Source of the DNA: Candidatus Kapaibacterium sp.
GTDB lineage: Bacteria > Bacteroidota > Ignavibacteria > OLB7
Length of the DNA stretch: 64,000 nt
Reading direction: 5' to 3'
Assembly: GCA_035539855.1 (NCBI GenBank)
Contig: DATLHO010000153.1
Location: 2,151 to 66,150 of the forward strand
Shown: piece after piece, positions 1-64,000 of the stretch
How the letters are laid out: each line of letters opens with the position of its first letter
Position numbering within the stretch: position 1 is the stretch's first letter
Translations under genes and position numbers: made by a program
The notes under the pieces: generated by a model
Told to the model about the DNA's origin: nothing
Seen by the model: only the letters and a program-made list of their open reading frames with translations
Databases searched by the model: none

Positions 1-1
1 C

Positions 2-1135
2 CTACGAGCGGTAGGAGCGTCCCTTCCAGACGACTGTCGGGCGCATCAGCAGGAAGGGAACGACGAGCGCCTGCGCGACGAAGTAGAACTCGAAGCTCAG
101 GAAGTAGCGAAGGATCGACGTGCGTCCGAGGCGTTGCAGCGTCGGGGTCATCACTGCGAGGTCGAAGACGAACTTCGTCGACCACACGACGATCCACGGC
201 ACGACCCCCGCGAACGGAGCGATGACGACCGCCGCCATCATCAGCGCCGCGATGACGAGCACCATCCAGCCGCGCACGCCGGTCTCCATGCCGCCCCGCG
301 ACCAGCGCTGCTTCTGCGAGAGCACCTCCATCAGCGACGCGCACGGTAGCGTCACGATCTCGGTGTCCTTCGTGCACGGATAGACCACCCGACGACCGCG
401 GTCGTGCATCGCGCGAAAGAGCGCGTAGTCCTCGGTGACGCTGAAACTGACGGCGCGATACCCGCCGACCTGGTCGTAGGCCTCGCGACGGAACGCGAAG
501 TTGTTGCCGATCACGCCGAGCGGGACGTTGAACGCGAGCCCGGCCGCGGCCAGCGACTGCAGGTGAATCCAGTCGAGCTGCTGGACGGCGCTGAACTGAT
601 CGTGCGCGCTGATGACGGTGAAGCCGCCGAAGGCGTCGACGCCGTCGACGAAGTGCTCGACGACCGAGCGCGCCCACGTCGGCGGTGCCACGCAGTCGGC
701 GTCGGTCAGCAGCACGATCTCGCCGATGGCATGATCGACCCCCTGGGCGATCGCGCGCGCCTTGCCGCGCGTCGGCGACGACTCCTCGCGCGTCGTCACG
801 ACGGTCACGCGATCCGGCGCGGTGTCGGCGATCCGATGCATGATCGCGCCGGTCTCATCCTCGGATTGATCGTCGACGGCAACGATCTGCAGGCGATCCG
901 CCGGACAGTCCTGCGCCAGGAGCGACTCGAGGCAGCGCGCGATGTTCGGCTCCTCGTTGCGCGCGGCGACGAGAATGGTCACACGCGGCCACGACGGCGG
1001 AGCGCTCCGGCGCACACGAGGCACGCGACGCTGTCCGAACAGGAAGAAGGTGTACTCGAGCGCGTACAGGCCACACGCGAGCCAGAGGAACGATTCGATC
1101 ATAACGGGAGGGCAAAGGTAGCACCGACGCGGCAA
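2..1135 (-). CDS. Family 2 glycosyltransferase, membrane-anchored. It is partial: the C-terminus runs off the left edge of the window. The start could instead be the Met at 1102.
   Basis: The translation has a GT-A fold signature (VAVDDQSED, then a DAD/DxD-like motif) and an N-terminal transmembrane helix. The ORF reaches the window edge with no stop codon. Confidence 0.7.
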   Translation of the reverse strand: MPRRCYLCPPVMIESFLWLACGLYALEYTFFLFGQRRVPRVRRSAPPSWPRVTILVAARNEEPNIARCLESLLAQDCPADRLQIVAVDDQSEDETGAIMHRIADTAPDRVTVVTTREESSPTRGKARAIAQGVDHAIGEIVLLTDADCVAPPTWARSVVEHFVDGVDAFGGFTVISAHDQFSAVQQLDWIHLQSLAAAGLAFNVPLGVIGNNFAFRREAYDQVGGYRAVSFSVTEDYALFRAMHDRGRRVVYPCTKDTEIVTLPCASLMEVLSQKQRWSRGGMETGVRGWMVLVIAALMMAAVVIAPFAGVVPWIVVWSTKFVFDLAVMTPTLQRLGRTSILRYFLSFEFYFVAQALVVPFLLMRPTVVWKGRSYRS

Positions 1136-1212
1136 ACGCCGGCCGCGATTTGCTCCCGTGGACCGTCGGCGCTCGACGTCAGCGGCATCCCCTATTCCCT
1201 ATCTTCGGACCC

Positions 1213-2439
1213 ATGCCCTTCGAGTGGTTCATAGCACGGCGATACCTCCGCGCCAAGCGCAAGGTCAGTCTGATCAGCATCATCTCGACGATCTCGATCC
1301 TCGGCATCACCGTCGGGGTCTTCGCGCTCGTCTGCGTCATGTCGGTCTTCAACGGCTTCAACACGCTCGTCAAGGATCTGCTCGTCGGGTTCGATCCCCA
1401 TCTGCGCGTGACGCCCGCGACGGCGACCACGCTCGTCGCCGACTCGCTGCTGCCGCGCATCCGCGCGGTGCCGGGCGTCGTCGCGGCGGCTCCGTTCGTC
1501 TCGGGGCGGTCGGTCGTGCTCTATCCGACGCTTCGTGTGATCCAGCTTCGGGCGATGCGTCGCGAGGACGTCGGGTCCGCGATCGGCCTCGAGGATCAGA
1601 TCGTCGCCGGCGACTTCGAGGCGCCGAGCGCGATGAATCCCCATCCCATCGTCCTCGGTAGCCTGCTCGGCATCGCACTCGGCGCGGGCGTCGGCGACAC
1701 ACTGTCGCTGCTGAGCCAGAGCGGGCTCGAGGAGACGCTGACGCAACTGGCGGAGCCGCAGGTCATCCGTTGCGTCGTCTCGGGCATCTTCGAGATGGGC
1801 AACAAGGAATACGACAGCTACTACGCCTACACCGACCTCGCCACCGGCCGCGCGATCTTCGACGTGATGGACAACGCGATGGGCCTCGAGATCCGTCTCG
1901 ACGATCTCGAGCGCGCGCCCGGCGTCAAGGACACCCTCGAGCGATCGCTCGGTCCGGCCTACCGTGTCGAGACATGGCACGATCTGCATCGCGATCTCTT
2001 CGGTGTCATGGAGCTCGAGCGCTGGAGTGCCTACATCATCCTCTCGCTGATCATCGTCGTGGCGGTCTTCAACGTGCTCGGATCGCTCACGATGACCGTC
2101 ATCGAGAAACGTCGCGACATCGGCATTCTCAAGATCATGGGCGCCAGCGACCGCGCCATTCAGCGGATCTATCTGTTCGAAGGAATGATGGTCGGCGTCA
2201 TCGGGCTCGTCGGAGGCCTGTCGCTCGGATTGCTCGCGGTCTGGCTGCAGCAGCAGTACGGCCTGTTCATGAAGCTCGACGTCGCCGTCTACATCATCTC
2301 GGCGCTGCCGGTCGAGCTCAGAGTGGCCGACATCGTGCTGGTGAGCATAACCGCACTCGTGCTCTCGTTCAGCGCGGCGCTGTATCCCGCGCGGCGTGCG
2401 GCGCGGCTGCTCGCGGCCGACGCGGTGCGCTGGGAATAG
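1213..2439 (+). CDS. LolC/LolE-family lipoprotein-releasing system permease (FtsX/MacB-like).
   Basis: The N-terminus MPFEWFIARRYLRAKRK is the canonical LolC/E start. It is followed by a transmembrane helix, a large periplasmic domain and three C-terminal transmembrane helices (FtsX fold). The start was moved to the internal Met at 1213. Confidence 0.8.
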   Translation: MPFEWFIARRYLRAKRKVSLISIISTISILGITVGVFALVCVMSVFNGFNTLVKDLLVGFDPHLRVTPATATTLVADSLLPRIRAVPGVVAAAPFVSGRSVVLYPTLRVIQLRAMRREDVGSAIGLEDQIVAGDFEAPSAMNPHPIVLGSLLGIALGAGVGDTLSLLSQSGLEETLTQLAEPQVIRCVVSGIFEMGNKEYDSYYAYTDLATGRAIFDVMDNAMGLEIRLDDLERAPGVKDTLERSLGPAYRVETWHDLHRDLFGVMELERWSAYIILSLIIVVAVFNVLGSLTMTVIEKRRDIGILKIMGASDRAIQRIYLFEGMMVGVIGLVGGLSLGLLAVWLQQQYGLFMKLDVAVYIISALPVELRVADIVLVSITALVLSFSAALYPARRAARLLAADAVRWE

Positions 2440-2512
2440 CCGACACAGGCGCCCGATTGACTATCTTGCCGACGACTCCGAGACACTCCAGAAATCGCAC
2501 TCCGGCACGACC

Positions 2513-2884
2513 ATGAAATACACCGTCGACCGCTCAGACAACGCGGCCACCGTCAAGCTCCATGAGGATCGCCTCGACGCCAGCAACAGCGGCGATCTCA
2601 AGGGCGAGCTCCTCATCCTCTGCAGCGCGGGCATCGAAGTGCTCTTCATCGATCTCTCGGAGGTCAACTACTGCGACAGCACGGGCCTCAGCGCGCTGCT
2701 GCTGGCGCACAGGGAGATGAAGAACGCGGGTGGGTACGCGATCCTCGTCGCGCTCAGCGACAAGGTTGCCTCGCTCATCGAGATCGCGCAGCTCGATCGC
2801 GTGCTGTATATCTACCGGAGCCGTGAGGAGGCGGTCGCCGATCTCGAGGGTAGCGCGCCGGAGTCGGAGGATGAGGTGCTGTAG
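2513..2884 (+). CDS. STAS-domain anti-sigma-factor antagonist (SpoIIAA-like).
   Basis: About 120 aa with a STAS signature: a conserved Ser/Thr region (DSTGLSALL) and a single-domain layout. The start is placed at MKYTV. Confidence 0.65.
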   Translation: MKYTVDRSDNAATVKLHEDRLDASNSGDLKGELLILCSAGIEVLFIDLSEVNYCDSTGLSALLLAHREMKNAGGYAILVALSDKVASLIEIAQLDRVLYIYRSREEAVADLEGSAPESEDEVL

Positions 2885-2914
2885 GGAGGGGACGAAGGGA
2901 CGAAGGGGATTGGG

Positions 2915-4030
2915 TTAGGGGAGCCAGGTGCGGACGGCTTTTGCGAGGAGTGCGGGGGCTTCGGTTGGTTGGGGGACGGTCCCGTCCGGGACGGGCAGGG
3001 GGATGATGGTTGCGCCGAGGCGGGTTTCGAGCTGCTCATGGGGTCCGCCGAGCGATCCGGTGAAGACGACGACCTGGCGCTCGGCACGTCGGGCGCGCTC
3101 GCAGACGCGGGCAACGCCCTTGCCGAGGAAGGTCTGGCGGTCGACCCTGCCTTCGCCCGTGATGATCACGTCGGACATGTCGGCGAGACGATCGAAGTCG
3201 ACCGCGTCGAGCACCGCCTCCGCCCCACTCACCAGCCGCGCGTCGAAGAGCGCCGCGAGACCGGCTCCGATGCCGCCGGCGGCTCCGGCTCCCTGCAGTT
3301 GCGCGACGTTTGCTCCGAGCGAGCGCGTCGCGACCGAAGCGAAATTCCGACTTCCTTCCTCGAGCATTCCCACCATCGTCGAATCAGCACCCTTCTGTGG
3401 CGAGAACGCCAGGGCGGCTCCTTCGGGTCCGAGGAGCGGATTCATGACGTCGCAGAATCCCGTCACGCGCATCCCGGCGAGCTCCGGCAGCATGCGGCTG
3501 ACATCGATCGTGGCGATCTCGCCGAGCGATCGACCGATCGGTCTCAGCGGAAAGCCGCGCCGGTCGAGGAATCGGGCGCCGAGCTCCGCCGCCATACCGA
3601 TGCCGCAGTCGTGGGTCGCGGTGTCGCCGAGTCCGATGAGCACCTCGCGCATCCCGGCGTACGCGATCGCGCGCAGCAGTGACCCGATGCCCGCGGTCGA
3701 GAGTCTCGACGGATCGCGACGCGACGGGTGAACCTCCGCCAGCGCAAGACACTCCGCCACTTCGATCACCGCGACCTTTCCCGGCAGCTCACCCCATCGC
3801 GCTTCGATCCGCCGGCCGAGCGCATCGGCGCACGGCACCACGTGAATGCGTCCGCCGCGCGCGCGCACGAGCGCCGCGACGGTGCCGCGGCCGCCGTCGG
3901 CCAGCGGCAGCTCGGCGACCGACCACGCCGGGCGGGCGGCGACGATCTCCGCGGCGATGATCGCCGCGGCGTCCGCGGCGGAGAGCGTCCCCTTGAACGC
4001 GAGCGGTGCGACCAGTATGCGGTGTGGCAT
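2915..4030 (-). CDS. Glycerate kinase (GlxK/GarK family).
   Basis: Full-length similarity to glycerate kinases, including the ITGEGRVD motif and Gly-rich nucleotide loops. Confidence 0.8.
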   Translation of the reverse strand: MPHRILVAPLAFKGTLSAADAAAIIAAEIVAARPAWSVAELPLADGGRGTVAALVRARGGRIHVVPCADALGRRIEARWGELPGKVAVIEVAECLALAEVHPSRRDPSRLSTAGIGSLLRAIAYAGMREVLIGLGDTATHDCGIGMAAELGARFLDRRGFPLRPIGRSLGEIATIDVSRMLPELAGMRVTGFCDVMNPLLGPEGAALAFSPQKGADSTMVGMLEEGSRNFASVATRSLGANVAQLQGAGAAGGIGAGLAALFDARLVSGAEAVLDAVDFDRLADMSDVIITGEGRVDRQTFLGKGVARVCERARRAERQVVVFTGSLGGPHEQLETRLGATIIPLPVPDGTVPQPTEAPALLAKAVRTWLP

Positions 4031-5769
4031 CAGAATCGATTGACGAGTCCTACGAAAACCTTGCCCGTGTCGAACGAGTCATCGCGACTCAGCGCGAACG
4101 AGAAGCGGATGAGTCCGAGCGGCGATTCGATCTGCGCCGCGACGCCGTAGCCGAGCAGCCAGTACTCCTGCGCGTCGACGCGGCGCAGCACGTCCTCGGG
4201 TCGCGACGCATACCCACCATCGACGAACAGCGCTGCGAACGATGTGCGCGAGAGCAGCACGCGCGTCTCGAGGTTGCCCCAGACGCGACGTGATGCGCGG
4301 AACTCGTCCTCGCGGTAGCCGCGCACGGTCGACTGTCCGCCGATGCGGAACAGATCGCTCTCCTCGAGGAAGTTACCGCGGATCTCGCCGCCGTGCACGC
4401 TGGCGGCCACGACGAGCGCGCCACCGAGCGACATGAACGCGTCGAGGTCGGCGACGATCCGCTGTCGGAATCCCGCGTCGCCGAGCAGCTCCGCGCTGCA
4501 GTCGGTGGTCGAGCGAATCGACTTCGAGCCGATCGCGACCGAGGTCGACAACAGCGCGCCACTGACCGGGTTGATCGGGTTGGTGCGCGTGTCGAAGACG
4601 ATGCCGATCGACGTGCCGAGCGAGCTGCTGCTGAGCAACTGATTCTCGCAGGGGCGGAGCGTATCGAGCTCAGGAAGAGTTTCGTCGTAGGAGCCACCGA
4701 GGCGCACCGACCACGCATCGAGAAATCCGTAGGACCCGTCGAGGGTGAACGAGCGCTGCACGTAGCTCGGCAGCGCGATCGAGGCGATCTCCTGTCGCTG
4801 GCGAAACCCGACCTCGATGTCGATCGGCAGGCGGAAGACCCAGGGCTCGCCATAGCGCACCTCGAGCATCTGCGAGGGCTTCGAGCGCTCGAAGCGCACG
4901 GCAAAGCGCCGTCCGTCGCCGAAGGGATTGCGCAGCGCGAAGTTCAGGTGACCGGTGAGGCTCCCCTGCTCTCCCGGCCGATCCGGAGGCTGGTAGCCGA
5001 GGATCCCGTCGAACGTGTTCGGCGTGCCCTCGACCACCCGCACGAGGATGCCGTAGCCGCCGGAGTCCGTGCGGTAGAGCTGCGGCTCGGCGACCTCGGC
5101 AAACAGATCGAGTCGCTCGAGCCTGGCGCGCACCTGCCGCGCGAGATCGTCGTTGAACGGCGTGCCGCGGCGCACCGCGACGGCCGCGATGATCAGCCCC
5201 CGGTCGGTCTCGGTGTTTCCTTCGACATCGATCTCGCCCACGAGAACGCGCTCGCCGGTCTCGATCGCGATCGTCGGCGCCGCCGTGGCGGCGCTGTCGT
5301 CGATGGTGAGGTCGCCCAGACGGGCGACGGCAAGCGGATAACCGCGCGCGGCGAGCGCCACGACGACCGCGTCGAGCAGCTCGGTCACGCGACCGGGTGA
5401 GAAGGGATTGCCGACGTAGGGAGATTCATCGAAGCCGCCGAGACGGACCAGGGCGGCGAGAGAGTCGGGCGAGAAGACGGGAGCGGCGAGTCGGTATCGG
5501 GGTCCGTCCGAGAGCACGACCGAGTCGCCGGAGACGACGACGACCGGAGCGAGGTATCCGGCGGCGGCGTAGAGCGCGTGCAGCGAATCGACGGCGCGCT
5601 CGCGCGGCAGCTCGCGCACGATCGCCGCGACACGCTCGGCCGGTACGATGCTTGCTCCGATGACGGTCGGGCCGGACGTCTGCCCGGCGAGATCCGACGC
5701 GCCGCCGAACACGATCACCGTGACGGCGACGAGCATCCGAAGCAGGCGCGGCGCGGGCCCTGGGGTCAC
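4030..5769 (-). CDS. Omp85 (BamA/TamA) family outer-membrane beta-barrel protein with POTRA domains.
   Basis: It has a signal-peptide-like N-terminus, POTRA-like repeats, and a C-terminal barrel with alternating hydrophobic residues that ends in the aromatic residue F (…LVNRF). Confidence 0.65.
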   Translation of the reverse strand: MTPGPAPRLLRMLVAVTVIVFGGASDLAGQTSGPTVIGASIVPAERVAAIVRELPRERAVDSLHALYAAAGYLAPVVVVSGDSVVLSDGPRYRLAAPVFSPDSLAALVRLGGFDESPYVGNPFSPGRVTELLDAVVVALAARGYPLAVARLGDLTIDDSAATAAPTIAIETGERVLVGEIDVEGNTETDRGLIIAAVAVRRGTPFNDDLARQVRARLERLDLFAEVAEPQLYRTDSGGYGILVRVVEGTPNTFDGILGYQPPDRPGEQGSLTGHLNFALRNPFGDGRRFAVRFERSKPSQMLEVRYGEPWVFRLPIDIEVGFRQRQEIASIALPSYVQRSFTLDGSYGFLDAWSVRLGGSYDETLPELDTLRPCENQLLSSSSLGTSIGIVFDTRTNPINPVSGALLSTSVAIGSKSIRSTTDCSAELLGDAGFRQRIVADLDAFMSLGGALVVAASVHGGEIRGNFLEESDLFRIGGQSTVRGYREDEFRASRRVWGNLETRVLLSRTSFAALFVDGGYASRPEDVLRRVDAQEYWLLGYGVAAQIESPLGLIRFSFALSRDDSFDTGKVFVGLVNRF

Positions 5770-6386
5770 TTCGATTCGAGCTGCTGCAGGTTGATCATGC
5801 CGGCCCTTCCCTGCGACGTCTCGGTTAGCCGGACCGCGAACTCGTCGACGAGGTCACGGCGGATCGCCATGCGATAGGTGATGACGTCGCGAAACTCCTC
5901 CTCGAAGCTCAGCGAGTAGTCCTCGACGAGCTGGCGGACGGCGCGCATGTCTTCGTACGTCGTGAAGACCTGCAGCGTCTCGCGATCGAACTGGGTCGTC
6001 GTCGGCGCGATGTCGAGCACGGCCGCGGCTGTCTCACCATAGGCGCGGGCCAGGCCGCCGACGCCGAGCTTGGTGCCACCGAAATACCGTGTGACGACGA
6101 CGAGCACGTTGAAGAGCTCGCGCTGCTGCAGCACGAACAGGATCGGCTTGCCGGCGCTGCCGGACGGCTCGCCGTCATCGGCGAAGCGGTAGAGCAGGCC
6201 GTCGGGCGCCAGGCGCCACGCGTAGCAGTTGTGCGATGCGTCCCAGAACTCCTTGCGGATGGCCTCGAGCTCAACGGCGGCCGCTTCGCGCGAGTCGACC
6301 GCGATCGCCGTCCCGATGAATCGGGAGCCGCGTACCTTGAGCTCGGTACGTGCGCGATCAACGATCGTCCTGAAGGAGTCGGCCAT
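5766..6386 (-). CDS. yigZ: IMPACT/YigZ family protein.
   Basis: The conserved UPF0029 core is present (GSRFIG…, EPSGSAGKPIL). The start was moved to the internal MADSFRT. Confidence 0.75.
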   Translation of the reverse strand: MADSFRTIVDRARTELKVRGSRFIGTAIAVDSREAAAVELEAIRKEFWDASHNCYAWRLAPDGLLYRFADDGEPSGSAGKPILFVLQQRELFNVLVVVTRYFGGTKLGVGGLARAYGETAAAVLDIAPTTTQFDRETLQVFTTYEDMRAVRQLVEDYSLSFEEEFRDVITYRMAIRRDLVDEFAVRLTETSQGRAGMINLQQLESK

Positions 6387-6435
6387 TACGAGTTGGATCG
6401 GATGACGGTGGGAGCATTCTAGTAACTTTGCCCGC

Positions 6436-7623
6436 ATGAATATAGGAATTACATGCTACCCCACGTATGGCGGTAGCGGTGTCGTCGCGACGGAGCTGGG
6501 CAAGGAGCTCGCGGCTCGCGGCCATAAAGTCCACTTCATCTCCTACGCGCTTCCCTTCCGGCTCGACGGCTTCCACGAGAACATCGTTTATCACGAAGTC
6601 GAGCTTCCTGATTACCCGTTGTTCGAGGGCAGTCTCTACCCGTTGTCGCTCACCAGCAAGATGATCGACGTCGTGCTCTACGACGAGCTCGACGTGCTTC
6701 ATGTGCACTACGCGATCCCGCACGCCTCGAGCGCATACAACGCGAAGCAGATCCTCAACGAGCAGGGACGGGACATCAAGATCATCACGACGCTGCACGG
6801 TACGGACATCACGCTGATCGGTCTGGATCCGACACTGCTTCCGCTGGTGCGATGGTCGATCGAAAAGTCCGACGGCGTCACGGCGGTCAGCCGGTTTCTG
6901 CGCGAGAAGACGCTGTCGAACTTCAACATCGACCGCGAGATCGAGGTCATCCCGAATTTCGTCGACACGCAGTTGTGGTCGAGGACGGAGGACAACCGCA
7001 AGCGGTGCCAGTTCTCACCGAACGGCGAGCCGGTGCTGGTGCACATCAGCAACTTCCGGCCGGTCAAGCGCGTGGCCGACGTCATCAGGACATTCAAGCT
7101 CGTGCGCGAGAAGATGCCGGCCAAGCTGCTCATGGTCGGCGACGGACCCGACCGCGCCGAGGCCGAGCGGCTGTGCCGCGATCTGGAGATCGTCGCCGAC
7201 GTGCGCTTTCTCGGCAAACAGACGGCGCTGCCGGAGATCCTCTCGGCGAGCGACCTGTTTCTGATGCCGAGCCAGTCGGAGAGTTTCGGACTCTCGGCGC
7301 TCGAGGCGATGAGCTGCGGTGTGCCGGCGATCACGAGCTCGACCGGAGGTCTGTCCGAGCTGGTCGTTCACGGTGTGACCGGCTTCATCGCCGAGGTCGG
7401 CGACGTCGATCGGATGGCGCGGTACGCGATCGACCTGCTGACGCACCGCAAGAAGTTCGAGCAGTTCAGCCGCGCCGCGCGCGAGCGTGCTGCAAACAAC
7501 TTCTCGGCGAACGACATCGTGCCGATGTACGAGGCCTACTATCAGCGGGTGATCGACGGCACGGCGGGCACGGTGTATGCGGGCGGCAACGGCAACGGAC
7601 GCAGGAACAACGACGACGACTAG
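6436..7623 (+). CDS. bshA: N-acetyl-alpha-D-glucosaminyl L-malate synthase BshA (GT4), the first step of bacillithiol biosynthesis.
   Basis: The N-terminus MNIGITCYPTYGGSGVVATELGKELAARGHKVHFIS is the BshA hallmark. The C-terminal GT4 E-x7-E region is present (SESFGLSALEAMSCGVP). Confidence 0.8.
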   Translation: MNIGITCYPTYGGSGVVATELGKELAARGHKVHFISYALPFRLDGFHENIVYHEVELPDYPLFEGSLYPLSLTSKMIDVVLYDELDVLHVHYAIPHASSAYNAKQILNEQGRDIKIITTLHGTDITLIGLDPTLLPLVRWSIEKSDGVTAVSRFLREKTLSNFNIDREIEVIPNFVDTQLWSRTEDNRKRCQFSPNGEPVLVHISNFRPVKRVADVIRTFKLVREKMPAKLLMVGDGPDRAEAERLCRDLEIVADVRFLGKQTALPEILSASDLFLMPSQSESFGLSALEAMSCGVPAITSSTGGLSELVVHGVTGFIAEVGDVDRMARYAIDLLTHRKKFEQFSRAARERAANNFSANDIVPMYEAYYQRVIDGTAGTVYAGGNGNGRRNNDDD

Positions 7624-7635
7624 AGGCGGGGATCG

Positions 7636-8472
7636 ATGACTCGACATGAAGATGCCGGTGAGCTGCTCGCGACGGCGATCGAGGCTGCGCAGGCGGCCGG
7701 GCGCCTGGTGCACGGCCGGATCGGCGACGACCTGAAGATCCGCCACAAGGAGCTCGGCGTGCAGAATCTCGTCACCGAGATGGACCACGCGTCCGAGGCG
7801 CTGATCAAGGAGATCATCGGGACGCGACATCCGGGCGCGATCTTCCTGGCAGAGGAGTCCGGTGGCGATCAGACGCTCGAGGAGCTGACGTGGGTGGTCG
7901 ACCCGATCGACGGCACCGTCAACTACGCGCATGGGATTCCGATCTACTGCATCTCGATAGCGGCGGTGCGTGAGAACGAGCCGGTCGTCGGCGTGATCTA
8001 CAACCCGAACACCGAGGAGCTCTTCACGGCGGTGCGCGGTGGCGGAGCGTTTCTCAACGGCGTGCCGATGCGGGTCAGCACGATCGACAATCTGCGGCGG
8101 GCGGTGCTGGTGACGGGGTTCCCGTACAACGTCGCGGAGAATCCCTACGGCTGCGTCGACTCGTTCGTCGACTTCATGATGCTCGGCGTGCCGGTTCGTC
8201 GGTTGGGCTCGGCGGCGCTGGACCTGGCGTACACGGCGGCGGGGCGCTTCGAGGCCTTCTGGGAGGTCTCGCTGAATCACTGGGACGTCGCGGCCGGCAT
8301 TCTGATGGTGATCGAGGCGGGCGGCCGCGTGACGACGTATGCCGAGGCGTGCTCCGACGAGCGCGACGAGGCCTGTCCGATCGTGACCGATCGGATGCTT
8401 GCCACCAACGGGGTCATCCACAGGACGATCGAGACGGTGCTGATGCGCAGCGGCACCGTGACGCTGGACTGA
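7636..8472 (+). CDS. suhB: Inositol monophosphatase family protein (SuhB-like).
   Basis: IMPase motifs are present: WVVDPIDGT, a metal-binding EE, and GSAALDLAYTAAGR. Confidence 0.8.
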   Translation: MTRHEDAGELLATAIEAAQAAGRLVHGRIGDDLKIRHKELGVQNLVTEMDHASEALIKEIIGTRHPGAIFLAEESGGDQTLEELTWVVDPIDGTVNYAHGIPIYCISIAAVRENEPVVGVIYNPNTEELFTAVRGGGAFLNGVPMRVSTIDNLRRAVLVTGFPYNVAENPYGCVDSFVDFMMLGVPVRRLGSAALDLAYTAAGRFEAFWEVSLNHWDVAAGILMVIEAGGRVTTYAEACSDERDEACPIVTDRMLATNGVIHRTIETVLMRSGTVTLD

Positions 8473-8588
8473 CGAGTGGCGTCGGGGGAGGGGAGCCCCA
8501 GCCAGATTGAATAGCCGTTATTGCACTTCGGCGCAATCCGCCTCGACCTCCTCGCTCCTTCTCTCCCCTACCGCAATCACCACGGCTC

Positions 8589-9434
8589 TCAGAGCTCTTC
8601 GTTCGCCATCTCCTCGCGATAGGCCAGGGCGAGCCGCGTTCCGATCGGGGCGTCGGCCGCGAGTGCGATCCCGTCGACCGACCCGGCCACGACCACGCCA
8701 CGGGCGGCATTGGTGAAGAAGCACTCGTCGGCGCCATGCAGCGCCTCGCGATCGAATGCGATCTCGCGCGCCTCGATGCCCAGCGCCGCTGCGAGCTCGA
8801 GCACCCGTCCGCGCGCGATGCCGGGCAGCACGCCGAGCGAGATCGGTGCGGTCAGCAGCACACCGCCTCGGACGATGAAGATGTTCGCGATCGTTCCCTC
8901 GGCGACGAGTCCGTCGGGCGTGAGCATCACACCCTCGTCGGCGCCGCGGCGCGCTGCCTCTCGGGCGGCGAGCACGTACGTGAGATGGCTCGTCGACTTG
9001 ATGCGTGTCGGAGTATCCGGAGGGGAAAGACGTCGGTCGAGGGTGATGAGGCGCGGGCGAGCGAATTGGTTTTGCGATTGCAATAACGGGCGTTGACTCA
9101 CGATCAGGGTCGGCCGATCGCTGTCGCCTCCGAGTCCCTCGCGCTGAATGCCGCGCGTCAGCGTCAGACGGAGGATGCCCCTGCTGAGCCTGTTGGCATT
9201 GACAGTCGCGCTCAGCGATTCGCGAATCGATTCGATCTCCGGCACGGTGATCTCGAGCATGCCCGCTGCGTCGACAAGCCGGCGAAGATGGCGCTCGCGC
9301 AGGTGCACCCTCCCCTCTTCGACGCGCATCGTCTCGAAAAGTCCGTCGCCGTAGAGCAGGCCTCGGTCGCTCACCGGGACCCGGGCCTCGCCGGCCGGCA
9401 CGATCTCACCGTCGATGCAGACGAAGCCTTCCAC
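8589..9434 (-). CDS. pabC: Aminodeoxychorismate lyase / class IV aminotransferase (PabC).
   Basis: Fold-type IV PLP enzyme signature (GLLYGDGLFET…). It lies immediately downstream of pabA/pabB in the same operon. Confidence 0.7.
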   Translation of the reverse strand: MEGFVCIDGEIVPAGEARVPVSDRGLLYGDGLFETMRVEEGRVHLRERHLRRLVDAAGMLEITVPEIESIRESLSATVNANRLSRGILRLTLTRGIQREGLGGDSDRPTLIVSQRPLLQSQNQFARPRLITLDRRLSPPDTPTRIKSTSHLTYVLAAREAARRGADEGVMLTPDGLVAEGTIANIFIVRGGVLLTAPISLGVLPGIARGRVLELAAALGIEAREIAFDREALHGADECFFTNAARGVVVAGSVDGIALAADAPIGTRLALAYREEMANEEL

Positions 9435-10000
<566 letters not shown>

Positions 10001-10004
<4 letters not shown>

Positions 10005-11464
10005 GAGGCATGCGTCCGTTCGAGGGCCTCGAGTGCGGCGCGCGCCTTGCGCACCGACTCGAAGTACTCGTGCTCCGGAACCGAGTCGTAGACGATCCCC
10101 GCGCCCGCCTGGGCGTATGCCGTGCCGCCGGCGATGACGATCGTGCGGATCGCGATGTTGAGCTCGGCGTTGCCGTCGAACCCGAGCCAGCCGATCGAGC
10201 CGGTGTAGACACCGCGGCGGTGCGGCTCGAGCTCTTCGATGATCTCCATCGAGCGCACCTTCGGGGCGCCGGTGATCGTGCCGCCCGGAAAGCACGCGCG
10301 GATCGCGTCGATCGTGTCGCGTCCCTCGGCGAGCTCGCCGCGAATGTGCGAGACGATGTGGATCACGTGCGAGTACCGCTCGATCCCCATGAACTCCTCG
10401 ACCCGGACGCTGCCGAAGCGGCAGACGCGCCCCAGATCGTTGCGCTCGAGGTCGACGAGCATCAGGTGCTCGGCACGCTCCTTCTCGTTCTCGGAGAGCT
10501 TGCGCGCGTTGCGCTCGTCTTCCTCCTCGGTCGCTCCGCGCGGTCGCGTCCCCGCGATCGGCCGGGTCTCGACGACGCCGTCACGCACGCGGATGAGCAG
10601 CTCGGGTGAGGCGCTGACGATCGCGAGCCCCGAGAGCTCAAGCAGCGACATGTACGGCGCCGGGTTGATCGCGCGCAGCGTGCGGTAGAGCTCGAGCGGG
10701 TCGGCCGCAAACGGCACCGCGAAGCGCACCGAAAGGTTCACCTGGAAGATGTCGCCGGCACGAATGTACTCCCGTGCGCGCGCCACGATCCGATGGAAGT
10801 CCTCGGCGCTCAGGTTCTGTACGGGACTCGGATAGTCAGCGACGGCCCTCGATGGCTCGGCAGTGACTTCGGACCGAGAGTCCTCGCCGGCAAGGATCGC
10901 GTCGAGCTCGGCGAGACGATCGGTGGCGGCTCGCCAGGTATCGAGAGGATCATCGCCGACGCGCGGAACGGCGACGAGACCGAGCGTCCGGTCTTCGTGG
11001 TCAATCTCGCAGAACGTCTCGACGAGCAGAAACTGGCAGTCGGGAATGTCGGGATCGGCAAGCGTGCGCTCGGGGATGCGCTCGATGTGGCGCGCCATGT
11101 CGTAGGCGAGATACCCGATGTAGCCACCGGCGAACCCACCGAGCTGCTCGTTGCCGACGATCGATTCGGCCGCGAGCAGCGTGCGCAGCGCGTCGAACGG
11201 ATCGGTCTCGAGGCGTGACCCATCGGGCATCGTGACGGAGCGGCCCGACGCGACGAAGGGCTCCCCGACGGGGAGCCCAACGTAGGAATAGCGGCCGCTC
11301 TTTCCGCTCTCCAGTAGGAGTGCGCGCCCGTAGTGAGCCCGCAGCGCGGCATGAATCGAGAGCGGCGTGTGATCGCCCAGCGGCATCCGCAGGACGATGG
11401 GCGAGCGGGCGCCCGAGCGCGCCGATGCAGTGAATGTGCTCGAATCGGGAACGTAGGTGCGCAT
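10001..11464 (-). CDS. pabB: Aminodeoxychorismate synthase component I (PabB), chorismate-binding family.
   Basis: A chorismate-binding domain is present (…[10 protein letters not shown]…, PFDAL…, and a C-terminal GxGIVxDS-like region). Its stop overlaps the pabA start. Confidence 0.8.
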
Positions 11465-11496
11465 GTCGGTCGGGCTGCGTGCGGCCGACGGGGCGA

Positions 11497-12099
11497 TCAC
11501 GCGGAGATCACCCGCCGCGCCGGCACGACGATCGCGTAAAGCAGGTACAGGGGCACGATCACCGGAAACCCGGCGATCAGCACGATGCCGCCGAGCACAC
11601 GCAAAAGCGTCGCGTCGACGCCGAGCGTGTCGCCGAGGCCGCCGAAGACGCCGAGGATCTTCTTGTTGGTCTCCGAGCGATGCAGCCGTCCGACCGTCTC
11701 TCCGATCGACTCGGGGTCGTCCTGGGCACGATTGCGCCACAAGAACCACAGGCCGACACCGAGACCGACGGCGAACGCGACCGCGGTGAGCTCGCGACTC
11801 GCGTTGGCGAGGATGATCGCCCCGACGCCGATGAGCAGAGCGATTTTCACGAGCGTCCAGAACTTCGAACGGCGTGGCTCCGAGTCGTCGAGAAACCCGT
11901 CGATCCTGATGACGGGCTCGCGCGGAATCGCGATCCAGCAGAGCAGGTACACCGGCAGGCCGACACCGGCCAGCAGCAGCACGCCCCAGATGATGCGCGC
12001 GATGGCGATGTCCATGCCGAAGTAGTTGCCGAGTCCGGCGGCGACGCCACCAATCATGCGACCGGTGGACGGACGATACAGCCTGCGTGCGGAGTCCAT
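11497..12099 (-). CDS. PspC-domain membrane protein.
   Basis: Two PspC motifs (LYRPSTGRMIGGVAAGLGNYFG and LHRSETNKKILGVFGGLGDTLG), each followed by a transmembrane helix. Confidence 0.75.
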   Translation of the reverse strand: MDSARRLYRPSTGRMIGGVAAGLGNYFGMDIAIARIIWGVLLLAGVGLPVYLLCWIAIPREPVIRIDGFLDDSEPRRSKFWTLVKIALLIGVGAIILANASRELTAVAFAVGLGVGLWFLWRNRAQDDPESIGETVGRLHRSETNKKILGVFGGLGDTLGVDATLLRVLGGIVLIAGFPVIVPLYLLYAIVVPARRVISA

Positions 12100-12212
12100 C
12101 GTGAGCTTCCCTCGAGTGATTGATCCTCGCTCGCGGTGGTGGTCCGCGGGCCGGAGGTGTGTGGGTTGAAAGCCCGCTACGCCCCGGCCGTCGCCAAAGT
12201 TACGCTCGCGCG

Positions 12213-12833
12213 TTACGCAAGATCGCCCGGCTCCGAGCCCTCGCCCGCACCCGAGCCGTCACGGCTGAGAATGCGTTCCTCGGTGTAGATCGTATCGAGC
12301 CGGATGTCGAGCTCGTCGCTCGGAAGATGCGGGAACACCTGCACCTCGAACGCCGCGCCGATGGTCGGGCGCGGGAAGTGCGTCAGGAACTGGTCGTAAT
12401 ACCCTTTGCCATAGCCGACGCGGTTGCACTCCTCGTCGGCTGCGACCATCGGCACCAGCACGAGGTCGCAACGGTCCATGTCGAACGGCTCGGCATCGAT
12501 CGGCTCGGCGATGCCGAGGGCTCCGGTCGTGTACTGCGTCTCGGGCGTGATCCTATACTGCCGCGAGCCGCCGTCGCCGCTGACGCGCATCAGGCCGACA
12601 CCCTTGCCGAGCTCCCATGCGACGTCGATGAGCGGTCGCAGATCGACCTCGCTGCCGATCGGCAGATAGACGTGCACCGCGCGCGCATCGAGGAAGCGAT
12701 CATCCTGCATGATGCGCCGACAGATGTCGAGACTCGCCTCGGCGCGATTCTCCTCGGCCAGCGCGTCGCGCCGCTCGAGAGCCTCCCTGCGGATCTCGTT
12801 CTTGATGTTGAGCACCATACGGTTGTTCGCCAT
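12213..12833 (-). CDS. 5-formyltetrahydrofolate cyclo-ligase.
   Basis: Family signature GYGKGYYD and a conserved N-terminal IR(R/K)E motif. Confidence 0.8.
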   Translation of the reverse strand: MANNRMVLNIKNEIRREALERRDALAEENRAEASLDICRRIMQDDRFLDARAVHVYLPIGSEVDLRPLIDVAWELGKGVGLMRVSGDGGSRQYRITPETQYTTGALGIAEPIDAEPFDMDRCDLVLVPMVAADEECNRVGYGKGYYDQFLTHFPRPTIGAAFEVQVFPHLPSDELDIRLDTIYTEERILSRDGSGAGEGSEPGDLA

Positions 12834-12920
12834 GGAGAATCGCTCTCGTTAGTGGGCCCGGGCCTGCGCGTCGCACCCCGCCGGCGCGATCGCCGGTGTG
12901 GAGACTGAGGGTGCGGAATC

Positions 12921-13838
12921 TCAAAGGCGTCGTCGCGCAATCATCGACCGAGCTCCCTGCTCGACCGTGCCGGCGCTCCATCCGAGCGCGCGGAGCTTCG
13001 ACGAATCGATCGTGATGTCGCTGGCGCCCCCCTGGTATCCGGGCAGCTCGGCGGCACGCATCGGTTGAATCAACGACGGATCGACACCGAGCACCGCGGC
13101 GAGACGCGCTGCGAACTGTGCGCGACTCATGCGCTCGGGTCCTCCACAGACGTAGAGCTCGCCCCAGGCCTCGTGGCGCATGGCCACGGTTTCGATGGCG
13201 CTCAGGAGATCGTCGACGAACAGGAACGAACGGAACTGGTCGACAAAGAGCGGCGCGCGCTCGTTGCCCTCCCACTTCCGCTCGAGGAACATGCTGAAGC
13301 TGTTGCCGCGCGGTGGGCCGTCGCCAAACATAAGCGTTGGGCGCAGAACAATCGACCGCGCATTCGTGCCGGCGATGGCCTGCTCTGATTCGAGCTTCGA
13401 GCGCGCGTAGCCTCCGGCTCCCGACGGATCCGGCGTCGTGCGCTCGTCGACGACGCCCGCGTCGGCGGCATAGACGAGATCGGTCGACAGGTGGACGAGC
13501 CCGGCGTCATGACGCGCGGCGGCCTCGGCCAGGCGTGCGGTCGCCTCGACGTTGACCTGGTGGACTTCGGTGGGATCGTGGGCCGACTGCGGCCGGGTGA
13601 TCGCGGCGGTGTGAAGAATCAAAGCGGGCTGGAACCGTGCCACTACCCTGTCGATCGATTGACGGTCGGTCAGATCGAGCTCGACGGCAGTGTGGCCGTC
13701 GAAGGTTTGCAAGTAGTGAGAAAGGGAACGATATGACGCGACGACGTCGACACCACGATCGACGAAATAGCGCACCGCATTCCAGCCCACGAATCCTGAT
13801 CCACCGGTGATGAGCATTCTCATATCGGCGGTCTCCAT
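12921..13838 (-). CDS. NAD(P)-dependent epimerase/dehydratase (extended SDR; dTDP-4-dehydrorhamnose reductase-like).
   Basis: A Rossmann GGSGFVG motif and a YxxxK-like catalytic region (GGYARSK). Confidence 0.7.
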   Translation of the reverse strand: METADMRMLITGGSGFVGWNAVRYFVDRGVDVVASYRSLSHYLQTFDGHTAVELDLTDRQSIDRVVARFQPALILHTAAITRPQSAHDPTEVHQVNVEATARLAEAAARHDAGLVHLSTDLVYAADAGVVDERTTPDPSGAGGYARSKLESEQAIAGTNARSIVLRPTLMFGDGPPRGNSFSMFLERKWEGNERAPLFVDQFRSFLFVDDLLSAIETVAMRHEAWGELYVCGGPERMSRAQFAARLAAVLGVDPSLIQPMRAAELPGYQGGASDITIDSSKLRALGWSAGTVEQGARSMIARRRL

Positions 13839-13871
13839 GATCGACGCATTCGGTCTCGAGGTATTGCCCGG

Positions 13872-15245
13872 CTACGAGCCGCTGCGCGCGTACTCGTCGA
13901 GGAACAGCGCCGCCGACTTGATGCCCCGGTGGTAGTTCTTCAGGTTCATCTTCTCGTCGGGCGCATGGGCGTTCTGATCGGGCAGTCCGAAGCCCATCAG
14001 CACCACCGGCGCGCGCAGGTGTTCCTCGAAGTCGGCGACGACGGGAATCGAGCCGCCGCTGCGAATCAGGAACGGCCGCGTGCCGAACGCGCGCTCGAGC
14101 GCCGTCAGCGCCGCGCGCATCGGCGCGGAGTCGACCGGCGTCATCGCCGGCTTGCCGCCGTGCAACCAGACGACCTCGACGCGCGCGCCCTCGGGCTTGT
14201 TCGCTTCGATGAACGCCGAGAACAGCTCGTTGACCTTCTCGAAGTCCTGGTTCGGAACGAGGCGCATCGAGATCTTCGCGCCGGCCTTCGACGGCAGCAC
14301 CGTCTTGGCGCCGTCGCCCTGGTAGCCGCCCCAGATGCCGCAGACGTCGAGTGTCGGCCGCGCCCACAGGCGCTCCAGATCGGTGTAGCCTTCCTCGCCG
14401 ACCGTGCCGGGAATGTCGAGCATCGACTTGATGCTCTCGACATCGTACGGCAGCCGCGCGAGCTCCGCCCGCTCCTCGGCCGAGACGTCGATGACCTCGT
14501 CGTAGAAGCCGGGGATCGTGATGTGCCCGCGCTCGTCCTTCATCTTCGCGATCAGATCACAGAGAATGTTGATCGGATTGGCAACCGCCCCCCCGAACAT
14601 GCCGCTGTGAAGGTCTCCCTTGGCGCCGGTGACGTGCAGCTCGAAGTACGCAAGACCCCGCAGTCCGTACGTCAGCGACGGCATCTCGTAATCGTACATC
14701 GTCGTGTCCGAGACCATCACGGCGTCGCAGGCGAGCAGCTCCTTGTGCGCGGCGATGAACGGCTCGAGGTTCGGCGAGCCGACCTCCTCCTCGCCCTCGA
14801 TGATCACCTTCACGTTGACCGGGAAACCTCCGGTCGTGCGCATGATCGCCTCGAGGCTCTTGAAGTGCATGTGCACCTGCCCCTTGTCGTCGACCGATCC
14901 GCGCGCGTAGATCTCGTCGCCACGGACGACCGGCTCGAACGGCGGACTCGACCAGAGGTTCAGCGGATCGACCGGCTGCACGTCGTAGTGGCCGTAGATC
15001 AGCACCGTGGGAAGTCCCGGCGCATGCAGCCAGTCGGCGTAGACGATCGGGTGACCGGGCGTGTCGTAGATCTCGACGTTCTCGAGCCCGACGCGCCGCG
15101 CCTCGTCGGCGACGTACTCGGCCGCGCGGCGCACGTCGGCGCTGAACGCCGGGTCGGCGGAGATCGATGGGATCCTCAGGAAGTCCTTGAGCTCGTCGAC
15201 GAATCGCTCGGCGTTGTCGTCGATGTACTTGATCGTCTCGTTCAT
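13872..15245 (-). CDS. M20 family dipeptidase/metallopeptidase.
   Basis: M20 metal-binding motifs are present (HYDVQP, GSVDDKG, EGEEEVGS). Confidence 0.8.
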   Translation of the reverse strand: MNETIKYIDDNAERFVDELKDFLRIPSISADPAFSADVRRAAEYVADEARRVGLENVEIYDTPGHPIVYADWLHAPGLPTVLIYGHYDVQPVDPLNLWSSPPFEPVVRGDEIYARGSVDDKGQVHMHFKSLEAIMRTTGGFPVNVKVIIEGEEEVGSPNLEPFIAAHKELLACDAVMVSDTTMYDYEMPSLTYGLRGLAYFELHVTGAKGDLHSGMFGGAVANPINILCDLIAKMKDERGHITIPGFYDEVIDVSAEERAELARLPYDVESIKSMLDIPGTVGEEGYTDLERLWARPTLDVCGIWGGYQGDGAKTVLPSKAGAKISMRLVPNQDFEKVNELFSAFIEANKPEGARVEVVWLHGGKPAMTPVDSAPMRAALTALERAFGTRPFLIRSGGSIPVVADFEEHLRAPVVLMGFGLPDQNAHAPDEKMNLKNYHRGIKSAALFLDEYARSGS

Positions 15246-15276
15246 GTCGATGTGGATCGATGCGTGAATGCCGCCG

Positions 15277-16617
15277 CTACGACGTCGAGTGCGTCGACTC
15301 GCGCAGCCTGTTCTTCTGCTTGAACACGAGTGTCAACGGCGTTCCAACGAAGCCGTAGTGCTCGCGGAGGACGCGCTCGAGGTAGCGCGAATAGTTTTCC
15401 GGCACATCCTCGGGGTAGTTCGAGTAGCACAGGAAGACCGGCGGGGCAACCTGCGGCTGCTGGATGTAGTTGATGCGAAGGTCGCGACCGCGCACCGCGG
15501 GCGGCGGATGGTTCTTGATCGCCTCGAGGATCACGTCGTTGAGCTGACTGGTCGAGATGCGCTTGTGGCGCTCGTCGTTGACCTCCTTTGCCATCTCGAT
15601 CACCTTCGAGATGCGCTGCTTCGTCACCGCCGAAATGAACATCAGCGGAATGTAGTCGAGCGTCGGCAGCGCGTCGTGGATCTTCTCCTCGAATCGCTTC
15701 GAGGTCATCGTGTCCTTCTCGACGAGATCCCACTTGTTGACCGCGATGATGATCCCCTTCTTCGCCTGCACCGCCTCCTGGATCACGTGCGTGTCCTGGC
15801 GCTCGAGTCCGACGGTCGCGTCGATGACCACGATCGCGATGTCGCAGCGCTCGATCGCTCGCGTCGTGCGGATGATCGAGAACAGCTCGATCGACTCCTG
15901 CACGCGCTTGCGCTTGCGAAGTCCGGCGGTGTCGATCAGGATGATGTCCTCGCCGTAGTAGCGCAGGGTGCTGTCGAGCGCGTCGCGGGTCGTGCCGGCG
16001 ATGGGCGTGACGATCGCGCGCTCCTGCCCGAGCAGCGCGTTGGTGATCGAGCTCTTGCCGACGTTCGGCCGGCCGATCAGCGCGATCTTCAACGGTCCCT
16101 CCTCCTCGTCCTGCTCGGGAGCCTTCGGGAAGCTCTCGGTGATCAGGTCGAGTAGATCGCCGATCCGGCGCCCGTTCATCGCCGAGATCGGATGCGGCTC
16201 GCCGAGGCCGAGCTCGTAGAAGTTCGCGGCCTCCTGGTCGATCCGATCGTTGTCGGCCTTGTTGGCGACGAGCAGGACCTTCTTGCCGGCGCGCCGCAGC
16301 AGCTCGCCGACCTCGATGTCGGTCGAGGTCAGACCTTGCGCGGCGTCGACGACGAAGACGATGACGTCGGACTCCTCGACGGCGATCTGCACCTGCTCGC
16401 GGATGGCCGTCTCGAAGACGTCCGCGCTGGCCGGGACGAACCCGCCGGTGTCGACGACGGCGAAGCGCTTGCCCGCCCAGTCCACCTCGCCGTAATGGCG
16501 GTCGCGGGTCACGCCGGGAATGTTCTCGACGATCGCATCACGGCGGCCGATCAGGCGGTTGAAAAAGGTGGACTTGCCGACGTTCGGGCGTCCGACGATG
16601 GCGACGATGTTCTTCAT
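15277..16617 (-). CDS. der: Ribosome-associated GTPase Der (EngA).
   Basis: Tandem G-domains (GRPNVGKST twice, DTGG/DTAG, NKxD) and a C-terminal KH-like domain. Confidence 0.9.
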   Translation of the reverse strand: MKNIVAIVGRPNVGKSTFFNRLIGRRDAIVENIPGVTRDRHYGEVDWAGKRFAVVDTGGFVPASADVFETAIREQVQIAVEESDVIVFVVDAAQGLTSTDIEVGELLRRAGKKVLLVANKADNDRIDQEAANFYELGLGEPHPISAMNGRRIGDLLDLITESFPKAPEQDEEEGPLKIALIGRPNVGKSSITNALLGQERAIVTPIAGTTRDALDSTLRYYGEDIILIDTAGLRKRKRVQESIELFSIIRTTRAIERCDIAIVVIDATVGLERQDTHVIQEAVQAKKGIIIAVNKWDLVEKDTMTSKRFEEKIHDALPTLDYIPLMFISAVTKQRISKVIEMAKEVNDERHKRISTSQLNDVILEAIKNHPPPAVRGRDLRINYIQQPQVAPPVFLCYSNYPEDVPENYSRYLERVLREHYGFVGTPLTLVFKQKNRLRESTHSTS

Positions 16618-17117
16618 TCGACGAGGCTCCTTCTGGCGTCCGCCAGCTTTCGAAATGTCTCCTGCATGTGCTCGGAGATGTGGCGGGTCTCGTCGAGCAC
16701 AGGCATGAAGTTGGTGTCGCCGTTCCAGCGCGGCACGATGTGCATGTGCACGTGGTTGACGATGCCGGCGCCGGCCTCACGGCCGAGGTTCATCCCGACG
16801 TTGAACGCGTGCGGCGACATCGCGCGCCGCAGCACGTCGATGCCCAGCCGCACGAGGTCGATCATCTCGTGGCGCTCCTCGTCGGAGAGCTCGAGAAAAT
16901 CCGCGACCTGCCGCACCGGGACGATGAGCAGGTGGCCTGCGTTGTAGGGATAGCGATTGAGGATGATGAAGGCGCGCTCGCCGCGGTGCAGCAGGTAGTT
17001 CTCCTCGTCGCGCCCCGGCTCGTTGAATGCCCGTGTGAACGGACTCTCGGCACCATCCCCTTCGCGTCCCGCGCTCTGGATGAACTCAGAGCGCCAGGGT
17101 GACCACAGTCGTTCCAT
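16614..17117 (-). CDS. HIT family hydrolase (histidine-triad).
   Basis: An HxHxHxx triad (HVHMHIV) and the LWSPWR N-terminal motif. The start was set at the internal Met; the stop overlaps the der start (ATGA). Confidence 0.7.
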   Translation of the reverse strand: MERLWSPWRSEFIQSAGREGDGAESPFTRAFNEPGRDEENYLLHRGERAFIILNRYPYNAGHLLIVPVRQVADFLELSDEERHEMIDLVRLGIDVLRRAMSPHAFNVGMNLGREAGAGIVNHVHMHIVPRWNGDTNFMPVLDETRHISEHMQETFRKLADARRSLVE

Positions 17118-17278
17118 CCGGCAAAGGTACGAAAGCAGCCATTGCAGAGTGTTGCGAGCGGCGGCCACTGGCGCCGGAGGCTTCGCACGGGCGCGCGAAA
17201 TCCGTACCTTCTGCGATTCAGGACCATTCCACGAGTGCGCCAGGCCCCCTTGGGTCACCGTCCACCGATAGAAGAAGC

Positions 17279-18625
17279 ATGAACCTCGCAGAACTGAACT
17301 TCCCGAAGCTCGTCCTTCCGGAGATCGAGAACTTCCACCGCCTCGACGTCTATCGGGCCAACGGCGGCTACGAGATGTACCGCAAGGCCCTCACGATGCA
17401 GCCGGCCGAAGTCATCGAGGAGATCAAGCGCTCCGGCCTTCGCGGCCGCGGCGGCGCCTGCTTTCCGACCGGACTGAAGTGGAGCTTCATGCCCAAGGGC
17501 ACCGACAAGCCGAAGTACCTCGCGGTCAACGGCGACGAGTCGGAGCCGGGCTCGTTCAAGGATCGGGTGATCCTCGAGAAGAATCCCCACCAGCTCATCG
17601 AGGGCGTGCTCATCGCCGGCTACGCGATGGGGCTGGAGAAGGCCTTCATCTACATCCGCGGCGAGTACCACAAGTGGGTGCGCCTGATGCAGGAGGCGGT
17701 CGACGAGGCGTACGCGGCCGGGCTCATCGGCGCGCGCATGCCCGAGACGCTCGGCGGCACGTACTCGATCGAGATCGTCGTGCACAAGGGCGCCGGCGCG
17801 TACATCTGCGGCGAGGAGTCGTCGCTGATGAACTCGATCGAGGGCGACCGGCCGTATCCTCGGGTCAAGCCGCCGTTTCCGGCGCAGGTCGGACTCTACG
17901 GCATGCCGACGACGATCAACAACGTCGAGACGATCGCCAACGTGCCGGCGATCCTCCGCATCGGCGCCGAGGCCTACGCGAAGATCGGCGCCGAGAAGCA
18001 TCCCGGCACCGCGCTCTTCGGCATCTCGGGTCACGTCAACAAGCCCGGTGTCTACGAGCTTCCGACCGGTCTGCCGCTGAGCGACATCCTCGAGCAGATC
18101 GCCGGCGGCGTGCCCGGCGGCAAGCAGATCAAAGCGGTGATCCCTGGCGGCAGCTCGATGCCGATCCTGCGCGGCGACCAGCTCGAGGGTGTCCTGATGG
18201 ACGCCGAGAGCCTCAAGGCCGCGGGCTCTGCGATCGGCACCGGCGGCATCATCGTCATGGACGAGGACACCGATATCCCGCACATGCTCAAGCGGCTGAT
18301 CCACTTCTATCACCACGAGTCGTGCGGACAGTGCACGCCGTGCCGTGAAGGCTGCGGATGGCTCGAGAAGGTGCTCGCGCGCGTCGAGACGGGCGACGCG
18401 ACATCCGACGATCTCGACCTGCTCATCGACATCGCCAACAACATCGAGGGCAACACCGTCTGCGCGCTCGGCGACGCGGCGGCCTGGCCCACCCGCTTCA
18501 CGATCACGCGCTTCCGCGATGAGTTCGAGGCGCGCGTCAAGCCCGCGATCGAGCTGCCGGTGATGAACGTCGTTCACGCGCTGCGCGAGACGGCGGCCAA
18601 CGGCGCGGCGACGCGCGGCACCTGA
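17279..18625 (+). CDS. nuoF: NADH-quinone oxidoreductase subunit F (NuoF / 51-kDa subunit-like), solitary.
   Basis: NADH-binding GRGGAxF, the FMN site, and a C-terminal 4Fe-4S Cys cluster (ESCGQCTPCREG…C). No nuoE or nuoG is adjacent. Confidence 0.85.
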   Translation: MNLAELNFPKLVLPEIENFHRLDVYRANGGYEMYRKALTMQPAEVIEEIKRSGLRGRGGACFPTGLKWSFMPKGTDKPKYLAVNGDESEPGSFKDRVILEKNPHQLIEGVLIAGYAMGLEKAFIYIRGEYHKWVRLMQEAVDEAYAAGLIGARMPETLGGTYSIEIVVHKGAGAYICGEESSLMNSIEGDRPYPRVKPPFPAQVGLYGMPTTINNVETIANVPAILRIGAEAYAKIGAEKHPGTALFGISGHVNKPGVYELPTGLPLSDILEQIAGGVPGGKQIKAVIPGGSSMPILRGDQLEGVLMDAESLKAAGSAIGTGGIIVMDEDTDIPHMLKRLIHFYHHESCGQCTPCREGCGWLEKVLARVETGDATSDDLDLLIDIANNIEGNTVCALGDAAAWPTRFTITRFRDEFEARVKPAIELPVMNVVHALRETAANGAATRGT

Positions 18626-18659
18626 CGCCAGGCGCAGACGCACGGCCAGATGAAATGAC

Positions 18660-18689
18660 GAAGGCCCGGTCGCACGCGACCGGGCCTTC
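18660..18689. terminator. Hairpin between the convergent nuoF (+) and Yip1 (-) genes.
   Basis: A perfect 13-bp stem (gaaggcccggtcg / cgaccgggccttc) with a 4-nt loop lies in the convergent intergenic gap. The U-tract is weak. Confidence 0.4.
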
Positions 18690-18715
18690 GTCGTACTCGG
18701 AGCTCGAGGCCGGGC

Positions 18716-19510
18716 TCAGGAGCCGAACGACATCGAGCCGAAGATCGACCCGATGCCGGTGATGATCAGACCGCCGATGATCCAGACCGCGGCGACCGCG
18801 ATGATCGACTTCGTCCGCTCTGCGCGCGAGAGCACTGCGACGCCGGTGCCGAGCGCGAACCAGAACCAGATCGTGAACGGGTTGATCAGGTTTAGGAAGA
18901 ACTTGACCCACTCGTTGTCCGGCGCTCCGAAAAGCACGGGCGAGAGCCGGAACTCCATGTTGCCGGTGAGCATCATCCCGACGACCGTGATGATGCTCTC
19001 GACGTTCGTGATCATGAACGCGATCAGCGTCGCGGCCAGCGCTGCGGCGTAGCCGGTTCCCGCTTCGCCGTCGCGACCGAGCACCTTGATCAGGATGAAC
19101 ACGATCAGCCCGATCAGCAGCGCGAAGAGCGTCGAGCCGATCGACGCGCCGACCAGGCCCCAGATCATGAACATCGTCCCGCTCATCATCGTGTCCATCA
19201 TCTCGACCTGCTGCTCGTACTGCTCTTCGCTGATCTTGCCCTCGTCGCGCATCTTGTCGAACTGCTCGATCTGCTTGTCCTTGGCGGTCTCGCGCATCTC
19301 GTCGTTGGTCGAGAAGATCACGGCCGCGAACATGCTCGCGACGACCATGATCAGCAGACCCCAGAGAATGATCGGGCCACGCTTCGCCTGCGCGAGACCG
19401 GCAAAGGCGTCGGCAGGGGCGGTGAAGACCTCGGCGAATCGGTCGAACGGTGATTTCTCGTCCTCCGGCTCGAGGTCGACCGACGGCGAGACGTACTCCT
19501 GGGTGTCCAT
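18716..19510 (-). CDS. Yip1-domain integral membrane protein.
   Basis: An acidic N-terminal region is followed by 5-6 transmembrane helices in the Yip1/DUF1282 arrangement. Confidence 0.6.
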   Translation of the reverse strand: MDTQEYVSPSVDLEPEDEKSPFDRFAEVFTAPADAFAGLAQAKRGPIILWGLLIMVVASMFAAVIFSTNDEMRETAKDKQIEQFDKMRDEGKISEEQYEQQVEMMDTMMSGTMFMIWGLVGASIGSTLFALLIGLIVFILIKVLGRDGEAGTGYAAALAATLIAFMITNVESIITVVGMMLTGNMEFRLSPVLFGAPDNEWVKFFLNLINPFTIWFWFALGTGVAVLSRAERTKSIIAVAAVWIIGGLIITGIGSIFGSMSFGS

Positions 19511-19946
19511 AAAGTAAAGCTGTAAGTGAGGAAGGCCCCTGAACGGGGCAAAGGTACGATTCGGGGTCCGATGAACATCATGGACGATGCATCGGTCACG
19601 AGCACTACGGCGAGCCGTCGCGCCCTACGGCAACACTCTGTAAAGGTTACCCGCCGCGGGGTTCAAGGGCCTCTTGATGAACAAAAATTTAGGCATTTTC
19701 GGCCGTTTTTCGAGGACCCGAGCCTTGCATGCGGCCCCGTACGGACGTAAGTTTTCGCCCTCCGAATCGGTGAGCCAGTGCCGCCGCCGTTGAGTTCGGT
19801 CCTGTCCACGGGGCCCTGTCCAGAGGTCCTGATCACAGATGCTGTCGTGCCCCCCCGCGCACGTTCCGTGCGCCAGCAGTGTCGAGAGCTCCGCTCTCCT
19901 TCCCCTCGAGAAATAAACCGCAGTCTTCCATAGAAGGAATTCCCAG

Positions 19947-22256
19947 ATGCGTCGTTTTCTTACCCTTTCACTTTCCGCGCTGACCCTCCTCGGAGCATGC
20001 ACCGATTCGCAGCAGGCGCTGCGCTCGACCGCACCGCGTCCGATTCTCGTCGACGAGTACTCGGTGCTCGACGACACGCGGAAAGGAAAGCCGATGAGCG
20101 ACCAGGCGCTGCTGCGCCGCCTCGAGGAGGCTCGCCGGCACTACCTGCTGGCGATGCGCTCGAGCGAGCGTGGCTACGTCGCCGACGCGGCGACGCACTT
20201 CGAGTCGGCGATGACGATCCTCAACGATCTCATCACCTACCCGAACATCTACGCGAACCCCGAGTTCACGAAGCTCTCCGAGAGCGTCATCCGCGACTAC
20301 GAGGAGGAGATCACCTCGCTCGACGAGATGGATCCGAACTCGAGCTTCTTCGTGCTGCGCGACAAGATCTTCCAGGAGGTCGAGGCCATCCCGGTCGAGC
20401 GTCGCTACAGCGCGCGCGACTCGCGGCTGAGCGACGTGTCCGACTTCCAGATCGAGCTGACCGACAACACGCCGGTGCAGCAGTGCATCTCGTTCTTCAC
20501 CAGCGAGCGCGGCAAGAAGTTCTTTGGCAAGTGGCTCGAGCGCACCGGCCGGTACTTCCCGATGTTCGATCGCATCCTCGCCGAGGAGGGCGCGCCGCAG
20601 GAGCTGCGCTTCCTCTCGATGATCGAGAGCGGCCTGAGCCCGTCGGCGGTCTCGTGGGCGAAGGCGGTGGGACTGTGGCAGTTCATCCCGGGCACCGGCA
20701 AGATGTACGGACTGGCGATCGACTGGGAGGTCGACGAGCGCCGCGATCCGGAGAAGGCCACCCGCGCGGCCGCGCGCTACCTGCGCGATCTCTACAATGA
20801 TCTCGGCGACTGGCACCTGGCGCTCGCCTCGTACAACTGCGGACCCGGACGCGTCAAGTCGGCGATCAACAAGGCCGGCTCGCGCGACTACTGGAAGGTT
20901 CGCCAGTTCCTTCCCCGAGAGACCCAGCAGTACGTTCCGCTGTACATCGCGGCGGCCAAGATCACGATGAACCCCGAGGCGTACGGGTTCATCAGCATCA
21001 ACTACGAAGAGCCGCTCGAGCACGACGTGATCGAGCTGAAGAACTCATACGACTTCGCCGCGATCTCCGAGCACTCCGGCATTTCGGTCGAGGAGCTCAA
21101 GAAGCTCAACCCGCACCTACTGCGCGATCGCCTGCCGTCGACCGGCTCGAGCTACCGCCTGAACGTGCCGCTGCGCGCACCGCGCGATCTTGCGGCGCGT
21201 CTGGAGAAGGTTCCGCCGACCGAGCGCGTGCTCGCACAGTTCACGTCGCACAAGGTGCGCCGCGGCGAGAGCCTGACCGGCATCGCGAAGCATTACGGCG
21301 TCGAGCCCTCGGCGATCATGGCGGCCAACGACATGACGAGCCGCTCGAAGCTCAAGAACGGCGTGTCGATCCGCATCCCGCTCGGCCGCAAGACCGAGAG
21401 CGCCTCGGCCGAGCTTGCCGCGACGAGCGCACCGGCGCCTGCGACGACCGCGTCGACCGAGGCCGGTGAGAGCACGCGCGAGGCGACACCCGTTCTCGAG
21501 CAGCAGCCGGTGGCTGCCGTCGCCGCCCCGGCGGTCGAGCGGCGCGCCGGCACCAGCGAGACGAGCGCGATCGAGCGCCGGCCCGTCGAGCAGCCGCGCG
21601 AGGAGACGCGCCTGGCGTCGGCCGCACGCCGCGAGGAGCCGGTCACGCCGCGCACGTCGGTCTCGACGCGCTACCATCGCGTCGCCTCCGGCGAGACGCT
21701 CACCGGCATCGCCCGCGAGCACGGTGTCAGCGTCGCCGACCTCGCCGAGTGGAACGACATGACGCGCAGCGAGGGCGTCAGGATCGGACAACGCCTGCGG
21801 CTGTTCCGCGACGACCGCGCGCTGGCCTCGTCGAAGTCGCGCAGCAAGGCCGACGAGGATCGCCCGACGAAGAAGCGCGGCTCGGTCACCACGACCTCGA
21901 CGCGCTATGAGACCCACAAGGTCCGCCGCGGTGAGTCGCTCAATTCGATCGCCGAGCGCTACGGCGTCTCGATCGAAGATCTGCGCGCATGGAACTCCGA
22001 TGCGAAGGGCCGCAGTCTTCCTGCCGGCGCCCGCCTGAAGATCTACAGCGAGTCGAGCTCCAAGGGCGACGCGAAGAAGTCGAGCCGCAACTCGAAGAGC
22101 GCCCCGAAGAAGTACAAGGTTCGCCGCGGCGACACCCTCGAGGAGATCGCCTCGCGCTACGGCGTCAGCGTCTCGGAGCTGCGCCGCAACAACCCGAGCC
22201 TCTCGAAGAAGGGAGCCAAGCTCAAGGCCGGCCAGTCGATCTCGATCAAGAAGTAG
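19947..22256 (+). CDS. mltD: Membrane-bound lytic murein transglycosylase (MltD-like) lipoprotein with a C-terminal array of 4-5 LysM domains.
   Basis: A lipobox (LLGAC), the SLT catalytic region ([26 protein letters not shown]), and repeated LysM units ([12 protein letters not shown]…IA…YGVS…L…N). Confidence 0.85.
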
Positions 22257-22275
22257 ACCGACATCGTCAGTGAAA

Positions 22276-22319
22276 ACGCCGAAGGGCTCCGCAGCAAACT
22301 GCGGAGCCCTTCGGCGTTC
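22276..22319. terminator. Bidirectional rho-independent terminator between mltD (+) and cdd (-).
   Basis: A perfect 20-bp inverted repeat (aacgccgaagggctccgcag caaa ctgcggagcccttcggcgtt). On the minus-strand sense it is followed by UUUU; on the plus strand by a weaker ttct. Confidence 0.55.
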
Positions 22320-22340
22320 TGGTGCATCGTGGCCGCCGGA

Positions 22341-22793
22341 TCATCGAGGCCGCTCGAAGCCCTCGAGGTCCTCGGCGCCGAACGGATGCGGCAGCAGCTC
22401 GGCGAGCGTCGTGACCTGGCGCTCGCCCGAAGCGCCGGCGATCACCGTGATCCCCGGAGCGTAGTCGTGCAGGAGCTGGCGACAAATGCCGCACGGCATC
22501 GTCGGGTGCGCCGCATTCGTCGCCACCGCGATCGCCGTGAAGTCCCGAACGCCCTCGGAGAGCGCCTTGACCAGGGCCGTGCGCTCCGCACAGATCGTTC
22601 CGCCGGAGGAGCTCGACTCGACATTGACGCCGGTGAAGATGCGACCGTCGGCGGCCAGCAGCGCGGCGCCGACAGGGAAGCAACTGTAGCGACAACACGC
22701 GTGCGTCATCGCCGCGCGCGCGCTGTCGAGAAGTCGGTCGAGCGCCTCCGCGGACGGCATTTCGAGGCTCGTCGAGGTAGAGGATTCGGACAT
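22341..22793 (-). CDS. cdd: Cytidine deaminase.
   Basis: Zn-binding motifs CAE and PCGxCRQ. The start was set at the internal MSESST. Confidence 0.8.
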   Translation of the reverse strand: MSESSTSTSLEMPSAEALDRLLDSARAAMTHACCRYSCFPVGAALLAADGRIFTGVNVESSSSGGTICAERTALVKALSEGVRDFTAIAVATNAAHPTMPCGICRQLLHDYAPGITVIAGASGERQVTTLAELLPHPFGAEDLEGFERPR

Positions 22794-22811
22794 GCAATAA
22801 CGGCAATCAAA

Positions 22812-22916
22812 TGAGATGTGAACCGCCTGGCCCTCCCTGAGATGTGAACCGCCTGGCCTTCCGTGAGATGTGACCTGCCGGGCATTCCCTGAGATGTGAA
22901 CCGCCTTGTCTTCCCC
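22812..22916. repeat. Four tandem direct copies of a 26-27-bp unit (TGAGATGTGAACCGCCTGGCCYTCCC) in the rarA-cdd intergenic region.
   Basis: Read directly from the sequence. The units start at 22812, 22838, 22864 and 22890. The TGAGATGTGA head is conserved and the tail degenerates in copies 3 and 4. Confidence 0.85.
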
Positions 22917-22933
22917 TGCGGCCGCGGTCCGCA

Positions 22934-24232
22934 CTACCGATCGTCGGTTCCACCGGACTCGTCGCCGTAGCGCTCCGGCCAGTAGCCCTTCAGTCGATCG
23001 GCGATCTTCTTCTCGCCACCTCGCTCCGTCGGTCGGTAGTACACGCGTCCGGCAAGCTCCTTCGGGAAGAACTCCTGCCGAACGAAGCCGCCGTAGTCGT
23101 GCGCGTAGCGGTAGTTGCGTCCGTAGCCCAGGGACTTCATCAGCCCCGTCGGTGCGTTCCGGATGTGCAGCGGCGGCGCCGCGTGCGGATGCCTCCGCGC
23201 ATCCTCCAGCGCGCCCTCGATGCCCATGTACGCCGCGTTGCTCTTCGGCGCGCTCGCGAGGTACGTCGCCCCCTGCCCGAGAATGATCCGCCCCTCCGGC
23301 ATCCCCACCCGCTCGACCGCCATCATGATGTTCGTCGCGAACGTGATCGCGTACGGATCGGCATTGCCGATGTCCTCGCTGGCCAGGATCACCATCCGGC
23401 GCGCGATGAAGATCGGATCCTCCCCCGACTCGATCATCCGCGCCAGGTAGAACAGCGCCGCGTCCGGATCGCTCCCCCGCATGCTCTTGATGAACGCCGA
23501 GATGATGTCGTAGTGCATCTCGCCGGCCTTGTCGTAGAACTGCCGGCTGCTGAACGCCGCACGCACCAGCTCCGAGCCGATCGATGACGTGCCCGCCGGC
23601 ATGAGGTCGCGCGCGAGCTCGAGTCCGGTCAGCAGCTTGCGGCCGTCACCGCCGGAGAGCAGCTTCAGCAGATCGCGATCCTCGATCTCGACGCCCGCCA
23701 GGCGATCGTCGCTCGTCATCGCGCGCTCGAGCAGCTTCTGTAGCGCCTCTTCGTCGAGCGACTTCAACGTGAACACGGCCGAGCGCGACAGCAGCGGAGC
23801 GATCACCTCGAACGAGGGATTCTCCGTCGTCGCTCCGATCAGCGCGATCCACCCCTCCTCCACCGCCGGCAGCAGCGCGTCCTGCTGCGCCTTGTTGAAG
23901 CGGTGGATCTCATCGAGAAACAGCACGAGCTGGCGGCCCTCCGCGTGCGCGGCGCGGCCCTGCTCGATGACCGCGCGCACGTCCTTGACCCCGCTGCTGA
24001 CGGCCGAGAGCTGCACGAACTCGCCGCCGACCTCGGCGGCGAGAATCTGCGCGATCGTCGTCTTGCCGACGCCGGGCGGACCCCATAGGATCATCGAGCG
24101 GAGTCTGCCGCTCTCGACCATACGGCGCAGAGGCTTGCCGGGCGCGATCAGATGATCCTGCCCAACGACGTCGTCGAGATGGCGAGGTCTGAGCCGCACC
24201 GCGAGCGGCGTGATCGACGTTGCTTCGGCCAT
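22934..24232 (-). CDS. rarA: Replication-associated recombination protein A (RarA/MgsA AAA+ ATPase).
   Basis: Walker A (GPPGVGKTT), Walker B (LFLDEIHRF), and the conserved C-terminal MgsA helical domains. Confidence 0.9.
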   Translation of the reverse strand: MAEATSITPLAVRLRPRHLDDVVGQDHLIAPGKPLRRMVESGRLRSMILWGPPGVGKTTIAQILAAEVGGEFVQLSAVSSGVKDVRAVIEQGRAAHAEGRQLVLFLDEIHRFNKAQQDALLPAVEEGWIALIGATTENPSFEVIAPLLSRSAVFTLKSLDEEALQKLLERAMTSDDRLAGVEIEDRDLLKLLSGGDGRKLLTGLELARDLMPAGTSSIGSELVRAAFSSRQFYDKAGEMHYDIISAFIKSMRGSDPDAALFYLARMIESGEDPIFIARRMVILASEDIGNADPYAITFATNIMMAVERVGMPEGRIILGQGATYLASAPKSNAAYMGIEGALEDARRHPHAAPPLHIRNAPTGLMKSLGYGRNYRYAHDYGGFVRQEFFPKELAGRVYYRPTERGGEKKIADRLKGYWPERYGDESGGTDDR

Positions 24233-24298
24233 GTTTGAAGTGGTTGCCCGGGCGCATCGCCTCGGGCAGAGTTCAGTGCGCTCGTCGCGGACGGGATG

Positions 24299-25102
24299 TC
24301 ACTGCGCCGACCCAGGAGGCGCCAGTCGCGACGTCGAGATCTCCTCGACACTTCGCGGATCCTCGCGCCGGCGCTCGAGCTCGACGTCACGCCAGAGCTG
24401 CTGACAGGGGAAGCTGTTTTCGTAGAAGGCCCGACCGATCACGACCGAGTCGACGCCGAGGCGCTCGAGCTCCTGCAGTCGCCATAGATGCTCGACGGTG
24501 GCGACGCCGCCGGCCGAGGTGATCGGCAGCTCGCAGGCGGTCGCCAGGCGGGTGAGCTCCTCGAAATTGGGACCGCGCATCGATCCCTCGTAGTCTCGAT
24601 CGGTGAAGAAGATGCGGCGGAATCCGAGCTGGACCGCGAGCTCGACGAACTCGAGCGAATCGAGCGGCTCGACCGGACGCCACGTCGCGGTCATCGCGCC
24701 GCCCCTGGTGATCGCTCCGGCGATGACGCGTGAGCCGCCATACTGCTCCAGGAGGCCGCGGACGGCCTCGGGGTCCCTGACGATCAGGTCGTGCACGACG
24801 AGCCGGTAGACGCCACCGTCGAGCCACTGGCGGCACTCCTCGGCGTCGGCGCAGCGCGCCAGCAGCATGACCGGCACCTCGACCCGCTGAACGATCGAGA
24901 TGATCTCCGCGTGGTTCTCGATACGCCCCTTGTACAGGCCGTCGTAGTCGGTCACGTGGATCGACTTCGCGTTCTCGGTACGCCACAGCCGTGCGATCTC
25001 GACCGGATCGTTCCGATAGAGCTCGTCGGTCTCGCGTGCTCGCGACTCGATCGTGCGGCAGCAGCGATGATCCTCGATCTCGATGGCGGGGATGACTAGC
25101 AC
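24299..25102 (-). CDS. HisA/HisF-family TIM-barrel protein (ProFAR isomerase-like paralogue), not in a his operon.
   Basis: An N-terminal LVIPAIEI…DPVE…W motif typical of HisA, and a C-terminal phosphate-binding GG…VIGRAFY motif. Confidence 0.6.
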   Translation of the reverse strand: MLVIPAIEIEDHRCCRTIESRARETDELYRNDPVEIARLWRTENAKSIHVTDYDGLYKGRIENHAEIISIVQRVEVPVMLLARCADAEECRQWLDGGVYRLVVHDLIVRDPEAVRGLLEQYGGSRVIAGAITRGGAMTATWRPVEPLDSLEFVELAVQLGFRRIFFTDRDYEGSMRGPNFEELTRLATACELPITSAGGVATVEHLWRLQELERLGVDSVVIGRAFYENSFPCQQLWRDVELERRREDPRSVEEISTSRLAPPGSAQ

Positions 25103-25155
25103 GGTTGTCCTCGTTGAACGCTTACGTCCCGACGCGCCGTCGAGCGGCGCAGTCG

Positions 25156-25935
25156 CTATGTCCCGGCGCCGAGCAGCGCCGCGAGCTCGTCGATCGAGTG
25201 GGCGATCGCCTGCGGCCGGATGTCGGGCCGATCCTGCGGGTGCTCGTCGTCCTGCGGATTGAACCAGACCGTCGCGATGCCCGCGAGCGCGGCGCCGGCA
25301 ATGTCGTTGGCGAAGTTGTCGCCGACGTAGAGCGCGTCGACCGGCTCGACCCCGGCGGCCTCGAGCGCCGCGGTGAAAATCGCCGGATGAGGCTTCTGCA
25401 CGCCGACCTCCTCGGAGTAGATCCGGTAGCGTATCAGATCCGCGAGTCCCGAGAAACCGAGCTTGCGACTCTGCGCCGAGACGAATCCGTTCGTGATGAT
25501 CCCGATCACGTGGTCCGGAGCCAGTCGCTCGAGCATCGTGATGACGCCGGGATACGCCCTGGTCGAGCGCTCGTAGCCGTCCATGTACGAGCTCGAAGCC
25601 TCGGCGATCTGCGGCACGTCGTCCACCTCGGTATCGACGCCCAGGTGCTCAAACCATTGCTCGAAGCGCCGGCGCCGGATGTCCGCCGAGGTGATCGCGC
25701 CCGTGGCGTAGATCTTCCAGAGCGCCTCGTTGATGCGCTCGAAGGCCTCGTGTGCCTCGTCGAAGCGATGTTCACGCAGCAGGCGCGGCCAGCGCTCGCA
25801 CACCAGCTCGAGGCCGCGGCGCAGCGCTCCGCTGTGATCGACGAGCGTGTTGTCGACGTCGAAGAACAGAACCGGCGGCACTCGAGCGAGGCCGCCGGTC
25901 GTCGTCGTCGTTGGTGAACCGGCAGCCAGACTCAT
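25156..25935 (-). CDS. HAD-superfamily hydrolase (subfamily IA).
   Basis: HAD motif I ([10 protein letters not shown]), motif III (K), and motif IV ([11 protein letters not shown]). Confidence 0.7.
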
Positions 25936-26927
25936 GCGTCCTCGCGGACCGAGCGCGCCGGCGCGCCGGTCGCGGAGATCGCCTCGCGCATCGCGGTGTC
26001 GGCCTGGATGTTCTTCATGTTGTAGAAGTCGAGCGCTCCGAGGTTGCCCTTGCGCAGCGCCTCGGCGATCGCCAGCGGCACCTCGGCCTCGGCCTCGACG
26101 ACCTTCGCGCGCATCTCATGGACGCGCGCGCGCATCTCCTGCTCGTAGGCAACCGCCGCGGCGCGGCGCTCTTCGGCACGCGCCCGCGCGACGTTGAGGT
26201 CGGCCTGCGCCTGATCGGTCGCCAGCTTGGCGCCGATGTTCTCGCCGATGTCGACGTCGGCGATGTCGATCGAGAGAATTTCGAACGCCGTGCCGGAGTC
26301 GAGCCCCTTCTCGAGAACCGTCTTCGAGATGCGATCGGGATTCTCGAGCACGACGCTGTGCGTGTCGCTGGAGCCGATCGTTGAGACGATGCCCTCACCG
26401 ACGCGCGCGATGATCGTCCCTTCGCCGGCGCCGCCGACGAGGCGATCGAGATTGGCGCGCACGGTGACCTTGGCGATCGCACGGACCTGGATGCCGTTGC
26501 GCGCCATGGCGGCGACGGCCGGAGTCTCGATGACCTTCGGGTTGACCGACAGCCGCACGGCCTCGAGCACGTCGCGCCCGGCGAGGTCGATCGCCGTCGC
26601 CCGCTCGAAGTCAAGATGGATGTGCGCCTTGTCCGCGTGGATCAACGCCTCGACGACCTTCTTCACGTTGCCGCCGGCGAGGAAGTGCGATTCGAGCTGG
26701 TCGATGTCGATCGAGATTCCCGCCTTCTGCGCGGTGATCTTCGAGACGACGATCACGTCCGGCGGTACCTTTCGGAAGCGCATGCCCACGAGCGATCCGA
26801 TGCTGACGCGCACGCCGGCAAAGAGCGCGTTGAGCCATAGCCCCACCGGCACCATGTACGTGAACAGCCAGAGCAGGATGATGATGCCGACGATGACCAG
26901 GATTGCCAGGATGACTCCTTGTTCCAT
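25932..26927 (-). CDS. floA: Flotillin-like protein FloA (YqfA/UPF0365).
   Basis: An N-terminal transmembrane helix, an SPFH-like core and an Ala/Glu-rich coiled coil, collinear with B. subtilis FloA. The start was set at MEQGVIL. Confidence 0.8.
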
Positions 26928-27101
26928 GGCTCGAGCCGCGATGCGGCGGATATGTGACAGGTGGGAGAATGCAGACAGGACATTGGCGCGGCCGCGACGT
27001 GGCGGACAAGCCCGACCGTTCGGAAAGATACACACGCGGCGGGCGCGCGGGCGGAACTCACGGCCCTGCGCGACGATGCGAACCTGTGAGCGGGGCCTTC
27101 G

Positions 27102-27523
27102 CTATCGCCGTCCGGCGTGTCGCAGGTATTCGTAGGCGAGATTGAGCTCCTGCATGCGTTTGAGCATCTCGCGCTGCTCGGCGGCGCCGAGATGCGAGAA
27201 GCGATCCGGATGCAGCTCGCGGGCGCGCTGGCGATAGGCCGCGCCGATCTGCTCGGCCGTCGCGTCGTCGGGCAGCCCGAGCGCGCGCAGCGCCGCGCGA
27301 TGCTCCTCCGACAGCTCACGACGGCTCGCGCCGGTGCTCGCGCCATTACTCGCGCCGAGCTCGTCGATCTCCTCCTCGAGCGTCCTGCGACGCGGACGAC
27401 GCGATTCCTCGATAAGCTCGTGGGCACGCCGCAGCTCCTCTTCGAACGTGGAGCTTCGTCGGCCGCCCATGGATTCGGCGCGCGCGATGCGCACCACGCG
27501 GTCGAAGATCTGTCGAAAGGACA

Positions 27524-27524
<1 letters not shown>
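27102..27524 (-). CDS. J-domain (DnaJ-like) protein with the J domain at the C-terminus.
   Basis: The C-terminus carries LGLPDDATAEQIGAAYRQRARELHPDRF, with the HPD tripeptide and a helix II/III pattern. The N-terminal half is charged and low-complexity. Confidence 0.6.
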
Positions 27525-28786
<1,262 letters not shown>

Positions 28787-28793
28787 CGGTTGA

Positions 28794-29816
28794 TCAGCGC
28801 TTCTTGCTCTTGCGGCCCGACTGGGTCTCGCCCGCGGCCGATACGTTGGCCGCTCTCGTGCTCGTCGGCGCGCCCGCGACATGACCGTTCGGTCCGGTCA
28901 GGAACTCGCTCCAGCGGTACTCCGTCGGGATGGCCCGACCCTTCAACGCCTCTTCGATCGCAACGGTTGCGAGCGTCTCGACCATCCAGTTGAAATTCTC
29001 CTCGCCGACGGAGTCACGCTCGGCGTCCGGAGCGGGATTCATGTAATCGATCGCGTACGGGATGCCGTCGCGCACCGCGAACTCGACCGTGTTCATGTCG
29101 TAGCCGAGCGCGTTGCAGATCGTCAGGCAGTCCTGGGTGATGCGACGCGCAAGGTCCTCGCTCGGCGCGAACCCGGCCTGGTAGCGCAGGTGCATCGGGT
29201 TGCGCGGCTCGTACGGCATGATGTGCACGTGCTTGCGCCCGAGAACGTAGCAGCGGTAATACTCCTCGAACTCGACGTCCTCCTGCAGCACCATGCAGAG
29301 GTCGCCGGTCTGATGGTACGCGTCGAAGAACTCGTCGGCGTTGTGCACCTTGTAGACGTGCTTCCAGCCTCCGCCGTCGAACGGCTTCAGCCACGCCGGG
29401 AACCCGACGTAGCCGAAGATCTCGTCCCAGTTCAGCGGGTAGACGAGGTTGCGCATCGACGTGCTCGAGGTGCCAGGCGGATGCTCCTTGCTCGGGAGGA
29501 TCGCGGTCTTCGGCACCGAAACGCCGAGGCGGTGCGCCAGCGAGTAGTTGAAGAACTTGTCGTCGGCCGACCACCAGAAGGGGTTGTTGATGACGCGCGT
29601 CCCGTTGAGCGCCGCGTGCTTGAGCATCGCGCGGTAGAACGGAATGTCCTGCGAGATGCGATCGATGATGACCGTGTAATTGGCCAGGTCATCGAGCTTG
29701 ATCCCACCGGTCTTCAGGAATTCCGCGCGCACATCCTCGCCCCTGCGGTTGATCGCCTCAACCAGAGCCGGCGGGAAGGACTGCTCCATTCCGAATAGAA
29801 CTGCGATCGTCTCCAT
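28794..29816 (-). CDS. ATP-grasp domain ligase (RimK/glutathione-synthetase-like fold).
   Basis: ATP-grasp architecture (a pre-ATP-grasp region, then a central and C-terminal nucleotide-binding region with a conserved K…E/D…N pattern). It sits 7 nt upstream of the GCS2 gene. Confidence 0.65.
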   Translation of the reverse strand: METIAVLFGMEQSFPPALVEAINRRGEDVRAEFLKTGGIKLDDLANYTVIIDRISQDIPFYRAMLKHAALNGTRVINNPFWWSADDKFFNYSLAHRLGVSVPKTAILPSKEHPPGTSSTSMRNLVYPLNWDEIFGYVGFPAWLKPFDGGGWKHVYKVHNADEFFDAYHQTGDLCMVLQEDVEFEEYYRCYVLGRKHVHIMPYEPRNPMHLRYQAGFAPSEDLARRITQDCLTICNALGYDMNTVEFAVRDGIPYAIDYMNPAPDAERDSVGEENFNWMVETLATVAIEEALKGRAIPTEYRWSEFLTGPNGHVAGAPTSTRAANVSAAGETQSGRKSKKR

Positions 29817-29972
29817 GGGGCTCGTCGTGCAAGGAAAACAGAGTGGTTATTGGCATCACCGCGGGTCTGCAGGCCGCTGCGGCAATGGCGGGCAATGTGG
29901 GGATTCTCCCTGATTCCACCAAGCTTCCGTGCGCACCCGAGCGCGATTGCCCGAACTCGGCCCGCCACGGCG

Positions 29973-30002
29973 TTGGATGCTCGGCGTGCGCTCGCGTATC
30001 TT
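29973..30002 (+). promoter_or_regulatory. Candidate sigma70-like promoter for yajQ (TTGGAT, 18-nt spacer, TATCTT).
   Basis: The hexamers were read from the sequence about 30 nt upstream of the yajQ ATG, in the divergent intergenic region shared with the ATP-grasp gene. Confidence 0.25.
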
Positions 30003-30032
30003 GGGCATCTCTCATCGACGAAACGCACTTCC

Positions 30033-30530
30033 ATGGCAGACACATACTCATTCGACATCGTCTCGGACGTCGACATGCAGGAGGCCGACAACGCGGTGCA
30101 GCAGGCCTCCAAGGAGATCCAGCAGCGCTACGACCTCAAGGCGACCAACTCGAGCGTCGAGCTCGATCGCAAGGAGAAGACGATCGCCGTCGAGTCCGGC
30201 AGCGAGTTCAACCTCAAGCAGGTCATCGACGTGCTCGAGTCGAAGCTCGTCAAGCGCGGCATCGCGTTGAAGGCCCTCAAGTACGGCGACGTCGAGCAGG
30301 GCACCAAGGGCAGCGCGCGCCAGAAGATCACGCTGCAGTCCGGCATCGACAAAGAGAACGCGAAGAAGGTCACCAAGATCGTCAAGGACCTCGGCCTCAA
30401 GGTCCAGGCGCAGATCCAGGACAACCAGGTGCGCATCACCGGCAAGGACAAGGATCAGCTCCAGCAGGTGATCCAGGCGCTCAAGACAGCCGACCTCGAC
30501 TTCGCGATGCAGTTCACGAACTACCGCTAG
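30033..30530 (+). CDS. yajQ: YajQ family (UPF0234) nucleotide-binding protein.
   Basis: About 165 aa, MADTYSFDIVSDVD…, fully collinear with YajQ. Confidence 0.85.
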   Translation: MADTYSFDIVSDVDMQEADNAVQQASKEIQQRYDLKATNSSVELDRKEKTIAVESGSEFNLKQVIDVLESKLVKRGIALKALKYGDVEQGTKGSARQKITLQSGIDKENAKKVTKIVKDLGLKVQAQIQDNQVRITGKDKDQLQQVIQALKTADLDFAMQFTNYR

Positions 30531-30590
30531 AGGCCGCCCGGCGCCCCGTCGCCGGGGCGCCGCCTTCACTCCCCTCCCCGCGCAGGTCCG

Positions 30591-31790
30591 ATGTCCCCTC
30601 GCACCTCCCTACCGCTGCTCACGACGCTCGCCGCGCTCCTCGTCTCGGTCCTGCCGGCGCATGCCCAGTCGCGAGCGACGGCCCTGCGCGACATCACCGT
30701 GACGATCGAGGACGCGCGCGCGACGATCGTGCTGCTGGTCGACCGGAAGGTCGGCACGCTCGTCGTCGAGCGTCGCAAGGGCAACGCCCATCTGCGCGCG
30801 CGGCCGATGAGCGCGTCGCGCGCAGCGCTCGCGTCGGCGACGATCCGCTCGGGCGTCCGATCGGTGCGCGCTCGGATCGAGCGGCGCGACGTGCTCGTCG
30901 TCGACGCCGACTTCGAGCGCGAAGTTTCGGCGCTCCGCGTCGTCAGCCGCACGAGCGACCGCATCGTCGTCGAAGCGACCCTCGGCGCACGCGGAAGCAA
31001 AGGCCCATCGCGGCCGCAGACCGCAAGCGTCGGCGCCCGGCGGAGCGATTCCTCTGCGGCTTCGCGTGGCGCGCGCGGTCGCTGGGTGCTCTCGACCATC
31101 GTGATCGATGCCGGCCATGGCGGCAGGGACCCGGGCGCGATCGGCATCGGCGGCGTCGAGGAGAAGTCGGTGACGCTCGCCGTCGCACGGCAACTCCGCA
31201 AGGAGCTCACGCGGCTGATGCCCGGCGTGCGCGTCGTGCTCACGCGCAGCGACGACAGCTCGGTCGAGCTCTTTCGCCGCGGGCAGATCGCCAACGAGCG
31301 CAACGGCCGCCTCTTCATCTCGATCCACTGCAACGCACACCCTGACACCGCGCGTACCGTCGACGGCTTCGAGTGCTACATACTTCGACCGGGCAAGAGC
31401 GAGGAGGCGGCGAGAGTCGTTGCGGCGGAGAACGGTGCGATCCGCTTCGAGTCGGATCAGGAGAAGTACGGTCCGATGAGTGCCGAGAGCGCGATCGTCG
31501 CGAGCATGGCCCAGAGCGCGTTCGCGCGCCTCAGCGAGCAGGCGGCGCAGTCGATCCGCACCTCGATGCGGGCCGGCACCAGGCTGAGGGACCGGGGCGT
31601 GCACCAGGCCGGCTTCTTCGTGCTCGTCGGCGCGTCGATGCCCGCGGTGCTGCTCGAGATCGGCTACCTGACGAGCCCGCGCGATGCGAAGCTGCTCACG
31701 TCCGCCTCGGGCCAGAAGTCCGTCGCCACGGCGATCGCCCGCGGGATCGTCCGCTACGAGAAGATCTACTCCGCCACCCTCGAGCGCTAG
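30591..31790 (+). CDS. N-acetylmuramoyl-L-alanine amidase (AmiC-like) with an N-terminal AMIN domain and a signal peptide.
   Basis: A signal peptide, then the Amidase_3 core (VIDAGHGG…DPGA…, HCNA, and a C-terminal E). Confidence 0.8.
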   Translation: MSPRTSLPLLTTLAALLVSVLPAHAQSRATALRDITVTIEDARATIVLLVDRKVGTLVVERRKGNAHLRARPMSASRAALASATIRSGVRSVRARIERRDVLVVDADFEREVSALRVVSRTSDRIVVEATLGARGSKGPSRPQTASVGARRSDSSAASRGARGRWVLSTIVIDAGHGGRDPGAIGIGGVEEKSVTLAVARQLRKELTRLMPGVRVVLTRSDDSSVELFRRGQIANERNGRLFISIHCNAHPDTARTVDGFECYILRPGKSEEAARVVAAENGAIRFESDQEKYGPMSAESAIVASMAQSAFARLSEQAAQSIRTSMRAGTRLRDRGVHQAGFFVLVGASMPAVLLEIGYLTSPRDAKLLTSASGQKSVATAIARGIVRYEKIYSATLER

Positions 31791-31801
31791 TCACTGCCGC
31801 C

Positions 31802-32842
31802 CTAGTTCCCGTACGCGGGCTCCCCTTCCTTGCGCCACGCCGTGCGCTCGGAGCGCACGTGCTCCTCGGCCCTGCGCAGCGCATCGGCGCGCCAGCGTCC
31901 GAGCATCGGACGATCGGCGACGTCGGCGACGCCAGCGGCGAGGATGGCGTCCGCACCCGCAAGCGAGAACGTCTCCGGCAGCCGCTGTCGCGGAATGCGC
32001 GCGGCGCGGCCGATCTCCATGCCCCAGCGCAGGCGCTGCTTCGCAAGGTGCACCAGCCGTGGCTGCGGCTCGAGCAGGGCCCGGCCCTCCATCAGCGTCG
32101 TCAGTCGCTCCCGGCCGAGCGCGCGATTGAACACGCTCGCCGAGTCGATGAGCGTCGCCCCGGCGGTGTCGCGCGGCTCGCAGAAAGCGACGACGCGGGC
32201 AGGATCGCCGCCGTGCACCATGATCAGTGCGCCCGGGTGCACCATCGAGTACATCGTCTTGATGGCCTCCCGCGCCATGCGCAGGCAGCCGTGCGACGAC
32301 GGGCGCACACCGAGGTATCCGTAGTATCCGCTGCCGTCGAGTCCGTGGAAGCCGACGCCGCCCTGCACGCCGATCCAGTTGTGAAGGCGCGCGTTGTTGA
32401 ACTGCTTGCTCAACGCCATCGGCGTCATGTTCTGCACGGTGAAGACCCCCATCGGCGTCGACATCCCCTCGCGGATGTACGGGTTGCCGCTGGAGACGAG
32501 GAACGTCGCAGGATCCTCGCCGCGCCGGTGCACGGTGACGTTCTGCTTCGTGAGGTTCACCTCGAGGTAGACCGAGTCGGTCGTGTAGACGGTGTCGCGC
32601 AGCTTCAGGTGGCCGAGCACCATGCGCGATGGCCCGACGCCCGAGTGCATGCCGCTGGTGTCGCCGTCGCCGGGCTCCGCAGCCTCGACGACGCTTCCGT
32701 CGGCGCCGCCGGTCAGCACGACGAGCAGACCGCCGATGAAGGCGATCGAGACGATGGCGACGGTGCCGAGCATGCGATAGACGCGGTCGGTCGTCGATGG
32801 AGCCGTGGATCGTTCGCTGGAAGGAGTATCGCTCGTGCTCAT
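31802..32842 (-). CDS. L,D-transpeptidase (YkuD domain), membrane-anchored.
   Basis: The YkuD catalytic motif (HG…SHGCLRM) and an N-terminal transmembrane anchor. The start was set at the internal MSTSDT. Confidence 0.7.
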   Translation of the reverse strand: MSTSDTPSSERSTAPSTTDRVYRMLGTVAIVSIAFIGGLLVVLTGGADGSVVEAAEPGDGDTSGMHSGVGPSRMVLGHLKLRDTVYTTDSVYLEVNLTKQNVTVHRRGEDPATFLVSSGNPYIREGMSTPMGVFTVQNMTPMALSKQFNNARLHNWIGVQGGVGFHGLDGSGYYGYLGVRPSSHGCLRMAREAIKTMYSMVHPGALIMVHGGDPARVVAFCEPRDTAGATLIDSASVFNRALGRERLTTLMEGRALLEPQPRLVHLAKQRLRWGMEIGRAARIPRQRLPETFSLAGADAILAAGVADVADRPMLGRWRADALRRAEEHVRSERTAWRKEGEPAYGN

Positions 32843-33046
32843 GGGCGCTCGTCGGTGGCGCCGTGGGCTGGCGCCGGTTGCACATCGGTCGAGCGGTCGG
32901 GGCCGACCGCCGGGGTGATCATCGGGGGGAATGTCGGGTCGCGTCGGGTGCGACACAATGCCTTTGACGGGGGGAGGCTTCGGCCGCGGTAAAATACGAC
33001 GAAAGCCAGCCCCGACGCGTGCGGGACCGGCTTTCGCGATGACGGA

Positions 33047-34879
33047 TCAACCCTTGACCAGGTCGAGCTGTTTCTTGCGATCACGATGGCGCGTGTTGTG
33101 ATCGAGCACCTTCTTGCGGATGCGGATCGACTGCGGCGTGATCTCCAGGAGCTCGTCGCGATCGATGTACTCGAGGAATCCCTCGAGCGAGAGATCGCGC
33201 GGCGTGTCGAGCCGGACGAGACCTTCGGTCCCGGAGGCGCGCATGTTCGTGAGGGCCTTCTTCTTGACGACGTTGACGACGAGATCCTCGTCGCGGGCGT
33301 TCTCGCCGACGACCATGCCGGCGTAGACCGGCACGCCGGGCGCGACGAACATCGTCCCGCGCTCCTGCACTCCCTCGAGCGCGTAGCCGGTCGTCTCGCC
33401 GGTCTCCAGCGCGATGAGCACGCCGCGTCCGCGGCCGGGCATCTCGCCCTTGAGCGGCAGGTAGCCGTGGAAGATGCTGTGGAGCTGTCCGGTGCCTCGG
33501 GTCTCCGAGAGGAAGCCGCTGCGGAAGCCGATCAGGCCGCGCGAGGGAACGACGAACTCGAGGCGCGAGCTTCCGAGCGCCGAGATCATGTTCGTCATCT
33601 CGGCCGAGCGGCGGCCGAGCATCTCGATGACCGTGCCGGCGTGCTCGTCGTCGACGTCGACGACGACGTCCTCGTACGGCTCGCAGAGCACGCCGTCGAT
33701 GTCACGCAGGATCACCTCCGGACGCGACACCTGGAACTCGAAGCCTTCACGGCGCATCTGCTCGATGAGGATGGCCATCTGCAGCTCGCCACGCCCCTTC
33801 ATGATGAACGCGTCGGCGTTCTCCGTGCGCTCGAGCTGCATCGAGACGTTGTTGCGCACTTCCTTCTCGAGTCGCTCGTGAAGGTGACGGCTCGTGACGT
33901 ACTTGCCTTCCTTGCCGGCGAACGGCGAGTCGTTGACGAGGAACATCATCGAGATCGTGGGCTCCTCGACCTTCATGTGCGGCACCGCGGTCGGGTTGTC
34001 GCCGGTCGCGAGCGTCTCGCCGATGTAGAAGTGATCGGAGCCCGAGAGGGCGACGATCTCACCGGCGGCAGCGCTCTCGATCTCGATCTTCTTGAGGCCG
34101 TCGAAGCCAAAGAGCTTCATGACGCGGAAGCGCTCCTCGACGCCCTTCTCGTTGACACGGCTGACATTGTCGTTGACGTTGACCGTGCCCTCGAGAATGC
34201 GGCCGACGGCGACACGGCCGAGGTAGTCGCTCCACTCGACCGTGGTGACGACCATGCGGAAGTCCTTGTCAGGGTCACCCTCGGGCGGCGGAATCTTCTC
34301 GATGATCATGTCGAATAGCGGCGACAGATCGAGGTCCTCTCCCTCGAGACTCATCTTCGAGATGCCCTCGCGCGCCACGGTGTAGATCACCGGGAAGTCG
34401 AGCTGATCCTCGACCGCGCCGAGCGACAGGAAGAGCTCGAAGACCTCGTCGAGAACCTCGTAGGGACGGGCGTCCTTGCGGTCGATCTTGTTGATGACGA
34501 CGATCGGCTTCAGGCCGAGCTCCAGCGACTTGCGGAGCACGAACTTCGTCTGCGGCAGGGGACCCTCGGCGGCATCGACGAGCAGGAGCACGCCGTTGAC
34601 CATGATGAGCGTGCGCTCGACCTCACCGCCGAAGTCGGCGTGCCCGGGCGTGTCGACGATGTTGATGAGCGTGTCCTTCCAATGGACGGACGTGTTCTTC
34701 GCCATGATCGTGATGCCCTTCTCGCGCTCGAGATCACCGGAGTCCATCACACGCGTCGGCACGTTCTGGTTCTTGCGGAAGGTGCCGCTCTGCGACAGCA
34801 GCTTGTCGACGAGCGTGGTCTTGCCGTGGTCGACATGCGCGATGATCGCGATGTTTCTGATGCCGTCTCTTCGATTCAT
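33047..34879 (-). CDS. typA: Translational GTPase TypA/BipA.
   Basis: [14 protein letters not shown], NKxD and the EF-G-like domains, collinear with BipA. Confidence 0.9.
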
Positions 34880-35081
34880 GTGTGAGATCGTGAGGCTCTC
34901 CGGTCGTTCCCCGTGTGTCAGGGCGCCGTCGAGCGTGAAGTGGGATGCCCGTTGAAGGCAGCCTTCCTGAGCCTGATATGACGCATTGGGCCGAGCGCAG
35001 ATTGCCTCCGACGGGCCCCGGATGTGCGTGGCTGTGTATATTTGTCGAATTGACCTTCCATCGAAGCGTAATCCCTATCCG

Positions 35082-35894
35082 ATGCTCGCCAACTCGTATC
35101 TCATCATCTCGCCCGCCGAGCCCACGGACATCGCCAGCGCGCAGATCACGCAGCGCCAGACGATTCCGCTCGCCTGGGCCCTGTCGGTCGCAAGCTCGTC
35201 GTCGCGCCTGATCTCGACGCACGGGCATCACTACTTCGAGACCCGCACCGACGACGCGTTGAAGCTCATCGACCGCGCCCTCGCGGCCTGGAACTACAAC
35301 ACGTACTTCCGCGACACCCTCGCGCCGGTCGGCGTCTTCCGCCAGTGGCTCGCGAACTACCCGTCGGAGACGTGGCTGTACATCAACATCTCCGAGCTCA
35401 TCGGCCAGTCTCCGTCGCCGGATCGCGACATGGAGGAGCTCCGGACGATCCCCGAGAAGGTCTCGCGCGCGCTCGAGGAGATCGAGAAGAAGGACTTCAC
35501 GCTTTTCCTGCGCGAGCTGCGCCGGCTCTCCTATCCGTTCGTCACGGTGCCGATCACCGGCGATCGCCAGCGCGACATTCAGATCCTCTCCTACGAGGTG
35601 CGCGACACGAAGTCGATCGAGGCGGAGATGGCGCTGCAGATGGTCGGTGTCGACCGCGACCAGTCGCTGTTGATCGCCGCGACCGAGGCGATCCGGCTGC
35701 GCGGCAAGAACGCCGGCGATGCGACCGAGGAGTTCGACGCCGAGGAGCGCGTCGTGATCTACACCAAGGACCTCGTCGCGGCACGCAGGCTGTTCATCGA
35801 CCGCATCGGCATGTCGGTGCTCGAGGAGAGCGACGAGCGGCTGCTCGTCGAGTCGCGCGGCAACGAGTTCATGATCTCGCGCGTCAGCAGCTAG
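35082..35894 (+). CDS. Hypothetical protein, about 270 aa, soluble, with no recognisable domain.
   Basis: A long ORF on the minority strand preceded by an AT-richer leader. Codon usage appears to match the neighbouring genes; there is no homology support. Confidence 0.5.
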   Translation: MLANSYLIISPAEPTDIASAQITQRQTIPLAWALSVASSSSRLISTHGHHYFETRTDDALKLIDRALAAWNYNTYFRDTLAPVGVFRQWLANYPSETWLYINISELIGQSPSPDRDMEELRTIPEKVSRALEEIEKKDFTLFLRELRRLSYPFVTVPITGDRQRDIQILSYEVRDTKSIEAEMALQMVGVDRDQSLLIAATEAIRLRGKNAGDATEEFDAEERVVIYTKDLVAARRLFIDRIGMSVLEESDERLLVESRGNEFMISRVSS

Positions 35895-35910
35895 AGCCGG
35901 CGCCGAGCGC

Positions 35911-37494
35911 TCAGATCACGCGCTCGTACTCGTCGATGTCGAGCTTCCACACCTTGATGCCGCAGAAGCGGTCTCCCTCGGGACACGTCGGCCGCGTGCC
36001 GGCGAAGTCACGGATCGTGCACGGCGGCAGCAGCCATCGTCCGATCCTCGGATGCACCTGGCGGATCTGGCGCGCCTCGTCGAGAGAGGCGCGCCAGATC
36101 TCCTCCTGCGCGTTGTAGCACAGCCGCATCTTGTGCTTGTGGTGCAGGTTGAGCAGATCGCTCGACTCGCTGTAGCGAACGTTGACCGCGTTCGGCAGCA
36201 GGTAGTGCGCGTGCTCGGCCGGCACGCCGTGCGCGATCAGTCTGGTCACCGCCGCCCAGCTCCGCTCCATTGCCTCGCGGTACTTCGCCGCGGCGACGGG
36301 ATTTCGCTCGACGATCTCCGGCACGTAGTAGTCGGGCTCGTCGCCGACCTGCGCCGCGAGGATCGGACGCGAGGCCGGGGTCATGCGATGGCGCTGGTCC
36401 TGCGAGTCGGCGGTGTGCGACAGTCGGCGCCGGAAAGTATAGTGCGGATGATGCATCGCGCGGGCGAGCTTCGCGTGCGTCGTCAGCGAGAGATTCTCTC
36501 CGAGGATCGGGTTGTGCGCCGGATTGAGCACGAGCTCGATCGCCTCGTCGTCGCTCATCCGGTCGCGCGTCAGCCCCACCATCTCCCTCACCGAATCGGC
36601 CATCGAGCTCTCTGCGTTGACCTTGTAGTCGACCAGACGCGAGAGCACGCCATCGAGCTCCGCATCGAACTCGCGCGCGAACGCCGGCGAGGGCGTTGCG
36701 GCGCCGTGGTACTGCTCGAAGACGCGGTACTCCGCGGTCTGCTCGATCGGCAGCGGCTCCTCGAGCACGATCGAGTAGTTCGGATCATGCTCGAGCAGTT
36801 GCCGCACCATCTCGCCGATGACGATCCGCTGCTCCAGCGGCGTGTCGAACATCTCGCCGAGTCGCCAGTAGCGCAGCAGCGTCAGCGCGGAGATCGTGTG
36901 GTACATGTACGCGAACGTGCCGATCGGCAGCACGTAGCGCGCGACCTCCTGCGAGCGCTTGGCGATGTCGCGGCGGTACTTCTCGGGGTACTTCGCGCGG
37001 TACGGAAAGCGCTCGTAGTACGCCTCGGCCGTCGTCGTCTCGAGCAGCTCGCGGAGCTCGCGGTAGAGCTCGTGCTGATACTCGATCGTCTGCTGGTAGA
37101 GCGCGAGCGCCTCGCCGGCCATCGGCGGGATAGCGACGGTGCCCGGCTTGACCGCGACGTAGCGCTGCGAGACCTGTTCGGAGTTGTAGAACGGGTGCTG
37201 GTGCAGGAACGACCAGATGAAGTGGCGCGAGACGTTGTCGAGCGTGAACTGGAACTGCGCGTGCTGGAACGTCGTGTGGTGCCCGGCGCCGTAGATGCTG
37301 CGGGCGATGTCCTTGTCGCGCGACTCACCGAAGAGCTCGAGCTGGATCGTCCCGTCGGCGACGATTCCCTTGCTCGAGTAGCACGTGCGCGCTGTGGCGA
37401 TGACGTTCTTGAAGGGAGATTCGAAGGCCTTCTCGAGTCGGACTCGAGGCGCGGCCGAAAGAAAGCGCTGGGGCTCGGAAGTCGGAAGTGACAC
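35911..37494 (-). CDS. thyX: Flavin-dependent thymidylate synthase ThyX-family protein, long (527 aa) two-lobed form.
   Basis: The N-terminal lobe has ThyX hallmarks (ARTCYSS, GHHTTFQHAQFQF, SQRY) but RHF in place of RHR. The C-terminal lobe carries a second RHR (RHRMTPASRP). Confidence 0.55.
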   Translation of the reverse strand: MSLPTSEPQRFLSAAPRVRLEKAFESPFKNVIATARTCYSSKGIVADGTIQLELFGESRDKDIARSIYGAGHHTTFQHAQFQFTLDNVSRHFIWSFLHQHPFYNSEQVSQRYVAVKPGTVAIPPMAGEALALYQQTIEYQHELYRELRELLETTTAEAYYERFPYRAKYPEKYRRDIAKRSQEVARYVLPIGTFAYMYHTISALTLLRYWRLGEMFDTPLEQRIVIGEMVRQLLEHDPNYSIVLEEPLPIEQTAEYRVFEQYHGAATPSPAFAREFDAELDGVLSRLVDYKVNAESSMADSVREMVGLTRDRMSDDEAIELVLNPAHNPILGENLSLTTHAKLARAMHHPHYTFRRRLSHTADSQDQRHRMTPASRPILAAQVGDEPDYYVPEIVERNPVAAAKYREAMERSWAAVTRLIAHGVPAEHAHYLLPNAVNVRYSESSDLLNLHHKHKMRLCYNAQEEIWRASLDEARQIRQVHPRIGRWLLPPCTIRDFAGTRPTCPEGDRFCGIKVWKLDIDEYERVI

Positions 37495-37670
37495 GCGACG
37501 ATGGTACGGTTAGGCTGCTGTTCGGCTCGGAGGTCCCGGCAATATACGCCGCTGTCCGAACGCAGCGCTGCCCTGACAGAACCACCGTTCCGCCAGGGCA
37601 GCGTTGCGAACTCTGGTCGAGCCGCCGTTCCTCGGGCCGCCGATCTCCGGCCGTCGGCCGCGGTCGTCGT

Positions 37671-37937
37671 TTACTTCCTCGGACGGGCCGTCGCGGTGTA
37701 GAGAATGCGGATCTTCTCGTCGACGCCGTCGAGACTCTTCAGGTACCGCTCGCGAAGACGCGCGGCGTCAAGGCTCTCGCAGACCTCGACATAGACACAT
37801 TCCAGAGGTCCGCCGGGCCGGGACAACATCGCCGTCGTGTTGTTGTGACGCGCAATCTTCGCCTGCAGATCCCTGGTCGCGCCGATATAGTGCTGCCCAG
37901 TGATGGCACTACGAAGAACATACACGTAAGCTGGCAT
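37671..37937 (-). CDS. Small GIY-YIG nuclease-domain protein.
   Basis: YVYVL…YIGATRDL…R…H..N matches the GIY-YIG motif. The start was set at MPAYVYV. Confidence 0.6.
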   Translation of the reverse strand: MPAYVYVLRSAITGQHYIGATRDLQAKIARHNNTTAMLSRPGGPLECVYVEVCESLDAARLRERYLKSLDGVDEKIRILYTATARPRK

Positions 37938-38370
37938 GTCCTGGTCCTCGATTATGTGGTTGATCGATCCACGGTATGCGCTTGGCGGGTGCGAGCAGGT
38001 CCGTCGATGGCCGCTACCCTTTCGCCGCCCGGCGTACCCGTGTGGAGGTACGATCCCGGGGCCAAGTAGTAGAGGCAACTGAAATGCCACGTGCTCAATG
38101 ACGGTGGCACGGCCCAAAGTCGGTCGAAAATCGCGATCCGCGGTCCATCGGGCGAGGTCGTGCCCGGTTCAAACCCCACCGGCCCATTCCAAAACGACGT
38201 GGCTATTACACTCCGTAATACGTTCGACCGCGTTGATCTGAAAGAGGCCAGTGGGACTCTGGAGAATCGCTCGTGCTGCCGGTTCGCTTGCCGCTCCGAG
38301 GCGGCGTCGCGCGACGTGGGGTATCGCCGGCGGTTGGGCTGATGCCCGGTTCGGACCGGGGTCCGAATCG

Positions 38371-38442
38371 AGCGGGAGACGGGGATCGAACCCGCGACGT
38401 CAAGCTTGGGAAGCTTGCATTCTACCGCTGAATTACTCCCGC
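38371..38442 (-). tRNA. tRNA-Gly (anticodon CCC).
   Basis: Folds by hand into a cloverleaf: acceptor stem GCGGGAG/CTCCCGC, D-arm ATTC-AGCGGTA-GAAT, anticodon arm CAAGC-TTCCCAA-GCTTG, T-arm GCGGG-TTCGATC-CCCGT, discriminator U. CCA is not encoded. Confidence 0.85.
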
Positions 38443-38614
38443 ATTCTCGGGCGGAAGACCCTCGCGGACCCCCCACTCGCGCGCCCTTCGGCGCCGGCCC
38501 CAATGTAGCACCGGCGGCGGGCAGATTGCAACGGACGCCCGAAAAAAAGGCGCCCTCGCGCGCTCCGGCGCGTATGTTGCGAGACACACTCCCATTGACC
38601 GGCACTTTCGAACG

Positions 38615-39064
38615 ATGCCCGATTCTCCAGCTCGCTCCATCGACGTCGCCGTCGCGATCCTCCGCTCGCCCGACGGGCGCGTTCTGTTGTGCCGGCGCCC
38701 CGACGACGCCCGCTACGGCGGTCGCTGGGAGTTCCCCGGCGGCAAGCTCGAGCCCGGAGAATCGCACCACGAGGCGCTGCGTCGCGAGCTGCGCGAGGAG
38801 CTTGCGATCGATGCCCCCGAGGCCGCCCTGCTGCACACGGTCGAGACGCGCTACGATGATGGAGGCGTTTTCTCGGTACGCTTCTTCGTGGTCGAATCCT
38901 GGAGCGGCGAGCCCCGTCTGCTCGCAGCCTCGGAACTGACGTGGGTCAGGCCGGAAGACCTTTCCACGTTCGATCTTCTCGAGGGCAGCCGCGACGTCTG
39001 CCGTTTGCTGATCGCGCCGTCGCCGACGCGTTCAACCGAGGCACGGGATTCGAGTCACACTTGA
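38615..39064 (+). CDS. NUDIX hydrolase (MutT-like).
   Basis: Nudix box GGKLEPGESHHEALRRELREELAI. Confidence 0.8.
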   Translation: MPDSPARSIDVAVAILRSPDGRVLLCRRPDDARYGGRWEFPGGKLEPGESHHEALRRELREELAIDAPEAALLHTVETRYDDGGVFSVRFFVVESWSGEPRLLAASELTWVRPEDLSTFDLLEGSRDVCRLLIAPSPTRSTEARDSSHT

Positions 39065-39194
39065 AGCGGGACGCAGTCTCCCCTTGCGATGAATGCCGTC
39101 GGCTCACATACTGGGCACGAACGGTGGGGATGATCGAGAGACAATGAGCTGACTGCCGGGCGCCGCTCGACGGTCACGCCGAGAGAGGGAAACC

Positions 39195-39554
39195 ATGCAG
39201 ATGCACCGACCACGCTTCACACGAATCCGAGTACTTGCCTTTATCGCTGCCGCGCTCGCCGGCGCCGCGCTGACGCTCGTCGTCGTCGAGGTGCCGCAGC
39301 AGCGCTACCTCACGGTCAACCCGTCGCTGACGCAGCGCTTCGTCCAGGTCCCGAGCGAGCAGTCGCTGATCGACCTGAGCTACCGCCTGCAGAGCGTCCA
39401 GGGCGTCACCGGCGTCAGCTTCCGAGACTATTCGACGCGCGACCGCTCGGCGCTCGTGACCGTCTTCTTCAATCCGCGCCAGACCTCGGTCCGGCAGCTC
39501 AAGATCTTCATGCTGCACACTCGCATTCTCTGGCAGCAGGAGATGAACGTCTGA
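39195..39554 (+). CDS. Small signal-anchored hypothetical protein (119 aa).
   Basis: An N-terminal transmembrane/signal segment (VLAFIAAALAGAALTLVVV). There is no homology support and the local GC is lower. Confidence 0.4.
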   Translation: MQMHRPRFTRIRVLAFIAAALAGAALTLVVVEVPQQRYLTVNPSLTQRFVQVPSEQSLIDLSYRLQSVQGVTGVSFRDYSTRDRSALVTVFFNPRQTSVRQLKIFMLHTRILWQQEMNV

Positions 39555-39579
39555 TCGTCGATCGTCGATGACGAATACG

Positions 39580-39617
39580 ACACAGGGGATCGCGGCTCAT
39601 GCCGCGATCCCCTGTGT
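39580..39617. terminator. Bidirectional hairpin between the small ORF (+) and the giant C25 gene (-).
   Basis: A perfect 17-bp inverted repeat (acacaggggatcgcggc tcat gccgcgatcccctgtgt) followed by cttt. Confidence 0.5.
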
Positions 39618-39636
39618 CTTTGAAGGGCGTCCGTGC

Positions 39637-42600
39637 CTAGCGCATGACGACGAGCTTCTCGATGACCTCCACCTTCCCGTCCGCGCTCTCGATCATCAGC
39701 CGGTAGAGGTAGACGCCGTTGGCGAGCGGATCTCGATCGTCGTCGAGCCCATCCCATTCGATGTGATTGAAGCCGAGGTGCACGTCGGCGGGTCCGAGCG
39801 GGATCGACTTGATCCTGCGACCGGCGACCGTGTAGATCGCGATCTCGCCTCCGGTCGGCTGCGAGCCGCCGGCGACACCGAAGGTGAACTCGGTCCGCTC
39901 GCGGAACGGGTTCGGATAGTTCACCGCCTCGACGATGCGCAACGCGCGCTCGACCTGGAAGCGAACGAACTCCGACTCGGTGCGGTTGCCCGAGGCATCG
40001 CGCGCCATGTAGGTGATGGTGTGCTCGCCGTTCTCGAGGCCGGGCGCCGGCGGCGTGTACACGAAGCTCGCCCGCGCGTCGCCTCCGGGGGCCGGATCGA
40101 ACTGCGCGCCGGAGTCGAGCGTGATCTCGACGAGGTCGAGGAACATGCCGATCGCGGTCGAGTCGGCGATCCGCAGCCGGGAGTTGTCGAAGAGTCGAAG
40201 CTCGAAGCGTGCCATCGGCGAGACGAAGTCGCCGTCCATGACTCTGACGCCGTCGGCATAGACGGCAAGCCGCGGACGCGTCGTATCGAAGCCCGCACGC
40301 ATCGACGCGGTGTCGGTATTGTTGTGCCGGTACGGCTCCGCCGGATCGTCGGTCGGATTGAGCTGGACGATGAACGCGTTCGACGCGCCGAATCGATCGG
40401 TGGCCAGATCGAACGCGACCTCGCGGCGCTCCATCGGCGCGATCGTCACCGGGAGCGCGTCGATCTCGCGCCACTCGCCGACCGATCGATGCCGAAGAGC
40501 GACGCCGACGCTGTCAGCGCCATACCTGCGCGAGAGGTTCACGACGGTGAGCGAAAGCCGCGCGGGATCTCCCTGCAGCACCGAGTCGCGATCGAGGTCG
40601 ATGCTGCGCGGAACGATCGCCAGCTCCGGCGACGGCTCGAAGTCGACCTCGATCGAGCGCAGTCGCGTCGTCGAGTCCTGGGCGAATCGCGTGCGCAGCT
40701 CCAGGCGTGGGTAGCGCGCGACGTCGACGAAGCCGAGATCGATGTCACCCACCGCATCGGCGCTCGCGAGCGAATCGCGCACGCCGTCGCGACGCACACC
40801 GACAATCGTGACGACAGGCCGCGCGCCGGCGTCGCCGAAACCGAGCCGCGCCGTGCGCCACGCGGTCGCCGGACCGATCGTCGGAGTCGTCATGACTCCC
40901 GGAGAAGGCCTGATGAAGAACTCCATGTCCGTCGAGACCTTCGCGTACTGAACGCCGGTGCGACGCGCGCGAGCGAGCGAGTCACCGTAGACCCATGCCT
41001 GGCTCCGGGGCATGTCGCGGCCACCGATCAGCACGTACGAGTCGTCGTTGCCGATGCTGTCGACGTCGAAGACGGCGCCGAGCGACGCAAGCGCCTCGCG
41101 CAACGCGGCGCTCTCGCGCAGTCCATCGAACGATCTGCCGTTGGTGCCGACGACGACGGGATGTCCGGCGGGAATGGTCGCGATGAAGCGAACCGCCGAG
41201 TCGATCATCGGACCGTTCTCGAAGAAGACGTAGTTGACGTAGAAGTCCGGGATGAGCTCGAGCGTCTCGGGCTCGAGCACCGCGATCTGCAGGCCCGCCC
41301 GGTTCTGATTCGACAACCGGCGCTTCGTGCCCGATCCGTCCTCGACGTAGATGTCGATCTTGGTGTCGCTGATCAGGTCGCCGTTGGCGTAGCGCGACTG
41401 TCCGACGGCCTCGGCGACGAGCCGCGCGCGGCGCGATCCGGGGCCGACGCCGTCGTCGGCGTTGACGAGGTTCTCGGTGCGACCGGCCATCTGCAGCCGC
41501 CCGCCCATCAGGAACTCGGCGCGCGCGGCCGGCTCGACCGTGAACGTCTCGATCAACGGAAAGCGCCGGGCGATCTCGATGTCGCCGGTCGTGGAAATCG
41601 CGCGCCACCAGAACCGCCGCGCTCCACGCAGCTCCGACGGGATCGAGAACGTCCACGTCGTCGTGAGGTCGTCGGTCGTCATGCTGCCGACCGTCGCGCT
41701 GGTGAACGGCGCCGCATCGAACGTCGGGACGGTATCGACGGTGAGCTCGGCCCCGCCGCCGCTCGCGGGATTGAGCAGCCGGATCACGACGTCGTCGTAG
41801 CCGGCGACACGCCCGAACGACACCGGCTCCAGCGTCAGCGGCTGGTTCCCCCGCACCGGCACGACCTGTACGATGACGTTGTCGGCGCGGTAGCTCTCGT
41901 CGACCTGCATCAGGGGATCGGCCTCGATGCGGATCGTGTAATCGCCGGGCTTCCCATCGAGCGGGAGCGTCAGCGTCACCGACTGCGATCGACCGAGCCG
42001 CTCGACGATGACCGTGTCGGTGCGCTCGGTGCGGTCGGGACCGATGATCGTCCCGACGACCGTGATCGCCGTGTCGCCGTCGCCGTCGATCGCGAGGATC
42101 GGGCGACCGTAATTGAACAGGTCGACGCGCACCGTCGCCGCGCTGTCGGTGACCGAGAGCGCTCCGCCGGTCGCGTTGGCGAGCGAGAGATTCTGGAACC
42201 CGAGCTCGCGCTTGCGACTGACCTTCAGGTCCTGCGACGGATCGCCGAGCAGCGTGTACTGCATCAGGTGATTGCGCGCGCGGAAGCCCTCGTACCCCTG
42301 ATGCCACCACGCCTCCTCAGCCCCTCCGAAGAGCGACCACTTCGCGATCGTGGTGAGCGCGCCGAGCGCGCGGACCGAGTCGTACGTGAAGTACGCGAGC
42401 GCCAGACCGACGGTCTGGTTGTTCATGCTCTGGTACGACCAGCCGGTCGAGCCGTAGGTCGCGATCGCGCCGCGCCGCGGGGCCTTCAGGAAGTCCTCGT
42501 TGCGAAGCGACGACTCGACCTCGGAGAACGCGCCGGTCTGACAACTGAACGTGCCGAGCACGAAGTATCGGCTGCCGTTGTCGATCTCCTCGGGCATTCC

Positions 42601-45600
42601 GAAGTCCAGGTCGAGCACCGTGCGCGAGCCGTGCCCGGCAGCGTTGACCCAGACACCGCTCTCGGCCATTGCCTCCTGCGCCCACCGCGAGTCCTCGTGC
42701 GGCGGCGTCGTTGGGAAGCCCAGGATCGTACGGCGCCAGCGAATCGTGGTGTCGCCCTGGAACCCCTGGTACATCACGTAGTCGCTCGCGAGCGCCTCGG
42801 CGAACGACCGGTTGACCGATACTTCTTCCGCGTTCTCGCCGCCGGCGATGAAGACGACCCGCTTGTTCCACTCCGCCGGCGCGCTCGTGTCGTACTCGAT
42901 GATCTTGTCGACCATCACGTCGCCGTCGCGCGGGGTCATCGCGGGGATTCGCCCGATGAACTGGTTGAACGACGAGCCGACGTCGAATGACCAGCGCTCG
43001 ATCGCCGTGTCGGCAAGACCGCGGAACGGCATCGTGTACCAGTAGTCCGACGCTGGCTCGCCGAAGGTCGGCACGTAGTCGATCATCTTGGATTTGAGCG
43101 TGCGACGCTGCGGATCGGCAGAGGCGTCGCCGAAGAGGATCACATAGCCGGGAGCCGGCGCCGCCCAGTTCGAGTCGGCGTACTGCAGAAACGAGCGTAT
43201 CGGAAGTTGATGCTTCACGCCCGAGCCGAACTCGTCGTACACGTCGTTGACGTCGACGACGCGCACGGCGAAGTCGCGCGCTCCGGCCGGGGCGTGCGCT
43301 CTGCGATGCGCCGCCAAACGCTCGGCCTGGTCTCTGAACGCGGGATGCGTGATGATGATGAGGTCCGCACGATTGTCCGAGCCGACGAGCTCGTCCCGTC
43401 GATGGTAGCGCACGGCGGGTGTCACCTCGGCGCCGAGCACGAACTCCTCGCCCGGATCACCGGCGACGGTGAAGACGGCACGGTACCGATTCCCCTGGTC
43501 GCTCGGCAGCCATTCGTCGAGCGTGACGCCGCGACTCTCGAAGCCCGTCATCGGCGCGTACTCCTCGCGCGCGCTCGACAGGTCTCCCTTGCGGGCGACG
43601 AAGGCCCACGCCGCGTAGTCGCGCCCCTGCCGCGTCGCCACGGTACTGCCGAGTGCGGTCAGTGCGGCATCGAGCTGCGCCGGGATCGGATTGAGCCCGA
43701 AGCCGTGCGAGGTGCCCGCGACGATGAAGTTCCCGCTGCTCACGCCCTCGAGGAACGCCGCCGCGCGCGTCAGCTCGGCGGCATCGTTGAACGTTCGGAA
43801 AGCATCGCGTCGCACGATCGTGCCGGCCGCGTCGAGCTCGACCATGACGAGACCGAGGAAGAACGTGCCGCTGGCGACGAGAGAGTCGCCGAAGGTTGCC
43901 GAGAAGCCGTAGTTGGCGCGGTCGCCGCCGGCGTAGTACGTCCGCGACGACATCCGGAAATGCAGGCCGGGCGTCGCGCCCGAGTCGATGACCACGCGCG
44001 TGCGTGCGCTCATCGCGTGCGTCGCCGGCGCGGGTAGGCCGTTGAGCCGGACGCGCATCGGCGCACCGGTCGTCGCGCTGCTCGGGATCGTGAACCGCGG
44101 ACTGGCCTCGGTCGTCGACGCGCGCCACGGTCCGCGCAGCTCGAACCAGTCTAGCAGAAGCCGGTACTGCACGTCGCCCTCGTGCAGGATGAAGATCTTC
44201 AGCGTGTTGCGTCCGTTGACGAGGAAGTGCGCTGGAACCGTCACGTCGATCGTCGTGTCGCTGCGCGGCGGCAGCATGAACGAGCCGGCACGCCCGTAGT
44301 CGTTGAGCACGAGGTCGATCGGCGTCGCCTGCGTCGCCGCGTTGGCGATGCGCACGCGCAGCGCGTAGGAGCCGTTGGGCTGGAGCGCCGGCGCGCAATT
44401 GAACGTGAAGCTCTCGTTGCGCGCACCCGAGCCCCGAAAGTCGTACCAGACGAAGCCTTCGCCCGGCACGCGCTCGGAGACGTGCACCGTCCTGATGTCA
44501 CCACCCCATTCCTTCCCGCCTTCCTGGCCCTTTTCAGGCTCCGGCATCGACATGCCGATGAAGTACGTCAGCTCCTGCTCGAAGTGCAGCGTCGAGTCAT
44601 ACGCGCGCATGGCGGGCGCGTCCGCCGACAGCGCGACGTCGGCGATGCGCAGCGGTTCTCCGGCACGACCGTCCCACGACAGGACGTACGCGTTCGTGTC
44701 GGTTACCGCATCGTAGTAATCGGGCCAGCTCGAGTCGCCGCCGAAGAAGTCGCCATCGATGCCGCGGTTGCGCTCGCCCGGGAACTCGACGAAGTCGGCG
44801 CCGTCGAACCTGCCGTTCGCGTCGACGTCTCCGACATGGATCGGGCGCGACTGGCCGCGATGCTGCAGCGCGAGCAACGCGACAGGCGTGCCTGCGAGTG
44901 ACGTTGCACTCTCGGTGAGCTCGGCGGCGGAGACGCGATAGATGCCGTCGCGCGGGACGAGCAGGATCATCGCCTCTCCGATCCCCCAGCCGACAGTGCC
45001 CGATTGCAGCGTAGCACGCGATGCGCGACCTCGCCAGCTCTTCGCCTGCGCATAGTTGACGACGAGCGCCGCGAGCGCGTGGTCGATCCCCGCGGACTCG
45101 ACGACGGACTCCTTCGCGAGTCCCGTCGGAATGCCGCTCCACGTGAGCGCGATCGTGAACGCCGTGTCGACGGCGACGGTCGTGCCGGAGATGCGGATCG
45201 GATCGTAGGTCAGGGTGATGGTCGACAGTCCGCGGATCGAGCGCAGGGCGCCGATGCCGACACCCTGCCGTGCGGTCCCGTTCATCACTGGAGCTTCGAG
45301 CGGCATTGCCATGCTCGCCACGTCGGTCATCGCCGTGCGAAAGCCGGCGACGCCCGGAGGCACCGCGACGGTCAACTGAAGCGACGGCGCGGCGAGCGAA
45401 TCGCGCTGAAGGGCATGCCGCGAAGCGTTGTGGGCGAGGCGAACCGCAGCTCCCTCACGCATCAGGTCGGCGCGCAGTTCGGAGATCCGCAGCACGACGC
45501 CGCTCGCGTCACTGCGCACGACGCTGACGCGCGCCTGCGCCGACGGCACAACGGACTGCGCGTGCAGCACAGTCGCCGCGGCCAGTAGAAGAACGAGACT

Positions 45601-45624
45601 GAGGAGGAAGCCCGGAAATCTCAT
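39637..45624 (-). CDS. Giant (~1995 aa) secreted C25-family (gingipain/PorU-like) cysteine peptidase with a T9SS (Por) C-terminal sorting domain.
   Basis: It has a signal peptide (MRFPGFLLSLVLLLAAATVLHAQS). A central C25 block follows (DLIIITHPAF…VVDVNDVYDEF…IRSFLQY…YVILFGD), with the catalytic His (AAGHGS) and Cys (GTFSCQTG) intact. The C-terminal ~80 aa match a T9SS CTD (NYPNPF…GEIAIYTVAGRRI…GVYLYRL…KLVVMR). The start was set at the internal Met at 45624. Confidence 0.8.
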   Translation of the reverse strand: MRFPGFLLSLVLLLAAATVLHAQSVVPSAQARVSVVRSDASGVVLRISELRADLMREGAAVRLAHNASRHALQRDSLAAPSLQLTVAVPPGVAGFRTAMTDVASMAMPLEAPVMNGTARQGVGIGALRSIRGLSTITLTYDPIRISGTTVAVDTAFTIALTWSGIPTGLAKESVVESAGIDHALAALVVNYAQAKSWRGRASRATLQSGTVGWGIGEAMILLVPRDGIYRVSAAELTESATSLAGTPVALLALQHRGQSRPIHVGDVDANGRFDGADFVEFPGERNRGIDGDFFGGDSSWPDYYDAVTDTNAYVLSWDGRAGEPLRIADVALSADAPAMRAYDSTLHFEQELTYFIGMSMPEPEKGQEGGKEWGGDIRTVHVSERVPGEGFVWYDFRGSGARNESFTFNCAPALQPNGSYALRVRIANAATQATPIDLVLNDYGRAGSFMLPPRSDTTIDVTVPAHFLVNGRNTLKIFILHEGDVQYRLLLDWFELRGPWRASTTEASPRFTIPSSATTGAPMRVRLNGLPAPATHAMSARTRVVIDSGATPGLHFRMSSRTYYAGGDRANYGFSATFGDSLVASGTFFLGLVMVELDAAGTIVRRDAFRTFNDAAELTRAAAFLEGVSSGNFIVAGTSHGFGLNPIPAQLDAALTALGSTVATRQGRDYAAWAFVARKGDLSSAREEYAPMTGFESRGVTLDEWLPSDQGNRYRAVFTVAGDPGEEFVLGAEVTPAVRYHRRDELVGSDNRADLIIITHPAFRDQAERLAAHRRAHAPAGARDFAVRVVDVNDVYDEFGSGVKHQLPIRSFLQYADSNWAAPAPGYVILFGDASADPQRRTLKSKMIDYVPTFGEPASDYWYTMPFRGLADTAIERWSFDVGSSFNQFIGRIPAMTPRDGDVMVDKIIEYDTSAPAEWNKRVVFIAGGENAEEVSVNRSFAEALASDYVMYQGFQGDTTIRWRRTILGFPTTPPHEDSRWAQEAMAESGVWVNAAGHGSRTVLDLDFGMPEEIDNGSRYFVLGTFSCQTGAFSEVESSLRNEDFLKAPRRGAIATYGSTGWSYQSMNNQTVGLALAYFTYDSVRALGALTTIAKWSLFGGAEEAWWHQGYEGFRARNHLMQYTLLGDPSQDLKVSRKRELGFQNLSLANATGGALSVTDSAATVRVDLFNYGRPILAIDGDGDTAITVVGTIIGPDRTERTDTVIVERLGRSQSVTLTLPLDGKPGDYTIRIEADPLMQVDESYRADNVIVQVVPVRGNQPLTLEPVSFGRVAGYDDVVIRLLNPASGGGAELTVDTVPTFDAAPFTSATVGSMTTDDLTTTWTFSIPSELRGARRFWWRAISTTGDIEIARRFPLIETFTVEPAARAEFLMGGRLQMAGRTENLVNADDGVGPGSRRARLVAEAVGQSRYANGDLISDTKIDIYVEDGSGTKRRLSNQNRAGLQIAVLEPETLELIPDFYVNYVFFENGPMIDSAVRFIATIPAGHPVVVGTNGRSFDGLRESAALREALASLGAVFDVDSIGNDDSYVLIGGRDMPRSQAWVYGDSLARARRTGVQYAKVSTDMEFFIRPSPGVMTTPTIGPATAWRTARLGFGDAGARPVVTIVGVRRDGVRDSLASADAVGDIDLGFVDVARYPRLELRTRFAQDSTTRLRSIEVDFEPSPELAIVPRSIDLDRDSVLQGDPARLSLTVVNLSRRYGADSVGVALRHRSVGEWREIDALPVTIAPMERREVAFDLATDRFGASNAFIVQLNPTDDPAEPYRHNNTDTASMRAGFDTTRPRLAVYADGVRVMDGDFVSPMARFELRLFDNSRLRIADSTAIGMFLDLVEITLDSGAQFDPAPGGDARASFVYTPPAPGLENGEHTITYMARDASGNRTESEFVRFQVERALRIVEAVNYPNPFRERTEFTFGVAGGSQPTGGEIAIYTVAGRRIKSIPLGPADVHLGFNHIEWDGLDDDRDPLANGVYLYRLMIESADGKVEVIEKLVVMR

Positions 45625-45715
45625 GCGCTCAGGAGGATGGGTGTACCACGGCGCGTGCCGGGCCAACGATTCTGAGACGTAGCGGCGGCGAAGATGTTGG
45701 CGGGCGGTGATCGAG

Positions 45716-47053
45716 TCAATTCCTTTGACCGTCCGTTCCTGGCTGCGACGCGCGCGCCGCCCTCGCAGGCCAGGCACCGGGCAGGAACGAGCCGAGAACG
45801 AGCGGGAACGCGAGAAAGAGCTGCAGGCGGTCGGCGACGACCGGACTGGTGAAGCCGCCGACGATCACGGTGATCGTCGTTGCAAGCAGCCAGAGCGACG
45901 CGAATCGATCGAGCGGCCGCCGTGCCGCGGCAACGGTTCGCAGGTTCATGCGCAGCACGGCCCAGAACATCGCCGCCCACGCGAGCAGTCCCAGGATCCC
46001 CGCGCGCAGCAGTGTGTACATGTAGATGTTGTGCGGCATCAGCGAGCTGACGTTGTCGAACTCGATCGCCGTCGCGTTGCGGGTGATGGTCCCCATCGGC
46101 CAGCCGGTCAGCGGCCGCTCCATGATCATCACGCTGACATTGTAGAGCTCGAGCAGACGGTAGGCCGAGGAGCCCTCCTTCGAGGGATCGGAGACGGAGC
46201 TGGTGACGCGCTCGCCGAAGTCCACCCCGAGTGTCATGACCACCGCGGCGGACGCGACGACGAAGAGCGTCGACAGGACGATCGCGGCGCGGCGCTCGCG
46301 GCCGCGGAGCTTGAGGATGAGCACCGGAAGCGCGATGGCGATGCCGAGCATATACGAGCGGCGCATCGAGGCCATGAACATGATCGTCGCGATCGGCAGT
46401 AGCCAGACGAGCACGCGGCGGATCCGCGCGTACGTCTCGTCGCCGTCGGCGCGAATCAATAGCGCGACCACTCCGCCGACGGCCATCATCGCCAGCAGCA
46501 GGCCGTCGCGCCAGCTCGTCAGAAGTCCCCAGGCAATCCCCCACTTCAGCCAGATCGCCAGGCCCTCGACGAATCGGTACGATCCCGCCAGGATGATCAT
46601 CCAGATCATCACCGGCACCTCGGATCGCCTGAACAGGAAGAGGTACAGGAAGAACGTGGCGACGAAGACCGGCATGTACAGGAGCTCGAGAGGCAGACGG
46701 ATTCCGCCCTCGACCGCGAACATGTGCAGCAGCGGATACAGGCAGCAGACGATGCCGACGATCGTCATGCTCCGGGAGACCGGCGAGCGCTCGAACCAGT
46801 AATCGCCGATCGCGATGCGCCGCATCATCTCGAGTCCGAGGATCACCAGCAGCAGCACCTCGATGAACGAGAACGCGTTGCCGACGATGGGTTCGAGAAA
46901 CCACAGTCTCAGTGGCGAATCGTCGACGCGGGCGCCGTAGCCGAGTGTCAGGACGACGACCGCCACGATGAACAGACGGACCGGGTCGGCGAAGTAATCG
47001 CTGACGACCCGTGACGGCGCGGCATAGGCGGTATTCGCGGCGACGGTCCTCAC
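45716..47053 (-). CDS. O-antigen ligase / Wzy-like polysaccharide polymerase (multi-transmembrane).
   Basis: About 11 predicted transmembrane helices with a larger periplasmic loop near the C-terminus, typical of the Wzy_C/O-antigen ligase family. The start overlaps the GT4 stop (ATGA). Confidence 0.65.
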   Translation of the reverse strand: MRTVAANTAYAAPSRVVSDYFADPVRLFIVAVVVLTLGYGARVDDSPLRLWFLEPIVGNAFSFIEVLLLVILGLEMMRRIAIGDYWFERSPVSRSMTIVGIVCCLYPLLHMFAVEGGIRLPLELLYMPVFVATFFLYLFLFRRSEVPVMIWMIILAGSYRFVEGLAIWLKWGIAWGLLTSWRDGLLLAMMAVGGVVALLIRADGDETYARIRRVLVWLLPIATIMFMASMRRSYMLGIAIALPVLILKLRGRERRAAIVLSTLFVVASAAVVMTLGVDFGERVTSSVSDPSKEGSSAYRLLELYNVSVMIMERPLTGWPMGTITRNATAIEFDNVSSLMPHNIYMYTLLRAGILGLLAWAAMFWAVLRMNLRTVAAARRPLDRFASLWLLATTITVIVGGFTSPVVADRLQLFLAFPLVLGSFLPGAWPARAARASQPGTDGQRN

Positions 47054-48339
47054 GTGGCAATGAGCTCCTCGGTCTCGTGACGCAGCGTCCGTCCGGCGAG
47101 CTCCTCGATGAGCTCGACGGTGCGGCGGACGAAGGCATCGACCGAATACTCGTGGAGCGCGCGCTCTCGTCCGATGCCGACGCGGCGTGCGACCTCATCG
47201 GGCTCGTCGAGCAGCCGCTCGAGCGTCGCGAACAGGGCGTCGACGTCGTCGGCCGGGTAGATGAAGCCGCCATCGCCGATTACCGCGGGGATCTCTCCGC
47301 TCGAGGATCCGACGACCGGCGTCTCGACGAGCATCGCCTCGGCGAGCACGCGTCCGAACTGCTCGCACCAGGCGGCGCGCGACGGCAGCACGAACGCGTC
47401 CGCGGCGCACATCCAGGTGCGGATCTGCTCGTTGGCGACCGAGCCTCGCAGCTCGATGCGATCGCCCGCGCCGCTCGTATCGGCGCGCGCGCGAAGGACG
47501 ACGTCGTGTTCGCCGGCGCCCAGCAGCACGAGCCGCATCGGCCGCTCCGGACGCGTCAGCGCGAGTCGCGCGAAGGCGTCGACGAGGTCGTCGAGTCCCT
47601 TGAGCTCGAGCAGGCGGCCGGCATAGAGAACGATGAACTCGTCGACGGCCAGGCCGAGCGCAACCCGCGCCTCGTCGCGCGGAATCCGCGTGAAGAGCGA
47701 CTCGTCGACACCGAAGAAATTCGTCCGGGCGGCGGTGAAGCCCTCGGCGTGCAGGGCGCGCGTGGCAGCGTCGTTGATGCACATCGCGGCGTCGAACCGT
47801 TCGTGCATCGTGCGCGCGAGCCAGCGGAAGAAGAATGCCGGCCGATACCACAGCCGGTCGTACGGCATGATCCAGCAGGCGTAGAAGGCCACGCGCGCCG
47901 TCGGAGCGTAGATCCGGCGCAAGGCCTCGATCTGCACGGCGAACGACGAGAACGCCTCCTCCATCAGCACGATCACCTCTGGTCGGGACTCGCGCATCGC
48001 ACGGGCGACTCCCGAGAGGTAGATCGAGCGCACTTCACGACCCGGGAACGTGACCCGACCGACGACCGTGCGATACGGCTCGTCCGGCTCGGACGCGTGA
48101 ACGTTCCACTGCGAGTTCTCCGGCCAGGCATGCGGCGACAGCAGCGTCAGGTCGATGTTCGCCATGCGCGCGACGCGCGTCCACCGGCGGCGCACGCTCG
48201 CGACCGGCGCGACGTGGTCGACCACGAGGACGCGCAGCGCTCGCGCCGTGGGCTCGCCGGTACGCACGGTATGCGCCCGTGCCGTGCGCTCTCTGGCGCC
48301 CACCAGTGGCTCGCTCGACCTGTGCTCGCTGGCGCTCAT
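47050..48339 (-). CDS. Family 4 glycosyltransferase (GT-B).
   Basis: The C-terminal GT4 motif (E…F/LPS……EQFGRVLAEAM…PVVGS) and an N-terminal Rossmann strand (LRVLVVDH). Confidence 0.8.
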   Translation of the reverse strand: MSASEHRSSEPLVGARERTARAHTVRTGEPTARALRVLVVDHVAPVASVRRRWTRVARMANIDLTLLSPHAWPENSQWNVHASEPDEPYRTVVGRVTFPGREVRSIYLSGVARAMRESRPEVIVLMEEAFSSFAVQIEALRRIYAPTARVAFYACWIMPYDRLWYRPAFFFRWLARTMHERFDAAMCINDAATRALHAEGFTAARTNFFGVDESLFTRIPRDEARVALGLAVDEFIVLYAGRLLELKGLDDLVDAFARLALTRPERPMRLVLLGAGEHDVVLRARADTSGAGDRIELRGSVANEQIRTWMCAADAFVLPSRAAWCEQFGRVLAEAMLVETPVVGSSSGEIPAVIGDGGFIYPADDVDALFATLERLLDEPDEVARRVGIGRERALHEYSVDAFVRRTVELIEELAGRTLRHETEELIAT

Positions 48340-49637
48340 CAGTTGCGGCTCTGCTCGCCGCCGGCGGCAATGCGCCTGCGGCGCCGGCCGCCCAGGGCCT
48401 CACGCAGCGCCATGACGCGCTCGGGATCAACCGCCTGCGACTGTCGACGGAACGCCTCGACGATGAACACGCCGACGATTCCCGCGATGATCAATGCCGG
48501 AAACGCCACGAGCATCGTGATCGTCCGACGCGGCGCCGAGCGGAACTCCGGCGGCACGGCAGCGTCGAGCGCGCTGACCGTCGGCAGATCACGCGCCTCC
48601 TGCACCTCCTCCTGATGGTACTGCGCCTCGAGGAACGTGTACACCTGGGTGGCGACCTCGAGATCGAGCTTGAGCGTCGCGTAGTCCTTTGCCAGATCGG
48701 GGACGTTGCGCATGTCGAGCGCGAACGGCGCCGAGCCGGTGCTGCCGCTGGAGACGCGGTTCTTCTGCTGCGCGAGCTGGCGCAGGCGCGCCTCGAGCAT
48801 CTTCACCTGCGGCGTCGCCTCGGTCAGCTCGCTCTGCGCGGCGCGCAGCTCGAGCTCGGTCTTCTGCACCTGCGCCTCGATCTCGGCCAGCGCCGTGACC
48901 GACGCCTCGACCTGCTTGTCGAGCGCGATCGCCTTGTTCGCGCGCTGGAACTGCATCATCGCGACCTGCGCCTGGTCCATCTCCTTGCGCTTGATCGTCT
49001 TCATTCGACCGATGAACTCGCGCGATCGCCGCGCGCTCGAGATGTTCTTCTCGCGATTGAAGCGATCGAGCAGGTCGATCGACGCGTTGACAACGTCCGC
49101 GGCGAAGCGCGCGGCCTCACGCTGCTCGTCCTTCGACGGCATGTAGCCGGTCTTCGCGTTGTAGGTGATCTCGATCATCCCCTCGCGATCGGAGCTCGCG
49201 TCGAGCTCCCCGCGCAGTCGCGTGCGGGCCAGCTCGTACTGTCCCGGGGCAAGCCCGTAGCGCTCGATCAGATTGAACCGGCGCACGAGGCTGTCGGCGA
49301 GCGTGCGCGAGCCGAGCATCTTGACGAAGATCTCCGCCGAGCCGTTCTTGCCGAGCGACTGCAGGTCGAGCCCGGCGCTCTTGCCGATCAGGTCGGTGAA
49401 GCTGACACCCTTCTGCTGCTCCGGCGGCATGAGCGTCGCCGACGCGCTGTAGGTCTGCGGCTGCACCGAGGTATAGCCGATCACGACCGCCATGCCGAGC
49501 ACGACGAACGCGACGAGCTTCCAGCGATGACGCGCGAGGATGATCAGGTAATCGTAGACGTGCGCACGCGGCGGCGGCTCGCCGGCAAGGGCGATCTCGT
49601 GTCCGTTGTTCATCAGGGGGCTCTCGCTTGCGTTCAT
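48339..49637 (-). CDS. Polysaccharide chain-length determinant (Wzz/GumC-like PCP) without a kinase domain.
   Basis: An N-terminal transmembrane helix, a long coiled-coil periplasmic domain, and a C-terminal transmembrane helix (ITMLVAFPALIIAGIVGVFIV). Confidence 0.7.
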   Translation of the reverse strand: MNASESPLMNNGHEIALAGEPPPRAHVYDYLIILARHRWKLVAFVVLGMAVVIGYTSVQPQTYSASATLMPPEQQKGVSFTDLIGKSAGLDLQSLGKNGSAEIFVKMLGSRTLADSLVRRFNLIERYGLAPGQYELARTRLRGELDASSDREGMIEITYNAKTGYMPSKDEQREAARFAADVVNASIDLLDRFNREKNISSARRSREFIGRMKTIKRKEMDQAQVAMMQFQRANKAIALDKQVEASVTALAEIEAQVQKTELELRAAQSELTEATPQVKMLEARLRQLAQQKNRVSSGSTGSAPFALDMRNVPDLAKDYATLKLDLEVATQVYTFLEAQYHQEEVQEARDLPTVSALDAAVPPEFRSAPRRTITMLVAFPALIIAGIVGVFIVEAFRRQSQAVDPERVMALREALGGRRRRRIAAGGEQSRN

Positions 49638-49658
49638 CGGTTCAGGTCGGACTGGTCA

Positions 49659-51314
49659 CTAGTTCGCGTTGCTTGCGCGGATGCTCACGACGACGGCAAT
49701 GATCGTCGCGACCTGTGCCGCAATCGTCATCACCGTCGTGAAGCCCTCCCAGAACTCCGCCGGCTTTTCCTCCGGAACCCAGATCTGGTCGCCCGGCTCG
49801 AGCCGGTAGCTGTCGTCGTTGGAGGCGAGAAAGACCTCGCCCGATCCTTCCTTGACGATCTCGGTCGCTCCATCGTCTGCGCGCCAGCCGAATCCGCCGG
49901 CGAGCTCGACATACTCACGGTAGGTCATTCCCTCGTGATAGGTGACCGCACCGGGGTTGTTGACCTTGCCTGCCACGCGAATGACGCCCTTGGTCTCCGG
50001 CACGTGTACCGAGTCATTGTCCATGAGGACGAGATTCTCCGACTGGTCGCCGCGCATCAGCGCGGCGAAGTCGACGGTCATCTCGCCCGGGCGGTTGAGC
50101 TCGCGGATCTTCTGGCGGCGGTAATCGATCTCCTCGCGTGAACGCTTCTCCGGGTCGATCTCGTTGATCGACGCCAGGCGTGGATCAGGTTCGCCGGCGA
50201 GTCTCCGACGGAACAGCGACGCGTTGTCGAGCGATGCATCGGGAGTGACGCCTCCCGCCTGCTGCAGGACGTCGTACAGACGCGTGCGGCCGCGTTCGAT
50301 CGCATAGGAGCCCGGGAACGCGACCTCGCCGGTGACCACGACGCGGTCGGTCTTGCGGAAGCTGCCGATGCCGCGAACGAACACGCGGTCGCCAGGACGC
50401 AGCGCGCGGTCGTCGCTGACGGAGCCGTCGGCCCCCAGGCGGTGGATCGATCGCTCGACGACGACGCCGCTCTCGTCGACGCTGACGACTTCGACCGAAT
50501 CGCGATCGGCGTCGGCGGTCGGTCCCATCGCGTAGCGGATGATCGAGGAGATCGAATCGCGCTCGTTGAAGGTGTACTCGCCCTCTCGCTGGACGGCGCC
50601 GAAGACCTGGACGATCGCGTTCTCGTCCTGGAACGGAACGATGACGACGTCGCCGTCCTCGAGCGGCGGGTTGGCCGTGCGCTCACCGAGACTGTAGAAC
50701 GGCAGCAGGTCGACCATCGAGGTCCGTCCGTCGGCGTGGCGCACGCTGATGCGGCGCATCTCGGCCTGCGACGAGGCCCCGCCGGCAAGCGCGATCGCTT
50801 CGCTGACGCGGGTCGTCGGCGCGGCGACGATCGCACTCGGCGTCAGCACAGCGCCGGTGACGTTGACCTTGAACTTGCGCATCCGTCGCAGCGCGACCGC
50901 GACGCTCGCCGAGTGGTAGGTGCGCGCGACGGCATCGGCGACCGCGCGCTCGACCTGGCTGAGCGTCCTGCCGCGGACGTCGACCGCGCCGACGCCCTGG
51001 ATCAGCAGCCGCCCGTCGGGGCTGACCTCGAGGTCCTGCTGGATCGGCCTGGCCGAGACGATCGAGATCGTCAGGACGTCCGCCGGACCGACCCGATAGA
51101 CGTTCGGATCGATCGGACCTTCGTAGAGGCCCGAGGTCTCCTCGGTCCGGATCCGTCCCTCCCGCAGCGCCGTCGTATCGACCGGCGCGGGGTCGCCGGT
51201 CGTGCCGGGATAGCGCGGACCGTCGCCGGTGACGATCTGGGCGCGGAGCGTTCCGGTAACCGTGAGGAGGAGCGCGATGCCGAGGATGAGGCGCAGTCGA
51301 CGGTAGGAAGTCAT
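49659..51314 (-). CDS. Polysaccharide export outer-membrane protein (Wza-like; Poly_export plus SLBB repeats).
   Basis: A signal peptide, then a Poly_export motif (YRVGPGDVL…I……VSPDG.I..P.VG.V.V.G.T) and repeated SLBB-like units. The start was set at the internal MTSYRRL. Confidence 0.8.
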   Translation of the reverse strand: MTSYRRLRLILGIALLLTVTGTLRAQIVTGDGPRYPGTTGDPAPVDTTALREGRIRTEETSGLYEGPIDPNVYRVGPADVLTISIVSARPIQQDLEVSPDGRLLIQGVGAVDVRGRTLSQVERAVADAVARTYHSASVAVALRRMRKFKVNVTGAVLTPSAIVAAPTTRVSEAIALAGGASSQAEMRRISVRHADGRTSMVDLLPFYSLGERTANPPLEDGDVVIVPFQDENAIVQVFGAVQREGEYTFNERDSISSIIRYAMGPTADADRDSVEVVSVDESGVVVERSIHRLGADGSVSDDRALRPGDRVFVRGIGSFRKTDRVVVTGEVAFPGSYAIERGRTRLYDVLQQAGGVTPDASLDNASLFRRRLAGEPDPRLASINEIDPEKRSREEIDYRRQKIRELNRPGEMTVDFAALMRGDQSENLVLMDNDSVHVPETKGVIRVAGKVNNPGAVTYHEGMTYREYVELAGGFGWRADDGATEIVKEGSGEVFLASNDDSYRLEPGDQIWVPEEKPAEFWEGFTTVMTIAAQVATIIAVVVSIRASNAN

Positions 51315-51561
51315 CGAATAGGGTTCAGAGGCTGTTCGGACCACGGACGCGGTGTCGTCCGGCGGGCGCGGGCGCCCGTTCGAAGACACCGCGCGCGGAT
51401 ACAGTTTCATAAGGTACACCCCGGTGAGGGACGGACGCAAGGATTCAGGGGTGCCCCCCGCCGGCTGGGAGTCGTCGTTGTCGAGACGGCTCCAAGACAA
51501 GAGTGCGAACCGGCGGGCGCCGATTCGCACTCGAAGTAACCACCGGTCGGCTCCTCGTCGA

Positions 51562-52317
51562 TCAGGAGACGATCGCCTTGAGGTACTGCCGGCGCATGCG
51601 CGCGATCGAGGTGATCGAGATCTCCTTCGGACAGACCGCCTCGCACTCACCGAAGTTCGAGCAGTCGCCGAAGCCCTCGGTCTCCATCTGATCGACCATC
51701 CGCACGACGCGGCGCTTTGCCTCGGACTCGCCCTGCGGAAGCAGCGAGAGCTGCGAGATCTTCGCCGCAGTGAACAGTGCGGCCGAGCCGTTCGGGCACG
51801 CCGCGACGCAGGCGCCGCAGCCGATACACGCGGCGTAATCCATCGCCTCGTCGGCGGCGGCCTTCGCGATCGGCAGCGAGTTCGCGTCGACCGCGTTGCC
51901 GGTGTTGACCGAGACGTAGCCGCCGGATGCGATGATCCGATCGAGCGCCGAGCGGTCGACGACCAGGTCGCGAAGGACCGGGAAGGCCGTCGCGCGCCAG
52001 GGCTCGATCACCACCGTGTCGCCGTCGCGGTAGTGCCGCATGTGAAGCTGGCAGACGGCCGTCCCCTTCCAGGGACCGTGCGCCTCGCCGTCGATCACCA
52101 TGCTGCACGAGCCGCAGATGCCCTCGCGACAGTCGTTGTCGAACTCGATCGGCATCTCTCCGTTGGAGATGAGCTTCTCGTTCAACAGATCGAGCATCTC
52201 CAGAAAGGACATGTGCGGGTTGACCGCCTCGAGCGTGTAGGGCACAAGCTTACCAGGAGCAGTTGGAGCCTCCTGACGCCACACCTTCAGTTTCAGAGTC
52301 ATTCCGTGGTCTGTCAT
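51562..52317 (-). CDS. sdhB: Succinate dehydrogenase/fumarate reductase iron-sulfur subunit.
   Basis: The 2Fe-2S cysteines (CREGICGSC), the 4Fe-4S cysteines ([12 protein letters not shown]) and the 3Fe-4S cysteines (C…CPK). Confidence 0.9.
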
Positions 52318-52324
52318 GGCTCAC

Positions 52325-54262
52325 CTATTTGTAGCTGCGCTGTGAGGGCTTGACGAACTCGAAGTCGAGCTCCTCCTTGTGCATCATCGGGGTCGCGCCT
52401 TCGCCGGCAAACTCCCAGCAGCCGACGAACCGGAAGTTCTCGTCGTCGCGCTGGGCCTCGCCCTCCTCGGTCTGGTACTCCTCGCGGAAGTGACCGCCGC
52501 AGGACTCCTCGCGCTGCAGGGCGTCGCGAGCCATGAGCTCGCCGAGCTCCATGTAGTCGGCGACACGTCCGGCGAACTCGAGGTGCTTGTTCATCATGTC
52601 CTGCGAGCCGGGGACGCGCAGGTTCGACCAGAACTCTTCGCGTAGCGCCGCGATCGCGGTGATCGCGTGCTCGAGGCCGGCGCGGTTGCGCGCCATGCCG
52701 ACGTTGTCCCACATGATCTGCCCGAGCTCGCGATGGAACTGGGTCGGGCTCTTGGTGCCCTTGATGTCGAGCAGTCGCTGCAAGCGCGCGCGCGACGCCT
52801 CGACGGCCTCGCCGACCTCCGGCGAGCTCTCGCTGATCGGCGCGAGCGTCGTGCCGGCGATGTAGTTGCCGAGCGTGTGCGAGATGACGAAGTACCCGTC
52901 GGCCAGTCCCTGCATCAGCGCGCTGGCGCCGAGGCGATTCGCGCCGTGGTCGGAGAAGTTCGCCTCGCCGAGCACGAACAGACCGGGCACCGTGCTCTGC
53001 AGCTCGTAGTCGACCCAGAGGCCGCCCATCGTGTAGTGCACAGCCGGATAGATGCGCATCGGCGTCTGGTACGGGTCGTCGCCGGTGATCTTCTCGTACA
53101 TCTCGAAGAGGTTGCCGTAGCGCTCGGCGATGGTCTGACGGCCGAGGCGCTTGATCGAGTCGGCGAAGTCGAGGTAGACCGCCATGCCGGTCTCACCCAC
53201 GCCCTTGCCCGCGTCGGCCATCTCCTTCGCGTTGCGCGATGCGACGTCGCGCGGGACGAGGTTGCCGAAGCTCGGGTACTTGCGCTCCAGGAAGTAGTCG
53301 CGCTCGCCCTCGGGGATCTGATCGGCCGTGCGCTTCTCGCCGGGATTCTTCGGAACCCAGACGCGACCGTCGTTGCGGAGGCTTTCGCTCATCAGCGTGA
53401 GCTTCGACTGGTAGTCGCCGCTGACGGGAATGCACGTCGGATGGATCTGCGTGAACGCGGGGTTGGCGAAGAACGCGCCGCGGCGATAGCATCGCCAGGC
53501 CGCGGTGACGTTCGAGTTGCGCGCGTTCGTCGAGAGGTAGTAGACGTTGCCGTAGCCGCCGGTGCACAGCAGCACCGCGCTGCCGACGTGGCGCTCGAGC
53601 TCGCCGGTCGCGAGGTTGCGCGCGACGATGCCGCGGGCGCGGCCGTCGGCGACGATGAGATCGACCATCTCGTGCCGCGCGTACATCTCGACCTTGCCGA
53701 GGTCGACCATGCGCATCATCGCCTGGTAGGCGCCGAGCAGAAGCTGCTGGCCGGTCTGGCCGCGGGCGTAGAACGTGCGCGAGACCTGCGCGCCGCCGAA
53801 CGAGCGGTTCGACAGCAGTCCGCCGTACTCGCGGGCGAACGGAACGCCCTGGGCGACGCACTGGTCGATGATGCGATTCGAGTTCTGCGCCAGACGGTAG
53901 ACGTTGCCTTCGCGGGCGCGATAGTCACCGCCCTTGATCGTGTCGTAGAACAGACGGTAGATCGAGTCTCCGTCCTCGGGGTAGTTCTTCGCGGCGTTGA
54001 TGCCGCCCTGCGCGGCGATGCTGTGCGCGCGACGGGCGGAATCCTGGATGCAGAACGCCTTGACGTTGTAGCCGAGCTCGCCGAGCGAGGCGGCCGCGGC
54101 GGCGCCGGCCAGGCCGGTGCCGACGACGATGATCGTGTGCTTGCGCTTGTTGTTCGGGTTGACCAGCCGGCAGGAGTTCAGGTAGTTCGACCATTTCTGA
54201 TCGAGGGGACCGCTCGGAATCTTCGCTTCGAGCTTCGGGTGCGTCGTAACGGTCTGGCTCAT
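52325..54262 (-). CDS. sdhA: Succinate dehydrogenase/fumarate reductase flavoprotein subunit.
   Basis: The FAD Rossmann ([14 protein letters not shown]), the covalent-FAD His region ([15 protein letters not shown]) and the active-site motifs. The N-terminus matches the Bacteroides FrdA-type start. The start was set at the internal MSQTV. Confidence 0.9.
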
Positions 54263-54966
54263 ACCGATGCCTCGCGCAGGTAAATCCAGATTGGGAGGAA
54301 AAGGAAGCCGAGCGCAAGCAGCAGGCCCAGCACGAACGCCACCGAGTAGATTGCCTTGGACATGCGCGGCTTCATCGCGCCGAGCGACTGAAGCATGCTC
54401 CAGACGCCGTGTCGCAGATGGAAGCCGAGCAGTGCCGTGGCGACGACGTAGAAGATCACCCACCCGATGTTGCGGAAGGTCTCGACGACCAGCAGATGCA
54501 GGTTGCGCGCCTCCTTGCCGTCGAGCGTCGTGACGTATCCGTCGGCGACACCGGGACCGAAGCGGAACTGCCAGATGTGCACGACGAGGAAGATCAGCAG
54601 CACGATGCCGGTGATCGCCATCGTGCGCGAGCTCAGACCCTGTCGGCTTTCGCCTCCGCGGCTCTTGTACACCTCGTAGCCCTGTGCGCGCGCCTTCTTC
54701 CGGCGCAGCGCGATCGCGATGCCGAGGTAGGCGTGCAGCAGGATCACCAGCGCCAGCATGATCTCGACGAACACGAGCAATCCACCGAATCCACTGAGGA
54801 ACGCGGTGTAGCGATTGAACGGATCGGGATTGGTCTGGAGGAGGCTGAGGTTGCCCGAGAGGTGGGCGATGACGAAGGCGACGAGAAGGATGCCGGTGAT
54901 CCCAGTGAGGAGCTTTCGCCCCACCTGGGAGGAAAGGGCATCGAGAAATTTTGCGTGCGTACTCAT
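54259..54966 (-). CDS. sdhC: Succinate dehydrogenase cytochrome b558 subunit (single large diheme membrane anchor).
   Basis: Five transmembrane helices with conserved His ligands, in the B. subtilis/Bacteroides type-B layout. Its stop overlaps the sdhA start. Confidence 0.8.
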
Positions 54967-55035
54967 AGGAGGACGGAAAATTACGACAACGCGTGAGAAG
55001 TACGATGTTGCATTACGTAGCGCTTCGGTCTCGGC

Positions 55036-55806
55036 TCAGGAGAGTGCGTCGAGCGCCGACCGCGTCGCGGCCGGATCGTTGGTAATGATGGCGTCGACGC
55101 CCAGATGCACGCAGCGTGCGATCTCCTTCGGTCGATCGACGGTGTAGACGATAACGGCGAGGCCGTGCATGTGCGCGTCACGCACGCGGTCGGTTCGAAG
55201 CTGCGAGCGCGCCATGACGACCGCCTGGGCGCCCACCCTCAGCGCGGCGCGCGAAGGCGCGCCGAAGTCGAGCGGTTTGAGAAGGACCCCGCGCGCGATA
55301 TCCGGGGCCCGATCGCGCAGCGCCGCGACGAGGCGATGATCGAACGAGGAGAGGAGCACCGAGCGCGACGTGCCGGTCGCGCGCACGGCGTCGACGACGG
55401 CTTCGGCGAGCGAGAGGTCTCCCCCGCTCTTGAGCTCGATGTTGACGATGAGATGCGTCCCGAGCAATTCGAGCACCGCGGCGAGCGTCGGGACGCGCTC
55501 GTCCGAGAATCCCGTATCGAACCAGCTTCCGCAGTCGAGCTCGCCGAGGGCGTCGATGCCGATCGACGAGAGCCGGCCTCGACGGCCGGTCGTGCGGCGC
55601 AGCGTGCGATCGTGATGCACGACGGCGATGCCGTCGCTGGTCAGTTGCACGTCGAGCTCGACGCCGTCGGCGCCATCGTCGACGGCGCGGCGGAACGCTG
55701 CGATCGTATTCTCCGGCGCCGACGCCGACGCGCCCCGATGCGCGATCACCAGCGGTAACCGCTCCGTGCGCGGCCACTCGAACGGCAGGCGCGCCGGCCT
55801 GCTCAC
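55036..55806 (-). CDS. Glycerophosphodiester phosphodiesterase (GDPD).
   Basis: The GDPD motif (VIAHRGAS…PENT…AF, E.D.Q.T.DG…V.HD). No in-frame ATG precedes the domain, so the GTG at 55806 is used; it overlaps the fmt stop (GTGA). Confidence 0.7.
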   Translation of the reverse strand: MSRPARLPFEWPRTERLPLVIAHRGASASAPENTIAAFRRAVDDGADGVELDVQLTSDGIAVVHHDRTLRRTTGRRGRLSSIGIDALGELDCGSWFDTGFSDERVPTLAAVLELLGTHLIVNIELKSGGDLSLAEAVVDAVRATGTSRSVLLSSFDHRLVAALRDRAPDIARGVLLKPLDFGAPSRAALRVGAQAVVMARSQLRTDRVRDAHMHGLAVIVYTVDRPKEIARCVHLGVDAIITNDPAATRSALDALS

Positions 55807-56759
55807 TCGAACCGCTCTCCGGGTGTCACCGGCCGACCGCGAAGATACTCCTCCGCGCTCATCGCCCGACGACCCTCCGGCTGCACGATCAATACCTCGA
55901 GCCGCGACGAGCGGCACTCGACGAAGAGACGCCTGCCGTCGCTCGACAGCGCGCCGGGATGCGTGTCGCTCGCGTCGCCGGTCATCGTCTGGTCGGCGAC
56001 GGCTTCGACGACCGATCGGCTTCGGAGGACCTTCACCATCGTGCCGCCGCGGTGCGTGAACGCACCGGGATGCGGCGAGAGTCCCCGGATGAAGTCGTGG
56101 ACACGCTCGGCCGGAAGATCCCACTCGATGCGACAGTCGTCGCGGAAGATCTTCGGCGCTGGCGTCGCCTGCGTGTCGTCCTGGATCCGCGGCTCGACGG
56201 CGTCGCGCTCGATCAGTCCGAGCGTCTCGACCACCGCTTCGGCGCCGACCGACATGAGCACGTCGTGGAGCTCGCCAGCGGTCGTCTCCGGATCGATCGT
56301 CACGCGTCGCTGCAGGATCATCGAGCCGGTGTCGACCGTCCGTCGCAGGAAGAACGTCGTCACGCCGGATTCGGTCTCGCCGTTGATCAACGCCCAGTTG
56401 ATCGGCGCGGCGCCGCGGTACTTCGGCAGCAGCGACGCGTGCAGGTTGAAGCTGCCGCGCGAGGGAATCGAGAAGATCGACTCGGGCAGAATCCGGAACG
56501 CGACGACGCAGATGACGTCGGGACTCTTCGAGCGAACGAGCTGCTCGAACCCGGGATCCTTCAACGACTCGGGAGTGGCGACCTCGAGCCCGCGCTCGAG
56601 CGCGAAGCGCTTGACGTCGGACTGGATCGTCTTCAATCCCCTGCCCTTCTGCCGATCCGGCGTCGTCACGACCAGGGGCACGACGTATCCGGCGTCGACG
56701 ATCGCGCGCAGCGATTCGACGGCGAACTCCGGCGTCCCCATGAAGATCACTCGCATCAT
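55803..56759 (-). CDS. fmt: Methionyl-tRNA formyltransferase.
   Basis: MRVIFMGTPEFAV…, the formyltransferase SLLP motif (HASLLPKYRGAAPINWA) and the C-terminal domain. The start was set at the internal Met; it overlaps the miaE stop (ATGA). Confidence 0.85.
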   Translation of the reverse strand: MMRVIFMGTPEFAVESLRAIVDAGYVVPLVVTTPDRQKGRGLKTIQSDVKRFALERGLEVATPESLKDPGFEQLVRSKSPDVICVVAFRILPESIFSIPSRGSFNLHASLLPKYRGAAPINWALINGETESGVTTFFLRRTVDTGSMILQRRVTIDPETTAGELHDVLMSVGAEAVVETLGLIERDAVEPRIQDDTQATPAPKIFRDDCRIEWDLPAERVHDFIRGLSPHPGAFTHRGGTMVKVLRSRSVVEAVADQTMTGDASDTHPGALSSDGRRLFVECRSSRLEVLIVQPEGRRAMSAEEYLRGRPVTPGERFE

Positions 56760-57331
56760 CCGTGCATCGTCGGTTTCGAATCGAGTGTCATCACGATCTC
56801 GGCCTCGCGCGTCGAGAGCTCGTCGAGCCGCGCGCGAACCTCCGCCTCCGGATAGTACTCGCACGCGATGTCATAGAACGTCCGGTAATGACCGGCTTCG
56901 GAGGCGAGCAGCGACGCGTAGAACGCGCGCAGCTCCTCGTCGGGCACGTGCCGGCTCAGCAGCGAGAACCGCTCGCACGACCGGGCCTCGATCAGCGCCG
57001 CGACCAGCAGCAGGTCCATCATCCGACCGGGCTCGCCCTTTCGCACCTCTCGGTGCAGCGCCTGCGCGTACGGGTCGCCGGGATCGTGCTCGAGCACCGT
57101 GCCGCGCCGGCGGATGTAGTCATAGACGAGCTCGAAGTGCTCCATCTCCTCGCGCGCCAGGGCGATCATCTCGCGTACGAGACGGTCGCGCTCGGGGTAT
57201 CGGCTCACGAGCGCCATCGCGTTGACCGCCGCCTTCTTCTCGCAGTGCGCGTGATCGAGGAGCACGCGATCGAGGTCGGTCTGGGCGACGGCAATCCATC
57301 CGGGCTGGGACGGGGCCTTCAAGCAGAGCAT
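56756..57331 (-). CDS. miaE: tRNA-(ms2io6A)-hydroxylase MiaE (ferritin-like diiron).
   Basis: DHAHCEKKAAVNAMAL, EEMEHF, IEARSCERF and SEAGHY align closely with Salmonella MiaE. Confidence 0.85.
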   Translation of the reverse strand: MLCLKAPSQPGWIAVAQTDLDRVLLDHAHCEKKAAVNAMALVSRYPERDRLVREMIALAREEMEHFELVYDYIRRRGTVLEHDPGDPYAQALHREVRKGEPGRMMDLLLVAALIEARSCERFSLLSRHVPDEELRAFYASLLASEAGHYRTFYDIACEYYPEAEVRARLDELSTREAEIVMTLDSKPTMHG

Positions 57332-57443
57332 CGTTCGTTCAGGGGTCAGGGAGTTCGAGCGGCCCGCCGCCAATATCCACCATCCGCTCGGTCGCAAGCC
57401 TGACATCCGACATATCTCGAAAAGTATCCGAAGCGCGAGCCGC

Positions 57444-58208
57444 TCACGAGAGCTGCCGGATCACGAAGTAGATCGCGAACACCAGCATGACGACGCCATA
57501 GGTGCGCTCGAGCGTCCTCGTGCGCATCGTCGACGCCCATCGGGCGCCGATGAAGCCGAAGGGAATCACGCCGGCCGACAGCAGCAGCGCCGTCGGCCAC
57601 AGGATGTTGCCTTCGATCGCGTGGCCGATCGTGCCGGGGATAGCAAGCGCGGCGACGCAGAAGAGCGACGTCGCGACGGCCTCCTTCGTCTCCATGCGAA
57701 GGATCTTGACGAACACCGGCACGAGCACGATGCCTCCGCCGATCGCCAGAAAGCCGGAGATGAAGCCCGCGATCGCGCCGCCGGCGAAGAGCATCCACGC
57801 GGGCCGCTCGGCGTGAACCGGCGCCGGGAGCGCGGGATCGACCGCCCGGGCAAATCCCCGCTCGATGAACAGCCACGCCGAGTAGGCGAGGATGAGCCCC
57901 GTGAGCACCATCAGCAGCGTCCCGGGCGTGCGGCCGGTCAGCAGCACGCCGACCTGGCTCATCGGAATCGCGGCCGCCAGAGCGCGCCATGCGACGTCGA
58001 AGCGCACCATGCGCGAGCGGATGTAGACGATCGATCCCGAGATCGCCGCCGGGATCGCGGCCGGCAGCGGAGTCGCGACCGAATGGATCTCCGAGAGGCC
58101 GAGAATCAGCCGCAGCAGCGGCGTCGCCAGGAGAGCGCCTCCGACGCCGAACATGCCGGAGTTGAGCCCGATGAACGTACCGATGAGGACCGTGATCACT
58201 TCAGTCAT
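57444..58208 (-). CDS. Sulfite exporter TauE/SafE family membrane protein.
   Basis: Eight transmembrane helices with an internally duplicated 4-TM repeat and Gly-rich motifs (GxGGG). The start was set at the internal MTEVITV. Confidence 0.75.
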   Translation of the reverse strand: MTEVITVLIGTFIGLNSGMFGVGGALLATPLLRLILGLSEIHSVATPLPAAIPAAISGSIVYIRSRMVRFDVAWRALAAAIPMSQVGVLLTGRTPGTLLMVLTGLILAYSAWLFIERGFARAVDPALPAPVHAERPAWMLFAGGAIAGFISGFLAIGGGIVLVPVFVKILRMETKEAVATSLFCVAALAIPGTIGHAIEGNILWPTALLLSAGVIPFGFIGARWASTMRTRTLERTYGVVMLVFAIYFVIRQLS

Positions 58209-58215
58209 AAGGCAG

Positions 58216-59376
58216 TCAGCCGCCCCCGGGCGCGTAGGGCCGATACACGAGAGCGAATCCCGCCTGGACGTAGAGGAGCGTGCCGTTGAGTCGCTCGTCG
58301 TAGCCCGACATCGACATGATCGAGGCGCCGGCCCGCGTGCGCAGGTCGACGTGCGTGCCGACGTCGAAGGCGATCCGATAGCCGACCATCGCACCGACAT
58401 CGAAGCCGCCGCGAAGCCCGGTGCGCAGGGGCTCGTCGCGCTCATCGGTCGGCTCGGTGCGCAGCGAGTGCATTGCGAGGCCGGCCAGCGGCGTGATCGC
58501 CCAGCGACCGAAGCGCGCTTCGTAACCACCGACGACCGAGCCGGCGAGCATCGGAAGGTCGCCCGACGGCCACACGACACCTCCGGCGACGAACGGAGAC
58601 GGCGCATGCGCGACGCCGACGTTCAGCTCGAGGATCACCGTCAGCGCGTCGTAGTACGCCTCGCCAGCAAGCGTGGCGCCGTAGGCAGCGTCGATTGCCT
58701 CGCTCGCATCGCCGAGGACGTTCGCGGAGCGGTAGCCGGCGCTGAAGGCCATGCCGAAGCGATCCTCTCGGTACACGCCGATGATGCTGGCTCGCACGAC
58801 CGCCGCGCGCCAGCTGCCGTCGTACGCCGAGGCGAAGCTCTCGGCCCGCGCGCCCAGGTCGCCGCGCCCGCGCAGACCGCGCAGGTGCAGGTGGTTGAGG
58901 AGCAGATTCAGAAACCGCCGATCCTCGTCGCTCGGGCCGCCCTCGTCGTAGCGCGCGGCGATGCGCTGGGCGCTGGTTCTGATGAGCTCTCGGAGCGATT
59001 CGGCGTGCTCGTCGGCGAACGGTCCTACGCCGCTCTCGGTCGACGCCGCGGCGAGCAGCCTCGAGATCGCGGAGCTGTCCTCGACGACGTCCGTCGCGGG
59101 CAGCGCGACGAGAAGCGCAAGACGCTCGTAGCCACTGAGCCATGCGGGTGACTCGCCTCGACGACGCTCGTCGAGCAGGGCGATCGTCTCGCGCACGGTC
59201 GCCGAATCAGCCCGGCGCGCCGCGTCGACGACGAAGGCGCGCGCGCTCTCGACGAACGGAAGGTCGCGGCGGAAGTCGGCGATCCGTCGCTCCAGCGTCG
59301 CGGGCTGCGCCGCGAGCGGCAGCGAGAGACCGACGATTCCGGCGAGCGTCGCGAGCCCGAGCCGCGGCCTAGGCAT
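58216..59376 (-). CDS. Hypothetical secreted protein (signal peptide), unknown function.
   Basis: An N-terminal signal peptide (LATLAGIVGLSLPLAAQP). It is Ala/Gly-rich with no recognisable domain. Confidence 0.45.
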   Translation of the reverse strand: MPRPRLGLATLAGIVGLSLPLAAQPATLERRIADFRRDLPFVESARAFVVDAARRADSATVRETIALLDERRRGESPAWLSGYERLALLVALPATDVVEDSSAISRLLAAASTESGVGPFADEHAESLRELIRTSAQRIAARYDEGGPSDEDRRFLNLLLNHLHLRGLRGRGDLGARAESFASAYDGSWRAAVVRASIIGVYREDRFGMAFSAGYRSANVLGDASEAIDAAYGATLAGEAYYDALTVILELNVGVAHAPSPFVAGGVVWPSGDLPMLAGSVVGGYEARFGRWAITPLAGLAMHSLRTEPTDERDEPLRTGLRGGFDVGAMVGYRIAFDVGTHVDLRTRAGASIMSMSGYDERLNGTLLYVQAGFALVYRPYAPGGG

Positions 59377-59938
59377 CGGGGCGCCCGCCGCCGGCGACGA
59401 TCGTCTCGGCCGCTCCCTGGAGCTGGCCGACGAGCGCCGTGTCGGTGCCGACGACGAACACCTGCAGCACGAGCTCGCGTCCGGTCTTCGGGTCCTTGAA
59501 GTTCTTGAACATCCCGGTGCGGATCGTCTCGCGCTGGTGGATGACGTACTTCTCCTCGTCGATGAACGTGCGCTCGCGCCACTCGACCGTCTCGCCGGCG
59601 ATCGTCGAGCGCGTGTGCGATGTCTCGAGCGTGTCGGCGATATGCTCGACGGGCGACGACGTGACGTTGATCACGAGAATCCCGCGCTGGACATCGCCGT
59701 CGTCGTCGGGATTGATGATGATGAACGAATCGTAGGCGGCGTCACGCGTCCAGTCGGCATCGAAGTCGACCGGGACGGTGAGGTTGAGCTGCGGCGCGCG
59801 GGTGTTCTTCGGCTCCAGCAGCAGGTTCTTCGTGGGGATTCCCTTGAGCAGCACGGTGTGATCGCGCCTCGTGGCGCAGCCGCCGGCGGTGACGGCGACG
59901 GCGAGCAGCACGATCGACAATGACCTCGAAGGACGCAT
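59369..59938 (-). CDS. Hypothetical lipoprotein (paralogue 1 of a tandem pair).
   Basis: A lipobox (VTAGGCAT). The start was set at the internal MRPSRS. It is paralogous to the adjacent upstream lipoprotein. Confidence 0.5.
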   Translation of the reverse strand: MRPSRSLSIVLLAVAVTAGGCATRRDHTVLLKGIPTKNLLLEPKNTRAPQLNLTVPVDFDADWTRDAAYDSFIIINPDDDGDVQRGILVINVTSSPVEHIADTLETSHTRSTIAGETVEWRERTFIDEEKYVIHQRETIRTGMFKNFKDPKTGRELVLQVFVVGTDTALVGQLQGAAETIVAGGGRPDA

Positions 59939-59964
59939 GGCGGACCTCCCACCCGTTGTGAGTC

Positions 59965-60621
59965 TCACGGTACGATGCTGATCGACTCGGCGGACTTCAT
60001 CAGCTCGGCGACGCGCGCCGGATCGCTGCCGGCGACGTAGACATGCAGGTGCAGCGGCGTTCGCGCGAGCTCGGACGAGAGCTGGGCGAAGATGTCGGCG
60101 CTGCGCAGATCGCGCTTCAGGTAGCGTCCACCCCCTTCGATCGTCTCCTCGGCAAGCCGCCACTCCAATGGCTGTCCCGCGACGAGCACGCGCTCGCCGG
60201 CGACCGTTGATTCGCCCGCGAACGGCTGCTGCGGCGTCGGTCCCACGTAGATGCGCATGTAGCCGGGCGTCACCGCCGTCGAATCCTCGAGCCCGGGATC
60301 GTCGGTGTGCACGATGAAGAACAGATCGTCCGGCATCCGCGAGGCGCCCTTGACCTGGTAGCCATCCGGGAGCGTGATCCAGAGATCCGGCGCCGGCGTG
60401 ATCGACGTCGGAAGCTGAAAGCGACCCGGCGGAAGATCCGTCGTCAGACGCGCGGACGTATCTCGCGCGAGGCTGTCGCGAGCGATGCTGTCACGACGCT
60501 CGATGCTGTCGCGGCGCGCGCGCTCGTTGGCGGTCGGGTCGCGCGCGGTTTCGGTGCACGCGGCGAGACAGAGCCCGGCGAGCGTGGCGCAGAGCATCGC
60601 GGCAGCCGACGGCCGCCTCAT
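59965..60621 (-). CDS. Hypothetical lipoprotein (paralogue 2) with an Arg/Asp/Ser-repeat linker.
   Basis: A lipobox (LCLAAC) and an RDSI(E/A)R low-complexity repeat. Its C-terminal domain aligns with paralogue 1 (FIVHTDDPG/FIIINPDDDG; LEWR…; LHVYVAGSD/LQVFVVGTD). Confidence 0.5.
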   Translation of the reverse strand: MRRPSAAAMLCATLAGLCLAACTETARDPTANERARRDSIERRDSIARDSLARDTSARLTTDLPPGRFQLPTSITPAPDLWITLPDGYQVKGASRMPDDLFFIVHTDDPGLEDSTAVTPGYMRIYVGPTPQQPFAGESTVAGERVLVAGQPLEWRLAEETIEGGGRYLKRDLRSADIFAQLSSELARTPLHLHVYVAGSDPARVAELMKSAESISIVP

Positions 60622-61265
60622 GCGAACGTCCCCAGGTGCTCGCGCAGCCGATCGGCGATCTCGGGGCGCGCCTCGATCACGTCGTGCACCGTCAGCAGCG
60701 GATGCACTTTCAGGCCGGTCGACTTCTCGAGCTCCTCGCGCGCGGTCCCGCTGCCACGCTCCAGCGGCTCGCCGCGATCGAACGCGATGAGGAATCCGAG
60801 CGACTCGCAGCCGGCGTCGCGGAGCTTCTCGATCGACTCGAGCTTCGTGCCGCCGGTCGTGATCACATCGTCGACGATCGCCGCCTTGTCGCCGCGATTG
60901 AGCACGCCGAGAAAGGCGCTCTTGTCGCCGTGACTCTTCGCCTCCTTGCGATCACTCACCGCACGGATGTTCTCCCGCGCTCCTCCCTGCATCGCGATCG
61001 CGGTCGCCGTCGCGATGGGAATCCCCTTGTACGCCGAGCCGAAGACCACCGTCGCCTCGTCGAAGTCCGGCGTCAACTGCAGCAGTCCCGCGTACAGCCG
61101 GCCCAGCGTCGCGAGCTGGCGGCCGTTGCACAGCGAGCCCGTGTTGAAGAAGTACGGCGACGTGCGTCCGCTCTTGAGCGTGAACTCCCCGAAGGTGAGC
61201 ACGCCCTCGCTCATGAAGAACTCGAGCGCTTCGGTCCGCAGGTCGGTGAAATCGTAGAGATGCAT
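60618..61265 (-). CDS. pyrE: Orotate phosphoribosyltransferase.
   Basis: The PRPP-binding motif (AIVDDVITTGGT) and overall PyrE collinearity. Confidence 0.85.
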   Translation of the reverse strand: MHLYDFTDLRTEALEFFMSEGVLTFGEFTLKSGRTSPYFFNTGSLCNGRQLATLGRLYAGLLQLTPDFDEATVVFGSAYKGIPIATATAIAMQGGARENIRAVSDRKEAKSHGDKSAFLGVLNRGDKAAIVDDVITTGGTKLESIEKLRDAGCESLGFLIAFDRGEPLERGSGTAREELEKSTGLKVHPLLTVHDVIEARPEIADRLREHLGTFA

Positions 61266-61327
61266 CGGTGCGTGTTTCGATTGCGGTCGTGTGATGGCGT
61301 GGTGCGCGCGCGGCCTGTCCGCGCGCC

Positions 61328-61660
61328 TCAGATCGCGAGATCCTCCGGAACGTCGATAATCATGCGGAGCATCGCCGAGGAAAGCGTCTTGCCCTGGGCA
61401 TCGAGCTTCAGCGAGACTGTGCCGCCGCCGCCGAGCGTGTTGTGCAGCAGGAAGTTGAGCGCGTGGAGATTCGGCAGCTCGAAGCGCTCGACCGGTCCGT
61501 GACAGATGCCGGTGAAGTGCTCCTTGACGCGCTTGGTCGTCAGCGCCGCGGCGATGATCGGATAGTACTCGGGCCGGCGCGCGATGACGCCGACGTTGCC
61601 GGCATCGCCCTTGTCGCCCGAGCGCGCGTGCGCCAGTGAGAGTAGCTGGACCTGTTTCAT
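61328..61660 (-). CDS. DUF4387-family small protein (partner of AtuA-like proteins).
   Basis: About 110 aa with a GDKGD motif. The conserved gene-neighbourhood is an inference from position downstream of the AtuA-like gene. Confidence 0.55.
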   Translation of the reverse strand: MKQVQLLSLAHARSGDKGDAGNVGVIARRPEYYPIIAAALTTKRVKEHFTGICHGPVERFELPNLHALNFLLHNTLGGGGTVSLKLDAQGKTLSSAMLRMIIDVPEDLAI

Positions 61661-61697
61661 GCTCGCTCCCCGTATGAAAGACTACGACAGTGAATGT

Positions 61698-63065
61698 CTA
61701 CGACTCGACGACCTCGATCTTCACGCGCGGATCGATCCGCGTCTTCTCGATGAGCGCCGGCCAGTACGCGACCACCTCGGAGGGACGCGGACGGCCGCCG
61801 GCGAAGCCGGTGACGTTCGGCGGACCGGTGAGGATCAGCGGCGCAATCTCCTTGCCGAAGCGCTCGACCGACTTGATGTCGTGCGAGCGTACGCCGATAC
61901 GCATCATCACTTCCTGCGGATCGGGATTGACCGCCTCGGAGAGCGGTCCGTGGCAGGCGTTGTATCCCACGTACTCCGTGAGGATCTCGTCGAACTGCAG
62001 GCCGAGACGCTCCAGCCGCGCACGCAGGATCGCGTCGCCGGCGCGGGCCTTGTCGATTGCCTCGGGCCACGCGTAGGTGAGCGTCGCGAAGGCGGAGTAG
62101 CCGTCGGAATAGCTCATCGACACCTTGTAGAACGGCGTGTTCTCCCGTCCCTCGATGCCGTGCACGCGCACGCGGTCGTCCCCGAGATCCTCGAGGTGGA
62201 TCGTCGTGAAGTCCGCGATGACGTCGGGCGTGATGTAGTTGCGCGGATCGCCGATCTCGTAGAGGCACTGCTCGGCGACGGTGCCGCGCGAGACGCGGCC
62301 GCCGGTGCCGGCGTGCTTGGTCACGAAGAACTCGCCGCTCGGAAGCGCCTCGATGATCGGGAAGCCGACGTTCGCCATGTCGGGCACCGAGCGCCAGTCC
62401 TCCATGTAGTTGCCGCCGGAGCTCTGCGCGCCGCACTCGATGATGTGCCCGGCGATCGTGCCGGCGGCCATCCGGTTCCAGTCGCGCATGTCCCAGCCGA
62501 ACTCGTGGATCATCGGCGCCAGCGTCAGTCCCGTGTCGGTCGTGCGGCCGGTGATGATGATCTGCGCGCCCTGACGAAGGGCCTCGACGATGGGCGCGGC
62601 GCCCAGGTAGACGTTTGCCGAGAGGACCTTCTCGCGCACCGGCGCGAGGTCCTCGCCGGACTCCATGTTCTTCAGCGGCGCTCCCGCGGCCCCGAGCTCG
62701 TCGATCGAATCGAGGATGTCGTCGCCGGTGACGATGCCGACCTTGATCGAGATGCCCTGGCGTCGCGCGACCTCGAGGACCGCATCGCGGCAGGCCTCGG
62801 GGTTGACGCCGCCGCCGTTGGAGATCATCGTGATCCCCTTCGAGGCCAGATGCGGAAGGATCTCGTCGACGGTCGAGACGAGGTCGCGCGCGTAACCCAG
62901 CCGCGGGTCCTTGAGCTTCTGCTTCTGCACGATCGACATGGTGACCTCGGCGAGGTAGTCCATGACGAGGTAGTCGATCGGCCCCTTCGTGACCTGATCC
63001 AGCGGAGCGCTGAGAAGATCTCCCCAGAAGCCCTGTCCCGACGCGATCCGTATCGAATCCTTCAT
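61698..63065 (-). CDS. Acyclic terpene utilisation AtuA-family protein (DUF1446).
   Basis: An N-terminal ASGQGFWGD motif and overall collinearity with the AtuA/DUF1446 family. Confidence 0.65.
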   Translation of the reverse strand: MKDSIRIASGQGFWGDLLSAPLDQVTKGPIDYLVMDYLAEVTMSIVQKQKLKDPRLGYARDLVSTVDEILPHLASKGITMISNGGGVNPEACRDAVLEVARRQGISIKVGIVTGDDILDSIDELGAAGAPLKNMESGEDLAPVREKVLSANVYLGAAPIVEALRQGAQIIITGRTTDTGLTLAPMIHEFGWDMRDWNRMAAGTIAGHIIECGAQSSGGNYMEDWRSVPDMANVGFPIIEALPSGEFFVTKHAGTGGRVSRGTVAEQCLYEIGDPRNYITPDVIADFTTIHLEDLGDDRVRVHGIEGRENTPFYKVSMSYSDGYSAFATLTYAWPEAIDKARAGDAILRARLERLGLQFDEILTEYVGYNACHGPLSEAVNPDPQEVMMRIGVRSHDIKSVERFGKEIAPLILTGPPNVTGFAGGRPRPSEVVAYWPALIEKTRIDPRVKIEVVES

Positions 63066-63182
63066 TGCTCTCGGGTTCGTTGGCAGACTGAAAACGCCAA
63101 AGGTACGACGAGCGGTCCGTTCGGACCGCGTCGCGGCGGAAGCGCGCGCCGGGGCCGTGCCCGACGCGCGCCCGCATGCCGT

Positions 63183-64000
63183 CTAGATCGCAGCCGCGTC
63201 GGTCGTGCGGCGACCGGTCGTCATCCGCTTTGCCGTGCCGTTGGTCGATGCGCCGTTGGTCGATGCGCTCTTCGCGCCCGTGCCCGCGGTCTTCTTCGAA
63301 CCCTTCTTCGCCGACGCGGACTTCTTCGCCCGCACGCCGACCTTCTCGGCGACCGACTTGCCCTGCAGGAACAGCAGCAGGTAGTCGTGACCGCCGGCCT
63401 TCGAGTCGGTGCCCGAAAGGTTGAAGCCGCCAAACGGATGCACACCGACGAGCGCGCCGGTGCACTTGCGGTTGAGGTAGAGATTGCCGACGTGGAACTC
63501 GCGCGCGGCACGATCGAGCTTCTCGGGGTTGGTCGAGTAGAGCGCGCCGGTCAGACCGTACTTCGTGTTGTTCGCGATCTTCAGCGCGTCATCGAAGTTG
63601 CGCGCCTTGATCACCGCCAGCACCGGTCCGAAGATCTCCTCCTGCGCGATGCGCGCGTTCGGCTTGACGTTGGCGATGACCGTCGGAGCGATGAAGTATC
63701 CCGTGTCGGAGACAGCGCCGCCGCCGGTGATGAGCTTGCCCTCCTTCTTCCCGATCTCGATGTACTCGAGGATGCTCTTGAAGGCGCGGTCGCTGACGAC
63801 CGGACCGACCGGCTTGTTCTGCGTGGGCTCGCCGACCTCGAGCGATTCGACACGGCGGCGCAGCTTCTCGACGAACTCGTCATAGACCTGCGCGTCGACG
63901 ATCGCTCGCGAGCACGCGGAGCACTTCTGTCCCTGGAACCCGAAGGCCGCGGCCGCGACGCCGTCGGCGGCCGCGTCGATGTCGGCCTCGGCGTCGACGA
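63183..64000 (-). CDS. 1-pyrroline-5-carboxylate (L-glutamate gamma-semialdehyde) dehydrogenase, 3' portion. The N-terminus lies beyond the right edge of the window.
   Basis: Manual translation of the minus strand continues in-frame without a stop from 63623 to the window edge. It gives …GYFIAPTVIANVKPNARIAQEEIFGPVLAVIKARNFDDALKIANNTKYGLTGALYS…, typical of P5C dehydrogenase, followed by a Lys/Ala/Ser/Thr-rich tail. Confidence 0.8.
   Translation of the reverse strand, partial: VDAEADIDAAADGVAAAAFGFQGQKCSACSRAIVDAQVYDEFVEKLRRRVESLEVGEPTQNKPVGPVVSDRAFKSILEYIEIGKKEGKLITGGGAVSDTGYFIAPTVIANVKPNARIAQEEIFGPVLAVIKARNFDDALKIANNTKYGLTGALYSTNPEKLDRAAREFHVGNLYLNRKCTGALVGVHPFGGFNLSGTDSKAGGHDYLLLFLQGKSVAEKVGVRAKKSASAKKGSKKTAGTGAKSASTNGASTNGTAKRMTTGRRTTDAAAI

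Follow-up and report, generated by a model that had tools for sequence, protein, structure and literature searches.

A tandem repeat array, probably a lineage-restricted minisatellite, at the rarA-cdd junction of a soil 'Candidatus Kapabacteria' species

The rarA-cdd junction and its tandem array

The array lies between rarA and cdd, two genes of the minus strand, in the window, i.e., the whole 64-kb stretch of DNA that was analyzed, which is part of a 'Candidatus Kapabacteria bacterium' MAG (Table 1). rarA is the upstream gene of the pair and ends with a TAG stop codon (22936-22934). Its product gave Pfam matches characteristic of RarA/MgsA (MgsA_C PF12002, 5e-66; AAA; RuvB_N), and its homologues are named RarA, one of them being a 'Candidatus Kapabacteria bacterium' entry. 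cdd is the downstream gene and the last of a co-directional cluster. It codes for a cytidine deaminase of the homotetrameric type, and the exact protein is recorded as 'cytidine deaminase [Candidatus Kapabacteria bacterium]'. The only terminator of the cluster follows cdd and is bidirectional, because it lies between cdd and a convergent LysM/SLT gene. Its hairpin exemplifies the form that a terminator takes in this genome, and none was found after rarA. No Shine-Dalgarno motif is used at rarA or at cdd.

Table 1 Features of the rarA-cdd locus, in the order of transcription (window coordinates)
Feature	Coordinates	Strand	Evidence or remark
rarA (mgsA), replication-associated recombination protein A, 432 aa	22934..24232	-	ORF, Pfam, named homologues
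17-nt 5' flank of the insertion, TGCGGACCGCGGCCGCA (minus strand)	22917..22933	-	Missing in L247 and L248, which have the empty site
Unit A, rarA-proximal, 27 nt (one extra G), GGGGAAGACAAGGCGGTTCACATCTCA	22890..22916	-	Orthologous to first unit of L246 and L249
Unit B, GGGAATGCCCGGCAGGTCACATCTCA	22864..22889	-	Orthologous to second unit of L246 and L249
Unit C, CGGAAGGCCAGGCGGTTCACATCTCA	22838..22863	-	One product of the ancestral third unit's recent duplication
Unit D, cdd-proximal, GGGAGGGCCAGGCGGTTCACATCTCA	22812..22837	-	Other product of that duplication
8-nt 3' flank of the insertion, TTTGATTG	22804..22811	-	Contains TGA
Conserved junction motif CCGTTATTGC, immediately 5' of the cdd ATG	22794..22803	-	Relatives compared
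cdd, cytidine deaminase, 150 aa, ATG at 22793-22791	22341..22793	-	Pfam PF00383; exact protein match
Intrinsic terminator after cdd: 20-bp perfect GC-rich hairpin, 4-nt loop, then T-run	22275..22318	-	Sequence

As described in the initial annotation, the array consists of four 26-bp units arranged head to tail (22812-22915) in the 140-bp spacer between rarA and cdd (22794-22933). Tandem Repeats Finder returned a period of 26, 4.0 copies, 83% matches, 0% indels and a score of 152, the highest of the window, the next-best array scoring 65. A repeat search gave start-to-start spacings of 26, 26 and 26 and found no inverted repeat inside the array. The units abut directly, and the earlier statement that this spacer-less array is not a CRISPR was confirmed, as were those that it does not code for protein and that its period is indivisible by 3. 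Its placement upstream of cdd and downstream of rarA also stands, with the correction that both genes are on the minus strand. The order on the transcribed strand is rarA stop, array and cdd ATG, and the unit reads GGGAAGGCCAGGCGGTTCACATCTCA. The degeneration of the units is not strictly progressive as had been proposed: the most divergent one on the plus strand is the third, and the two cdd-proximal units are identical at all but two positions owing to a recent duplication.

Three independent metagenome assemblies (L001, L002 and L003) contain the four-unit sequence of the window without a single base change, and therefore the array is not an assembly artifact. When up to 3 mismatches were allowed, the 21-mer TGAGATGTGAACCGCCTGGCC was matched three times in the window, each time within the array, and none of 100 dinucleotide shuffles yielded any match. 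All four window units contain the 10-nt head, TGAGATGTGA on the plus strand, unchanged, and a search of the 64-kb window that tolerated up to 1 mismatch found it only within the array. The initial annotation had considered both a dispersed and a unique unit; a search covering the window and about 50 kb of related loci found no further copy.

An exact 16-mer derived from the array had no match in IMG/VR viral contigs, and the array showed no similarity to PLSDB plasmids in blastn searches. Translation in the three frames of the transcribed strand gave no match among 5.8 billion protein clusters at E values up to 1; among 1.8 billion representatives there were two borderline matches, which by their sequences we regard as unrelated repeat proteins. 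The head is close to 7-nt periodic, and the pattern TCACATCTCA-N14-18-TCACATCTCA, scanned against genome and metagenome contigs, retrieved heptamer microsatellites of the (TCTCACA)n type, mostly of Bacteroidota, among the matches listed. Among these listed matches, the unit core GGC[AG]G[GT]TCACATCTCA was confined to the Kapabacteria loci. Derivation of the unit from a local duplication of the junction was rejected, as its alignments to the junctions of the window, L247 and L248 scored no higher than those of shuffles (P = 0.36 to 0.99). Homology of the 26-mer to a 14-mer array of L245 was not significant either, 65 of 500 shuffles scoring at least as high. To our knowledge, the unit has no convincing match to a tRNA T-arm, a DnaA box, parS, a LexA direct repeat, a CRP half-site, a PyrR site or a G-quadruplex.

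Copy number and empty sites in related lineages

At the orthologous locus, four units are present in the window and in L001, L002 and L003, and three in L246, L249 and L250. Lineages with three and with four units are 7.3 to 9.0% apart at 4-fold sites, and their rarA genes share 97 to 98% nucleotide identity, indicating that the copy number varies within or near the species level. Units C and D each differ at one position from the single third unit of L249, and the recent duplication from which they stem identifies the array as a VNTR. L253 codes for the same Cdd protein, and its last unit is of the GGGAAGG type, i.e., of the ancestral type. Four contigs with this Cdd allele begin at the array or within it, as seen by direct reading of L001 and L253 and as inferred from gene offsets for the other two; the presence of a VNTR between rarA and cdd would account for several assemblies breaking there.

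More distant relatives have an empty site. In L247 and L248, the rarA TAG codon is followed by CCGTTATTGC; L248 has the full junction TAG-CCGTTATTGC-ATG, and L247 keeps the motif. L245 has three extra bases (TCG) between the rarA stop codon and CCGTTATTGC, and in a relative that carries P0004 the gap between rarA and cdd is 6 nt. The empty site in the more distant relatives indicates that the array and its flanks (130 bp) represent an insertion at a tightly coupled operon junction. With three units in close relatives and none in distant ones, the fallback reading of the initial annotation, a short tandem-repeat element unique to this lineage, is borne out by the comparison.

Regulatory signals and conservation of the units

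The initial annotation had favored an iterated operator upstream of cdd, in which the head (TGAGATGTGA on the plus strand, TTCACATCTCAGGGAA on the minus strand) would be a reiterated transcription-factor site controlling a cdd promoter in the spacer. The location of the array 19 to 122 nt upstream of the cdd ATG is in line with this proposal, and so is the head itself, which is exact in the four window units and in the three units of L249 next to a variable linker. We searched the spacer for promoter elements and found no sigma-70 match. The motif TAnnTTTG is enriched in this genome, with 8 occurrences against 1.2 expected, and 6 of the 8 precede an ORF of at least 100 aa, at a distance of 5 to 96 nt from its ATG; it appears to be a promoter box used by this genome. 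By direct reading, the rarA-cdd spacer contains no TAnnTTTG within one mismatch. The lack of either element in the spacer argues against an operator, as do the 10-nt operon junction of the ancestral state and the lack of a terminator after rarA. Moreover, the head is mutated in two of the three units of L246 (TTCACATTTCA and TTCACATTACA), the core is found nowhere else in the 64 kb, there is no adjacent regulator gene in the cluster, and a 26-bp period places neighboring sites on opposite faces of the helix. The operator is thus not supported by these features, and we consider it unlikely.

Iterons and operator arrays do share with this locus direct repeats, a conserved core, a variable linker and a fixed spacing. 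The array differs from them in having no rep gene, origin or promoter and in that its core is mutated in one lineage. Classic iterons are about 22 bp long, whereas the period here is 26 bp (2.5 helical turns) and the array was inserted at an operon junction.

We then considered how substitutions are distributed. Within units, the core TTCACATCTCAGGGAA (15 to 16 nt, minus strand) is less variable than the linker of 10 to 11 nt, which leaves a small probability of a role as a binding site. Among the window units, 8 of the 16 linker columns but none of the 10 head columns vary (hypergeometric P of about 0.008, with the boundary picked after inspection of the data). In the reconstructed three-unit ancestor, all six variable columns fall inside a stretch of 11 columns, and TTCACATCTCAGGGAA is invariant. 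This clustering of the variation hints at a constraint on the core motif. A parsimony count gave about 2.5 changes in the spacer of the window lineage, 1 in that of L249 and 12 on the L246 branch, and the numbers predicted from the 4-fold rate were about 4.9, 3.3 and 5.3, respectively. The sum, about 15.5 changes for about 13.5 expected, is near the synonymous-site expectation and is unevenly spread over the three lineages. The spacers of the window and L249 differ at 3 of 114 positions, where the 4-fold rate predicts about 8. This similarity could mean that purifying selection acts in those two lineages, and it is a further point in favor of the operator.

The array was also analyzed for RNA structure. 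No match in Rfam 15, at E values up to 10, overlapped positions 22794-22933; the matches obtained nearby were spurious, produced by miRNA models on the hairpin of the cdd terminator. The fold z-scores relative to shuffles were +0.38, +0.40 and +1.29, and +0.94 for the other strand of the array, neither strand folding better than its shuffles. None of the 37 predicted pairs showed compensatory changes; there was neither covariation nor a conserved RNA structure.

A probable minisatellite and its possible consequences

The array is probably a lineage-restricted minisatellite (VNTR), contained in an insertion of about 130 bp that splits the rarA-cdd junction of a soil 'Candidatus Kapabacteria' species. 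We interpret the four repeats as a tandem repeat of recent origin that varies among strains, rather than as a demonstrated regulatory operator. Bacterial VNTRs or minisatellites, which have units of 10 to 100 bp and are used for MLVA typing, are similarly composed of spacer-less, intergenic head-to-tail units; here these are present in three or four copies, with the newest ones nearly identical and the older ones diverged. Nothing essential distinguishes the array from those systems, except that it is found in uncultured Kapabacteria, at an operon junction whose ancestral form, without the insertion, can be reconstructed.

The comparison of relatives shows how the locus evolved. The ancestral junction, as found in relatives, is TAG-CCGTTATTGC-ATG, with a spacer of 10 nt. 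In this species, a segment made up of 17 nt, three 26-nt units and 8 nt was inserted between the stop codon and CCGTTATTGC, and in the window lineage the third unit was then duplicated to yield four units, a step likely mediated by replication slippage or unequal exchange. The ancestral spacing of 10 nt indicates an operon, and the layout of the sequence suggests that rarA and cdd are co-transcribed. The array would therefore form an unstructured intercistronic segment of the RNA. Its main effect would be to separate cdd initiation from rarA termination by 113-140 nt instead of 10 nt.

Ribosomes may bridge this gap by way of an ORF (22341-22934 in the window) whose GTG codon, at 22934-22932, overlaps the rarA stop codon in the sequence TAGTG; the same overlap is found in L249. 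As the 26-nt unit corresponds to -1 modulo 3, every change in copy number shifts the frame of the bridging ORF. In the three-unit alleles (L249 and L246), this ORF ends 13 nt before the cdd ATG, at the TGA of TTTGATTG. In the four-unit allele of the window, it is in frame with cdd, yielding an ORF of 197 aa. Such open frames are to be expected by chance, as a 26-nt unit of this composition has a probability of about 0.4 of containing no stop in any frame. The most likely functional consequence would be a modest, allele-dependent change in Cdd translation, and a specific factor-binding function is less likely than that.

It is doubtful that the array is more than a neutral VNTR, i.e., that it acts as a frame-toggling bridge and/or carries a protein site in TTCACATCTCAGGGAA, with its copy number tuning the expression of pyrimidine salvage. 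If the bridge were frame toggling, the gain or loss of a unit would replace a short coupling ORF by a Cdd with an in-frame N-terminal extension, or the reverse. If the protein site were real, the 16-nt core TTCACATCTCAGGGAA would be a reiterated DNA- or RNA-binding site, e.g., for a GGA binder of the CsrA type. If the copy number did tune expression, the unrelated repeats at the 5' ends of cdd in sister lineages would reflect selection for a tunable junction.

Those repeats raise the related proposal of a selected spacer or contingency locus, at which some tandem repeat would be favored at the 5' end of cdd and its copy number would tune or switch Cdd expression. Three sister lineages have tandem repeats near the ancestral cdd start, no more than about 60 nt away from it: the window lineages with the 26-mer in three to four copies, L245 with a 14-mer in 27 copies, and the lineage of P0122 with a 15-nt repeat (DARLD/E) in six copies, the latter inferred from the protein sequence only. 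The 26-mer and the 14-mer have no significant similarity. The respective junction array is the only Tandem Repeats Finder match scoring at least 50 in the 9.4 kb of L245 and in the 7.3 kb of L246, and it is the top-scoring one of the 64-kb window. The frame also changes with each copy of the 26-nt unit gained or lost, a further point in favor. Conversely, L004, L247 and L248 have no repeat at this place, the 6-nt gap of the P0004 relative is too short for one, and only two copy-number states, 3 and 4, were seen. The N-terminal tail of Cdd is poorly conserved, so that tolerance alone could explain the clustering of repeats there. We therefore give a selected locus of this type little credence.

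It is quite improbable that the array is one locus of a dispersed, MIRU-like family of mobile repeats that insert at operon junctions with an ORF preserving translational coupling. As summarized in two sources (PMC3184786 and PMC12548453), MIRUs (Supply et al. 1997) are tandem repeats of operon junctions with overlapping ORFs. The array resembles them in its position, in the filled and empty sites that different lineages have at the intercistronic junction, in its polymorphic copy number, in its presumably polycistronic transcription and in an internal ORF that begins on the upstream stop codon (TAGTG). Against this stands the lack of a second copy, both across the 64-kb window and across some 50 kb of related loci, whereas MIRUs occupy about 40 to 50 loci per genome; the array is at one locus in the sequence searched. 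Its unit has 26 nt instead of the 40 to 100 given for MIRUs (PMC3184786), and a target-site duplication is not visible. The MIRU ORF, as described there, overlaps the downstream start at -4, but the ORF of the array either runs on into cdd in the same frame (window) or terminates 13 nt ahead of it (L249 and L246), its 3' end in neither case overlapping the cdd ATG. The outcome of the searches of translated sequences, viral contigs and plasmids reported above also counts against a mobile family. Other dispersed families, REP/BIME and ERIC, are similar in being short intergenic repeats within operons; they are palindromic and highly dispersed, whereas there is no inverted repeat inside the unit, and the 64 kb contain no further copy of it.

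A platform for CsrA/RsmA at the RNA level is very improbable. In such a platform, the sequences CA(G/C)GGA(A/G) at the unit junctions would be CsrA/RsmA-type sites, 26 nt apart, that control cdd translation or titrate the protein. CsrA/RsmA leaders and the CsrB/RsmZ sponge RNAs similarly have several regularly spaced GGA motifs on the transcribed strand. The CsrA consensus includes CARGGA, with which CAGGGA agrees, and a CsrA dimer is reported to bridge sites over distances that include 26 nt. GGA, at unit positions 2 to 4, is invariant in the 7 aligned units of the window and L246 and in all three of L249, and CA(G/C)GGA is present at every unit junction of the window, L246 and L249. In addition, the leader of a csrA-like gene on an unrelated contig, L213, contains two TCACATCTCAAGGA repeats. 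csrA accompanies flagellar genes in many bacteria. Some Kapabacteria carry flagellar genes (PMC6338057), which adds some plausibility to this proposal. It is countered by the folding results, as the GGA motifs do not lie in hairpin loops and the lineages share no structure; in CsrA/RsmA-type RNAs, by comparison, the motifs are in hairpin loops and/or overlap the ribosome-binding site, and the array also matches no Rfam family. The GGA closest to the cdd ATG lies about 42 nt upstream of it, in a gene pair that does not use Shine-Dalgarno motifs. In tblastn searches csrA was missing from the window and related loci, and GGA-containing purine runs are common at about 67% G+C.

If the minisatellite reading is true, the array is an ordinary bacterial minisatellite of little biological weight. 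The locus would be of interest if the copy-number-dependent coupling ORF or the reiterated protein site were true, and it would gain interest if the clustering of repeats at the 5' end of cdd in sister lineages were selected rather than tolerated. As a minisatellite, the array would be of minor use as a ready-made strain marker for a soil population of uncultured Kapabacteria, through three versus four units and through the variants among the units. It would also be a clear natural case in which an operon junction of 10 nt was widened to 113-140 nt, with the empty site kept in relatives.

A tandem array between rarA and cdd

Tandem Repeats Finder (TRF) resolved the array into 4.0 copies of a 26-bp period with 83% matches and no indels (score, 152), the runner-up tandem array within the 64-kb window scoring 65. 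A repeat search gave unit spacings of 26, 26 and 26. The head TGAGATGTGA was exact in all four units, A (rarA-proximal) to D (cdd-proximal), and had no occurrence outside the array in the window with up to one mismatch. With up to three mismatches, the unit 21-mer gave three matches in the window, every one inside the array, and none in 100 shuffles; the 16-nt core also gave three, all in the array, for 0.17 expected. The array is real, because three independent assemblies contain it without a single base difference: L001 (JGI 3300038441), L002 (ENA ERZ27256779) and L003 (JGI 3300033550). The four spacerless tandem repeats of the initial annotation were thus confirmed, with a period of 26 throughout, as were the names of the flanking genes, both of which lie on the minus strand.

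Features of the rarA-cdd junction and of related loci (window positions unless a locus is named)
Feature	Position	Strand	Sequence or remark
rarA	22934-24232	minus	MgsA_C 5e-66
cdd	22341-22793	minus	ATG at 22793; PF00383
Array	22812-22915		four 26-bp units, head-to-tail
Hairpin 3' of cdd	22275-22318
rarA stop	first element of junction	transcribed (minus)	TAG
17-nt flank	between rarA TAG and unit A	transcribed	TGCGGACCGCGGCCGCA
Unit A	after 17-nt flank	transcribed	GGGGAAGACAAGGCGGTTCACATCTCA
Unit B	after unit A	transcribed	GGGAATGCCCGGCAGGTCACATCTCA
Unit C	after unit B	transcribed	CGGAAGGCCAGGCGGTTCACATCTCA
Unit D	after unit C	transcribed	GGGAGGGCCAGGCGGTTCACATCTCA
8-nt flank	after unit D	transcribed	TTTGATTG, then CCGTTATTGC, then cdd ATG
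11-mer CCGTTATTGCA	22794-22804
11-mer CCGTTATTGCA	L247 ~1533-1543
11-mer CCGTTATTGCA	L248 ~319-329
11-mer CCGTTATTGCA	L245 ~4368-4378
TAnnTTTG upstream of ORFs	1113-1120, 6423-6430, 12195-12202, 17122-17129, 19549-19556, 63098-63105		mostly TA(A/C)CTTTG
14-nt x 27 array	L245 4428-4798		consensus CGGCACTTCGCGTT
Repeats 5' of csrA-like ORF	L213 ~797-850		two TCACATCTCAAGGA(T/A)GAGA
Heptamer microsatellites (examples)	L019 ~7349-7386; L042 ~4921-4958; L043 ~3281-3318; L045 4094-4173; L032 7251-7287

A co-directional cluster (GCS2, DnaJ-domain, FloA, HAD, HisA-like, rarA, cdd) ends with rarA and cdd. An identical Cdd and a RarA of the same 90%-identity cluster are recorded for 'MAG TPA: Candidatus Kapabacteria bacterium' (HVK38715.1, HVK38716.1), and the closest RarA homologues carry the names Bacteroidota, Chlorobi and Kapaibacterium. 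A likely bidirectional intrinsic terminator lies between cdd and the convergent LysM/SLT gene: a hairpin whose perfect 20-bp GC-rich stem is closed by a 4-nt loop and followed by a T-run. Its stem is identical in the related locus L246, with a different loop and closing bases, and it was the source of spurious miRNA-model matches in an Rfam E-value search. Nothing like it was found 3' of rarA.

The array itself matched no Rfam family at E values up to 10. It was not predicted to fold stably (RNA/DNA fold z-scores, +0.38 for the transcribed strand, +0.94 for the other strand, +0.40 in L246 and +1.29 in L249); there were no compensatory pairs among its predicted base pairs, and no palindrome was found in it. 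Translated in the three transcribed-strand frames, it had no match at an E value of ≤1 among 5.8 billion protein clusters and two borderline matches among 1.8 billion representatives, both of which we judged, from their sequences, to be unrelated repeat proteins. IMG/VR and PLSDB gave no match to the array, and among the matches listed, from about 240 loci, the unit core was present only in L001 to L003. The unit thus showed no visible dispersal within the sequences covered.

As the heads are nearly 7-nt periodic, collection scans with the head pattern returned heptamer microsatellites. Among the matches listed, (TCTCACA)n-type runs, with the variants TCTCATA, TTTCACA and GTCTCAC, occurred at more than 200 loci, mostly in Bacteroidota (Pedobacter, Flavobacterium, Dyadobacter, Cyclobacteriaceae, Saprospiraceae and Chitinophagales), and many stopped a few nucleotides 5' of an ATG. 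Several came after a complementary (TGAGATG)n run, with which they would form long repeat-built hairpins.

Insertion and copy number among relatives

Two more distant relatives lack the array, their junctions reading ...TAG CCGTTATTGC ATG (L248) and ...TAG CCGTTATTGC AGG... (L247). In a further relative (protein P0004), the called rarA and cdd genes are 6 nt apart. The window, L246 and L249 retain CCGTTATTGC immediately 5' of the cdd ATG. Given these empty sites and the retained CCGTTATTGC, the units together with their 17-nt and 8-nt flanks constitute an insertion (130 bp in the window), which sequence comparison places between the rarA stop and CCGTTATTGC, within a former 10-nt operon junction.

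In at least five lineages, the 11-mer CCGTTATTGCA stands unchanged next to either the rarA stop or the start of cdd; L247 (CAGG) and L245 (CAAG) have kept it although the ATG after it has gone. It may therefore be a conserved signal, possibly a context for translation initiation or reinitiation.

Close relatives differ in copy number. L246 (JGI 3300078389), whose rarA has 97.3% nucleotide identity to that of the window (4-fold-site divergence, 9.0%), has three units, GGGAAGACAGGGCGGTTCACATTTCA, GGGAATACCCGGCAGTTCACATTACA and GGGAATGCCTGACGGTTCACATCTCA. L249 and L250 (Logan SRR34572458 and SRR34572449; 4-fold divergence, 7.3%) also have three, a unit A the same as in the window, a unit B that differs by one change, and GGGAAGGCCAGGCGGTTCACATCTCA as their only third unit. 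This match across lineages indicates that units A and B are orthologous. Window units C and D differ at two positions, and each is one position away from the third unit of L249; they therefore represent a recent duplication, which puts the variation in copy number at or close to species level. Four contigs with this Cdd allele start at or inside the array, as read directly for L001 and L253 and deduced from gene offsets for SRR8439261 and SRR9007738 (Logan). L253 encodes the same Cdd protein as the window; it begins within the array, the last unit of which has the ancestral GGGAAGG form. Since units share exact repeats of no more than ~21 nt, these breaks in independent assemblies of the species plausibly reflect strain-level heterogeneity in copy number or sequence in the sampled populations.

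Three- and four-unit relatives and empty sites thus support the array being a copy-number-variable minisatellite in a lineage-specific insertion that splits the 10-nt rarA-cdd operon junction. A lineage-specific repeat had been the second choice of the initial annotation.

We counted spacer changes by parsimony over the window, L249 and L246, and obtained ~2 to 3 (plus the duplication), ~1 and ~12 (plus a 1-nt indel), respectively, where 4-fold-site branch lengths predict ~4.9, ~3.3 and ~5.3. The totals (~15.5 versus ~13.5) indicate a spacer rate close to the synonymous-site expectation. The changes are unevenly distributed, with an excess in L246 and a deficit between the window and L249 (3/114 versus ~8 expected). 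In the window units, 8 of the 16 linker columns but none of the 10 head columns are variable (P ~0.008, with the boundary chosen after looking), and the six columns that vary in the reconstructed ancestor with three units all fall at positions 6 to 16, leaving TTCACATCTCAGGGAA unchanged. These low-power comparisons give a modest hint that the core may be constrained, or homogenised by gene conversion; two mutated heads in L246 contradict this hint.

Possible roles of the array

Binding of a CsrA-type protein at the CA(G/C)GGA motifs of the array seems improbable. Such a motif does occur at each unit junction, and its GGA does not vary among the seven aligned window and L246 units and recurs in each of the three L249 units; however, none of the motifs is hairpin-presented or overlaps the initiation region, and no csrA was found in the window or the related loci. 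The comparison was prompted by L213, a locus from the pattern scans in which two repeats 25 nt apart lie directly 5' of a csrA-like ORF starting at ~855/888 (MLVLGRCVGEGI*LIGHDIKVTV...VHREEVY, containing an in-frame TGA). The first repeat is able to fold as the hairpin UCUCA-AGGA-UGAGA; the second overlaps a purine-rich ribosome-binding region. Both look like CsrA autoregulatory sites. Some Kapabacteria possess flagellar genes (PMC6338057), which makes a csrA-fliW pair conceivable.

The units contain no stop codon in any transcribed-strand frame (chance expectation, P ~0.4). A GTG at 22934 of the window overlaps the rarA stop (TAGTG); in frame with cdd, it adds 47 codons to give a 197-aa ORF. 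The corresponding GTG of L249 opens a 33-codon ORF ending at a TGA 13 nt 5' of the cdd ATG, and in L246 a GTG-initiated ORF runs to the same TGA. As the unit is 26 nt long, each copy gained or lost shifts the frame of the bridging ORF. MIRUs are described as tandem repeats at operon junctions whose ORFs overlap the genes on either side; they are transcribed polycistronically and are polymorphic in copy number (PMC3184786, PMC12548453). The array resembles them in its bridging ORF overlapping the rarA stop at an operon junction, but differs in having no -4 overlap at the downstream start and in unit length, which falls outside the MIRU definition. Its nearest known counterparts are MIRU loci and bacterial VNTRs, and it belongs to the latter. 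Statistically, the bridging ORF cannot be told apart from a chance arrangement.

A sigma-70 scan of 22200-23400 gave no match. TAnnTTTG occurs eight times in the window for 1.2 expected, a number reached in none of 100 shuffles, and six of the eight lie 5 to 96 nt upstream of the ATG of a same-strand ORF of at least 100 aa, three of them only 5 to 11 nt upstream. This Kapabacteria genome appears to use a Bacteroidota-type -7 box, and the positions suggest Bacteroidota-type promoters and mRNAs that often have no leader or a very short one. Read directly, the rarA-cdd spacer has no TAnnTTTG within one mismatch, its closest candidate being CTCATTTG, with two mismatches (CTCACTTG in L246). Because no such box was found in the spacer, the ancestral junction is 10 nt and rarA has no terminator, co-transcription of rarA and cdd is the most economical reading, which would make the array a stretch of intercistronic RNA and not a promoter or operator region. 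On the same grounds, the iterated transcription-factor operator preferred by the initial annotation is unsupported.

The comparisons show an insertion into the rarA-cdd junction and a unit duplication, most likely by slippage. The minisatellite would be transcribed as an unstructured intercistronic spacer and would affect Cdd translation no more than modestly, depending on the allele.

Other repeats at the cdd 5' end

The junction carries other sequences in other relatives. The L004 spacer is 74 nt long and repeat-free. In L245 (RarA identity, 88%), a 14-nt x 27 array (TRF score, 273) is inserted just after CCGTTATTGCA, after which the ancestral cdd ATG is now AAG, and the array region fills ~570 bp between rarA and cdd. 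An opposite-strand gene of 172 aa called in this repeat region is probably spurious. The 14-mer has no significant similarity to the 26-mer. TRF hits scoring at least 50 were confined to the junction array in both L245 and L246. A further relative (RarA P0002; JGI 3300071325 and 3300071358) has a Cdd, P0122, whose N-terminal tail repeats DARLD/E about six times (ADARLDDAPLDDARLEDARLDDARLEDARLDE), so that, judging from the protein sequence, the 5' end of its cdd would carry an in-frame tandem repeat of 15 nt. That unrelated tandem repeats recur at the 5' end of cdd across sister lineages is the one feature worth follow-up.

Follow-up and report, generated by a model that had tools for sequence, protein, structure and literature searches.

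The window, the whole 64-kb stretch of DNA analysed, carries on its minus strand four polysaccharide genes followed by the gene for a giant peptidase of family C25; all features described below lie on that strand. The first of the four encodes a Wza-like outer-membrane polysaccharide export protein of 551 residues (49659..51314; Poly_export, E = 4.6e-15; SLBB, E = 1.3e-32), which scores 113 bits on the EpsE and PEP-CTERM export models, below their cut-offs. It is followed by a Wzz/polysaccharide co-polymerase of 432 residues (48339..49637; Wzz, E = 1e-06; GNVR, E = 5e-08), in which a profile search detected no kinase domain, a GT4 glycosyltransferase of 429 residues (47050..48339; Glycos_transf_1, E = 1.3e-27), and a Wzy_C-family membrane protein of 445 residues that may be a polymerase or a ligase (45716..47053; Wzy_C, E = 2.4e-14, 53.8 bits against a cut-off of 31.7; the match to RfaL is weak). 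Measured from the first start codons of the ORFs, the first two genes are 21 nt apart, the second and third overlap by 1 nt, and the third and fourth by 4 nt. Of the components of a Wzx/Wzy-dependent capsule/EPS assembly cluster, an OPX protein (Wza), a PCP protein (Wzz) and a Wzy-family protein are present. The four genes that separate the C25 gene from the sdhB terminator include neither a Wzx flippase nor an initiating phosphoglycosyltransferase gene, and the cluster contains no amino-sugar gene. Further GT2, GT4 and RmlD-like genes occur elsewhere in the window.

A terminator-like hairpin (51501..51532; 14-bp stem, nine of its pairs G-C, followed by a T-rich tail) separates the sdhB stop (51562) from the start of wza. 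It is the sole strong hairpin on the minus strand within 39300-52000 and, as read from the sequence, marks the upstream edge of the polysaccharide/C25 unit. At the other end of the cluster, a spacer of 91 nt (45625..45715) separates the Wzy_C stop codon (45716-45718) from the C25 start. This is exactly the gap reported in the initial annotation, which had placed the C25 gene at the 3' end of a co-directional Wza-Wzz-GT4-Wzy cluster; the domains and junctions agree with that description as well. The spacer was searched for a terminator, which would have spoken for independent transcription, and contains no terminator-like hairpin; its RNA fold (-23.6 kcal/mol, z = +1.4) is weaker than that of shuffled sequence. 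The motif TAnnTTTG does not occur in the spacer on the minus strand, even allowing one mismatch, and no site could be recognised as the promoter of the polysaccharide/C25 cluster as a whole. The C25 gene may be co-transcribed with Wza-Wzz-GT4-Wzy_C.

The C25 gene (39637..45624, ATG at 45624) is an intact ORF encoding 1,995 residues plus a stop codon, with a GC3 of 0.87. Its product is identical to an NCBI protein described as a C25 family cysteine peptidase of a Candidatus Kapabacteria bacterium. The signal peptide comprises residues 1-22 (45559..45624), with the cleavage site read by eye from the sequence (TVLHA/QSVV); cleavage is predicted to leave an N-terminal Gln. The catalytic domain, residues 756-1130 (42235..43359), matches Pfam Peptidase_C25 (PF01364) with E = 2.9e-54 and 185.2 bits (cut-off, 23), covering profile positions 2-371 of 374, and the protein is a member of peptidase family C25 (Pfam PF01364/MEROPS C25). 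The catalytic dyad consists of His998 (42631-42633; motif AAGHGS, residues 995-1000) and Cys1028 (42541-42543; motif FSCQTG, residues 1026-1031). In an alignment of 18 homologues, Cys1028 is invariant and His998 is present in at least 90%. The family profile aligns the two columns with 'YTGHGS' (His211) and 'VACVNG' (Cys244) of RgpB (1CVR), and also with 'YAGHGG' and 'TATCDF' of PorU. The spacing between His and Cys is 30 residues, compared with 33 in RgpB.

The initial annotation had left about 800 residues N-terminal and about 600 residues C-terminal of the catalytic core without an assignable domain, which proved incorrect. The signal peptide is followed by a prodomain-like region of gingipain type (about residues 23-215; 44935..45558). 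Positions 24-224 of the family profile match the RgpB prodomain 4IEF_A (E = 6.5e-22), a family prodomain HMM covers residues 25-213 (E = 3.6e-47), and the predicted structure (local pLDDT 75-92) matches 4IEF prodomain chains in Foldseek with a TM of 0.56; a Pfam profile search gave no match to Propeptide_C25 (PF08126). PorU-like N-terminal β domains follow (about residues 231-560; 43945..44934), recognised by the family profile and Foldseek. They include a CBM6/35/36-like sandwich at about residues 393-501. The Foldseek matches of this region (PorU, E = 7.6e-09; CBM36/CBM6, TM 0.56-0.60) derive from a structure model of patchy confidence, with a mean pLDDT of 61.9. There are two ILEI/PANDER-like, POMGnT1-stem-like domains. 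Domain 1 (residues 585-690; 43555..43872; ILEI, E = 5.3e-13 for residues 591-681; Foldseek matches to the POMGnT1 stem and FAM3B folds) is an insertion confined to the subclade of the giant and is missing from homologues P0007-P0016 in the alignment; domain 2 (residues 1440-1544; 40993..41307) is found in most of the family. A CARDB-like Ig domain (about residues 1131-1250; 41875..42234) lies immediately C-terminal of the catalytic domain, and Ig-like arrays also occupy the flanks. The penultimate domain (residues 1787-1890; 39955..40266) is Ig-like and resembles that of PorU, with a weak Big_13 match; phmmer aligns residues 1787-1993 with PorU 942-1153. The extreme C-terminus is a T9SS type A C-terminal domain (CTD) of PorU type (residues 1900-1995; 39640..39927), which matches TIGR04183/PF18962 above cut-off and has the seven-strand Ig-like sandwich. 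It scores 63 bits on the PorU model's own C-terminus, compared with 23.9 bits on the generic T9SS tail model. The secreted C25 protein of ~1995 residues, the His/Cys dyad and the canonical T9SS CTD, all recognised in the initial annotation, are thus borne out.

The closest solved relative of the giant is the T9SS sortase PorU, over three separate regions. PorU (6ZA2) is the sole PDB match in a single-sequence phmmer search (E = 2.6e-19) and the top Foldseek match of both predicted halves of the protein. With the family profile, PorU is found with E = 2.3e-55 and RgpB with E = 3e-18; profile positions 251-968 correspond to PorU 37-790, and positions 1588-1803 to PorU 932-1154. The earlier label 'gingipain/PorU-like' can therefore be narrowed to PorU-like, which holds over most of the length. 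A gingipain-like identity was rejected because the similarity to PorU is far stronger and reaches the non-catalytic N- and C-terminal domains and the CTD. The 120 matches listed for a PorU query were all Bacteroidales proteins.

On the PorU model NF033707, the giant scores 219.1 bits (cut-off, 420), its best stretch being restricted to model positions 361-736, plus the C-terminus; on the PorU2 model NF052324, it scores 208.5 bits (cut-off, 450). Polysaccharide-linked relatives reach 264-384 bits on the PorU model and 387-393 bits on the PorU2 model, on which PorV2-linked proteins score 901-1,023 bits. The giant and its polysaccharide-linked relatives fall outside both model cut-offs. The family has 2,673 representatives at E <= 1e-30, so that oversize, one part of what had been considered new about this PorU relative, is not rare. 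One of its clades is the NCBI putative PorU2, paired with PorV2, a PorV/PorQ-family barrel (552 bits on its model, NF052325). PorV2 is present in 10/52 loci (see below), all in one separate clade of a neighbour-joining tree. The NCBIfam label is 'putative', and a literature search found no paper on PorU2 or PorV2. As the PorU2-PorV2 pairing mirrors the PorU-PorV attachment pair, the whole family appears to behave like attachment machinery and not like free proteases. The family prodomain HMM detects the prodomain in 25/35 polysaccharide-linked proteins, compared with 0/12 PorV2-linked proteins.

The initial annotation had called for a comparison of the locus across related genomes. We scanned the six upstream genes at 52 species-representative loci for which 4 kb or more of upstream sequence was available, calling neighbour genes by a crude longest-ORF method and counting the families GT4, GT2, WecG, WecA, Wzx, UDP-galactopyranose mutase (GLF), WbaP, PglF-like dehydratase and aminotransferase. 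At least two co-directional polysaccharide genes were found at 31/52 loci, spread over several deep clades of the neighbour-joining tree, and exactly one at three more; 8/52 loci have neither a polysaccharide nor a PorV2 neighbour. A comparison of the upstream with the downstream side as control gave 29/48 vs 2/45 (Fisher p = 2.8e-9; counts per species-level locus). All seven polysaccharide-clade relatives whose contigs were checked one by one show the linkage (7/7), and the order Wza-Wzz-GT4-Wzy_C-C25 is repeated exactly in three other contigs, at protein identities of 40-75% or less. Independent gene calls place 4-nt start/stop overlaps between C25 relatives and an upstream wecG. The linked clusters vary in type (Wza/Wzz/Wzy; Wzx/GT/WecG; WbaP/PglF/aminotransferase). 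We regard the linkage with polysaccharide genes as meaningful. The literature search found no paper describing a PorU-like giant at the end of a glycan operon, and in this respect the arrangement appears undescribed, as had been suspected. Several linked clusters carry amine-generating steps (PseC/PglE-like aminotransferase, polysaccharide deacetylase), in keeping with the chemistry of PorU, which relies on an amine of the glycan as nucleophile (PMC10202324).

Placement at the end of a sugar cluster, recurring in dozens of related species and apparently undescribed, suggests a protein-anchoring enzyme specific to that cluster. PorU is the enzyme that attaches secreted proteins to cell-surface sugar chains. 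The reading that we prefer, and to which we give about an even chance, is that the giant is a PorU-type, T9SS-exported transpeptidase ('sortase') dedicated to, or functionally tied to, the glycan of the adjacent cluster. Its signal peptide would direct it to Sec and its PorU-like CTD thereafter to the T9SS, and the gingipain-type prodomain-like region may hold it latent. Once active on the cell surface, Cys1028 and His998 would cut the C-terminal sorting domain off T9SS cargo, whereupon an amine on the glycan produced by the Wza-Wzz-GT4-Wzy genes, a polysaccharide or LPS-like, would resolve the acyl-enzyme. Going by fold resemblance, the CBM-like domain and the two POMGnT1-stem-like ILEI domains may grip this glycan. 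We counted against a sortase function the score shortfalls on the PorU and PorU2 models, the prodomain-like region, of a type typical of zymogen proteases, the lack of amino-sugar, Wzx and initiating transferase genes in the giant's own cluster, and the eight loci with neither kind of neighbour. Nor does the 64-kb window contain a porV/porQ-like gene or any of the T9SS core genes (porK/L/M/N, sov), which we counted on the same side.

The resemblance of the N-terminal region to the RgpB/Kgp prodomain, and its confinement to the polysaccharide-linked clade, would also suit a T9SS cargo protein: a gingipain-style zymogen protease or adhesin that would be secreted, activated when its prodomain is removed, and attached to the neighbouring glycan by a canonical PorU encoded separately. 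The linkage would then reflect co-production of anchor and passenger, with no sortase activity. The CTD is of the generic type A, and surface enzymes and adhesins typically have long arrays of Ig/CARDB/CBM-like domains. We consider this rather unlikely, because the similarity to PorU is far above that to gingipains and includes the non-catalytic domains and the CTD of PorU, and because the sister clade is paired with a PorV-like barrel. Moreover, gingipain genes are not known to lie within glycan operons, and there is no obvious reason for an ordinary protease to be translationally coupled at the ends of diverse glycan clusters in deep clades.

It is less probable still that Kapabacteria/Ignavibacteria-type lineages have the giant as their sole PorU orthologue, a general housekeeping T9SS sortase with accessory domains, whose gene sits in the cluster making a universal anchor glycan (an A-LPS equivalent) and which is no dedicated extra sortase. 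In its favour, polysaccharide-linked relatives come near the PorU cut-off, and several linked clusters look LPS-related (GT9 heptosyltransferase family, WecA/WecG, adjoining LptF/G). In the neighbour-joining tree, linkage to polysaccharide genes is the basal, paraphyletic condition, and T9SS genes have been reported in related classes, the system reaching as far as Ignavibacteriota/Chlorobiota (PMC11285876). However, porV is not adjacent, and several genomes carry tandem paralogues, two or three giants, at one locus (L019, L021, L022, L061 and L068), which points to diversification and not to one housekeeping gene. Adjacency without functional meaning, a large secreted peptidase merely lying beside a polysaccharide cluster, is already disfavoured, and we regard it as highly improbable. 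The 91-nt gap could contain an unrecognised promoter, none was identified for the cluster at all, and eight loci have no such neighbours; but the upstream/downstream asymmetry, the recurrence across different cluster types and several deep clades, and the 4-nt overlaps with the upstream gene all argue against this reading.

The putative glycan-linked sortase can be compared with several known systems. The gingipains RgpB and Kgp (1CVR, 4IEF, 4RBM) have the C25 fold and dyad and a T9SS CTD in common with the giant, and their N-terminal prodomain is the type that its N-terminal region resembles, but their similarity to it is much weaker than that of PorU and does not extend to the N-terminal domains of PorU type. 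The giant shows no detectable haemagglutinin/adhesin domains, and its genomic setting differs. PorU2 is a member of this family of giant PorU-like proteins (23-25% identity over the full length; similar in size at about 1,700 residues) and has a PorU-like CTD, with ILEI detectable in 8/12 proteins. The gene directly before PorU2 is PorV2, and there are no glycosyltransferase genes nearby, whereas the giant is preceded by Wzy_C; both PorU2 (0/12) and PorU lack the prodomain-like region of the giant. PorU itself (PG0026 of Porphyromonas gingivalis) shares with the giant the C25 domain with its aligned dyad, homologous N-terminal β domains (PorU 37-400), the penultimate Ig domain and CTD (PorU 932-1154), and a signal peptide followed by the T9SS export route, as predicted for the giant. 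At 1,158 residues, PorU is much shorter, lacking the two ILEI domains, the CARDB domain and the β-sandwich region of about 450 residues that in the giant separates the catalytic domain from the C-terminus. Its gene is next to porV and its product acts in the PorQ/U/V/Z attachment complex, whereas the giant gene is the last of a polysaccharide operon. Holding the glycan in P. gingivalis is the task of a separate protein, PorZ, which delivers A-LPS within the attachment complex; the giant shows no β-propeller homology, and any glycan binding by the ILEI and CBM-like domains is suggested by their fold. The genomic arrangement has an analogue in the exosortase (XrtA/EpsH)/PEP-CTERM system, in which the gene for a sorting transpeptidase lies within an EPS locus encoding Wza, a chain-length determinant, GT4 and an O-antigen-ligase-like protein. 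A PEP-CTERM system was not detected; PEP-CTERM/XrtA-system models give the best or near-best NCBIfam matches of Wza, Wzz and GT4 in the window, none of which reaches its cut-off. Being polytopic membrane proteins, exosortases are unrelated to a secreted C25 peptidase, and the likeness is one of arrangement logic, not of homology.

The C25 peptidase gene lies in an uninterrupted open reading frame on the minus strand (39637-45777), in which the ATG at 45624 is the likely start, giving a product of 1,995 residues. An NCBI protein, 'MAG TPA: C25 family cysteine peptidase [Candidatus Kapabacteria bacterium]', is identical to this product, and its start position is common to several homologues. A longer version starting from a GTG at 45777, which would overlap the wzy gene, was dropped, as the NCBI call and several homologues begin at MRF... 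or MK.... The window has a G+C content of ~67%; the peptidase frame passes a GC3-based codon-position filter with a GC3 of 0.87, the value expected of a real gene in this genome. An antisense ORF at 39568-42990 (plus strand; 1,140 residues) failed this filter and was discarded as a high-GC shadow ORF. There are other long antisense ORFs in the window, and ORFs of this kind could lead automated gene calling astray.

Four genes on the same strand are located 5' of the peptidase gene (Pfam): a Wza-like exporter with Poly_export and SLBB domains (49659-51314), a Wzz/GNVR co-polymerase (48339-49637), a GT4 glycosyltransferase (47050-48339) and a Wzy_C-family membrane protein (45716-47053). Taking the first start codon of each ORF, their junctions are a 21-nt gap, a 1-nt overlap and a 4-nt overlap, and the Wzy_C stop codon is 91 nt away from the peptidase ATG. 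The initial annotation, which described a C25 peptidase gene following a polysaccharide cluster, was thus correct about this arrangement and its position. It had also named a strong terminator/promoter pair in the 91-nt gap as an argument against co-transcription; we searched this spacer (45625-45715) for terminator-like sites and found none, and its folding is less stable than that of shuffled sequence (z = +1.4). A terminator-like hairpin on the minus strand (51501-51532; 14-bp stem with 9 G-C pairs) is located directly 3' of sdhB, parting the polysaccharide/C25 unit from the sdhCAB genes at 51562-55035. Given this strong hairpin upstream of wza, the unit appears to begin past the succinate dehydrogenase genes. 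The Wza-Wzz-GT4-Wzy unit contains neither a flippase nor an initiating transferase. Genes for GT2, GT4 and RmlD-like reductase/epimerase proteins are found apart from it, at 5-1198 (minus strand), 6406-7620 (plus strand) and 12924-13871 (minus strand). No T9SS core or PorV-like gene was found within the 64-kb window. The 532-residue ThyX encoded at 35914-37509 (minus strand) has two Thy1 stretches, as if a flavin-dependent thymidylate synthase had been duplicated or fused; a 527-residue Thy1 protein is similarly placed downstream of the giant on the contig of one homologue (P0002).

A scan for sigma-70 promoters returned zero sites, the sigma-70 model being uninformative for Bacteroidota. The Bacteroidota -7 motif TAnnTTTG occurs eight times in the window, compared to 1.2 expected copies, and none of 100 shuffles reached eight. 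These copies (minus strand: 1113-1120, 12195-12202, 13325-13332, 17122-17129, 19549-19556, 63098-63105; plus strand: 6423-6430, 35037-35044) are mostly near the 5' ends of same-strand ORFs, as judged by eye, which suggests that Bacteroidota-style promoters are used here despite 67% G+C. There is no copy upstream of wza or in the 91-nt gap before the peptidase gene.

Pfam places the Peptidase_C25 domain at residues 756-1130 (E = 2.9e-54), with further matches to ILEI, to FlgD_ig just below the cut-off and, weakly, to Big_13. Across the 18 homologues of alignment A1, Cys1028 does not vary and His998 hardly does. When the A1 profile is compared to RgpB (1CVR), the GH and SC columns of the family align with 'YTGHGS' and 'VACVNG'. 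By the coordinates of the alignment, the RgpB residues under these columns are His211 and Cys244, the known catalytic residues of RgpB. In PorU, the T9SS sortase of Porphyromonas gingivalis, these columns correspond to 'YAGHGG' and 'TATCDF'. The catalytic dyad is therefore correctly placed, and the His/Cys pair proposed in the initial annotation can be identified as His998 and Cys1028. Signal-peptide cleavage, read by eye with no predictor, would occur between LHA and QSV (window positions 45550-45567; residues 20-25); the resulting N-terminal Gln fits the Bacteroidetes 'Q-rule' named in the title of PMC5837995.

The initial annotation regarded about 1,400 residues flanking the catalytic core as having no assignable domain. 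A single-sequence search of the PDB found PorU (6ZA2) as the sole solved relative, matching the catalytic domain, with the catalytic motifs not reached, and then again the last 200 residues. The family profile matches PorU with E = 2.3e-55, spanning PorU residues 37-790 (N-terminal domains and catalytic domain) and 932-1154, and RgpB with 3e-18. By the same approach, the first ~200 residues correspond to a gingipain prodomain (4IEF_A, 6.5e-22), a CARDB domain follows the catalytic core, and a later domain is assigned to the ILEI/FAM3/POMGnT1-stem fold. ILEI copies were located at residues 592-689 and 1440-1544 by a family-specific HMM. The AlphaFold2 model of residues 1131-1995 is confident (pLDDT 82.8) and shows a string of β-sandwiches with one α/β ILEI domain, on which grounds the idea of an overlooked enzyme domain among the C-terminal 865 residues was rejected; a Foldseek search with this model ranked PorU first. 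The predicted model of residues 24-760 is patchy and only partly reliable (pLDDT 61.9), but the stretches modelled with confidence resemble PorU, the RgpB prodomain (TM 0.56), CBM36/CBM6-type sandwiches and the POMGnT1 stem/FAM3B fold. Taken together, the profile, HMM and structure assignments (prodomain, PorU N-terminal domains, CBM-like, ILEI and CARDB) mean that the flanks were wrongly described as unassignable.

The window protein belongs to a large family. A profile of the C-terminal 845 positions retrieved 2,673 representatives (50%-identity clusters) at E<=1e-30, and the best 150 of these are mostly end-to-end matches to proteins of 1,750-2,450 residues. A scan of one genome per species with A1 confirmed >571 relatives; the same scan with the single window protein as query found none. 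The relatives are from Ignavibacteria, Kapabacteria-like MAGs, Chlorobi-like bacteria, Cytophagia, Sphingobacteriia, Flavobacteriaceae and Rhodothermales. Against the NCBI models for PorU (cut-off 420) and PorU2 (cut-off 450), the window protein scores 219 and 208.5, and three other relatives with polysaccharide genes upstream score 264-384 and 387-393. Proteins preceded by PorV2 (Rufibacter, Terrimonas) score 257 and 157 with the PorU model and 1,023 and 901 with the PorU2 model. Thus, beside canonical PorU and PorU2, the family has a third, unnamed group, which is polysaccharide-linked and includes the window protein. In a crude, unbootstrapped neighbour-joining tree from a trimmed MAFFT alignment, the PorV2-linked proteins fall into a single clade and the polysaccharide-linked proteins into several deeper ones. 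The prodomain is present in 25 of 35 polysaccharide-linked proteins but in none of 12 PorV2-linked proteins. ILEI was dropped as a marker, as the family-specific HMM detects it in 8/12 PorV2-linked proteins as well; the marker of the polysaccharide-linked clade is the prodomain. Many genomes encode two giants in tandem, head-to-tail (L019, L021, L022, L028, L032, L036, L046, L057, L061, L068, L074), with three such PorU-like genes at L021. This points to diversification of paralogues, possibly with different cargo or glycan specificities.

The gene neighbourhood was compared in the 80 best-scoring of the >571 relatives, using longest-ORF heuristic calling, BLASTP clustering and annotation of cluster representatives. 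The main co-directional upstream neighbours are GT4 (36 loci), GT2 (32), WecG (19, mostly directly upstream of the giant), Wzx flippases (14) and UDP-galactopyranose mutase (7); WecA, WbaP-type initiating transferases, a PglF-like dehydratase and a PseC/PglE-like aminotransferase were also seen. Upstream sequence of 4 kb or more is present at 52 loci, of which 31 have at least two polysaccharide genes among the six upstream genes, three have one, ten have PorV2 and eight have neither. As an internal control, at least two polysaccharide genes were found upstream in 29/48 loci versus downstream in 2/45 (Fisher p = 2.8e-9, for loci that are not phylogenetically independent). Independent gene calls and Pfam labels confirmed the linkage in seven relatives. 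On three of these contigs the order Wza-Wzz-GT4-Wzy_C-C25 is found again exactly; in another three, wecG of a GT4/Wzx/GT9/WecG cluster overlaps the peptidase gene by 4 nt, and two of them also have a PMT_2 gene; and in the last one the peptidase gene is preceded by GT2, polysaccharide deacetylase, formyltransferase, GT4, GT4 and WecA. The linkage of the giant to polysaccharide genes is conserved.

Other neighbours were seen in parts of the family. In Bacteroidia/Cytophagia-type loci with true PorU2, a PorV/PorQ-family barrel matching NCBI PorV2 (552 bits) is encoded directly upstream (L069 8788-9879; equivalents in L031, L032, L036, L038, L042, L049, L072 and L077), with overlapping PorV2-PorU2 start and stop codons in some loci. 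Upstream of a bona fide PorU2 gene in Tunicatimonas there is only a PorV2-sized gene, and no glycosyltransferases. In 13 Ignavibacteria-type loci, a conserved protein of ~454 residues is encoded directly downstream of the giant (e.g. L018 13715-15058; L029 14759-16174; L059 15087-16493), and after it there is usually a convergent gene for a HAD hydrolase and one for a BamB-like PQQ-repeat protein. The ~454-residue protein lacks Pfam matches and is weakly similar to the Leptospira membrane protein ImpL63 (72.9 bits, cut-off 1000); the giant and this protein could be partners. This gene is absent from the window.

P. gingivalis PorU cuts the CTD of its cargo and joins the new C-terminus to an amine of the A-LPS linking sugar; PorZ delivers the A-LPS glycan. 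PorU and PorZ each retain their own CTD, and they are docked on PorV and PorQ (PMC10202324). On the most economical reading, to which we give roughly even chances, the giant is a PorU-type transpeptidase that uses the glycan of the adjacent cluster as its acceptor. Binding of this glycan would fall to the CBM-like and ILEI domains, and the prodomain would provide latency. At a polysaccharide-linked locus (L088 2558-4296), a polysaccharide deacetylase and a formyltransferase are encoded beside glycosyltransferases; these enzymes make or modify sugar amines, the type of nucleophile needed by a PorU-type transpeptidase.

The main rival makes the giant a prodomain-bearing protease or adhesin, a cargo that is itself anchored to the neighbouring glycan; we consider this rather unlikely. 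That the giant is the only PorU of Kapabacteria/Ignavibacteria-type lineages seems improbable to us; a query with Bacteroidales PorU is uninformative on these lineages, every named protein among the 120 matches listed being from Bacteroidales. Chance adjacency of the giant and the polysaccharide genes is disfavoured. The transpeptidase reading can be extended, tentatively and with some doubt, to the proposal that non-Bacteroidia Bacteroidota (Kapabacteria, Ignavibacteria and Chlorobi-like lineages) carry widespread, unrecognised and self-contained sortases derived from PorU, characterised by a zymogen prodomain, lectin modules and linkage to glycan operons. The ILEI and CBM-like domains would be built-in lectin modules in place of PorZ, and the gene would be fixed at the 3' end of single LPS/EPS biosynthesis operons, with translational coupling in several genomes.

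Full-text literature searches yielded no paper dealing with PorU2 or PorV2, with PorU-like proteins or with Ignavibacteria C25 peptidases; apparent matches for PorU2/PorV2 were superscript citation artefacts or unrelated papers. The PorU2 clade has already been noticed by NCBI curators, who built the PorU2/PorV2 models. The polysaccharide-linked clade is below all cut-offs of the curated models, which miss it, and carries just the generic annotation 'C25 family cysteine peptidase'. To our knowledge, the anchoring of T9SS cargo has been worked out almost wholly in P. gingivalis, with PorU, PorZ and A-LPS. Since the PorU-like genes are at the end of defined glycan operons, a candidate sortase and a candidate acceptor glycan are paired in each genome, making the anchoring question testable outside oral pathogens. 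The natural fusion of sortase, lectin and prodomain may also be of use in protein-glycan conjugation.

The attachment complex described in T9SS reviews consists of PorU, PorV, PorQ and PorZ only. If the proposed sortases exist, each surface glycan would bring its own protein-attachment enzyme, and covalent anchoring of proteins to glycans by the T9SS would be an ancestral and modular trait, of which the Porphyromonas PorU-PorV-PorQ-PorZ complex and the Bacteroidia PorU2-PorV2 pairs would be derived versions.
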